In this document: positions 1-64,000 of the stretch, piece by piece
Layout: each line of letters begins with the position of its first letter
How positions within the stretch are numbered: position 1 is the first letter of the stretch
Source of the DNA: Auanema rhodensis
Taxonomy: Eukaryota; Animalia; Nematoda
Assembly: GCA_964057225.1 (NCBI GenBank)
Contig: OZ059897.1
Location: forward strand, 13,950,001-14,014,000
Reading direction: 5' to 3'
Length of the DNA stretch: 64,000 bases
Translations under genes and position numbers: made by a program
Notes under the pieces: model-generated
What the model was told of the DNA's origin: nothing
Database searches by the model: none
The model's input: only the letters and a program-made list of their open reading frames with translations

Positions 1-335
1 TAATCTTAATGTATTAAATATGAGTTTAAAATTTTTTTTTTAAATTAATATTTTTTTGGGTTTATTCAATTCCTTAAATGGAATTTGTCACATTGTATAC
101 AAACATACATGTACATGTTTTAGTAATTGCACTAGACGGTTGCCTTGCTTTGACGTCAACGAAGTTCCATTATTTTATTTCGGAGGAATATTTTAAGAAG
201 TATATAAAGATATAAAAATAACTATTTAATGTTTAAATATAAATATATAAATATAGAAAGAGATAGAGATAAGAAGAAGAAATTTATGTTAAAATAAAAT
301 AAATTAAGTACAAAAGTTGAAGATATACAGATGTA

Positions 336-1038
336 CAGTCCTGTGCGATGAAGGTTGCACACCCCTATGTTAGAGGCCCCAGAATTCCCCTTCAAACTAC
401 AAAAAAATTTTTTTTTTTAATTTCAAAAAGTTTGCGAGTTCATATAGTATATATTCAGTCAAAATATATGTTAATATAACTAAAACTGATTTCAATATTA
501 TTTTTCTAAATTTATAAGGAAAAATAGTGTTTTTTGACTATTTTGAATAATTCATCTTAATATAACAAAATTTGAGATTAGGAAAGAAGTTAATTCATTA
601 GAAATGTTTTAAAATGATTCTAAGCACAAAGCTCAATCAATAACAAAGTTTTTGTCTGCAACATAGCTTCAAGCAAGTAAGCTTCAACATCTGAATCTTA
701 CTGAATATCTATGAAGAGAACTTGGTTAACATACAACCAAATTCTCCCGTTTAAAAGAAAAATTGACCTTTAGGGTACTCCTAACACTATATCAAAAAAT
801 TATTTCTGAAATCTTGATGAAACTTCTGAAATTCACGAAAGAAGACTTAAAGCAGTTTATGAAAATTTCGAAGACTTCAGAAAATACTTTTAAACATGAT
901 TTTTAAAATGTTTTAAACTTTTTCTAAATTCATTATCGTTTTTTAACATTCAAAATATATTTTTTCTGAATTTTTGTAGTTTGTCTGAGAAGGTATAAGG
1001 GTTTCTAGTGGGTGTGCAACCTTCATCGCACAGGACTG
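336..1038. mobile_element. Non-autonomous Tc1/mariner-type DNA transposon (MITE), 703 bp
   Basis: Perfect 29-bp terminal inverted repeats CAGTCCTGTGCGATGAAGGTTGCACACCC (336-364) and its reverse complement (1010-1038), flanked by TA (334-335, 1039-1040). A further subterminal match (CAAACTACAAAAA) is present. No transposase ORF inside. Confidence 0.92.
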
Positions 1039-4000
1039 TATGTATGTATGTGCATATGTATGAAGTTGAAGCAAAAATGTAATTATACAGTATAGTTAAC
1101 AGAAATGTTTTCTGTAACTTATTTAGGATTGAAAAGCAAAGTAAGTATTAGTACTTCTTTGTACTAATATTCATTTTTTATGAATAGATGTAATATACAT
1201 AGATCACTGTAATAAGTGAGATGAATAAGAAAAGAAGGTTTTTTTTTTCCTTTAAGTATATGTTTTCATGAGTATAGTATAGTATAGCAACGATGAATAA
1301 TTTCATATGTCTGGTTCCTGTTATACAATTCTTTATTTCTCACATCCGGATGTTATTGCATGATTTTTCGAAAGACAACCATCTAATCTTTGAGTTCAGT
1401 TTGTTTCTTATATTTTCTCTCCTTGACTCAGCCTTTTTTATTTTTGGTGATTTTTTTTTACCTTTTTCCAGTATTGAAACCATTATTTTGCTGTTTTAGA
1501 CAACTTGATCCGGAGGTCGTTCGAGTGTTTTTTGCATTTTACTTTACTATGTGTCTCCTTGTTTCAATGATCTATGATGATCATATATTTAATTTTTCTA
1601 GCTTTTCTATTCAGAAAAAGAACATGCTTAATATTTTTTGTGAATTGTAGTCTTGCTGTTCAAAGTTCAATAGCACACCATGGAGAGATCAGAATTATAC
1701 GCCCCTCCTTCCCATTCAAATACTATAGATGTGAGTTCATAAGTATCTCATGAGAGCTTGAAAGTCACATTGTTCTTCTTTCTTTTTTTAAATTAAGTTG
1801 ATGATTCATTTAAGTTCTTGTATAGTTTTGCTTATACTTTTTAAAAAAAATGTTCTTTACAGGTGTATGCATGACTAATTTAATCTCCATGACAACAAGA
1901 GCAGTAAGCACAAAATACTAGAAGTCCATTGGCTTGTCTGTGATGAACAAGACACTACTTTATATATTTTTTTTCAACAATACTATACATGTTTTCTCAA
2001 CTTTATTTTTTCATCTTATAATCTGAATTGTAAAAAGATTTGAAGAAATAATCTTAGAGTTGATCAAGTTTCAATCTCATACACGTTAAAGTTAATTCAA
2101 TCAAATTCAAATTTCCGGTAATTAAGATCATTATGTTATTGGTCTAACATGATGTTCCATCTTTTTCTTTTATTCAGCTTTTTTTCTTTTTCACTCTCTT
2201 CTCACTACCTTCTTATTTCCTTTCTCTTAGAATCTCTTCTCTCTACCTTTCACTTTCCTTTCCTCTTCCTTTTAACTCCCTCTTATATTTTCTTTTCATT
2301 GGATATAGAAAGCAATTCATCCACCCCCAACAGGAGCTAAATCTCTTGGAAAACGTTTTCTGAAAGTATTTTACCTCAATTTCTTTATGAAAGACTCTAC
2401 ACGTACTTTTAAATTTATTTTCTTTTGCAAATGACTTCATAGCATGTTGAGAAGATATAACTCATTTTCAAATAACTGTAAGTCTAGATTGTTTTGAAGA
2501 CGAAGAAGAAGACAAACTAAAACTCAAAACGTAAGTTTCTAAGAAATTGTAATAAATATTCAAAACTTATAGTTTATTCTTCTTAATATGATATCATTTC
2601 ATATGATAAGATGCGAAACTATTTGAAATTTGTTCAACTAACACTTTCATTATTCAGTATTATCCAATCTATTGAGGATTTTCTTATAAATTATTCAATT
2701 TATAATATTTAATATTTTCATTTGTTATAGAAACAGATTTAAATATAATCTTCTTTTTGACTACTTAATCAATTTAATCTGTTTCTGAAACTTGTTTGAT
2801 ATAAAACAAATAAGATACAATGAATTGTATTCTATGAAATATTGAGAAAGCAAGTCTCAATTTGAACTTTTTCTGTTAATATCACTAATCTTATAATGTA
2901 TTATATCTTTTTTATTATTTGTCATTATCAGTTATCAGATCATAACAATACTTCCTAGACTTGTAAGCACGCCTCTCTACCACTTTATAGGCTACTAGAC
3001 GGACTTATAGCTCAACTCTATCATCACCTGCTTAACACTATTCATTCATTTTTTTTGGCTACCTTTTCCCCTTTAAATTGTTTCAAGTTTATGAAAATAT
3101 TGAAATGAGGGGAGGAGGAGGGGGGGGATATGATATTAAAATATAGACCAAAAGAGAAAGAGTGAGGTAAAGAGAGAAGGAAGGAAATTGGGAGAAAGGA
3201 ACATAAGCAGTAGAACTCCCTCAGGTAAATCGCTCGCGAACCTATGGCTTCCTCCTCTCCATTTTCATTATTTTCTCCCATTTTGACTGTCACTCAATAT
3301 AACGCCTACCAGTTTTACCTGGAATTCATTATCATCTATACTATGCCAAGCTGCAATCTTCAACCTTGCATGAGAATATCTTTAGTAATTCCTCCAACCT
3401 TCACAACGGAATTCTATGAAACTAGGTGCTGGACATGCATCAGCTAAGTATTTAAGTGCTCTTGTGAGCATTTTTCTCAAACTTTATTGTCTTTTTCTCA
3501 AATATATTGAAACAGTTAAATACGATTTAAATTACTATTGATAGAAACTACTTTTCAATGAAAAATTGTTAAAAAGGTTTTCTAAAAGTACACCTGTCTA
3601 TTCTCTTATATTCAAGTGTTCTTTAAGTACAGGTATCAAAATTACTCTGTGATTTTGGTCAAGCTGTTTTAATATTGTAATGAACTATACTTTTTTTTCT
3701 AGAAAGCTATTCAAATTTTTAATATTTATAATCATTGTCTGCTTCTTTTATTTCATATTTTCATACTTTTTTATAAAATTTAAAACATTATTACTGTTGA
3801 AAAGTGTAAATTTTTGATATTTTGGCTATTTTAAGAGAAAATAAGAGTTTTTCTTATTCTTTTTTTTGAAGAAGAAGAACGTATTATGAAGTTTAAAAAA
3901 GAAAGAACAAAACAGAAAAATGTCTTGTTTTTTACAAAACGAACAGGAACCAATTCTATCAAATCATGCAGCTTGGAGTTTGGACAACCAACAGCTTCTG

Positions 4001-4709
4001 TACTAGTATTATTCAATATGTAACTTAACAACTACTTATTTATTTTCCAAACAAACCAAAATTGATATTCTAGTTATAACTAACTATAAATTATATTTTT
4101 GAAGTCTTAATCTTTATAATATATTAAAGAAAATTTAATTTTAAAATTCTTATTAATAATATATTATAATTTTATAATAGAAATATATAATTTTTAACCT
4201 AAATTATCACAAACTGTAATGAACATTTTTCTATAAAAGTATATTTCTTGATGATAATGTTCATGTAATTCTAAATCGTTCACTAAGATTAATCAGATGA
4301 TACGAATAAATGAAAACAATAGATGGATTATTATTATAAAATAATCTTTTCATCTTTTTTTTTCTTTTGTCTTAATCCCAATTCTTCAATATTAGAACTT
4401 TTAGTTTTCTTATCAAATATGAAGGGATCAATCTTCATTGGATAATACTACATACATATGTATATCCATCAATATTAATATAATACATTTAAATATTTAC
4501 AAAATAAATAATATTTTACTTTTTTTTTGTTTTATAAGTATTTAAAAAAATAATTTATTATATTATATGTTTTCAAATATATATATATATATATTTATAT
4601 TAATCTTAATATTATATTTATCGTCCTTTTATATATTTAATTTTATCTTTAATTTTGTGCCAATTCTTTAAATTATTAATAAATTTTTTATTTTAAAATA
4701 ATTCTAGAC

Positions 4710-4981
4710 ATGAATTCTACACTAGCTCCACCACAAGTTATCGTCAATACTCCTCGTCCTCAACAAACCAAAGATCAAGGTAAGGTTGAAGTTGAATTTT
4801 AAGGAATATTTAGTTCATTTTAGGTGCTTCAATGTTATCAGTCTCTTTGAATAATTACATTAATTGTCCAAGTAAGTTATTAATAATTATATAAATTTAA
4901 CTATTTTTCTAAATAGAATCACCAAAAATGGATAGTAAAAAGGCTGTTGGACGAAAATCTCCGGTCCCAAAAAAGAAATAA
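4710..4981 (+). CDS. Small basic Pro/Lys-rich protein, 60 aa, 3 exons (MNSTLAPPQVIVNTPRPQQ...GRKSPVPKKK)
   Basis: Exons 4710-4779, 4824-4871 and 4917-4981. Both introns are GTAAG..AG with matching phase 1. A TTCTAG acceptor sits just before the ATG, so further 5' exons are possible. Confidence 0.65.
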
Positions 4982-6064
4982 AACAGAATGAATAAGCTCG
5001 CTGTCGTCTATGATGAAATTGTCATCTGAATATTTGTCACCCTTAATCATGAATCGACGGTGACAGTTTCACAAACAGTTAATCAATGCATATACATATA
5101 TACATATATATACATATTCCTAAACCAAATCATCATGATTACCAAAGTATTTGTATGTCAAAATCATGGTTATGTAGCAGTTGTCACTATCGGCCAAGTG
5201 ATTTTAGCTAATCCTTGGTTCATTGTGCCGGTCTTGAAAGCCGTGGCAATGTCTCTCGTGCTTTATTATGAACTATCCTTTTTTATATTTGTATTTGTAT
5301 TAAATACATTATTGTATTTGATTATTCTCTTTGGTTTCTTACATAAGATTGTTTTTTTTTTAAATAAAATATTTTTAGTATTAACTTTAACAACTATTTT
5401 TTTGGTTTTTTTTTCTTATTCGTCTTTGAAATATTATTCTTCTCATGAAAATATAAAATATTTATGTTGACTAGTTATGATTGATATTAAGATATCATGT
5501 TTAGATCAGATTAAAATTTAAAAAATAAATTATAATTTTGCAAGATGAAGAGAATATGAGAGAAGATCAAAAAGATCAAAACTTCAAAACCAATTTTGTA
5601 ACATAACGACTATTTTCATTGCCCTTGTATGCTTCTGATCAAAAAACAATATCACTCAATGATCTTTTAACGTTATATTCTTAAAAAAACAATTTTAATC
5701 ATTAATTAGAATTTATTTCTTAATTATATATTATTCTATTTAACTTTAACTATTTTCTATTTATTTATATCTTTCATTAGGATTTAAAAGCTTAAAGACA
5801 GCGTGATTATATTATTTCTGACTCAGGGATAACTCCTCAAGTCTCATCAAGTTATAGAATTGAAAATAGACTCAATTTTTTCTCATCTTTATTTCCTTCC
5901 TGCAATCTAATGATATATGAATTAGATAGAATATTGGATATATTTGTTGTATACTTTTAGATTAGAACATCAGAAATAATCTTTAAATATTTGATTTTTA
6001 GGAAAAATTTTATAATTAACTACAGAAAAAACATTAAATAAATAAATATATAATATTAGAAACA

Positions 6065-6414
6065 TTAACCACCATTAAAGAGATCAAAGGGATTTTGAAA
6101 GTTGTTCAGAACTCGTTCTGTAGGTCCGACCATCATCTTGAACAAAAAAATTATATGAAAATACAATGTTTACATAATGTTTTTAAGAAAAATTTAGTTA
6201 ATCTTTACAAGAATTTTACATAAATGTTTATTTTTTTTTAAATAAATTGATTTTATTTCAAAATAAGGTACCTGTGCTTGAAATGGTTCGTATGGAGTAG
6301 AGTATAGATCAGCAGGTGGACGTTCACCAGTTAACATCTCGGCCAATCCTCGCCCTACTATCTACATATAATTATAATTATAATTAAAATAAAGAATAAA
6401 TTATATAATATATA

Positions 6415-6463
<49 letters not shown>

Positions 6464-6685
6464 TCATTTAAATAAAATATATTAAGAATACCTGCATACC
6501 ATGATCCATATGCCATAATGGATCATTTGATTGTCGACGAAAACGAACACTGAAACATATTTTTTAATTAAAAAAAATTTTTTTTTTTCAAATTTACAAC
6601 TATATAGAGTGAAAAGAATATTTTATGCTTACCCAGCAGAAACCATATGGATGATCAATATACTAAATAAGATGAAACGAATCAT
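6065..6685 (-). CDS. Small secreted prepropeptide-like protein, 90 aa, 4 exons
   Basis: Exons 6685-6633, 6549-6492, 6361-6272 and 6136-6065 splice in frame to MIRFILFSILIIHMVSAGVRFRR-QSNDPLWHMDHG...NPFDLFNGG*. It has a signal peptide, an RFRR furin-type site and a terminal Gly. Confidence 0.82.
6422..6460. repeat. (TA)n microsatellite in intron
   Basis: Direct dinucleotide run. Confidence 0.9.
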
Positions 6686-7200
6686 TGTATTAGTACAATT
6701 ACTTAACAAAATCCATTTTCATTTTATACTTATTCTATTAATAAGATTACTTTTAGCAAATAAGAGACCAGTTACATATATGTTGTAATCTTCAAGTTTT
6801 ATAATCATTTAATGTAAATTGATATTTAAATATCAAGCTCTTATTATAATGTTTATTGATTTAATTAATGATTCATATAAAAATCTTTATTATATATATA
6901 TATTATATATAATATATAATATATCACAAAATTTAAAAAAATATAAAAAAAAGGCACTAAAATGAGAAAAAATATTAAAAAAAAGAAAAGTTTCCAAATT
7001 CTTTTTCCATTAATATTAATCTTTTAAATTTCTTGTTTGACCATGCTTTAACCATTATAATAAACCCGTTTGATTTAACTTCATCTTATCAAGAAAATAA
7101 AAGTATTTAATTATCAGGAAATATATATACATATTCATAAGTTAATTCAAATCTGAAAATAGATTATATTATATAATTAAAATTACTTTTCTCTTACAAT

Positions 7201-9158
7201 TTATGATATTGCATTCATGTGGCTTTCTCTTAAAATATTTCCAGCTAATGCTCCATCCATTTCACATGAATCAGTCCAATGATTCTTGAAATCTATAGGT
7301 ATTCACAAATAAATATTAAAAATAAAAATAAAATATACTAGGAATAGAATAGTGTTTTCTTGGAGCTTCCCATAGAATTCGGCATATTTGACAAAATCCC
7401 CAAGGTTTTTCCAAGATATCATGATTATTTCCATTTAAAAATATTACTTTATAATCTCTTCTCCAATTAAAATATTCCCTAAAAAACTTTTTATTAATTA
7501 TATTATTTAATCAATTACTTACATATAAGCCGTTTTATTTTCCATTAAATAACTTAAATGTTTTGCTAAATCTTGAGTTGATTTGAAGTCATCTAAGGCT
7601 ATAAATGAATTTGGAGGTACAAACTCTTCAACTATCTTTCTCTATAAATTAAAAATTATTTAAAATATGGAATGAAATCGAAATTTCACCTCTAAAACAA
7701 CTGGAACTACATCTCGTCCATACCCTTGATTCCAAAGTTTTTCGGTTAAATAATCTTTGCAAATTGAATTTTCAAATGCAATATAGAAATGATAACTAAA
7801 AGTATAATTTTGATTACGTTTTTCCGTTTTAAAAATTGAAACTTACTCATCATCCAAAGCATTTTCACAAGCTGCTCCTCGTGGGCATCGTAATGTACCA
7901 CAAGATCCATATATATCAACCGGAAAACTTTTCTAAAAAACAATATAATTATATTTTTACAAATATTTTTTATTTGTATACCTGTAACGTTGCAACAATT
8001 TGCTCTCTTCTACTATTAGTTGAGCAATGACTGACAAACCAAGCACCTCCTTTGGTTTTTCCATTTACGCGCTTTGGATCTATGAGCTGAATACCAAAAT
8101 ATTGTTATAAATTAATTTCTAATTCAAACTTGTCCAGTTTTTCTGGAAGCAGGAGCTAATTTTACTGTATATCCATAAGGCGATGCAGCTGGACTATCAT
8201 GTCTAAATCCTAATGTCATGTTAAAGAAATCTCCAGCATCTCCCTGATATCCAGAATTTTTTGGTGATTCCTGTATGAAAATTAATAATAAACGATATGT
8301 ATGTATAGTATACCTGACTAAAATAAATATAATATTGATCATTTCGTCTCTTCATTGATTTGTCTGATGTTGTGAACATCAACTGCAAATAATAATATGA
8401 TTCAAGTTTCTATTGCTTTAACACAACGTTTTGTTTTTGTATAAAAACAATATTGGATTAAAATATATGTATATATGGTTTCTACTATAAAAGTTTAATA
8501 AATAAATTTCACAAAATAAGCCAAATATTTGTATATTATTCCTTACCGCATCTGCTGAATCAACTTTTGATTTATCCTTCGTCAACAAACAATTCCATTC
8601 CGGGCATCCACCCAAATTGCTTTGATCATGTCCAGCATTAATTGAAAGTATTATTTTTGGAGCAGCTGAATATAAGTTTATTTTAGTATTAAAACTAAAA
8701 ATTAACTTATTACCATTCTTATCTGCTTTACAACTCATTTTTTCAGCTAAACTTATGCCTGAATTAGTCATCACTTCTTCAACATAAAATGATTCTCCAA
8801 CAGATGGTTGAAAATGAAAATATGCTAAAAAAAAGAAAAAAATAGTTCTGAATTAAAATATTTCTCACGTTTTTCTATATTTTTCCTAGTTTCATCATGT
8901 AAGTTGTCCTCATTAATAATTGCATTATTACCTATTTCTTGTTTTAACCTCATGTCATCATCAAGTCTAAGTTTTTTGTTTTGAAACTTGCTCTATAAGC
9001 ATTTTTATAATTTTAATAAAAACTTAGAAAAAATAACAAACTCTTTCAGCTCTTTCTGTTTCATCAGCAGGAAAACTGGGCAAATATATAAAAACTGCAT
9101 AAGTTATGCAACAAGCTATCATCAAGATTTTCCATTTTTGATTAAATACAACCCGCAT
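7201..9158 (-). CDS. fut-1: Alpha-1,3-fucosyltransferase (GT10), FUT-1-like type II Golgi enzyme
   Basis: N-terminal TM anchor (MRVVFNQKWKILMIACCITYAVFIYLP). Motifs QESP, FNMTLGFRHDSPAASPYG, WFVSHC, FENSICKDYLTEK, VPPNSFIALDDF and KPWGFCQIC are spread across many short-intron exons. Confidence 0.9.
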
Positions 9159-12100
9159 TCTGCATCACTAAATATTAAAATAGTAAAATTTACTAAGCTA
9201 ATACGGAAATTATAATTATAAATTATAATATATATATTTATTATATTACTATATGTAATGTTTGATAAAAAATAATATGAGAAATAAATATAATAAGTAT
9301 AAGATACAGAGAATTCAAACATTAATGATTTTTTTTTAAATTTAAAAATGACTAAGAATATTGTTGATGAGTTGACATACAAAATTAATGAAAATAGTTT
9401 GAAAGTATTTTAAATTCTGGTTAAGATTGAGAACTTCCTTTTGGAAAAATAGAAAATTAAGAAAATTGATGTATCCATAGAGATGGCGAGACAAAAAATA
9501 TTCACAAGTGGCTTCCGTAAGAAAAAGAAAATAGAATAAAACATAACATATTATGTATATTATCATATAACAATAAATATGATTAGTACTCAAACTTTTT
9601 AATGTTTTTCTGACTTTTCTACTAAAATCTGGCTATTAAACTTTTTTTTTAATGAGATATACTTGATTAATTATGCCAATGAACAATGGAACATATACAT
9701 ATATATATTACATATCCATCAATGTATAAGTATTGAGAAATAATAGTTATATATACATATAAGAGCAATTTTTCATAGAAATATATGTATATGTGAATAT
9801 AGAAAAAGAAAAAGAAAATAAAAGTTATAATATAAAGATATTTAATAGTGTATACATGTCTCTATGTCCATGTATATACATGTATGTACATACTATATAG
9901 TATATGTATCTCTTCTATCGATAGTATTTGCTTTGTTGATTAAATAGCTTGAAAATTTAAAAAAAATGAAGAATTGAAATCATAAAATATGTATGTATAT
10001 ATCATTCTTTGATAATAATATAGTTTTATAATATATAATAATATGAAAAGGTTAATATAATATATAAAATAGATATACATGTATATGAATAAAAACAAAA
10101 GAATATAAGAGAAGAAAAGCTAGATGAGAATGTGTGTTAGTGAAGTGTGTGGGAAAAAATGAATTTTTACAGATGAGAAAAGAATAAAAAAAAACTATTA
10201 TGTCTCAAACTATTATCACAAAAATTCAAATAGATCATGACAATGTTGAAAAGAAAATTAGAATCTGACGTATGGTCCCATTGTACTGATTTTAATTTTA
10301 AAAAAATGTAGAAATATGTATTCATTGATGAAATGAATGATTTCAATTATATCATTTTATTGTGTAAATATATTTAATAAAGTGAAGCTAAAGGTAGTAA
10401 AATTTAAAATTTTTGATTTGAATGTAAAGCTCAAATATGGTAAAAAGTACACCCATTAATACAATAAAATAACGTTCCATTAAATGTACATAGAAAGTAA
10501 AAATTTTGAACAAATAATTCATATATATATGTATTTGTTTTTAAAATATAATTTATTATATTAAATTGATAATTTTGGGACCAACATTGTTACTTAAAAG
10601 TCCGAAAATTTTACTATGATAAGCATTAAGAGTTGATATCATTTAATGATATGATATGAGATTCATAAAATATATAATTAACTTTCATCAAATATTATTA
10701 ATTGGCTTAATTATTATAAAATTTAATTTTAGTTTAATTGAAATATTAATGTAAAGTGTGAGGAACAATAAGAAGAAATATAAAAAATATGTAGAGTATG
10801 ATGATGAACAGAGAAAAGTGACGACCGACATGATTTCAGGTATTACAACTGGAAATTTTGATAATAATAGTTAGACACAGTTGTATTACATGTAACTCAT
10901 CGGATTTAAAAATATGGTTATACAGACATAAGTATTATCGAAAAAAAAAGACAAAATAGACATACGAACGAGATGGACTCTACATCATAACTTAAATAAT
11001 ATTTGTGCTTTCTAGAACAATTTGAACAGGAGGTTTTGAAAGTTTCAATTTCGAAAATTCCGGATTAAGGAATTTATTATTAAATTACTGTGAAAATGAG
11101 AAAAATTTCAAACAGAGGGAAATTAACCAAAAATTCAGTGAATTGCAGCTTCACACCACTTTGCTTGTATCATTCAATAGAATATTTGGTGAAATCCGTA
11201 GAGCAGATGATTCAATATAACTCATATTGTTCAAATTTATGTTAATATTTGCTATATTGTAAACGAAAATCATAAAATTTTAAGTTTTCAAAAGAAAATC
11301 TTTACTGTCTTATATGAATAAATATATATTTATCTACTTATTGCCTTCATCTATACATTGAAAATCAAGTAATTATATATAATTTTTAAAGATACAAAAA
11401 AACTATTTTAATTCAAAATTTAATATTTCATACCTATTTTTAAAATTTTCTTACATTATTTGTTTTATCATTTTTGTCATAAAACAAAATAAATAAATAA
11501 TATAATTTATTTAATTTTGTTTTGTATTGAATTAGTTATTAAAGATTTGTTTTATAAATACAAAAATAAATTGTTAATATAAGAAGAATTTAAATAAATT
11601 CTTCTATAAATAAGACATTTAATAACAAAAATGGTTTCTAAAAACAAAACAAAAATTATAAATGACCGCAAAGTTTGAAAATAATTAATGAAAAAGCAGA
11701 AAAACTGAGGACAATATTGAAGAGAAATGATTAATTTGTGAAAAGAATAAAAAAGAAATGAACAACTTCTTCATAAAATGCTTCTATTGATTAAGAGAGA
11801 AAATATTAAAAGAAATAAGATATGAATATAAAATATGATTATATTCATATATTCAATTCTTATCAATAATAATTTAGAGTAGATAAAATAATTTTTAGTA
11901 GATAAATATATTTGAGGATTAAATTCTATATCTTACAAGTATACATATGTGTATATTTGAGAGAAAAGTAGAGATCAAGTATTAATAGTAGCCATAGTTG
12001 TTTCGTATACAACATAATATAAATGAGAAAATGAAAGGCTTATATGATTGTATATGAGAAAATTATGATTCAATGATAAAACAGAATAGAAAATATGTTA

Positions 12101-12183
12101 GAAAGAGGAAAATGAAAGAATGAATAAACTAGTGAAAGAGAGAGAAATTGAATGAAAGTGTAGATTGGAAGAGAATGATAGCG

Positions 12184-12187
<4 letters not shown>

Positions 12188-12243
<56 letters not shown>

Positions 12244-12245
12244 GA
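12188..12245. repeat. (GA)n microsatellite
   Basis: Direct run; explains the spurious SLSLSL ORFs. Confidence 0.9.
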
Positions 12246-13307
12246 AAGAGTAGACGAACACCAGCGAGCTAGAATGAATTTGTAAGCTAAGAAAGTAGAT
12301 AATAAGTATAAAATGTAAGAATATGTAGATAAGTATATGAAAACGAATAAATGCAAAAATAGGCATAGAGAGTATATGGTGAATAAGATAGATAGATAAT
12401 ACTCTTTGAGCTTTAGAAGTACTATATGAAATGAAAAAAATATACAATAGTGGAATAGAATATAGTTGTCAGTAAGTATTTTATTTATTAATAAAAAAAA
12501 TATTTTGTTTGTGACTTGCCTTTCACGAACTATCTTTGTCTTTAGATCTTGTGTCTCATATGATATTCTATGAATTGCATTGTCAACGTTTTTTTTTTTT
12601 GCTGACAAGAATAGTAAAAGTTTATTTAAATAATAGAAAAAGAGCAGATTCAAAATATAAATATAATAAGAAACTGAAGCTATCAACTTAAACATGGACG
12701 GTAAAACGTTTGAAGCAAGAAAACATATCAAGAATATTGTGAATACCTACATACGAAGTACATTTTTTACGATATATAAATACAAGTATATGTATATGTA
12801 CATACGTAGAAGCAATATAACTATATAGAATAGTTGAAAATAGTAGTAAAGCTTAAGCGAACTCGAAACAATTTCCTCTTATTTACATAAAAAATATAAC
12901 AGAAGTAAATGCTTTAGAGAGACATTACTTACTTTTAAGAATGAATTACATTGCAAATCAATCAAATAATTATGGAATTTGATTCCAGAATATATTGAGC
13001 AACCAATTTCCTTACGTTCAATATTCAATTGCATTTTCTTTTCTGATTGTTAACATCTCTTTCTTGGCACTTAAAGACTTGACGTCAACTCTAATTTCCA
13101 TAAACTACGGATAGTGAAGAGTAGGTGATGAACAACGAAATGTCTGAAATTATTTCCATTCAATATTCATCATCTAGTTTGCATTTGTGTATTAGTTAAA
13201 TGATAGAAAACTATTTGAAATAAGGTTTTTAAGGTTTGAATATATGAATGATGTTTACATAATAACAGCATTTTTTTAAACTTTTTCGTTTATAAAAATT
13301 GTAGATT

Positions 13308-13363
13308 AGAGAGAGAGAGAGAGAAAGAGAGAGATTGAGAGAGAAAGAGAGAGAGAGAGAGAG
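13308..13363. repeat. Interrupted (GA)n microsatellite
   Basis: Direct run. Confidence 0.85.
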
Positions 13364-13584
13364 AAAGTACAGGAACAATGAGAAATGAAAAAAAAAATTT
13401 ATTTAAAATTATTGCTTCAAGTGAATAATAATAAAAATATCAATTATTCATATTAAATAAATTTGTATACTAAATAAAACGAAGATCATGGAAATTAAAA
13501 TTTCACAGTATTTCTGTGTTTATGTTTAAACAAAATAAAAATTATTTAAATTTTTAAACATCATAGTTTCAATTTTTTGCTCTT

Positions 13585-16500
13585 TTATGAGAAATATTTG
13601 AAGAATTTCTTAGTTGATGAACAACATGGACCAGACACTGAAAAAATAACAATTTTTTAGTTTTAATAATAAAATTTATGAAAATCACCTAATGAGTTCG
13701 CTATTTTATTTGATACAGAACCAGCATCAGCGTCTGATGTTACAACGTAAGATGAACTTGGTGGTACTAAACCAGATAATGATCCGTTTTCATCTAAAGA
13801 TACAGCTATGACTGTGTATCCAGCCTCTATCAAGTTTTGAGTTGGTGGATTAGGAACATATTTACTAAAATAAAAAATTAGTTTATAATTCTTAATATTC
13901 TTAATATTTGCCTTTGTCCCATAACTATAGCTGCCCTGGTACGATTCGAAGTTTTAGCCATGTTTATTGCGTATTCCATAGCCCTGAAAACATTATCAAC
14001 TTATAATTATTTAATCACGCATTGATAAAACATCGTTTTTTTCATGCATTGTTTTATTATTTTTTTAATATTCAATTCAACTTACGATGTCATATCCGGT
14101 TTGTCGCCATCTACCAGTGCTTGATTCGCTTGCAATGTAACGTTAAGTGCCAATGGGGTTCTGTATTTTTTTAAAGTTTCAAAATAGAGTAATGAAACAA
14201 AAACCTGATATTGTCCCAAGATAGAGGAACGGACGTATAAGCATCAGTGAAAATATATGGTAATAATATAATTCGAGTTGTTATGCCGTTGAACTGATAT
14301 AGTTTACTACTCAAAAGTTCCAAAACATATCTTATAGTTTTACCAGTATCCTAGATAATGATTGTTATACTCATGAACAAAATATAATTTCAAACCTGCC
14401 CACTTAACTGCTCGTAAATAACAGCTATATCACCTTCGAACTTACAGCCGTTAGGACAAATAGGAGCAGTTGTTGTTGATGTTGATACGGTTGGCGTTGA
14501 AGTGCATTCACACACCGGGCACAATGGGGTTGTAGTCGGGATTGCGGCCGTTGTGGTCGTCGAAGGAGTTGTGGTTGTTGAAGGAGTTGTGGTTGTAGAT
14601 GGGGTTGTGGTTGTTGAAGGAGTTGTGGTTGTAGATGGAGTTGTGGTTGTAGATGGGGTTGTGGTTGTAGATGGGGTTGTGGTCGTCGAAGGAGTTGTGG
14701 TTGTAGATGGGGTTGTGGTCGTCGAAGGAGTTGTGGTTGTAGATGGGGTTGTGGTTGTTGAAGGAGTTGTGGTTGTAGATGGAGTTGTGGTTGTAGATGG
14801 GGTTGTGGTTGTAGATGGGGTTGTGGTTGTAGATGGGGTTGTGGTCGTCGAAGGAGTTGTGGTCGTTGTGGTCGTCGAAGGAGTTGTGGTCGTTGTGGTC
14901 GTCGAAGGAGTTGTGGTCGTTGTGGTCGTCGAAGGAGTTGTGGTTGTAGATGGGGTTGTGGTCGTCGAAGGAGTTGTGGTTGTAGATGGGGTTGTGGTCG
15001 TCGAAGGAGTTGTGGTTGTCGAAGGAGTTGTGGTTGTAGATGGGGTCGTGGTCGTCGAAGGAGTTGTGGTCGTTGTGGTCGTCGTAGTAGTTGTGGTCGT
15101 CGAAGGAGTTGTGGTTGTAGATGGGGTTGTGGTCGTCGACGGAGTTGTTGTCGAAACAGATGAGGTTGAACAATATGTTTGCTTATTGCCTAAAACCAGC
15201 TCTATAGTTTTCATTCGGAAAATACCATAACTTACAGAATATATCAGCAATGGATACAGAAGTATTGAGAGGATCGTTTAGATATGAAAAGTTGTATTTG
15301 TCATTAGTAGCTAAAGGCTCAAATTTATCATTCATTGAAATAGTAACAACTTTGTATCCTATGTTTTGTAATGTGTGGCTCATTTCAATCGCTTGATTAA
15401 CTTGACTCGAGCTTTAAAATGGAAAATAAAACATAAATGCTTTGATATAACTTACTCATCTCCAATAATGATAACACCTTTATTTTTAGTTTCAGCTTGA
15501 TCCAATGAAAATATATAATCTAATCCGCTGAAATAATAAGTATTCACGCTGATCGATGTTAGTATAAACTTACTCAATGATACTCGGATTTGTGAATTTT
15601 TTTTTAGCCTGGAATAAATTATTTTTGACTCCAGTAATATTATATATATTCCTGAAGTTTTAAAAATTAGAAATATCATTCGTTTTAGAAAATTGTTACT
15701 GTATCAAATTATAATTGGGTTTTGGAATATATGCAGAGGGTTGCTCATAAGGAACCAACATAATGCGAGTAGTATGTCCGTCGACTTCATAGTTATTTCC
15801 TGGATAACGGAACAGAGTATCAATGAGTAGAGCTACTTTATTTAAGTACTAAACATGAAAAAAGTATTTTTATTTGATGAAATAAGCCAAACCTCGCTTG
15901 AAGAAGTACTTAACAGTTCGAATGTTACAGCGAAGTCTCCTTCACAACTTGTCCTTGTTGGGCAATCCGTAGTTGTAGTTGCTGTGGTTGTGGTTGTAGA
16001 CGGAGTTGTGGTCGTCGAAGGAGTTGTGGTTGTAGACGGGGTTGTGGTCGTCGAAGGAGTTGTGGTTGTAGACGGGGTTGTGGTCGTCGAAGGAGTTGTG
16101 GTCGTTGTGGTCGTCGAAGGAGTTGTGGTCGTTGTGGTCGTTGTGGTCGTTGTGGTCGTCGAAGGAGTAGTAGTTGTAGACGGGGTTGTGGTCGTCGAAG
16201 GAGTTGTGGTCGTTGTGGTCGTCGATGGAGTAGTAGTTGTAGACGGGGTTGTAGTCGTCGAAGGAGTTGTGGTCGTTGTGGTCGTCGAAGGAGTTGTGGT
16301 TGTAGATGGGGTTGTGGTTGTAGATGGGGTTGTGGTTGTAGATGGGGTTGTGGTCGTCGAAGGAGTTGTGGTTGTAGATGGGGTTGTGGTTGTAGATGGG
16401 GTTGTGGTTGTAGATGGGGTTGTGGTTGTAGATGGGGTTGTGGTCGTCGAAGGAGTTGTGGTTGTCGACGAAGTTGTGGTTGTAGATGGGGTTGTGGTCG

Positions 16501-17446
16501 TCGAAGGAGTTGTGGTTGTAGATGGGGTTGTGGTTGTAGATGGGGTTGTGGTTGTAGATGGGGTTGTGGTTGTAGATGGGGTTGTGGTCGTCGAAGGAGT
16601 TGTGGTTGTCGACGAAGTTGTGGTTGTAGATGGAGTTGTGGTCGTCGTAGGAGCTGTGGTTGTGCAGTCATCTGGTGTACAGAGTCCAGTAACATCGTCT
16701 AATAAGCATCATTGACATCAAAAAGTAATGTTAAACTAACCTGATACTGTTACTTCTGTTGTTACGTTTGAAGCCTTAAGTTGCTTCTCCACATTGGAAG
16801 AAACATCTTGAGGACCATTCGATGGAGGTCCAACTTGTGCTCCGAAAGCGAAAGCTATAACAGAACCATCAGCGCCTTGCCTATAACATTCAAATTATAA
16901 TAATTTATTATTTACATGTAAGAACTAACACAAATTTTGTAACATCAATAACCATATGTTGATTATTAGAAGGTTGAGCATCAAGTTGTGATGCTACAAA
17001 AGCCAAAGCTTTTGAAGTTGTCACAGGTATAAGTGATTGTTCTAACTAAGTTACAAAAACTATATTATAAAACTATAAAAATTGTTCTATAAGATACCAA
17101 TTTGGAAACAATTTGAGATTGTTTTGCAAATTCTGGACTCGAAGTATTAGCTAATGCTGGTGACCAGGTTAATATATTTGCACTTATTCCAGCTTGTAAG
17201 TTAAATAATTCTGCTGAGCAATCATTTGTACCAGTATTTGGGCATGAGCCTAAAAACTATGTAAAAGTGTGAAAATAAATTTTTGTTAATTGATGAAAAA
17301 GAAATATCATAGTCATACTAAAAATTGTAAAATTATTATAATCTACCTTTAGAAGTACCAAATACAATAGCTAGCACAATACCAGTAACACCTAAAGCTA
17401 CTCCAATAAGGAATACGGCTAATGATAGCGGATGAACGCGAGGCAT
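13585..17446 (-). CDS. Membrane-anchored mucin-like glycoprotein: N-terminal hydrophobic anchor, SEA-like domain, two [PSTTTT array + VWA-like domain] modules
   Basis: Start MPRVHPLSLAVFLIGVALGVTGIVLAIVFG; SEA-like segment LANTSSPEFAKQSQIV. Two Thr/Ser/Pro arrays are each followed by homologous Cys-flanked domains (CEGDFAVTFE..TTRIMLVPY versus CKFEGDIAVIYE..TTRIILPY). Last exon ends ...KYFS*. Domain names are inferred. Confidence 0.8.
14550..15150 (-). repeat. Coding 18-bp tandem repeat (PSTTTT)n, array 2
   Basis: Alternating units CCATCTACAACCACAAC(C/T) and CCTTCGACGACCACAAC(C/T), with 9-bp insertions. Confidence 0.95.
15970..16665 (-). repeat. Coding 18-bp tandem repeat (PSTTTT)n, array 1
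   Basis: Same DNA unit variants as array 2. Confidence 0.95.
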
Positions 17447-18011
17447 TACACCCTAGAAAAGATTTGAAATTCAAATTGTTCAAAAATAATGAGCAAACGT
17501 TTTGTATTTGATGTTAGTAATCAGCTTTCATGTACTAAATTTTCCAATATCTTATCTATATTACATCTAATCAGCAATAAGCACTTAATTGGGCTGTCCA
17601 AACGGCGTCATTTCAAGTTGAATTTTTATAATTTTTATCAGATTTAGTATTAAATCTTCTTTTCTCTTACATTTCGCATATTATAATCGCATTTAGTGTT
17701 CAATATTTCAGAAACTGCCTGATAGAAGTGAGAAATTTCATATCACAATTTTTAGTAATTAAACCAGCTAAAAATCTGTATAGTTTTTAGTTTTATCATT
17801 TGTAATTCTACATTAATGTGAAATAATGTTGATAAAGAAGATTGTAACTAAAACTTTTTGTATGAATCATTGTCAATTGAATAATTTTAATATATAAATA
17901 ATAATAAACAATAATATATACGAATATATATTTTATTTCAACATTCGTAAATTATAAATACAAGTCAGTATTATTATATATACTTATTATTATGCAAATT
18001 TATAATATGCT

Positions 18012-20719
18012 TTAACAAAGGCCGCAACTTCGAGCACAATTTTTCCTTCTTATTTCGTCATTGTAGAAAGGATCAGTGCACAAACCATTTTTCACATAAT
18101 TAGGGCAGCTAAAATAAATTTTCATATTATTTATTAATATTAAATAATATACTCTATAACTATTTCTACTATTCAACCTATTATATAATTTATGTATACC
18201 TACTATGAATATACTAAAAGAAAGAAGAAACAGTTGTTTTATACGGTATTTACATCTAGCATTTAAGACAAGTTGCTGAGCATTTTGAAGAAAACCAAGT
18301 TTTGTCACAATGTTTTTTGAATAATGAACAACTGGAAGTAATTCGGTTTCTCGAATGAATTTAAATATACTAATTATCTTTCTATAAACTATATTATCTA
18401 CGCCTACATACTAATTACCTATTTCTTATCAATATATTACCCTATTAATATTTATTTAATGACTTACTAGGCAGCATTATCTTTACAGCTGTCGGATGAT
18501 GCTCCTGGTGTTGGTGAAGAGCTTTTGACTGAAAGTTTTATAAAGATTTGCAACCTTTGGAAGTATACCTGCACGGTATTCCACTTGTCCTTGAGTTTTA
18601 CCATAACGATCATAAAAGATCACGGGAACAAGATTGGAAGTTGAAGTGAAGACTCTACCCTTGTCAACATTTGAGCAGAATCTGTAATGAACATAATCCG
18701 ATAAGAGCATTATTTATTTTGATTTTTTAAAATTATTCTTGAAAATTACATTACCTGTATCCAGTTAAAGCAGGGTCGGCTAATGTTTTTATTTCAATTC
18801 CACCATATACACATCCATCGGTAAAAACACCGGCATAACCATTAAATTTGATTTCTATTTTCTGACCAGGTTCAGTCTGAACATGATATCATGATATGAA
18901 AGCATTTTATTGTTTCTACCTTGATCCAATACGTACAATAACTGAAATCATTTACTGTTTTTCCATTTCCTAATGCCATATCCAATCTTTTCCAAGAATC
19001 TGTGGCTGATAATTCGGATCCACATCCTGATGGCTAAAGCATTGTAAATGTACTGATTATTTAGATCACAAATTTTTGAGAAGCAAATTCTTGTAGTTCA
19101 ACTTACTCTAGCGTTACATAAGTTTCCACTATATCCTGCAGGACATACACACACATTACACCTCTTTGGATTTGGAAAACCACCATTTGCACATTTTGCT
19201 GATGTTTGTTCTGGGCATTTGGCTGCAAATAAAGAGAATTGAAACTTTTAGGATGTTTCAATTGTTTTTTTTTAATCATAAATATTGTTGCACAAATGTC
19301 ACCTTTGCAATTATAATGTCTATTAATCATATCCGTATCATAGAAGCCAATAATATGTGAACCCATTGTATCTTGGAACTTTATATCTTTAGCAATCATT
19401 GTAGGATTACGATTAGATGAAGCACTAAACTGATTAGCATCATAACATTGTTCATTAATTGAATTAATTCTACCTTTTGCCACCATATTGCATAACACTT
19501 CCATAGTCGTATGGTAATCCGTAGTTGAAGTTCGTACTTTGAGTTTCCTTTTGGAATTGACTGACCATGTGTGGCTAAAATACTTAAGTTATGTCTATTA
19601 CTTATAGTTGAGATAGTACTTGTATATTGTTTATATTTACAGTAATGTATTCGTCACGATCATGGCGTGATTGCTGATGGAAAAACCCAAGGGCGTGACC
19701 AATTTCATGTCCAGCTATTCCAACCTAAATGAATTCGATAAGGTGGACGGTTTTTATGTTAACAATACAGTATCACAGCCGGCGCCTAGTGATAACTCTT
19801 GAACACCTCCAATCATTCCGATATATGAATAACAACCTTCCCCTCTGAATACTTTTATTCTATTTGCAGCTGAAATAAAAGAGTTTTAACAATTCATTTT
19901 CTATTATAACCTGTTGCGGTCTGAACAAATGTAAGACATGTAGCGCTAGACCAAATAGAAGCAGCCTTTTGGAAAACTGTTCGCATATTTTCAGCTGAAA
20001 TCTCAGATGCTTTTGATTTTGATTAAAACACATACTGCAAGAACTATCAAACTCATAGTTTACTATATTGTCTTTCCAGAGAAAACGTGGGTAGAATCTA
20101 GAAGATGGGGTTTATTGAAAATTGAGCAAATTGAATGAAAAAAAGCGTTCTTTACCTGTCACGATAAGCTTGTCTTTTGGTTCGAGAATCTGCTGTTTCG
20201 TTTACTTCAGGCATTAAAGCTTCAACTTGTTCACTTAAATTCAAAATAAAATATATGAAATAAAAAATATTTAACTTACTCAGTCAACATAATATCATTT
20301 TGATATAAAAATTCATCAACTTGGGCATTGATGTTAAGATCTTGAATAGTATCACCATTCTTATTAACAGTCTCAATTGGTTTTACACGATAATCCTATA
20401 AAACAGAAATTGATCTTTCAATCAAAAAATTATTTGATATTACTTTCAATTTTTCAATCATTTCCTTGTTTGCTTTATCAGTGACAGTGAGCTTGTTAAT
20501 AACTCTCTGTTTGAGCTTTTCTAATTTATCTTCAACGTTTGTTATATTATGATTAAATTTCTAAATTAACATGTGAATATTCAAAACAAAACAATATATA
20601 TGTATTACCTTTGAAAATGAATCACGTCTATGCATTTTTTCTAAATCAGAGAAGAACCTGAAGGGATTGAAGGCGCCAGTAAGACACACGAGGCATAGAA
20701 AGCCGAATACGAGTCTCAT
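18012..20719 (-). CDS. Astacin (M12A) zinc metalloprotease with prodomain, EGF, CUB and ShK domains (NAS-31-like)
   Basis: Signal peptide [16 protein letters not shown]; RTKR/QAYRD activation site; [19 protein letters not shown] zinc motif; YGSVMQY Met-turn; [15 protein letters not shown]; CUB; C-terminal CARSCGLC* ShK. Confidence 0.93.
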
Positions 20720-21482
20720 AGCTTAAAACTATATAGATAACAAAATTTATAAAAATTAACAAAATACTAATCTAAACTATTACAAGATAGCTTATGTTTT
20801 CAGAAAGCCTTTATATAAGTACCATGTTTAATCAGCTGAAAAAAAAACTATTAATGATATCATTCATTGTTCAATTTTAGACAAATGACCCTGTTTGGCC
20901 CTCTCGAATTAGTGTCAACCACCCTCATTTATGTTTTCTCAGTCTTCTTTACTCTTGTTCATCATCCTCCCCCTACGCAAATCATTTATTATTATTTCTA
21001 TCTATCTCATGATTACAATACTCTATTTACAAGTAATTGCTTTAGGCTATCGCTATTACATTCAAAAAAATTCATAGAGAATAGTAAACACACAAAGACA
21101 GAAGTTAATGTAGTATTTATTCTTTCATCAAACATCATTAAATTTTTTTTAATCAAACAAAATAGTTTTTAACTTCTTGAGAAACAGAATAGTTTTAAAC
21201 TTCTTTAAGTTATTTTTTCTATTTTGTATTGGCTATTGATATATTCATGTATGTATGTATGTATATATAGGTATTCATACACATATGGTATATGTACATT
21301 CGTTTATTATATTAAAAACATTGCATAGGTAATGTTTATTTATCTCATCACTTTTCAATATTTTTAAAATTAAAAACATTAAACAGAACAAATGAACATA
21401 AACGACGAAAATTGTCTTCAAACGAATCCATCTAATTAGCATATCAACTAAGATTTCAACGCATTTCCATTTATTTTCGATA

Positions 21483-22480
21483 ATGAAGCGGTTACTTTTT
21501 TCAATTTTATGTTTTGTCTCTGTAAGTGATACATAAGCAAAAAATAAAATAAATATTTATATTTTATTTTTTATCTCATGATTATTGAAATTTTTCAGAT
21601 AAATACTGTTTTTTTAAAAGCTGTCTCTAGAAGATCTGTTTCCAGTGATAATCATATTGCTTCATCTTCATATTATTCTTCAGACAATTATACATATGTT
21701 TATATAGATATACCTGATATAACTGAAAGGTTATTTAGATATTTAATATAATCACTTAAATATTTTAGTAGAAATTATGGTTGGGGATTGATAGGATCAT
21801 TAGGAGTTTTTCTTTTAATATGTATTGCAGCTTGCATCATAACAACTACTATTCAATCACAATGTAAGTTCAAATGTCTCATTGTTTTTCACCATCTGGC
21901 TTCTAATATATTCATTTTGATATCGTTTTCAGCAAAAAATAGAGATGTTATTGCAGAGGTAATAAGATTTTAACCTGTGTTTATTTATGCCTTGCTTATA
22001 CCAATAATTACAAGGAAGGTGCTGAAGTTGTGGAAACTCATCCAAAAGACTTGGCTAAATATAAACCAAAAGGGCCCCTAACTGTTACTGGTCTTGGTAA
22101 CACTATGGTAATGTTTAATTTATCTGAAAAGTTCTTCAGGCGCTTTTGAACCTGGTGCCACCAAATGAAGCTTTCCGTAATTCTAATACTATAGTCTCAC
22201 CATGGAACTCGCCTAGATGGTGGCACTTGGTACGCAGGCGTTTTTATTTATTTCAACAACTTGTTCAAAAATATTCCTTTTCAAAGTAATTTTTAAAATT
22301 TTAAGTTCACATGTTTAGGCACATCAGCTTGATAACGATAAATCACAATCTCTGCGCCGTATTGAGTTTGATCCTGAGCAAATAGAGCTGTTTGACATCG
22401 GAACACTGGTGGAAAATATTGTTGAAAAGGTAAAATTTATAGATATAATGAAAAAAGCTTTATCCACTATTCAGCCTTGA
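21483..22480 (+). CDS. Small signal-peptide, single-pass membrane protein of unknown function, 8 exons
   Basis: MKRLLFSILCFVS...; TM segment GWGLIGSLGVFLLICIAACIITT; downstream exons (EGAEVVETHPKDL..., ALLNLVPPNEAF...SPRWWHL, AHQLDND...IVEK, P*) join in frame through GT-AG introns. Confidence 0.75.
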
Positions 22481-23760
22481 ACAAATCTGTAAAAATAATG
22501 TTTGCCATAAGGTTCCTAAATAATTTTTATTATTACTTAGTTTCTGTTTCATTGGCTTTCTCACCATTTCAGTAATAACTAGAACTTTATACAATATCAA
22601 TAGTTAGCATTATCATTTACTACAATGATAGAATACTGCAAATCCGAAGTAATAAAAAAGAGATATTACTATATATGTATATATAATATATACTATATAT
22701 ATATATTTATATTTATATGTACATGCTTGTACATGAGATTGAAAAAAATGACAAACAATTTGGAAAGCTCGTTAAAAATAAATAAGATGATTTTGTTTTT
22801 CTATGTTAAATTATAGCTAATTATTATTATAAACATAATGAAGCACCACTTTTCCCTGTTCTTGTAAAATATTTTCTTATGTGCTTTACAATTTCCAAAA
22901 AAATGTTATAAGTTTATTGAAAAATTAAAAATATTCTAATTTAAAATATATGATCTTTTTTTTTCTCATCTGATTTGTTCAGAGAAAATGAATGGGAAAA
23001 TACCTTCAAAGTTTCAATTAAAATTACTAATGAAAGTTAAATGAATTTCATGAAGAAGTGAAGGCTCAACGATCACATCTATAAAATTCCACCGCTGATG
23101 TCTCCAAAGTTAAAGTTTTTACCCGCATCTGTATACATTCACAACAATTTATATATATACATATATGCATATGTATAATAGTTGCAGAAGAAAATTGTTT
23201 TCGAATTTATTTTTGAAAGTAATAATTTGTTTTCGTTATATAGTGTTCATTTGCCTAGCACCGTATAAGGTTGGTCTCACTAACTATAAAGAGGAAAACT
23301 TGGAATCTATAACTAAAAATAGCCTCAAGCATTCTAATTAGGTAAGCTATTTCTCAGATTTCGTCTGTGGCAAGCAGAATATACGAAAACTAGTATTCAA
23401 GAGACAAGCTTCACTGCTTGTCGTATGTTGTCAGCTAAAACGACAGGTCGGAGACATTGATGCAGCCATGTTGGATGCTTCTGAAGCTTGTACAAGTTCT
23501 TGATTTGCTTCATATTGCATATGTCGTCATGATTCTCTGACAGCAAGCATGGAAACACACATCAACCGCAGTCGTTATAGCAGAAATATGGCTTGAATTT
23601 CTTGTTATCACGTGTACATGAGTCAGTTTGTTCTTCTACTTGTTATCATCGTCATTATCGATATCGTCATCATTATTATCGTCGGTGGTTACTCCCGTCC
23701 GGAAGGGTACAGTCATATCTATAATAACAGATTGATAAAATTCGATCCGTAGGAAACTTT

Positions 23761-24614
23761 CTACCACTTCTTGTTTTCTCTTTCATCTTTGTCCGTTTCT
23801 TCACTTTCTTCACATAATTCGCTCAATTGAGAATCATTTTCACTGAAAAGAGAAGAAACTGATTATCAATAAGTTTAACGAGAGCGATTGAAATCGGATT
23901 TGGTTAACCTCATGACACGAAGATATAATTGAGAGAAGAAGATCAGAAAGGAAAACGTGCATGATGCCTGTTGACTCAATTGCTAAGGCGTCCGTCTTAA
24001 AATTCTGTCACCGATTCTTTGTCTCGTTATTTTCCCCCAAATTAGCTCAAATTCAAAATATCACTTTATATATATATGTGTGTATATATACTTTATTATA
24101 TAGTTATAATTCATCTATGATTTTATATAAATTCTTTGAACAAAACAAGGAAAGACAATTGAAATGTTTGTTTGATAATGAAAAACCTTAGCAACTTGTG
24201 TCACCATCTTGTTTTTGAAAAAAAATTGAACACAAACTTTCCTTTTGACTTATTGTTTTTGTTTCTAACAACAACTCGAAACATCAGCAATTTAAGAACA
24301 GATCTGTCAACTACTATTTCTAGTTTTCATTTAAAAGTTTCTGTCGCAATCAAAGTAAAGTCAGTTGTAGAGCAGTTACCATCAAGTTTTTAGAAAATAG
24401 TTTTCTAATTTGAATTGAATTAAAAGTAAAAAATGAGATTATTCTCAAAAGATAATATTAGAAAAATTGTTTCCCTTGAATGAAGTATTAAGCAAAAATT
24501 TTGGAGAAAACGTTTATTTTCCAATACTTTTCCTCCTTAATGAAATTAACGTTACGGCTTCTTTGTTTTGCTATTCAGATTCTGATCATTAGATGAATAT
24601 TCAATTTTCAACAT
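23761..24614 (-). CDS. Possible tiny acidic protein (~46 aa, 2 exons) or spliced non-coding transcript
   Basis: Exons 24614-24556 and 23842-23761 join in phase 2 (MLKIEYSSNDQNLNSKTKKP-ENDSQLSELCEESEETDKDERENKKW*). TTCAG acceptors are present. No recognised homology. Confidence 0.35.
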
Positions 24615-27600
24615 TTTGCCTTTGAGTTCTCTGAATTTTTCAAATATGAAGCAATGTGGCTAGAAAATGATTCAAATTTAAATTGTTCTTCTTCGAATCT
24701 AGGAATTGTTCCAATCAAATTGTGAACTCTTGAAAAGTGCTTAAGCATCCGTGTGTAGGCGTGTATCATTTTCTAAACATGGAAACTTACATCATACAAT
24801 CGATTCTTGACACCAAATAAAGAGAGAAGGGAAGAGGTAATGATAGGGTGACAAAAGAAAAGAGAAAAACTGTCAAGAGAACGAGAGTACCAAGGCGAGA
24901 AGGAGAGAGAGAGAAAGAAATTAAATGTTGAAAGAGATAGTGAGAAATAGAAGTGTCTCCACGGCTCCAGCTGTCAGAAGCAGTTCAGTGTCAGACAGAA
25001 GCAACACAGTGACGACGGCGGTTCTGCTGTCAACGATAACAGTTCCTGTTGTTCTCAGGAATGCTGAAAAGTTTCGCAGCTTCGAGAACTTTTCTTGAAA
25101 TTTACTTTCAACATTGACCTTTAATACAACAATGGTATGCCATTTCAAAATAAATTCATTTAGATATTTCCTAAAATAGTTTATATTTTTTTGCTGGCTA
25201 ATATTACAAAAGCTATTACATTCCATTTCTCTATTCCATCTCAGCATTTCTATATGTTACGTTGCCTGTCTTTCGTCTACAATCATTACGATAAACATTT
25301 ATTGAAGTTACTGTGCTATGCTTTGTATCAAAGTGACAATCTAGAGAAGAGAATAAGTCAATAAAAAAAAAAGTCATGAGAGACAGTTTCTAAAATTTGG
25401 GTATATTACAATAGATGAAGCGGTCTCAATCCCTTTTTTTTTCGATTGAACCTTTACTATGATACGACCTTCTTACCTTTTTCTACCATACCCCTGTGTC
25501 ATTTTTCTTTTTATGAAATATGTATGCATGCATATGTATATACTCATGTATGTAAACACTAATTTGTATATATACAGATTTTTTTTTCCATTAGGGAGGA
25601 AAAGTGAGTATTCTATTGAGGAGAAAGGAACACAAACCAATATACAGGAGCGCAAGACAAAATACCAAAAAAAAAGAAGAAGAATAAGAAGAAGAATTTA
25701 TTATATATGGGTTTGTATTGCCTCTTTTCATTTTGGCTCTATTCGACTACCCGCTCTGTCTGTTCTACTGTGTGTCTCTTATCCCACTGTCTGGCAGTCT
25801 CACATTTGTTCCATATCTATTCCTCTTCAACTATTTCTTTCGTTCTCTTTCCTTTGTAGTCAATTCTATATACTATCGTTCTCAGTCCTGTATCTTAAAT
25901 GATGATGTATGAATTGCTATGTTCGTCGTGTGCTCTCCTGTTTTATTACACAGTCTCTGTATAACATTTCTCGTCTTTCGTATGAAATATGTGTCAGACA
26001 GCCTACGTAAGTATATTCTCTTTTGGCGTATATTTTCTTATATGGATATATACATATTCAGAAACTATATGCATATCAATCGTTGCATTTCTCAATTTCG
26101 GCTTTATTTCGTTTTTTTTCCGTTTTCACATATATTTCGTTTCATTTGCATTCTCCTTTTCATCAATTGATTCTGTTACATTTTATTTCATTTTTATAGT
26201 ATTTCTACTATTCTTCCTACTTCCATCTACATCAAATGTTATCAAAAAAAGCTTTGTACTCATTTTATTCTAAATGGCATAAGCACATATGACGTCAAAA
26301 TTATGACAGTTCTATTCATCGACAACCATCTATAACATGAACAATTATTACCGTTTAAGGCTTACATGCATCCAAAGAATCATTATCTTCATCCTTCCTG
26401 GTCTTCAAATGTAAATACCTCTTTCTCCAAAAAAAACAGCACAATAATTAGCTTGAAAACGAGTTTTTCTTTTTCTACTCCATCTAACTAATAACTATCC
26501 TCACACCTTTATAAAGTGGCTCAACAACCATAGATCTGGAAAACCTGCAACCCTATTAGAGAAAAACCTTCAAAGTAAGCAAACACTTCACTTCATCGCC
26601 AATTGCCAGTATTTTGAACAACTTTAGAAAAAAATTATTTTATTCCTAGTTCAAAGCTTAGTTTCTCTTTCCCACCTCGTTTTTTGGCCATTAATTGCCT
26701 AGTCATGACTTTGATTTTGTCTAAAAAACGAGGTAGGGATAATAGCAAAACCAACTTACCTTGATTTTCTTCAAATCGTTTTTTTCTTTTTAATCACATT
26801 TTTTATATCTCTTTACTCTCAATAAGATTTCTTTAATTCAATCTCATTTACTAAATTTATCTATTTAATAGCTTAAATCAATTATAAAGCAATCCTTCTT
26901 CAAATCATTGAGATGTTTTTCATCAGTTTTTTTTATTTCCAATTACTCGATCATCATTCAAGAATGCTAAGTTAATGCTCATGTGAATTGGTTATAAATT
27001 AATTTTAACTGTACGCCCACCATTATCGTGTTTTCCTTTTTCCACCAATTGTGTTATACAATTAGACGAATTTCAATAGCTCCTTCTTCATAATCCGGAT
27101 TTCAATTCATTTCTTTATATACTGACAGACAGAACGGTTGTCTTTCGCTCCGGCGTCATTTTCCGACGTCATCGTGATCATCATTCATCTCATGATATTC
27201 AGATGTGCACGGCAATAAATCCGTCCTTCCAAAGCCATTTGACCTTCTTGGAACAAAGATTTCACTTTTGAATTCATTTTTGGAATATATAAGTATAACT
27301 TCTATTTACTTTGGGGCTTTACAATTTTTCTTTTAAAGTCATATTTTTCATTCATTTTATGAAAAAAAAATTCGATTTGTTTTCACATATTTTGAATGAT
27401 TTTAAACATAATTCTATATTTTTAAATATAATTCTAGGTTTACAAACAAATAAATACTTATTCTCTTTTTTTTCTAATTTTCTATGTTTTATGAACAGAT
27501 AATTTTATTTTTTAATCATCTTTTCATTTGTCATTCATTCATATTACCATCCAACACATGTTTCGTTTTATTACGAACTTTTTTAATCTTTCTGAACACT

Positions 27601-28097
27601 TTAGTCAGCATTCTTTTCTTTTCAACCATTTTTTTATTATCCTGCTTCAATCAATCTCTCAGCTTATTTACGGTTACTTCTATATTTTAGTTCCATTCTC
27701 GCTTGAAATGCTTGAAATAGAAGAAAATACCATGGTCAAGATCATTTTTTCTTTTTTTTAGCCTTGTTCAATGAGATTCCGCTCTTTCGATGAATGATGT
27801 TCTTAATGCTCTTCAGCTGCTACTGTCTTACGAATTCATTATGTTTATTCTTTTTCAGGATATCCGGAAACTGACCAAAAAATGGTCCTGAAGTGATTGA
27901 TAGATTATTTGTTTATTTTTCTGTCGCTATTTATTTGATTATCAAGCTGCCAGTCACCCAATTCTTGTTTTTTTTCCTCTTCAGGAGTTTTTTCCTAGGT
28001 TTATAACTTGAAATATGCATAAGATCAATGAAATCTCCTTCAATGAAACTCATTACATCTTAACATGATATGAAAATTTTGGAACATAGAATTGATT

Positions 28098-28171
28098 TGA
28101 GGTAGTATGTGTAAGTCAGCGGAGTTTCATTTATAATTTTTTTATCTGAATTTCTCTCGTACTGCTTCATA
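28098..28171 (+). ncRNA. let-7-family pre-miRNA (miR-84-like); predicted mature 5p UGAGGUAGUAUGUGUAAGUCAG (28098-28119)
   Basis: let-7 seed GAGGUAG; the first 13 nt match my recollection of C. elegans miR-84. The 3' arm (28146-28169) pairs nt 1-12 contiguously (with G-U) plus an inner UCAG/CUGA helix. The 26-nt loop contains GGAG. Confidence 0.78.
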
Positions 28172-31100
28172 TATATGTGATATTACTTTCATGATCTCCT
28201 TTCTCTCACTCTCGTTTACTTTCTCAATTTCTCTATATTTCTTTCATACTGACTTCGCTTGCACACCCTCCCCCTCTTTATTCTTCTTGTATATATGTAT
28301 ACACACATATGCACATATTCACGCTAACACAGATTTTTCTTTTTCAATCATCATCGTCTATACTCTCTCGTATACCTTAATACCCACCTATATCATAATC
28401 TAGTTTCTAAAACTGACGAGAAGTAATGGTAAAGAAACCGATATGTGCATTTTTCATATTGAAAAGCTTTTTTTTTGCAATTATAATTTATGTTAAAATG
28501 AAGTACTACTCAATTGAAGTATGAATTCTTTTTTTGGCTCTTATTTCAATTAATCTTAAATTCTGATGAAAGAAAGATTAAGAACATTGTTGGAAACATT
28601 GAGTCTGAATTGCTTTCAATATCTTTGATATATGATTTTATATATTCTTTCATATTACCGTCAACTACTTCGCATACTCCTGACATCTGTTTCTTCGACA
28701 TTTTTTTTGAAAAATCTGTTTCTATGTATACACGTTGTCATGTCGTTGTCATATTCATGTAATGGCATTAGTTTTTGGAAGAAATGAAGTACTACGTGTA
28801 GAGAAAATAAGATGCATAAAACTGACTTTTTCATTGAATCTTTTGGAACTTCAACATAAGTCAATTTACTCACAGAATTTAATTCTTCGTAATCAAATAG
28901 ATAGTTACGCATACATACGTGTATTGGCAAATGTTCATGATACACTGATCATGGTTCTTATGTCATCTTTTTCCTCGCTTTCTTGTTCTTCTGCCATGTT
29001 ACTACCCTACGTTTGACATCGTAGTGTCTGATGTTGTTTAAGCAAACTTGCAGAATACTGCACAGCACGACGGCGATCACATAGGTATTCAGACGTATTC
29101 GAATGTCATTTGATTTAAAGAAAAACTTTGGTGGGTGAATATGTTTTCTCAATCTTGCTTCACTTATTCTTTCTTTCGAATCCCCCCCCCGCCTCTGTTC
29201 GCTTATTTTATTTTTAAACACTTTACAGTATAATTAAATAATCATATTTCAAATTTCTTGTCATCAATTAACTTTGTTTATGTACTTTCTACCTCATATT
29301 TCATTTGTCTTCCGTATATCAACTATTATGAAAGTAATGAACACAAAATTACAAGGAAGTAATATTTTCTTTTTTTTTTGCAAAAGTTTTCAAATCTGGT
29401 TCATGAGCCTCCGATCATTGATGCTAACTAAATGATTATCTGCAAAATAGTTGAAACACAAGTATATACATACGTCTATCAGCTATATCACATGAATCTT
29501 TATACATACTAGTTCTCCAGAATCCTGACGACACGTTAAGCATTATGGTGATTTCATTCCCACTCAGTTAGCTTGCGGACTGATTCGTACAAATTGTCAC
29601 TTGAAGTGGAGAATATTTTGTTTTGCCCTGAAGGCATTAGAGCACAGATTTTTTTCTGCTGTTGCACATGCTTCATCTTTTTCTCTCCATTTGTCACGGT
29701 CGTCAGCTTCTTTTTGCTTCACATATTTCAGATTTCATCTTCATTTGCCTCATTACGGGTAGAGCTGTACGTTCCAATTCAATGTCCATAAGTGCTTAGA
29801 CCAGCTTTGTCAGTAACCGGATTCTCTTTCCTTTTATTTCTTTTTTTCTTTATCCCCCTCTCTGTTTCTCCGTATCTTTCTATATTTCCTAGTATGTGTA
29901 TCAACTCTGTCATGCGTAAGATTACTGCTAACTAGGACTGTGCATGAGTGTCTGGCTAGTTTGCAATAGGTTCTCAATGACTTCGTCTCAAGAATCCATA
30001 GGAGCAATTATGTCCCACAATTGGTACTGTCTATATACAGCTTAATCCTATGTTATTAATTTGTATTTTGTTGTCTTGTGTAGGATGCTCATGAGCAGAA
30101 TCATACATCCAATTAGGGAGGATCGTGGCCTCTATTCAGACGACTTCAGAACGTCATCTGTCAGCCCCAAATGTTTTGCTTATTAATCCTTAGCAAAGCC
30201 TTGACTATAGCCCTTGTGAACGATCCGGCTGTCTCCTAAGACATCTGTCTTCTTATTTTGGATTGGGATAGGCATTCATATTCTCGCGCCCTACCCTACC
30301 ACGTTCTTAATGAAAAATATTTCATTAATATCAATAGAAATTGATTATAAACTTCATAAACTTTAATTTAAATTTTATATTTCAATGTAAAAAAATATAT
30401 AATATATTTTTATTTTTGAACTATATGCAATGAAAAGTACAAAACACATTTTTTATGAATGTCCTGCCACAAACAGCCATTATCTTCGATTAGCTGATCT
30501 CAATCTAGCAACTATTTCCTTGTTCTGCTTCAGTAAATTTTCATTATATAGTATTCTTCTTTCTTTATTTCTTCTGAAGTTTTTTATAAGTTTCTTTTTC
30601 TTTCAAATAACTATCGTTGTTCTTCTTCATTAGATACAAAACCTTTATTTGAGTTCAACTCACGTCATCTCATCATGATGAACCATTAATTGTTGTTGAT
30701 CATTCGTCTTCTCTTTTTACTGTTTCTTCAATTCATGCTTATATCCGGCTCGTTTGTCTTCCTTCATCGCTGCCTACGCTAATCAATCTGCTTATTGTGC
30801 CATTGTCACCTGGTCAACAGTCGATTGTATCTTCATCTCATTAGTATGTGCCTTGTCCTCTTCATATTTCTACTTTGCTTTATTTCATTTCTTCTCTGAT
30901 CCATATTGTCGTTCTTCGTATAGCTCGTGTAGCTGGAGTGCTTGTGTGCTGTGTTGGCATAAGCTTCGGCGTCTACTTCTATTGTCTATCCACCAACCAG
31001 ACTCCTTAATAAAAGGCTATTGCTATGTTGAGAGCCACCCAATTCCTCTCTTTATATCAACTACTTACTCTCTCTCCCCTCTTTCTCTCATGCTCACCTC

Positions 31101-34100
31101 TCTTAATTTCTCTCCTTCCCTTTCGTTTTTTGTTAATGCCTTTATATAAAAATTTTTCACGCTCTTTTCATATCCTTCATTTTGCTTAGGATTCTCTTGG
31201 TACAATGTATTTTATTTTCCAAATATGAATACAGACATATTCTCACGAACGAGATCTTCATTGATCCATCTATAGATTTTCACCAAACCAATTCATGTCG
31301 CGTACAAACTTCCAGTAGCAAAACATCATTTGCTTGAATACATGTAGTCAGGCTTGCATACAAAAAATCTTTCAACGGAAGTCTACGTGCTAAACCATTG
31401 TACAGATAGACGTACATACAAACACACATAGCAGCAATCACTTTAACATCTCCGTCGACTTTACAAGCATCATCCTCTCGTTTGCCATCTCGTTGACTAA
31501 CACACTGCAATCATCGTTCCATCATACACGCCACTAGTCACCAACACCATCTTCATCTCTATGTCTTCAACACGTCTTCTCAAGCTTTAGCTGCTTCAGT
31601 TATTTCATAAAACACTCGACCGCATATGCATGTCCTCGTCTGCGTTTTAGTAAATGGTGAAATAGATGGAATTCCATTTTCTTCATATCCTAGCTGCTCT
31701 CGTAGCACACGGCTTTCTATTTCTATGTCGCGTTTTGTGCTATATTCTTTTTTTGTCATGCACGGAACCTGGCTCACATAAGACCAAATGCCCTCCTTTT
31801 CAAATCTGATGCCCTTAGAAGACAACTTCAGTTACTATTGCTGAGACTACTAATACTCCATTTACGATTATTTTTATTTTTACTAAAATTATTACTAAAC
31901 TACAACTCCAATGTTATTTTTATTATATATAAGATTGATAATTGCACACATTTTGCCTATACGTCATACTTATTTTACATTTTGTTTTTATTGTTTTTTT
32001 TCCTTCTTCTCAGTTTGGTACCTCTCAGTTCCAAAACCACTCTGTAGGAAATGGGATTCAAGGTTAAACGTTTACTTCTCACGTGGACATTCTCAATGAA
32101 TATGTTCAAGGAAATGTGCCTTTTTCAATCTTTGCAAGATATATTTCTTTTCGTTATTTATTTTTTTTGCATAACTGACGTAAAATGACAGTAAAATTTG
32201 AATAATCCATTTCACAAATGCTTCGTGTCTTCTGTGAATGTATAACCTTGTAATTTTTCTCTTAATGTTTTTATTCTCACTGCAACCATATTGCCATGTT
32301 AGTGCTAAAGCTTAAGAAAAGTCTGAAAGTCTGTCTTTCCTTCTGTTCCTTTTGAGATTTAGAAGAAAATGTGCTAGCATTCAGAGCCGACAAGCAGTTT
32401 ATAAAGACTAATTGAAAAATCGTTTTATGTGACAGAAATGGACCATAGAAAGCAGGAGGAATAAAGAATTTGTATGACCGAGAGAGAGAGAGGGAGAGAA
32501 TTATAGAAGAAAAAGAGAGATGAAGACTGAGTAAGATAAAGCTCAAAAAAGACGAAAGAGGTTGAGATTTAAGAAATAATAAAAAAATAGTGCAAATGAT
32601 ATAGAGTCATATGAATTAAATGTTTTTCGCTCTATGTGCGTAAAAACAAAACCAGGCAGTATAATCGTAATATACGAAATTGAAAAATCGGTAAAGCTTG
32701 GGGTTGTTTAAGGAAATATGAAAAAAGGAAATGGACTATAGACTACCTAAAAAGTATAATTCGTGTTAAAATGAATTATTTCATTTTGGATGAATTCATA
32801 GAAAAAAGTGAGATTGAAAGAAAAACTGCGCAATGAGGAGATTTAGGGGAAAGGAAAAATACTATAACCGGAAAATGGAGAATGATACACATGCTCAGAT
32901 TAAGAAACAAACAAATCTTGAAACAGCTTCTTAAAAAAGAAAAATAAGAAGGTGCTAAACAGAAGAGAAACGATTTTAATATTTTTTGCATTATGTTCAG
33001 ACGCCCCAACTTAAATTAGTTTATAATTTTCATATCTGATGATGTGTACACAACAAATTTAATGATTTGTCATATTCTAGAACATGCTAGTTGAAAAAAA
33101 TTATTTTCGAAACTCTTTCTCTCTATTTTTTACTTATTCTCTCTCTTTTTCTATCTTTCCATCTTTTACATTTCGCCTAACTGTCTGATTTGTAATCTGT
33201 ATGCTGTCTACACGCTTTGTTACCAACTCTCAACAACTGGCTTGTCTAGACATGTTTTATCGTCAGTGGTTTTGATCTATGGATTCAAAATAACAAGAAA
33301 GCAACCTTTAGATCACTCTAATCTTAGATTTTTAACATTCTTTTGCGTGTATTCTTTTCTCACTCAGTCCATATATAGGTTGCCCTTGATGTAACTAAAT
33401 TAAAGATGGTAAATATTTTGTCTTTACCCCAGTCAGTCACGAGAAACTTCGTTCAACAACTGTATTGAAATAAGTACAGTTATATCTTGAGACTTCTAAT
33501 TTCTTGAAGTCTTAATTATTTTTAATAGTTTACTTAATAGTTTGTTTGTCGTACTTAAATGGAATGTGGTTTCTTTGATCTATAATTTTAAAATGTTTCT
33601 TATTTCAGAGTAATAGCGATTCAGCATTAACTGTAAATATTCAGCTTGTAAGGTGTATGACAAACATGGTTCCTCTTTTCTTTTTTTTTTAATTTTATAT
33701 ATTATATTTACTATCTATATTGAAGTGTTTTTCTTTCTCTTCAACTTCCAGTTTCGTTAACCTGTTCTTTCAAAAACTTTTTTTTATAAATTACCAAATC
33801 TGTTCCAATTATTGCGTTCACATGATTAAAAGCGTCATTATCATAGAAATAGTACACACATCCTCAATATTGTTTTATTATAAACACATTCAAGTGAAGG
33901 TGTTCCGTTAACACAAGATCTCAAGATATTGAGAAGAAATGAACTAGCAACGAGGCGTATTTAAGTCGTTTTTGCTACATTTTACTAGTATTCTCTTAGT
34001 TATCTTCCATATTTTCTGCTGATAAGATTAACTACATAATCTGACAGTGTTTCACATTTTTCAGTAAAATCCCTGATCACAATATCTGCTTTTGCCCTGA

Positions 34101-35778
34101 GAAAGGGCATCACAGCTTTGACAAATGTCAATAATAGGTTTCAAATGCATCGTTTCATGTCTACTACAACCATATCTCTTCTTTTCGACATTTCTCTCTC
34201 TCTCTATCTCTCTATTTTAGAATTTTTCACTATTCCTTTTTTTCAACCTTACTTGTATGCTTTCCCAATTTCAGCCTTCAATGCTTCTTTTTTCATATAT
34301 CCCAATGACTGGTAGTGTATCCACAAAGTCATGACTGCTCGTAAGAAATCTGAGAGTAAAAAGCCAGAAGAATTTGACTAGCGAACATGAGATATCCGGA
34401 TACAAGTGAAGTCAGAGTGAATCCGTCTTCATCGTCCTTGTCTGCAAAATTAAACATAGGCCGATCAGTTTCCGTTTTAAAGATTCCAATCATTTCATTG
34501 GAATATATAACTTCCCATTTCAAATTGATATGATTATTTTGCTAAGCACACATCTGGATAAGAATTTACTGAACACGGTACAAAAACAATTTTTATCAAG
34601 CATGGTCATTGTGTTTCTCAAGATTATAGTGGTTTGCTAATAATCTCATCTCATTCACTTATCATTCCTTGTTGATTTATTTCTTATTCTGTTCTTCATT
34701 TCTTGTTCTAACTAAGAGCATGAACCATCAAATTACAATAGCTTTTATTGAATTGTGTACAAATTATTGTGATAACCGAGTTTTATTCATGTGCATATAT
34801 CAACTAGTTGGATGTCATTAGTGATTTATCTACGATAACTATATTTGTTTCTTCAAAGCAACCGCGGTTTCTGACCTTTATAACAACATTAGTAACGTTC
34901 CTTATATGGAAATCACAGAAAAGGCAAACTGCGTGTGTTTAATTGAGAAACCAAGCGAGCTGAACGAGATTCGTGTCACAACGAAATCAAGGCTTCAATT
35001 ACATAGCAGTGGTAGCATTTCAATCTTTTCGCCTTAGTTAGAAGTTGGTAGCAATTTTGGACAACTGGCCTTTCACCATCTTCCGGTATTTGGATGCATA
35101 GTCAAAATCTTCTAACAGCAGCAAAGAATGCACGATCTTAATTCCTATGATGTTGAAGTTTAATATGGATGTCCCATTATTTTCTAAATATAATAAGCTT
35201 CTAAAATATATACCTGTGGGCTCTTTTCTAAATGTGGCTTACCACGGGTTACCACGTACACGGTAGGTTTCTTTATATCACCAACCGGTTGTGAATGAAA
35301 GTTCTGACTCCGCCAGCATCTCCTTTTAATCGAAATCTTTGTATTTAATCCTCAGCCCTCTTTCTAATATTACGGCGTTCTTTATATATTTATACATACT
35401 ATGTGGTCTTCTTCTCTTGTTATCTCTTTCTATGTCTCTTTTTACTGAACAGAGAAGAAGAAGAAAGAGGAAAATAGGAGAGTGAGAGAGAGAGAGAGAG
35501 TTGGATTAGAAAAGACTTCTGGGTATCCACATTACGTCCCTAGAACAATCTAAACCTCTCTGAATCTATCTATATATAAAGCTGACTGCGATTTCTCTTC
35601 TCCTGCCACTGCCATCAAAATATTGCTCTCATGTTTCGCGTACGCTTATGGCTTGAGAGAGAGGAAGAGAGGGAGGAAAGAACGAAAGAAAAAGAGATTC
35701 ATGATCCAACACCCATACAGCAGCTCTTCGCTACTGAACTGACTCCCTCAAACACATCACAATATTTCTTTTCCCCTT

Positions 35779-35782
<4 letters not shown>

Positions 35783-35844
<62 letters not shown>
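35783..35844. repeat. (TC)n microsatellite
   Basis: Direct run. Confidence 0.9.
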
Positions 35845-35849
<5 letters not shown>

Positions 35850-38306
35850 ACTCTTATCATGTGGCTAACTGCTTTTCTCTTTACATCTTTTTTTTTGCAT
35901 TTGTCTTGTTAAATCTGCTGCTTCTTCGTTTCTTTCGCTTTGGAACCAATAAACAATCCACGGACATTCGAATTTTTTCCTCACAATTATTACTCTCCCA
36001 CACATGAGAAAACAAAAAGTGTCTGCTTCTCAATCCTTCAATCTCTTCAATCCTCACTTGTCTGCTTCTTTTTTACTTCTGCTTCACTCGCTTTTTTTTA
36101 CTTTGAAATCCTAATATATACTAATACAAGAGACTTCTTCTCGATATGTTCTTCTATCCCAGTTGATATCCAGAATTTATCTATTTAATGTCAATTGCCG
36201 TTCTTCGTCTTATTCTACACTTACGCAGACATACTCACATGCATATACACATGCACACACGCCACTACGCGCTATCGATCCCGAAATGAATGAGGGGCTT
36301 GATTCCTCCGCCCTGCTCTGCGGCTTTCAGTTCACATGACTAATACTCTTTACTATATATGGCTATATTCTTTTTCATGTTCCCCAGACTGCTATGTTCC
36401 TGCCGTACACCAATGAACTCTAGAGCAGTTCAAGTCATGAGGAAGCTCTGAATTCGTACTCACGAAAGTTGGTAGCTAAGGAAATTAATCACTTTGAATA
36501 TTTAATTCCCTAGTTCTGAACAATTCTCTTTGTTTCTACAAACCATGCGGATCATTTTAAGTATTTGTACTTTTAAAATATTTTTTTGCATAAATTATTG
36601 GCGATTAAAACGTTTTAGTTGACCAGTTTCTGAACCTGTCGCTGAACGAAGCATTCACGTATATCAGTCACGTCATTTTCATTTTTAACGACGTCGGTTC
36701 TGGTTGTCGAGGATTGAAAACATTTCTTTCGCTTTCTTTCATGTCCCTAAAACTGTATTTTACTGATTGTATTCATCGCGACAAAAATATTACAAAATTT
36801 TTTAACAAAGATAATAATTGGTCAAAATAGATTCAATACAATTTCAATACTATTTTATGTTTTTATTTCACTATTATTCAAAATTACATCTAAGGTTTAA
36901 ATAAAAAGGAAATCAAAATTCTCAATCAAATTCCTTTTATAATTTAATTATCATAATATCATTTTATTTCTTTAATTTCGAAAGATTATCTTACAACTAC
37001 ATAATTATACATCAATTTAAAATATAATCAGGAATTATCTATGTCAATTTGTACACCAATTTCACTGATTCATCTTTTAATGAGACCATGGTTCAGCTAA
37101 AAAAGGTTAAACATTGAATAATCGATATAAAATTAGTTTATATATTTGCACTGCTTTTACAAGCGGCCCTGCCTACTAACAACGTCCGCCATTTTCATTT
37201 TACGCTTATCTCTATTTCTTTCTCTTTATGTTCCCCTCTTTCCTTCTGTCTCTCACTATTTCTCTCTCTAACTTTCCGGCTCTGCGTCATTGCAAATGTT
37301 CAGTATTATTGTTACCTTTATGAAACAATTCCCTTTTTCTAATCATTTATCATTTCGTCAACAACATTGTTCTTGCACACATAATTTATATTAAATATTT
37401 AGTGTCTTAGGCGAATTGTATCATTCGCCTTCATTTTTTTTAACTTTTTCCTTTGTATTTTTCTTTTTCATTCATTCATCACAAATAATTTCTTCCTGAT
37501 CGACTTTAAGATTTTCTGCGCACTACTTATCTGATATTTGTACACGGCTCATAGCTTTTCCCACACCTTTCCTATTGACTGCTCTATCGTGCTTTGGTTT
37601 TCCTTAGGTTAATAGTCCTTGAAATAAGTTTAACTGTTGCAAAGATCGAAAATTAGTTCAATTTTTTGTTTTTCATTTCATATATGCCTGTTTATTTTTT
37701 AACTCAAGTGTTCACAGTTCTTATCATCATCATGGTCTATTTCGTATACAGCTTGTTTTGATCACCTAACATTCGATTTCTCTTTCTTTATTTTTTGGCG
37801 TCCCTGCACCACTTTCTGTTATTAAACAGTACACCTAATAATTTCAAATATCCATCGCTTCGCCTTCCATATTTGAAGTGTACCTGTTTTGCGTGAGTTT
37901 GCTCAAGCCTCAGTGTAGGCTCTACTTATACAAACAAAGAGCTCTGTGCTTCTACTTACCTACATGTAGCAATAGAACCTATGTCATTTCTGGCTTTTTC
38001 TTGTCCACATTTCCTATATGTTTAACCATTATACTACCATTTTCCTTTTTACTTTCTCATTATTCAGATTCTTTTCCATTTTTCGACATTATGTTTTGTG
38101 TTTTCTGATCAATAATTGATGATTACGTAGAGAAATCAACTTCTAGTTTTTATACGATTAACATTTGTTATTGTGATCTCTCTTGATTCTTCTTTCTTCG
38201 ATATATATATATATAAAGACTACCTTAACAAAAATTATGTTTTTCAGCTTATCTCTATAATAAGGTAACGAGGGGTGAAGAATATCGTGGGTAGTATCCC
38301 CTCGCG

Positions 38307-41300
38307 ATGACAGTAGTGGCCAGCTACGGTATGGTTCTATGTGGCAACTCCGATGACCACCAATATCGCTATAGGGGGAAAATAGAAAAGTTTGACGATT
38401 CGTTTGGAAAATTACTAAAATGTTTCATTTTAGAGTAAAATTTGGTGTTCCTATCAATGAAGCTTTTGCTCATGATATTCCAGCTACATTATTGGTAAGT
38501 TTTGGTTTGAAACTTGAATTATAATTCATTATATAGATATTATTATTAAAAGTTAATAAAGAAGGACCATTAAAGAAAGATATATGGAGGGCTCCCGGAA
38601 ATCAAGCTCAGGTAAAAATTTGGATTTGTTTCGGAAAAGTTATTTTTGAATTCAGGTTCGAAAATTATCGCATATTATGCAACATGGTCGGCTTGTGAAT
38701 ATTGCCAATTTTAGCGTATATACAGCTGCTTCTGTAATTAAAGTGAGCTTGTTAATATAATTTTTTAATAAATAATAAGCTTTAAGAAATTTTTATCAAA
38801 GCTTCCTGGAGGCATTTTCGGTATTGAGAATGAGCAAACCTTGTTCAACAGTTCAGTGAATAATAATGATGCTGATAAACAAAGACAAGTGTTTTTCAGG
38901 TTCGTTTATATATTTTTTATTTTATAATTTTTTAGTGAAGTAGATCATATTTCAAGTCCATAATGACGTTCGATTATCTTTCTCATTTCTTTGTATTTGA
39001 CATGACAACATGAAATTATTTACTTTGTACCGTTCGACAAGCGTTCTTCAGTCTAACATTTTTTTTGATAGCTCACAATCTATTAAAAAAATAATTTGAT
39101 TCTTAGAATTCCTAGCATTTGTAGTACTCTCGTAAGCATGAATATTTTTCATATTTTTCAGAATATTCTGTTCACTTCCTGTTCCTTCTCAACATTTATT
39201 AGTTCTTCTTTTTGGAACATTTCGCATGGTTGCTGATTCTGCTGATTCTTTTGGTACTAAAATGACGCCTGATGCTATTGCTATATCTGTAGCACCCTCA
39301 CTTTTTCATTCTTGTATTCATGATGGTAGACAGGTATGTCTGTGTTCAATTGTTGTTTGAAATATTTTGTTTTTTAGGCTAAGGTTGAAGATGTTCAACG
39401 ATTCAAGTTAGCTTCTCAAGTTGTTAAATCAATTATTGTGTCATTTGGTCATACGAACCTCTTTCCTCGTGAATGTTACGAGTTTTATGCAAGAATTACG
39501 GGACGCACCTTAAGGGTGGATGAAAATTGGCTATTCACTTTCCAGTATCCATCAAGTAAGTTCTGTTTGTTTTTGATCAATTAGATTGCTTTAACTGTCG
39601 CAAATTTAAAAAACTAAAAGACGACCAGTAGAGCTTTATACATGGCTTTTGTAAGATTAGGCGTTTCTGAATATTTTCCGAATATTAAATCAAAAACACA
39701 AGCAATAGTTGCCTGAATCACCTTCTTAGATAAAGTTAATTGCGATATGTGAGCTAGTTTTATTCAATTGACCACCAACAGCTTAGTGGCATAGCACTAG
39801 CAATTTCCACGTTGTCCCGTTTAAACTTAAATTATCCTGTTTTGGATATCATGCGTATTAGCTCTCTATTTAATAATAGCAATGTGTTACTCCTTGAAGC
39901 TTTGTGATATCCAGAATTATTTTTTATGACCGCTCATAAGTCTCTTGCTCACCCTACTTTATAAACTGTAGCTTAGTTACAAGTGCATGTGTGTTTCTTT
40001 TGTTGACGTGTTTCCTAACTTTAGTTTTGCATGTTCGTCTGGAAAACACTGACTGTTTCAGTCTGTGCTGATTGATGTATTTCTACTCTATCAGTCATCA
40101 TTTCGGGTTTTATGGATCTTCTTATATTGTTTGTTCATTGGAACTATTGTTGTCATTCCTACCTAAAGAGGCATGTAAGTCGATCTCGCTGTCTTTTATG
40201 TCGTCTTAGTTGCTCCTCAGTAGTTTATGAGTGTGACTCTACTCGGAAGCGCTTTTGTGAAATTTTTTCCTTAAAAAAAATAAAAATGTATTTGGTTAGT
40301 CTAACCGTGGGTGTGAGGTGTTGTTGTTCACAGATCTTTCTTCTCCTGCCTTCTCCATGATGGCTGCAAAATGTGCTGGAGCTTACTCGTTGGCTGCCCT
40401 TCATTTGGAACACGAATCGGATCAGCAACTCGACAGCTCTCGGAAATCTTCAGTTCAACGTACAGGATCTCTACATCGTCACCCCCTTGCTCACACTGCG
40501 GATCATCCTAAGCGGCCACCTCATATTGTTGTTGATGTTGTAGATCTGAAACAATCTATAAGTTGCGATTTTTAATTTTTTTTAGACTGCGCTACCTCCA
40601 ATTTGCCTGCTAATTGTTTTTCTGTCTCTTATCTTAATACTGAATCTATATTCTGTTCAATTTATACGAATTTATCTCTTGAATTTATTCCATATTTGTC
40701 TCTTGCCTTGAATTTGCATAATTCGTATCCTTTATTGTCTAAGCTCAATGTGCTCTAAATTGACTGTTTGCAAACAATGTTGATACGGCATCAGTTCTTT
40801 CTATGTTAGCAAAATTGGAATATTACTTCTAACTTTTACTGTTTTAATAATTAATATTGTTCAACAACCTCTTCCATGGTTCTTAAGACCGATTACTCAC
40901 TTTCATCTCACATGTCTCATAATAACTTTTGTGCTTCCTTATAACCATAAGATTAGGTCGTGATCTTGTTTTTATTGGTCAAAAACTATGATACGTGTAA
41001 CACTGCTATTCATTTATGTCTATAAATGCTCATAATATAACTGTTCCTTTTTCATCGTTAATGTATTGTGTAATTTAATTTAACTAGCTCACTCGCAATT
41101 AAGGTATGTTCATGCGATTGTTTTTGTTTTTCTCTTACTCATTTTTACCCTTTTTTTTTAGGAAGTTCTTCAAGACCGAATGTTGTGATTAGTGATTCCT
41201 CTACAACTGAGACACCAGTCTCTAATCACCCAATCGTTCGAAAATCAACAACAACTTCAAATAACAATCGTCTTAGTAATCGTTTGAGTAGTAGCGTTGG

Positions 41301-42143
41301 AGAGGTATAAAAAATATTTGAATGTCTGTCAGATTTTAAAATTTTCAAGGTTCTGCATGAAACGAGTGATGTAGAGGATCATTTGGAAATGGAAGCTCTT
41401 CGACCTTTCACTGCTTGTGCTGGAGATACGGGTCGGTCTTTATCTTGTCTAGATTGGGTTCATGAGAATCAAGCACGCAGAATGAAAAGTAGAAGTGATT
41501 GGTCAGTTAGTATATAATTGTATTAGAGCATGTTGAATATTCTAGGTTTCTTTCGCCCTTTCTTCCGGATAAATCTAACTCAAGGTCTGTTGACTATTTC
41601 ATCGATGCCTTTCCAAAAAAGGAAGGAAGATTGAATGAAAATAGGATAAATATTCAAAACGAGGTTCTCTTGGAAGAAAAGATACCTTCTAGTCCATTAG
41701 ATCGTCAACCCCTTGGCAATCGTCAGAGTTCCCAAAATGAAATAAATCAAAGAATAACTTCGGTAATTCCCAAATTAAGAAAATTCTTTATAACTACTTA
41801 TCTTAGAAAACCTCTACAGTATTACCTATAAATCTAGCAGGTTGGGGTCCTCCATCGAGCACACCAACTGTATCTGCTATTACTAGGAGGCGTTCTTGGC
41901 GTGTACGTGGAATGAAGGATTTAAATGAATCTTCCATGAAAACGGTACGTTTGGCAGAATATTATTCGGTTTTACAGTTTCGTTCAGCACTCATTAGATT
42001 ATCCAAATCCACCATCATCTAACGTGCAAGCATCACATGCGCACAGTGTTGGAGGAGAAATTTGGATTGCTGATGTTACAGGAGGAGACGAAATTCCAAA
42101 AAAACGTCGAAGTCTCAAAAAAAAAGTTTCCACCCATTTCTGA
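38307..42143 (+). CDS. rga-9: RhoGAP-domain protein, long isoform (C. elegans 2RSSE.1/RGA-9-like), ends ...KKKVSTHF*
   Basis: MTVVASYGMVLCGNSDDH..KFGVPINEAFAHDIPATLL..KKDIWRAPGNQAQVRKL (arginine finger)..AIAISVAPSLFH..FPRECYEFYAR, closely matching the recalled 2RSSE.1 sequence. Downstream exons from 41162 splice in frame. Confidence 0.88.
40334..40575 (+). CDS. rga-9: Alternative terminal exon of rga-9 (short isoform, ...AAKCAGAYSLAALHL...SISCDF*)
   Basis: TTCACAG acceptor in the same phase 1 as the long-isoform exon. The peptide resembles the recalled C-terminus of C. elegans 2RSSE.1a. Confidence 0.8.
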
Positions 42144-43515
42144 ATGGATTCTCTGATTTTAATATTTTTGCCTTAAGGTAGAACCTTGCTTTCCATCGTT
42201 TTCTTAGGCTTATGCAATGCATATTAATAATTTCACTCAGGAAGTATTCTTGCCTATATATAGCATAATTGCTGTTATCATGCATTGAACCCTCACAAGG
42301 CCGGGCCTATCTTTCCTTGTAACCTCATTCAAATTGTTGTCTTAATCATTTCTTGGTTGTGTATCGATCGTCTTTCATTTGGCCTTCTAAAAAGAATATT
42401 TTAAGGCTATTTATATTCATTTTCTTTCTTTTTTTGTGATTATACTTGTTTCACTTACTTCGGAACTATTCTTTTTGGAGGTACCATAATACTGAGCTCA
42501 ATGTATGTACCCTGCTTTTAGCCTTTTACTGTTTATGTGTTGATTAATAAATTTATTCCACCTTCCAACACTACTAGTATCATGTTTTACGTTATCACGA
42601 AGTTGCATTACTACTTTCATGAGATATAATCCACTAATCCATTCGGTATATTTGTCCGTAATATGATGTTGCAAAAATAGAAAACACTGTTCATCAAAAC
42701 TAGTCTACTCTGTTATTCTGATATCCTGCTACGTTTAACAAATTTTGAAGTGTAGGCAGCTAATTTCCGTACATTGGGCAAAACTGAAATTCATACAATT
42801 TTCCAGAACCACTAGTTTCGTTGTCAGACTTATATTTAGCTTTGCTCTCAAAGCAAGGCTCCATGATTAGTAGAAATATTGCATTAAAATGTCGAGAACT
42901 CATATCTTTGACTATTAAATAGGAAGCTTTTCTTTTTTCTCAAATTCATATAGGAATGATAACATGACACCTTTCTGTTGCTAGTTAGCAAAAATAACAA
43001 AAAATCTCAGTGAGGTTTTCTGAACATTTATTGTTCATAATAAACAGAACCAAATAAGAATGAGACAAGCTACATACACTCAAAGATGAAGGTGATAGCA
43101 ATAGTCTTGTGAGATACATTACACAAAATCTACTAAGCTTAGACTCCTATGAACATGAATATTGGGTTAATAATTCCAATTGCTATGTTTGCTTTCACCT
43201 TATATTTTGTCGAATTCTTCTTGTTGTTGCAAGATGATACATATTTTTTAGCTTTTGAATAATTAATACATCTAATAAATTTCTTTTGTATTTATGATTC
43301 ATTATTAAAATTACGTACTGAACTTTCCTTTTCGGTGCGACGCAGTAACACACGGACTATCCTTTCATATTTTCATAATATTATCAATATAAAAACAAAA
43401 AAACTACGTGAACAAATCCGCTATAGTGTGCTAATTATATACTTATCTAATGGTTCTTTTACTATTCGAAATATGAATATTAATTTGCTGATGTATTATA
43501 GAAATAGGTTAAAAT

Positions 43516-44963
43516 ATGGAAAAGTCTATTACAGTAAGAGTATCCTCGAATATAGCATTGATAAAGTATTGGGGAAAGAAATGTTTGGTGAGCACCTTGA
43601 GTGATTAAAATTAAATAATGTCGATTGGTTAGACGTATAACACCCCACTTAATGATTCCGTATCTGTTACCATTGACGATCTTTCTGCCGTGACAAAAGT
43701 GCTATGTATTGCCGAACAAGGGAAAGATTCTGTCTTAATCAATGGGAAAGAGGTTGATTTAGTAGGCAGTCCGAGATTTAAGAAATGTTTCGAGGTAAAG
43801 TAAATAAGATTTTTTCAAATTAGTATTGTACGTTTTAAAGGAAGTACGAAAACTATTAAGAAAGAAATCAAAGATTGATGATAGTGGGGAAATTGTTCAT
43901 CCTGTTTACACTTTTCATGTGGGTTTTTAAATTAAAAAATATATAAAATAGATTATTTAGGTTACCTCTGTTACTAATTTTCCTGTTGGTGCTGGTTTAG
44001 CTAGTTCCGCAGCAGGTTTTGCTGCTATTGCATTTGCGATGGGAGAGTTATTCGATTTAGATAGAAAAACTGTTTCTCGAATAGCCAGATTAGGTATAAT
44101 ATACGATTTAGGCTCTTATTATTTTACACGTATTTAGGATCCGGAAGTGCATGCCGTAGTATTTGTGATGGGTTAGTCCATTGGAGAGCTGGGATTGATG
44201 AAACTGGTTTAGATTCATATGCTGAGGTTTGAATTTTTTTAAGCAATATAGTTTTAATATTGTTTTCAAGTCGATTGTTTCATCGTCTCATTGGAAGTCC
44301 TTGCGGTCCTTAATTTTAGTGTTAGACAGTTCAGAAAAGAAAATCGGAAGTTCTATAGGAATGCAAAGATCTGCTGAGACAAGTGCTTTGATTAAGTACA
44401 GAGCATCTAAAGTTGTTCCAGAACGAGTGGAAAAGTTGATTATCAGAATAAGGCCAAGAATGATAGTTATGTTTCAGATTACGTAAAGCTTATGAAGAAC
44501 ATAATTTTGCTGATCTAGGAGAAATTATAATGAAAGATAGTAATCAATTTCATGCTATTTGTTTAGATTCTTATCCCCCCATAAAGGTATTGATCTTCAG
44601 TTTGTTATATAATTACAAAGTAACTTTTAAGTATTTGAATAATGATTCCTGGAAAGTTATTGATGTGGTTCACAGTTTTAATGAGGGTGGAATTCGTGCA
44701 GCGTACACATTCGATGCAGGGCCAAACGCATGTTTGTTCACAGTAGAAGTTGGTGCTGAGACTCTTTCGAAAAATATATAATTTTGCTGCAGGAAAATGT
44801 AGAAGCCTTAATAGAAGCATTGAAAAAGGATTTCACTATTGAGTGCATCACGTTGGGAGGAAAGGCTCTACCTCAAGAAATTTCGGGTGAAGAAAATAAA
44901 TCCAAAATACTGAATTTGATTCGAAGTGATGTTGGTAAAGGACCCGAGGTTTTAGTTCATTAA
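43516..44963 (+). CDS. MVD: Diphosphomevalonate decarboxylase (GHMP family)
   Basis: Motifs [50 protein letters not shown] and YTFDAGPNA. Confidence 0.95.
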
Positions 44964-45230
44964 TAAATTAAGAAAGATTATTACTTATACTATTGTTTGA
45001 TTTTGATGGGTTTAGAAATGTTTTGGATTTGTATTTTGTTATTGTTTCTTTTAAATGTTCTATGTTTAAGAAATATTTATGTGTTGGGGTTGACTAGAGA
45101 ATTTCGAAATGAAATCAGTAGTAAAACTAATGTTAACAATAATTGCTGTGATAGTAAACGAATTATTTACAAAAAAAACTGAGAATCATACTAAAAGCTT
45201 CTTTCACTACCGTACTAAAGCAATATTGAC

Positions 45231-47783
<2,553 letters not shown>

Positions 47784-48648
47784 GATCAGCAGACAAGAGA
47801 GGAATTACCAGCAATCGTTAGGCACACCAACAATTGTTGTACGGCTGAAACAACTCTAAAAATGAGAACATGTGAACTGACAGAAAACAAAAATCAAGAC
47901 AATTTGTTAAAAAACACGGGACTAGAATATTGCAACAGCCTTGAAATTAAAAACGTTAGATTTTCGCATTAACAAGAACATTGTTACTCAAATACGCAGC
48001 TGACACATTCAACAAATAACGAGAATCTTGTAATCAACTTCATGCACACTTGTCAGGAAAGCATACCGTGCTGTGGAAAAGAAACCAGTATAATAAATAA
48101 TAATATATTTTACAAATTTATTACAACTTCTTATTACCATTCTAAGAACAGAGACAATTGAAATGCGATCAGTTTGTTTGGTGGGGAATAAAATTTGGCT
48201 CGTTTCGAGATCACCGCAGTAAACATTTGTATATAAAGTAAAAAATTAAATAAAGAAACAAAACGAATCAATCGTTAAACGCTGTCGCAGTTATCTACTG
48301 GGCGATAACACAAAGCGCCATCATGCGCGAAAAGAAAGATATACAACAGTCAGTTGCTCTAACCTCTCGCAAGCTTAGTTTACAAATAATAATAATAATG
48401 AAATAGAACAATAATAACAAAACATCCAACAATTATACTGACGTAGATAACAATCCCCTGAGAGTCAGATTGTTTTAAATGTACAAAAGTTTAAAAAATT
48501 TCCATATATTCGAGTACTCTCGAAATTTGTTAATATTGCACAGTGGCTCAATCAGATTGCGATAAATTGTGAAAAAAAATACGCAAACTAAAGGATCAAA
48601 AAATACAGAGAGCAAGGTAGAAAAAATAAGAAAGCAGTGGAAATGAAA

Positions 48649-52465
<3,817 letters not shown>

Positions 52466-53049
52466 AAGAACCTGTATTAATATGATTATGTATATATATA
52501 TATATAATTTATTTATTTATATATTACTATAAGTAGGCAACATAAAATAACAAAGAAAAGAGCAACACAAAAATAAGACATCAACTTTACAGCGTGCCTG
52601 GGTTTTTCAGTCTCAAAGCAAATCATTACTTCGTGAATTAGTGTGGTATTTATAATGTGCTCAGATGTAAATGTAATATTTTTTATACTATTAAACAACT
52701 TTTCGGAAAATATTGATATTGATAATACCCTAAAAGAAAATAAGATTAATACATAGACACAGCCGCAGTATTTCAGCGTTGTCCCAGAGACGCGATCAGG
52801 CCCGCAACACAAAGTAGCAGACTTTATAATATTGAACTTAACGATAACCTGTGAACAAAATTTGAAAGCTTTAACGAAAAATTATCGTTATGCAGTTCAA
52901 AAAATATTCACACTAAAAAAAAAAAGAATTTAATCCATTAAATTTTAGTGGGCACCTTTTTAGTTACACCTAATTTGTGCTTTTGGAGATGTTCTATATT
53001 CGAAACTCAAAAAGCATCCCCCAAAGCCGTTTATTTTAGTCGAGGCAAA

Positions 53050-54000
53050 ATCTCTGGGCTCCTTCTCAGCAAAGACTCGCGGGAGCTAATCGAGCCCAAT
53101 ACCCCTCAGCGAATTCGAACGAGGCCCCGGCTGTTTGCCTACTATCGATCCTGCGAACATAGGCCGCGTCCCCGCCACATTCGCCGTCTCATCGACTGCA
53201 GTCGCGGCCTCGGCCGACCATGGTCGCTCTTATTCGAAGACACAGAAACGCCATAAAGCTTTGGATTAGGGCCAAAACTTATACAGATGCCGAACAAGCG
53301 AATGCACGTAAAAGGGTTCAAACATGAAAAAAACTAGTGTGTTTTCTGAAAAGAAAGCAATTTCGTAAAAGTGAGATATGAGACTAACTATATAAGTATT
53401 AGTTATTTCATTTTGTTTTGCTTATATATTGAGGAAACGAGTCTTCAATACAACAAGAATGAGTGGATATAGCTACAGAAGAAAAGACATAAGCTCCTTT
53501 TTTTCTTCCTAAATCTTTTCATCAGTTATCCACAAAACTTTCTCCCCTTTTTCTGATTGATAAAAAAGTATTTTAACCGAAATATTTTCAGGTTCTAGTT
53601 ACAAAATTGTTAAGAAATAATAGTGTCTTAGGCACTTTTTGTTCGACATTCTCTTTTATCTTCCCCTGCCGCTGCTCATTCTTCTTGTGACTAGCTCTTT
53701 CTGCTTTGGATTAATTCCCTTCTTCTCACCCTATCTCCCTCCTACTCTAATTCTCTATTTCTCTCGATTTCCAATATTTTTCTCTTTTTCTCTCTTCTCT
53801 CTCTTCCTCTCTCCCTGTTCGAATGTAGCCCCTCAATAGCTTGGCGTCTCACTATTGCCGCGCACAGCAGTCGCGTGCTGTTGTTTTGCCCGCCCTCGCC
53901 CGTGATCGCGCGTCCCGATACGCAGTCGCAGCTCCGCCTACTCCACCAAACGGCGTCCTACCACTCTATTCCTAGCCATTTCTTTTCTACGCGTCGTCTA
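53050..54000. promoter_or_regulatory. CpG-rich divergent promoter / 5' region between jmjd-2 and hmg-1.1
   Basis: Two GC/CpG-rich blocks (~53050-53255 and ~53840-54000) between head-to-head genes, against an AT-rich background, with no credible ORF. Confidence 0.55.
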
Positions 54001-54161
54001 TTTTCCTCCCCTCTTCTCCTTTTTCGTACCAATCTTACATTATCTTTGTAAAAGTTTAGTATTTTTTTATGTACAAGTTATTTATAATAACTTACTCGTT
54101 GATTTAAAGAATCATTGCTTTTTATATTTGTATCTTATTGCTATTTTGTTTCAGAATAGAA

Positions 54162-54711
54162 ATGGCTAAGGCTTCTAAAGCTACCAAGAAAGCTTCCCCA
54201 TCCAAGACCCCTATTAAGAAGTCCGGAAAAAAAACGAAGGTAATGTATATGCGAAGAATAATGAAGTAATGATAATGTTTAGGACCCCAATGCCCCTAAG
54301 CGCGCTATGTCTGCATTCTTCTTCTGGCTCAGTGAAAATCGTGATAGAATCAAGAAGCCCGGTATGGGAGTTTCTGATGTCGCCAAAGCTGCTGGTGTAG
54401 AATGGGGAAAACTTACTGACAAATCTGTAAGTTTTATTTTGTTTCTGTAATATTTTGCCTGCTCTCTAATGCTTTGCACATCAATGCTGACCTAGTCAGC
54501 ATTGAGGGCTGCAATATGACAGGGCGTCGCAGGAGGTCCCTCCGCGACACCTGCCACCGAGGGTTGGCCGCGACCACGCACTTCATTTAGCATTAGGCCA
54601 TCTCGTACTATACACAATAATTATAAGAGGTTCTTTCAGAAATGGGAAAAGAAGGCCAATGATGACAAGCAGCGTTATGAAAGTGAAATGACCGCTTACA
54701 AAAAGAAGTAA
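54162..54711 (+). CDS. hmg-1.1: Small single HMG-box protein
   Basis: Three exons: MAKASKATKK..., DPNAPKRAMSAFFFWLSENRDRIKKPGMGVSDVAKAAGVEWGKLTDKS, KWEKKANDDKQRYESEMTAYKKK*. Confidence 0.94.
54455..54615 (+). ncRNA. Structured GC-rich RNA element in hmg-1.1 intron 2 (H/ACA snoRNA-like or cis-regulatory)
   Basis: Several strong helices, including a perfect 11-bp stem; ANANNA-type ATATGA at 54514-54519; ACA near 54612-54614. The intron is 213 nt against a typical ~45 nt. Confidence 0.55.
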
Positions 54712-55007
54712 ATCTGATGTTCCCTTTAATTAATGTAGCCAGTGCTTCTATGATACTCACTATGTAAATATCGCTAGTGATTACTGAACTGACCCTATTG
54801 TTTAAAGACGTTGTTTCAACCCTAGTTTCAAATCACCCCTATGCTGTAGCATACCATTCCATGTAAGTCCGAAATGAACGTTAACGTCGAGATCTCCTTC
54901 AATATGATCAATAAAATATTGGTGGAAACCTTTGTTTTTCTTATATACTTACGAAACATAAAAAATAATTCATTAACAAGTACAAAGTAACAACAAAAAT
55001 CAACAAA

Positions 55008-56854
55008 TTATTGTAACAATTCTTTAGCGGCAAAATCATAAAGTTGAGCATTGATTAACTTCAACCTTTTGTTATCCTCGATTATAGCTTTAATTTTGGC
55101 CTCATCTAAATCTTCGATATCGACAGATGTACAGTCCATCTTTGATGGCGTCAGAGTAGCAGCAGATGTTTCTATTTGCTTCACTATATGAGGTTGCGCA
55201 GCAGCCTGCGGTCTAGATGATCTGGTGAGAAGAGTGTCTGCTAGACTAAAAGCTATGTTATTCCACCGGTCATCAGACTGAAAGAAAAGGCGTTTTGCTG
55301 CTACAGTAACAATCTCTGTACCTCAGTATTATGTTTTGCGTAAGAAGCATTGATTGGAATAGTTTTATTTTGCGAAACACCCTTTTGAAGCTCTAAAGAA
55401 GGTTTCCAATTGGTTGAATAATCTGCAGATGACAGTGTGATCCAATTGGGTATGAACTGGATAGTTGATATGGCTCCCCTCATATTACTGACCTGCACGC
55501 ATCTGCTATGTTATGAAGTAGACCAAGAAAAGTACAAACCTTCAAACATTGCCTACTAACAATATCCCAAATACAATATTTTCCTTCAATGTCACCAGAT
55601 GCTAATAGAGTACTATCACTATTAACTGCAAGAGCTTTAATTTCAACTGAATGGCCACGAAATATAGGAACGCGTTCATCCTTATCGTCCGTAGTTTGAA
55701 CAAGAATTTCATTTTTTCCAGCCTGAAATATATATATATATACTCTAGTTTAATCAATAATATTTTTATATTACTAAAGTATAGAGATTGATTTGGGCTA
55801 TATTTCCTGTATCGGATCCTAAAAATACACGAGTTTCAGCCAAATCAATGGCACAACTGGTTAGTGGACGATCAGCAGAGACCTATAAAGATATGATTAA
55901 TAAAATCAGCAAATTATAACTGTACCTTCAAAAGAGGGGCATCTAGAGAGATCGAATGAATAAAAGCTACATGATCTAAGCCACATGTCACAACCCTTGG
56001 ATTTAATCCGTGAGTTATAGCAATATCCATTATGTTATTCGAATGCGCTGTCCATGTTCTTATTGGATTCACTCTTTGGCCTCTATCAACGGCTATCAAA
56101 CTGAAACAATTTTATTCCAGTAATTTAGCACTTGGGATAATATCAGATTTGAATGATCCATAAGACTTACTCTGCAACCAAATATACGTTAATAGACCCA
56201 TCATTCGAAACAGCAAAAAGATACGAATCGTCATTTGATAAAACAATCTTAGTAATATTTTGATAAAACGCATCAACCACAGTCAGAAGTTCCCCTGATA
56301 CTAACTGTAGAAAATATACATTGATCTTGAAATCTATTAGAAAACTGACCAGCCATGCAAATATTTGAGTCCTAATTCCTGCAAATATTATGGAACCATC
56401 ACTATTGCTACACAAGCTTGATATCGCTCCTCCAACTACAGTTTTAACATGATATCTGTCCTTATTATGCACAGCAACGGCATGAACAATTGGACGATCC
56501 TTAATTGGTAGCAACAAGACTTCCCCCTGCTTTCCTGAAATATGTTACATTGAACATTGTTCTTATAATCCAGATTTAAACCAAGAGGTATAACAGAGGA
56601 TGCAGCTCCACCCTGAAGCTCTGATCCTTTATAGCTCCAACTAGAAACCCCAGTTCGTGGATCAACAACAATAGTTGAATAAGGATCAGCTGAAGCAGCG
56701 CTAAGTAGAAGCATCTAGGTTAAAAATTCGTTTGAACGTTTGGAAAAATGAAAACCTCTGCAGGTTTCACATAAGACGAAGCATTTCCAACAACTTCTGA
56801 GGAAGTACATTGTTTGTCGGTGTCATGGCAATTACTTTTTGATTTTTTCTTCAT
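55008..56854 (-). CDS. pro-1: WD40 protein WDR18/IPI3 (pre-rRNA processing)
   Basis: VVDPRTGVSSWSYKGSELQG, WD repeats (LVSGELLTVV, VTCGLDH, FRGH, LASGD) and a C-terminal coiled coil ending LINAQLYDFAAKELLQ*. Confidence 0.88.
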
Positions 56855-58850
56855 ATCCTAGAAATTAATAAATTTTTAAACTGAATTCTGCGTAAGAACT
56901 TTAAATCATTAAATATATAATATATATAATTTCGAAATTTAATTTTTATTTAGAAGAAAGGAATTCATGAATTTAATTTGAGAATAAAACTGAAATTTTT
57001 ACAAATTTTCATTGCCTGCTTATTTGTATTGGAGCGCGCTTCATGTAAAAAATCAATAAAGCAATTTTTTAATCGAATACGATTAATCAGAAACGATGAA
57101 ACTCGTACTTCTAAATACAGTAACTATCACATAAAAAATAGCAGTAGCGCATTTTTCAATTAAATAAGTACTCAAGTCTCTTAATACCTGTGCACGGAGT
57201 TATTATTCATTTCAGAATAAATTTTCGTTGGATTGATCTAATGCTATTGATATATGTTATTATCTTACTCACTTTTTTCTCATTCATTATATTTCAAAAT
57301 GTCATTTTCAGAATAAATATGGATTGCTTTTAAGTATAAGAAAAAACCGACTGCTGAGCTATAAGACTCTCTAAAGAAAAGTTCAAACTACGTCTCTGCA
57401 TTACATATCTGACATTAAAAATAAGTCTACTGAACTGATCAGACTATGAAATGCTTCGGAATATTTTTGTATATTGATTGTTAAGTATTGCAGAAGTATT
57501 GCCTAGTATTGCCTAGTATTGTTAATATATGTATCAAATCAACACAATATGATGTTTTGTTGTTATACTAAATGTAGTTTCACGTTATGTTCTTAGTATT
57601 TGTTGTCAACCATTGTTAATAAAACTCTTTATTATATAAGATTGGTCATTTGTTTTAGCAAACTGGCCTACTTTTGAGTGTACAGTGCTATTCTTTGCAT
57701 TATTACTCCACAGGGAATGAGCAGAAAGAGACTTGGGTCATGTGTCACCTGTAGTACTTCCTTAAAGTATGGCAGACACTTTTGATCATCATTGTATTGC
57801 CCTAGTGCACGTCACATTAGATTGTAGGTTAGCTATTACCACGGAGCAAGATAAAGGGAAATTTACGCTCAGGTCGCACGTCGTTGTGACAATCCTGAGA
57901 ATAAAGCCTAATCCTAAGCATGACGGAAATATGAGTAATAACAATTGATAATTATATGTATATATATATATAATATAGAAGAAGATAATATTATTGATTT
58001 AATAAGTATTATATGACACTTAATCTCAATTCTAGCCAGAGGTGGAAGCTTGCTTTAAAATTTCATTTTGCGCTTAGCTAAATCCAGAGAACGGTTGTAT
58101 TATTAATGCTTTTCTCTTGAAGTGAACGAAATGTCGCGAAACGGTACTCTTCATCTAGAAGAATTAACAAAGAAACATGGCTTTTTCGAAAAGTGTTTAT
58201 CCAATTTTAGCAAAACTTTTTCTGCATGTGTTTCCCTTCTCTCTATTCGATTTGAGTATAAGCCAGAAGCAGTTCTCTCTAGCTAGACATTCCTTTTATC
58301 TCACTGCAATTCTCAAGAGAATCTCAAACGTTACCCTCAATTGACCAGATTGTTCCTCTAGGAGATCGAAAATACATGAAGCAGCAAGTCATTTCTTCAT
58401 TGTTCGCACAATGGAACCTAATCCGGAAAAGAGGGTGGGGTCGAAGTCAAGGTGATCTCAAATATCTGTGAGCTAAAACTTTCCGTACAGTCCTTTGACA
58501 GGGATAGCTTCAGGCGATACGAAAAAGCTTCGCTCACAAATATCCAGGGAAAGTGAAACAATTGTCCTTTATTCTCTTGAAACATAATTTATATCATTCC
58601 ATTTCTATTATTTGATGTTCATCATCAAAGCATAAGGTTCCTCTGTTCTTTCGTTTTTCTACAGTAATTTATCGCACACAATGCTTTTTGCTATTTATCA
58701 TTGTATTGCGTTTGTTTGTGAAGCATTTTATATAAAAGCTGGATTGCCTTCAATTTTACTTTATTTCCATGTTTTAAAGCTTTGATATTCTAAATATGAA
58801 TAAAAATATTTTCTCATATTCTATATTCCCAGATAGTTTTGGATATCAGA

Positions 58851-59878
58851 ATGAAGTTGATACTTGCTGTACTGCTTACTTCGTTCTTTTCTTCAGTTTA
58901 CTGTGCCATTTCCAAGGAGCATCAAAAAGCTATTGAAGTAAGTAACATCGTCGTTTCTCATTAGAGTGTCACCTGTACCGTAGATATCTTCTTGACGCGA
59001 AAACTCAAGTATTTATCGGCCGTTTTGTTATCGAAAAGGATTCATTTTCCAAGAGTAAAATTCAAGAATTTCTTTTTAATTCAAGCAAAGTTTGCTTAAA
59101 TTCAATTATAAGCTGTCTAATATTTTTTATCCACAGAAAATTAAGAAATTAGTCTTTTTCTCTCCTTTGTTTCATTGCAAGCTTAAAAAAAACAGAACAG
59201 AGAATTTGAGAAGTTTAGATAGCTGAATGAATGCATGGTCAACTGAACAAACAAAAACATCCCACACGAATTAGCTCGTGTAGTGAAGTGAAACTCTGAT
59301 TTTGAAATGTTTGCTTGATCAAATTAAACTAAAGAAGTGTCAATTTTGAGGCTCACACTTTTCTACTTCGAAAAAATTCCCAATTATAGAATATTCTTGA
59401 ACATGCTGGTGATAAAACTGTATCAGCTATATTTTACGAAATAGAACAGGTAAATTATAATTTATATTCAAAATCATTTGTTTGATTCGACAGATCGTTA
59501 ATAAAATGGGAACCCAAGCTCAAGCTGACCATAAGAAATGGAAAGAAGACATCACTGCAGAGAATAATCAGAGAGAATTAGCTATGAAGGTATCAGAAAA
59601 GTCAATTAGGAACGCCTATAGCAAAGTGTCATTTCAGGAAGCTATGAGTCAACTTTCTCCTGAAGCTAGAGGCAGACTTATACGTATTATCCTTGTGAGT
59701 GCAACCTATTTAAGCTGGAAATGGTTTAAAAATATTTCAGGTTCAACAAAATGTAATTATGACGCAAAATGAAAAAAGAGAATTGTTGAGAAAAATCAAA
59801 TACGATATGGATGATACTATTAAGACAGAACTTCTCACCAAACTTCCAGAAAAAATTTTATTTACTACTGTTCTGTGA
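58851..59878 (+). CDS. Secreted helical SXP/RAL-2 (DUF148/ANIS5)-like protein, 5 exons
   Basis: Signal peptide MKLILAVLLTSFFSSVYCA; helical body with SQLSPEAR and NVIMTQNEKRE; in-frame phase-0 introns. Confidence 0.7.
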
Positions 59879-61146
59879 ACAATATTTATTGATGTATGAG
59901 AATCATATGATGTATTTATAAGAAATGTGATTATATACGGGACATTTTATAAATAAGTATTTTTTACTTTGTTTTTAATTGAATTTTGTTCGCAACAAAA
60001 AAGTCTAAAGGGTAGTAAAATATTGAAGAAGACATGGCAGACGGTAAATATGCACCTTCGTAATTTCTTATCGATAACGAGTTTCACGTGATTTTGGACA
60101 CAAATTTCATTTAAAATATTCTATTATGTGAAAAAAGCAACTATTACTCTAATGCAGGTTACAAACTTTGAGTATTTGAGCCAATTTATGAAGAATACAT
60201 TCAATATAATGATACAAAGTTTGTTTGTCAAATTAAGATGCAATATTTATATACCATTAACGTATTAGCGAATCTTAGGCGTAATGTTTAAATTAAAGAT
60301 TTATTGAACTCTATTATCATTGACTCTTCATTTTCAATTCAGGAAACAATTCATATATTTTTGTCCTCTTTTGACTCTCAATACCTCTTTCTATCAGAAT
60401 GATTACCTGCATTCTCAAGGTGTTATCTATTTGATGGTGTCAAATGTTTTCACGACTCAGTTAATTGCCTAACTTTAATAGCTCAGTCGTCTTGGGAAGT
60501 TCAGGAACAATGTTCAGAAATATCCACTCAAAAAATCTCAAATATGAATTTGTATCAAAGCCTGTACTGTATTTTTTTTCGTACATACTTAGTTATTATC
60601 AGCACTTATGTTACAAATTTATACCTTTTTATCCATTTTCAATGCACTGTAAGACTTGTTATTTTTTGCACTTATCTGGTACGTTCGGAGAAACAGTAAG
60701 TGTCAAACACAAATTAAGATATTTTTTTAGTTCTTGCTCTGTTATCTACATAAGCCGTCACAGATTATCATTTTAACATACACGGATTACAAGTAGTCCT
60801 GTTCTAATTCTACCCTTTAATCACCTATACCATCTCAATTCTTTCTTATCTTCCCCTACTCGTGGCTCTTCTTCCAAAAATTATCAGAGAACTGACGAAG
60901 TTAAGAAGCAGACTACCGAACAAGTAGATTAGCTCGCTCTTTTTCTTTCATTTGTATCTATCTAATGATTCCGACCTTATCTTTTTCACTGATTGGCGTA
61001 TTCATCCAACAGAATTCCTCTGAATTTTAGCTTCTTATTGTTTACAGCTTATATAAAGAGTTTTACAGCAAGTAGCTGCTTCGTTTACATTCCTAGAATT
61101 TTTCTACACTTATATTGTATTTCTTTATTCAACTATTTTTTTAGCG

Positions 61147-64000
61147 ATGACGGCTTCTGGACCTGACGGTTCTTCTGTCAAGAAGCGCGCTTCAACTGGG
61201 TCAACATCCTCAGGGCAACCTGACAATGACGGTGGTCGTAGCGAAAAAATGGGATTATTTGGAGCAATTTCTTACATCGTTGGTAATATTGTTGGATCGG
61301 GAATATTCATTACCCCTGGTTCAATTTTAAGTCAAGTCCATTCTGTAAGTCACATGAGCATTTGCACTTTCTGTGTTCTGCTAAAAATCGAAAACGGTAT
61401 CAGTTTTTTTGATAACGATGCATATATCTTCAATAGAACATGAACAAATGTCATTAATGATCTGCAGTAATGCGTTCAATCTGTTCGCACCACCACAGGG
61501 TGCCTGTTCATCAAACTTTTCTTTTGGGGAGCGTTTCTAATTTTCAAAGGAAACCATCATTGATTACGTAATTGTGATGAACAAATACTGGCTGTTTTGC
61601 GCTATACCCCGGATTTGAAAGTGTGGGGGGGGGGGGAATACTGCAAAACAGTCCAACGCTCTTCTGAACTATGATTTATGTTCTCTTCCTTCTATTCTGA
61701 AAATATGCGGAATATAATTTAAGGTTGGACTTTCTATGATAGTATGGATATTAGCAGCACTAATATCGATGTTGGGTAGTTTTTGCTATGTTGAATTAGG
61801 CACATCAATTAGAGTATCTGGTGGAGATTTCGCATACTTATGTTTCATGAAATGGTTTGATAAAAGAACATTGAAAATAATCTAGAGAATATCGTTCAGG
61901 TATCCCATTGCTTTTGCGTTCATGTCCATTGGATGCACAATAAACTATCCAGCAACGTTAGCTATCCAAGCTCAAACATTCTCCGAATATATTTTCAATG
62001 TACTCATATGCATTATATTCGTATACATTATATATTTTCACTTTCAAGGCGTTTGATGTTGAAATGGATGATAGTTCAGAATACTGGGCAAAAAAGCTTC
62101 TAGGATTCTCTCTAATCTGTAAGAAATTTATATAAACGTGAAAGATAAAAGGATATCAAAACTCTAGGGCTTCTTCTGTTCATGAACTTTTTCTCATTGA
62201 AAACGTTCGTCTCGCGATTCCAAATTGTTGTAATTTTTGCTAAAATAGCTGCTACTGGTTTAGTAATTGGAATAGGGTTCTATTACTTGATTTTCAAAGG
62301 TACGAATATTAGATGTATTCTGCATTTCAAAACAAAAATAAATCAGGTGATGTCGAGAATATAAAACAACCTTTTCACGGGACAACATTCACAATTGGAA
62401 CGTTCGTAAATGCTCTTTTTGCTGGTCTGTTCTCGTATGATGGTTGGGATATTCTCAATTTTGGTGCAGAAGAAATTGATAAACCAAAGAGGTATTTGAT
62501 TTAGCTTTTCCTGCATAATACTTTATTTCAGAACAATGCCATTGGCTATTGTTATTGGTATGGTGTGCATTGCCATTATATATGCCGCTGTTAACTTTGC
62601 ATACTTCATTGTTCTACCTGTATCGGTTATTGAGAGCAGTCCGGCAGTAGCTATGGTTAAATTTTTAATAAATTGTTTGAACAAATAAATTAATTTCAGG
62701 AGTTAGCCAAGCAAACTCTTGGAAAAGCAGCATTCATTATGCCAGTATTCGTTGCTCTTCTTCTTATTGGATCCCTCAATAGTACTATGTTCTCTGCTAG
62801 CAGGTATTTAAATGCTTCAAACTCCTTCAATAATATAAAAATGTGATGGAAAAGAGAAACGTAACAGAAAATAAGAAGTAAACATAATAATATATTACGT
62901 TTAAACCTAGGTGGACACGTGGTAGAAAATTGATAGCATATTTATCAACATGGAAAAGAGAAACATGAATATGGTTGATTGAAATCTTGAACAAAATTAT
63001 TAGCAGGGGAAGAATATAGGACCATAAAACTATCCCTGGAAACAGCCATTGGAAATCAACCGATCTGCATCCGACCAACATCGGAAATGAGAACGATGTC
63101 TGCGTCGAAAAGTAGCACTTGAATCCACAGAAAAATTATTATCGTTTTAATATTTGAATATAAGTTCCAACAAAGAGCATCTTATTTTTTGCAGATATCT
63201 GCAAGCTGTTGCAAAACAAGGTCATTTACCGTCAGCTATTAGTGGTCTAAATCCCATATGTGACTCCCCTCGAGTGGCGCTTTGTCTTCATGTAGATAAT
63301 TGAAAAGTAACATTATAATATTTATATTATATTTAGGTTTTGATTTCTATGGCTATCTCTTTTACTGGAAACCTTGATAATCTTATTAATTATGTTTCTT
63401 TTGCTCAATGGTCTCAACGTGCTATTACTATGATTATCGTCATGTATATAAAAATAAGGTATCTTATAGTATAAGAATATTGTGGAAATTTAAACTGTAG
63501 GCACGTACCAGTTCATCCAGATGGAATTAAAATGCCTTTCGTGATGCCAATGTTATTCTGCTTTGTATGTTCATCATTGGTGAGTGATTAGGAAAATATA
63601 AACCCGAACTATTATTTTAGGTAATTATCACAATCATTGAAAGCTTCAGCGAAGCAGCAGTTGGATTAGGTAACAAATTATCTAAAAAACAGTACTAAAA
63701 AATTAACTTAGGGATTCTACTTGGCGGTCTTATTGTATACCTAATCTTTGTTTGGGAAAGAACACTCTCATCAGTAAAAGCCTATAAAAAATTAATGGGA
63801 AGCATTGATGGTTCGTTCAAAGATTAATGCCCAAAAAACTCCGAAATTTCAGATAGTACAACCAAGTTCGCACAAATGGTTTTCAACGTTATGCCTGAAA
63901 GGTGTAATGAAGAAGATGCATCTCGGGCCATCGGTCACGTTCCTTCAGAGTCTGTTAAACATTTGGATGAATTGTCTGATTGTCAATCAGAGGACGGATC
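61147..64000 (+). CDS. SLC7/LAT-type amino-acid transporter light chain (AAT family), 3' end beyond window
   Basis: Motifs IVGNIVGSGIFITP, CYVELGT..SGGDFAY, GLFSYDGWDILNFGAEEI, GSLNSTMFSASR and SPRVAL. Confidence 0.93.

Follow-up and report, generated by a model that had tools for sequence, protein, structure and literature searches.

A putative let-7-family hairpin in the intergenic DNA of Auanema rhodensis is thermodynamically marginal and lineage-restricted

The whole stretch of DNA analysed here, which we refer to as the window, comprises 64,000 nucleotides of the genome of the nematode Auanema rhodensis, and it contains a candidate hairpin that had been proposed to encode a divergent let-7-family microRNA. 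This hairpin is found within a gene-poor region of ~16 kb (22.5-38.4 kb), with a gene for a 141-aa product on one side and a RhoGAP gene, located on the plus strand and starting near 38.4 kb, on the other. The first of these is a small gene (22024-22432, plus strand) that shows two exons by tblastx, is the ortholog of a 141-aa product of Auanema sp. JU1783, and belongs to no Pfam family. On the same side are also an astacin metalloprotease gene with EGF, CUB, and ShK parts (18015-20722, minus strand), counted here as the nearest gene and with CAI4232952/3 as its JU1783 ortholog, and a mucin-like Thr/Pro/Ser repeat made of PSTTTT units (14390-16715, minus strand), which resembles the repeat that comes after the JU1783 astacin gene. 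The neighbours of the hairpin had originally been described as chromosome-II-type genes, a description with a mixed outcome, given that the best C. elegans match of the nearest gene, the astacin, is nas-31, on chromosome V. Along the gene-poor region (22500-38400), the plus strand is pyrimidine-rich at 26-32 kb and at 34-38 kb, with a GC skew reaching -0.28 and an AT skew reaching about -0.2.

By direct reading, the plus strand of the window at 28098-28119 is TGAGGTAGTATGTGTAAGTCAG, followed by CGGAG, and the corresponding RNA, UGAGGUAGUAUGUGUAAGUCAG, would represent the putative 5p arm of the hairpin. This is exactly the 22-mer with a let-7 seed that the original prediction described. In the let-7 family, the mature 5'-arm product has GAGGUAG as its nt 2-8, and this motif is present in the DNA at 28099-28105, which corresponds to nt 2-8 of the putative 5' arm. 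The likeness extends past the seed, with nt 1-13 being identical to those of C. elegans miR-84 (PMC4628221, PMC2173595), an identity that had been overlooked. That the 3' half differs from the known members of the family had been recognized, and comparison with the published let-7c, miR-48, miR-84, and miR-795 (PMC4628221) bears this out.

The putative terminal loop (28120-28145, plus strand), placed from the sequence and the fold, is 26 nt long and AU-rich, and it carries GGAG at 28121-28124, which agrees with the 5'-side position described for this motif. The same motif had been brought forward as a possible LIN-28 site; it is indeed present, but it constitutes weak evidence for LIN-28 control, since GGAG is found in 4% of the 26-nt stretches within the window. 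The hairpin would be completed by the putative 3p arm (28146-28171, plus strand), where 28158-28169 pairs with nt 1-12 of the 22-mer, and 28146-28156 pairs weakly with nt 14-22.

RNA folding gives an unbroken pairing of nt 1-12 of the 22-mer with 28158-28169, formed by nine Watson-Crick and three G-U pairs, each with a probability of at least 0.92, and pairing probabilities of 0-0.6 between nt 13-22 and the 3' arm. In the minimum-energy fold of the 74 nt (-18.4 kcal/mol), the loop region forms a small internal hairpin instead of the upper-stem pairs. A suboptimal fold lying 0.6 kcal/mol above this minimum pairs 20 of the 22 nt of the 5' arm and has a loop of 26 nt. There is no helix below the putative Drosha site, where the upstream 10 nt pair for 2-4 nt only, with a probability of at most 0.62. 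Compared with dinucleotide shuffles, the 101-nt stretch at 28085-28185 has a z of -1.3, and 22 of the 200 shuffled sequences fold equally well. Of 18,266 74-mers sampled from the window on both strands, 2.0% reach the energy of the hairpin, and 0.48% match this energy together with its arm geometry (13 or more of nt 1-22 paired with the 3' end). A 12-bp stem of Watson-Crick and G-U pairs, with a partner located 45-120 nt away, is available from 0.13-0.22% of positions.

A precursor of microRNA quality would be characterized by a duplex of ~22 bp, a basal stem of ~11 bp, and a folding energy well below that of shuffled sequence; what we find is firm pairing for nt 1-12 only, an absent basal stem, and an energy with a z of -1.3. 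The candidate hairpin is thermodynamically marginal. The proposed fold against a 3' arm at pre-miRNA spacing stands in so far as the helix between nt 1-12 and 28158-28169 exists, but the quality of this fold is not above chance at the scale of a genome.

The seed 8-mer, TGAGGTAG, occurs three times in the 64 kb of the window, against an expectation of 0.92 from shuffling. The second of these sites (29289-29296, minus strand) has no hairpin (z = -0.13), and the third is located at 44868-44875, also on the minus strand. Extrapolating from 0.92 per 64 kb to the entire genome, whose size we take to be roughly 60 Mb, there should be ~900 or more chance seed matches which, combined with a fold rate of 0.48%, would result in several chance seed-plus-hairpin sites of like quality per genome. 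As for the letters that follow the seed, TATGT comes after TAG in 0.47% of cases within the window, and the combination of seed, hairpin, and TATGT extension would be met by chance at some 0.02-0.07 sites in each genome, with no discount yet made for the post-hoc choice of these features. The extension of the match to 13 nt, unlike the combination of seed and hairpin, exceeds the chance expectation.

At the gathering score, no Rfam family matches anywhere in the window, and searches of 701 nt and 101 nt at E values of up to 10 give no let-7-family match above noise. The only let-7-family model that aligns at all is RF00809 (mir-241), whose 11.5 bits (E = 4.6 on the 101 nt) compare with a gathering score of 63. 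Against the covariance models of Rfam for let-7, mir-241, and their relatives, the candidate thus stays below the gathering score. In the literature, we found no paper on the 19-mer and no small-RNA study of Auanema, and the preprint on DNA elimination in Auanema contains nothing about microRNAs. A scan of JGI metagenomes with the 18-mer returned five matches, all of them unrelated and coding-like, and none with a hairpin. The RNA-labelled run X13 has no contig on 26000-30500 and is uninformative for an RNA of 22 nt.

The syntenic region of Auanema sp. JU1783 was reached through the astacin gene, by a profile search with an astacin exon that led to a full-length Haemonchus astacin and, from it, to two JU1783 proteins. 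One of these, P0080 with its longer isoform P0173, matches the astacin of the window over a span that runs from the first residue as far as the CUB part, with 32-81% identity in tblastn pieces and the highest identity in the astacin catalytic exons. The JU1783 locus (L006), which spans 22.7 kb on the 445-kb contig CALQYR020007499.1 of GCA_943334845.2, is collinear with the window from 16.8 to 28.06 kb and includes the mucin-like gene, the astacin, the 141-aa gene, and non-coding blocks. Such collinearity marks the window as DNA of a congener or close relative of JU1783. The blocks common to both are located at 20851-20903, 23311-23362, 24536-24602, 24961-25060, and 27056-27144 of the window. 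The last collinear one, the non-coding 25-nt block TCAATGAAACTCATTACATCTTAAC at 28040-28064, matches L006 254-278 at 21 of 25 positions, is also found in a second relative (metagenome run X11), and acts as the synteny anchor; when the 1-kb target was shuffled 300 times, two of the shuffled sequences reached this score.

The hairpin starts 34 nt past this anchor, and the similarity of JU1783 to the window stops near 28064-28076. The seed 8-mer is absent across the 22.7 kb of L006, as is the 22-mer at up to 3 mismatches; 28090-28180 has no above-chance similarity to the first 1 kb of L006; and the 166 nt past the anchor in L006 hold no hairpin (z = -0.61). The anchor on which these comparisons depend is short, and L006 stops 253 nt past it. 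The block at 28309-28346 was considered as a right-hand anchor in JU1783 and rejected, its best match not being collinear.

The conserved non-coding element at 27056-27144 corresponds to L006 1056-1132 with 74-84% identity, is ~93-96% identical in the X11 relative, and holds the invariant 20-mer CTGACAGACAGAACGGTTGT together with ATAATCCGGAT. Conservation in JU1783 and in the X11 relative covers the 28040-28064 block but does not extend to the DNA on its right, and this block may be a regulatory site. At L006 40-95, JU1783 has CACGTG and ACGTGAC, with GCGGTTGG ~35 nt later; this arrangement has no window counterpart near the hairpin. A TRCAACCG/CACGTG start-site motif was discarded, as it occurs at chance level in the window.

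The relative represented in metagenome run X11 is a closer one, being 85-95% identical to the window over its alignable blocks (26074-26438, 26939-27191, 27770-28002, 28878-29064, and 29993-30164). One X11 contig of 258 nt covers 28309-28346 together with 31 nt ending at 28071, skipping the 237 nt in between, although it is a single contig of low depth; judging by depth figures, this joining contig would contain at most ~188 unalignable letters, against the 237 of the window. For 28072-28198, there is no X11 contig at 80% identity or above. The 237-nt stretch that encloses the hairpin (28072-28308) is unalignable in the two relatives and has alignable blocks on both sides. In both cases, similarity ends within a few bases of 28071-28076, leaving the hairpin inside a lineage-specific stretch. 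The suggestion that the element is lineage-specific is borne out in this way, as it is missing at the JU1783 syntenic site. In other nematodes, the let-7 seed is absent from the C. elegans nas-31 locus and from the related astacin locus of Mesorhabditis spiculigera, at neither of which synteny is kept.

Two further observations concern this stretch. A transposon or MITE origin was rejected, with neither a further copy nor terminal repeats in the window. In run X12, the end of a 439-nt contig matches 28192-28264 (73 nt) perfectly, whereas its other 366 nt were not placed on the window; the junction falls near 28191, just to the right of the hairpin, and could be explained by structural variation, by a different haplotype, or by a chimeric contig.

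A conserved ortholog of mir-84 or let-7 is expected to rank with the best-conserved blocks between genes. At this locus, conservation extends to the blocks nearby but not to the hairpin, either in L006 or in the X11 relative, and by this comparison of sequences the candidate is therefore not a conserved let-7 or mir-84 gene. Its identity as a microRNA, the central claim of the original prediction, finds no support in a hairpin that is marginal, has no basal stem, gives no Rfam match above noise, and is unconserved in two relatives. The candidate is at best a young, putative member of the let-7 family, and a look-alike is somewhat more likely.

We cautiously favour the second of these, that is, a lineage-restricted marginal hairpin that looks like a microRNA and whose lack of function we infer. 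This reading follows from the weak upper stem, the absence of a basal stem, the z of -1.3, and the lack of both model support and conservation. The 5' arm would happen to begin like miR-84 and let-7 and, most likely, would not be processed into a functional microRNA. Such a look-alike could have originated either through the chance occurrence of a seed next to a 12-bp inverted repeat, the intergenic DNA being AT-rich, or as the decayed copy of a let-7-family hairpin. However, the 13-nt identity with cel-miR-84, the GGAG of the loop (a further 4% coincidence), and the suboptimal fold that pairs all but two of the 22 nt of the 5' arm speak against a look-alike. Moreover, by analogy with C. elegans mir-793/794/795, a lack of conservation would be compatible with a real young gene, and the absence from the relatives is judged from a short anchor, from a locus that ends 253 nt beyond it, and from a single low-depth contig in the case of X11.

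It is possible, even if we hold it to be the less probable case, that the hairpin is a genuine young microRNA of the let-7 family, restricted to this species and derived from a recent mir-84-type copy on the 237-nt stretch. Its 5' arm is then predicted to be processed to UGAGGUAGUAUGUGUAAGUCAG, sharing the targets of the let-7-family seed. Such a gene would account for the identity of nt 1-13 with cel-miR-84 and for the perfect 12-bp helix across the seed half, and it is favoured by a near-optimal fold that pairs 20 of 22 nt around a 26-nt loop, by an energy and arm geometry that 0.5% of local 74-mers match, and by a joint chance expectation well below one per genome. The stretch also looks inserted or replaced with respect to the two relatives, which would fit a recent duplicate. 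Conversely, a z of -1.3 and the lack of a basal stem for the Microprocessor speak against this reading, Rfam offers no support, and the element is not conserved in JU1783 or in the X11 relative. The more specific proposal of a newly born paralog, consisting of a mir-84-type copy carried on a 237-nt species-specific insertion beside the conserved 25-nt element of the 16-kb gene-poor region, seems rather unlikely to us.

That the 12-bp inverted repeat forms part of something other than a let-7-type microRNA, be it a hairpin cut in another register (with the helix of nt 1-12 as lower stem, the cut would fall ~11 bp up and leave the let-7 seed away from any 5' end) or a DNA element with a structural or regulatory role beside the 25-nt block conserved 34 nt upstream, is very improbable, given an upper part paired too weakly for a miRNA duplex, a stretch unconserved in the relatives, and neither a repeat family nor a second copy within the window.

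At present, the case is mainly a caution: in an AT-rich genome, a 12-bp inverted repeat next to a let-7 seed is to be anticipated by chance. If the microRNA were real, it would enlarge a family already known and would open no new kind of biology. It would provide this Auanema species with an extra heterochronic microRNA, absent from its congeners; in a nematode with three sexes, the let-7 family of developmental timing would gain one lineage-specific member. Duplication would in that case have given birth to a microRNA gene very recently, which would be relevant to work on the heterochronic genes of Auanema.

Among known systems, the Caenorhabditis mir-241 precursor (RF00809) resembles the candidate in its seed arm and, on the 3' arm, in the complement CUGCUUCA, although nothing is similar beyond the seed and the complement that the seed imposes. 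The closest counterpart in mature sequence is C. elegans miR-84, published as UGAGGUAGUAUGUAAUAUUGUAGA (PMC4628221, PMC2173595). The two are identical over nt 1-13 (UGAGGUAGUAUGU), and the mature sequence of the candidate is placed on the 5' arm; they differ over nt 14-22, which read GUAAGUCAG in the candidate and AAUAUUGUAGA in miR-84. Besides, the candidate hairpin is far weaker than a processed precursor should be, and a congener lacks it at the syntenic position. The remaining comparison is with C. elegans mir-793, mir-794, and mir-795, which are poorly conserved members of the family with the let-7 seed. Whereas these are backed by cloned or sequenced small RNAs, and the candidate is known here from DNA alone, they share with it a let-7-type seed and a restriction to one lineage (the sequence of miR-795 is given in PMC4628221), and they represent a precedent for young members of the let-7 family.
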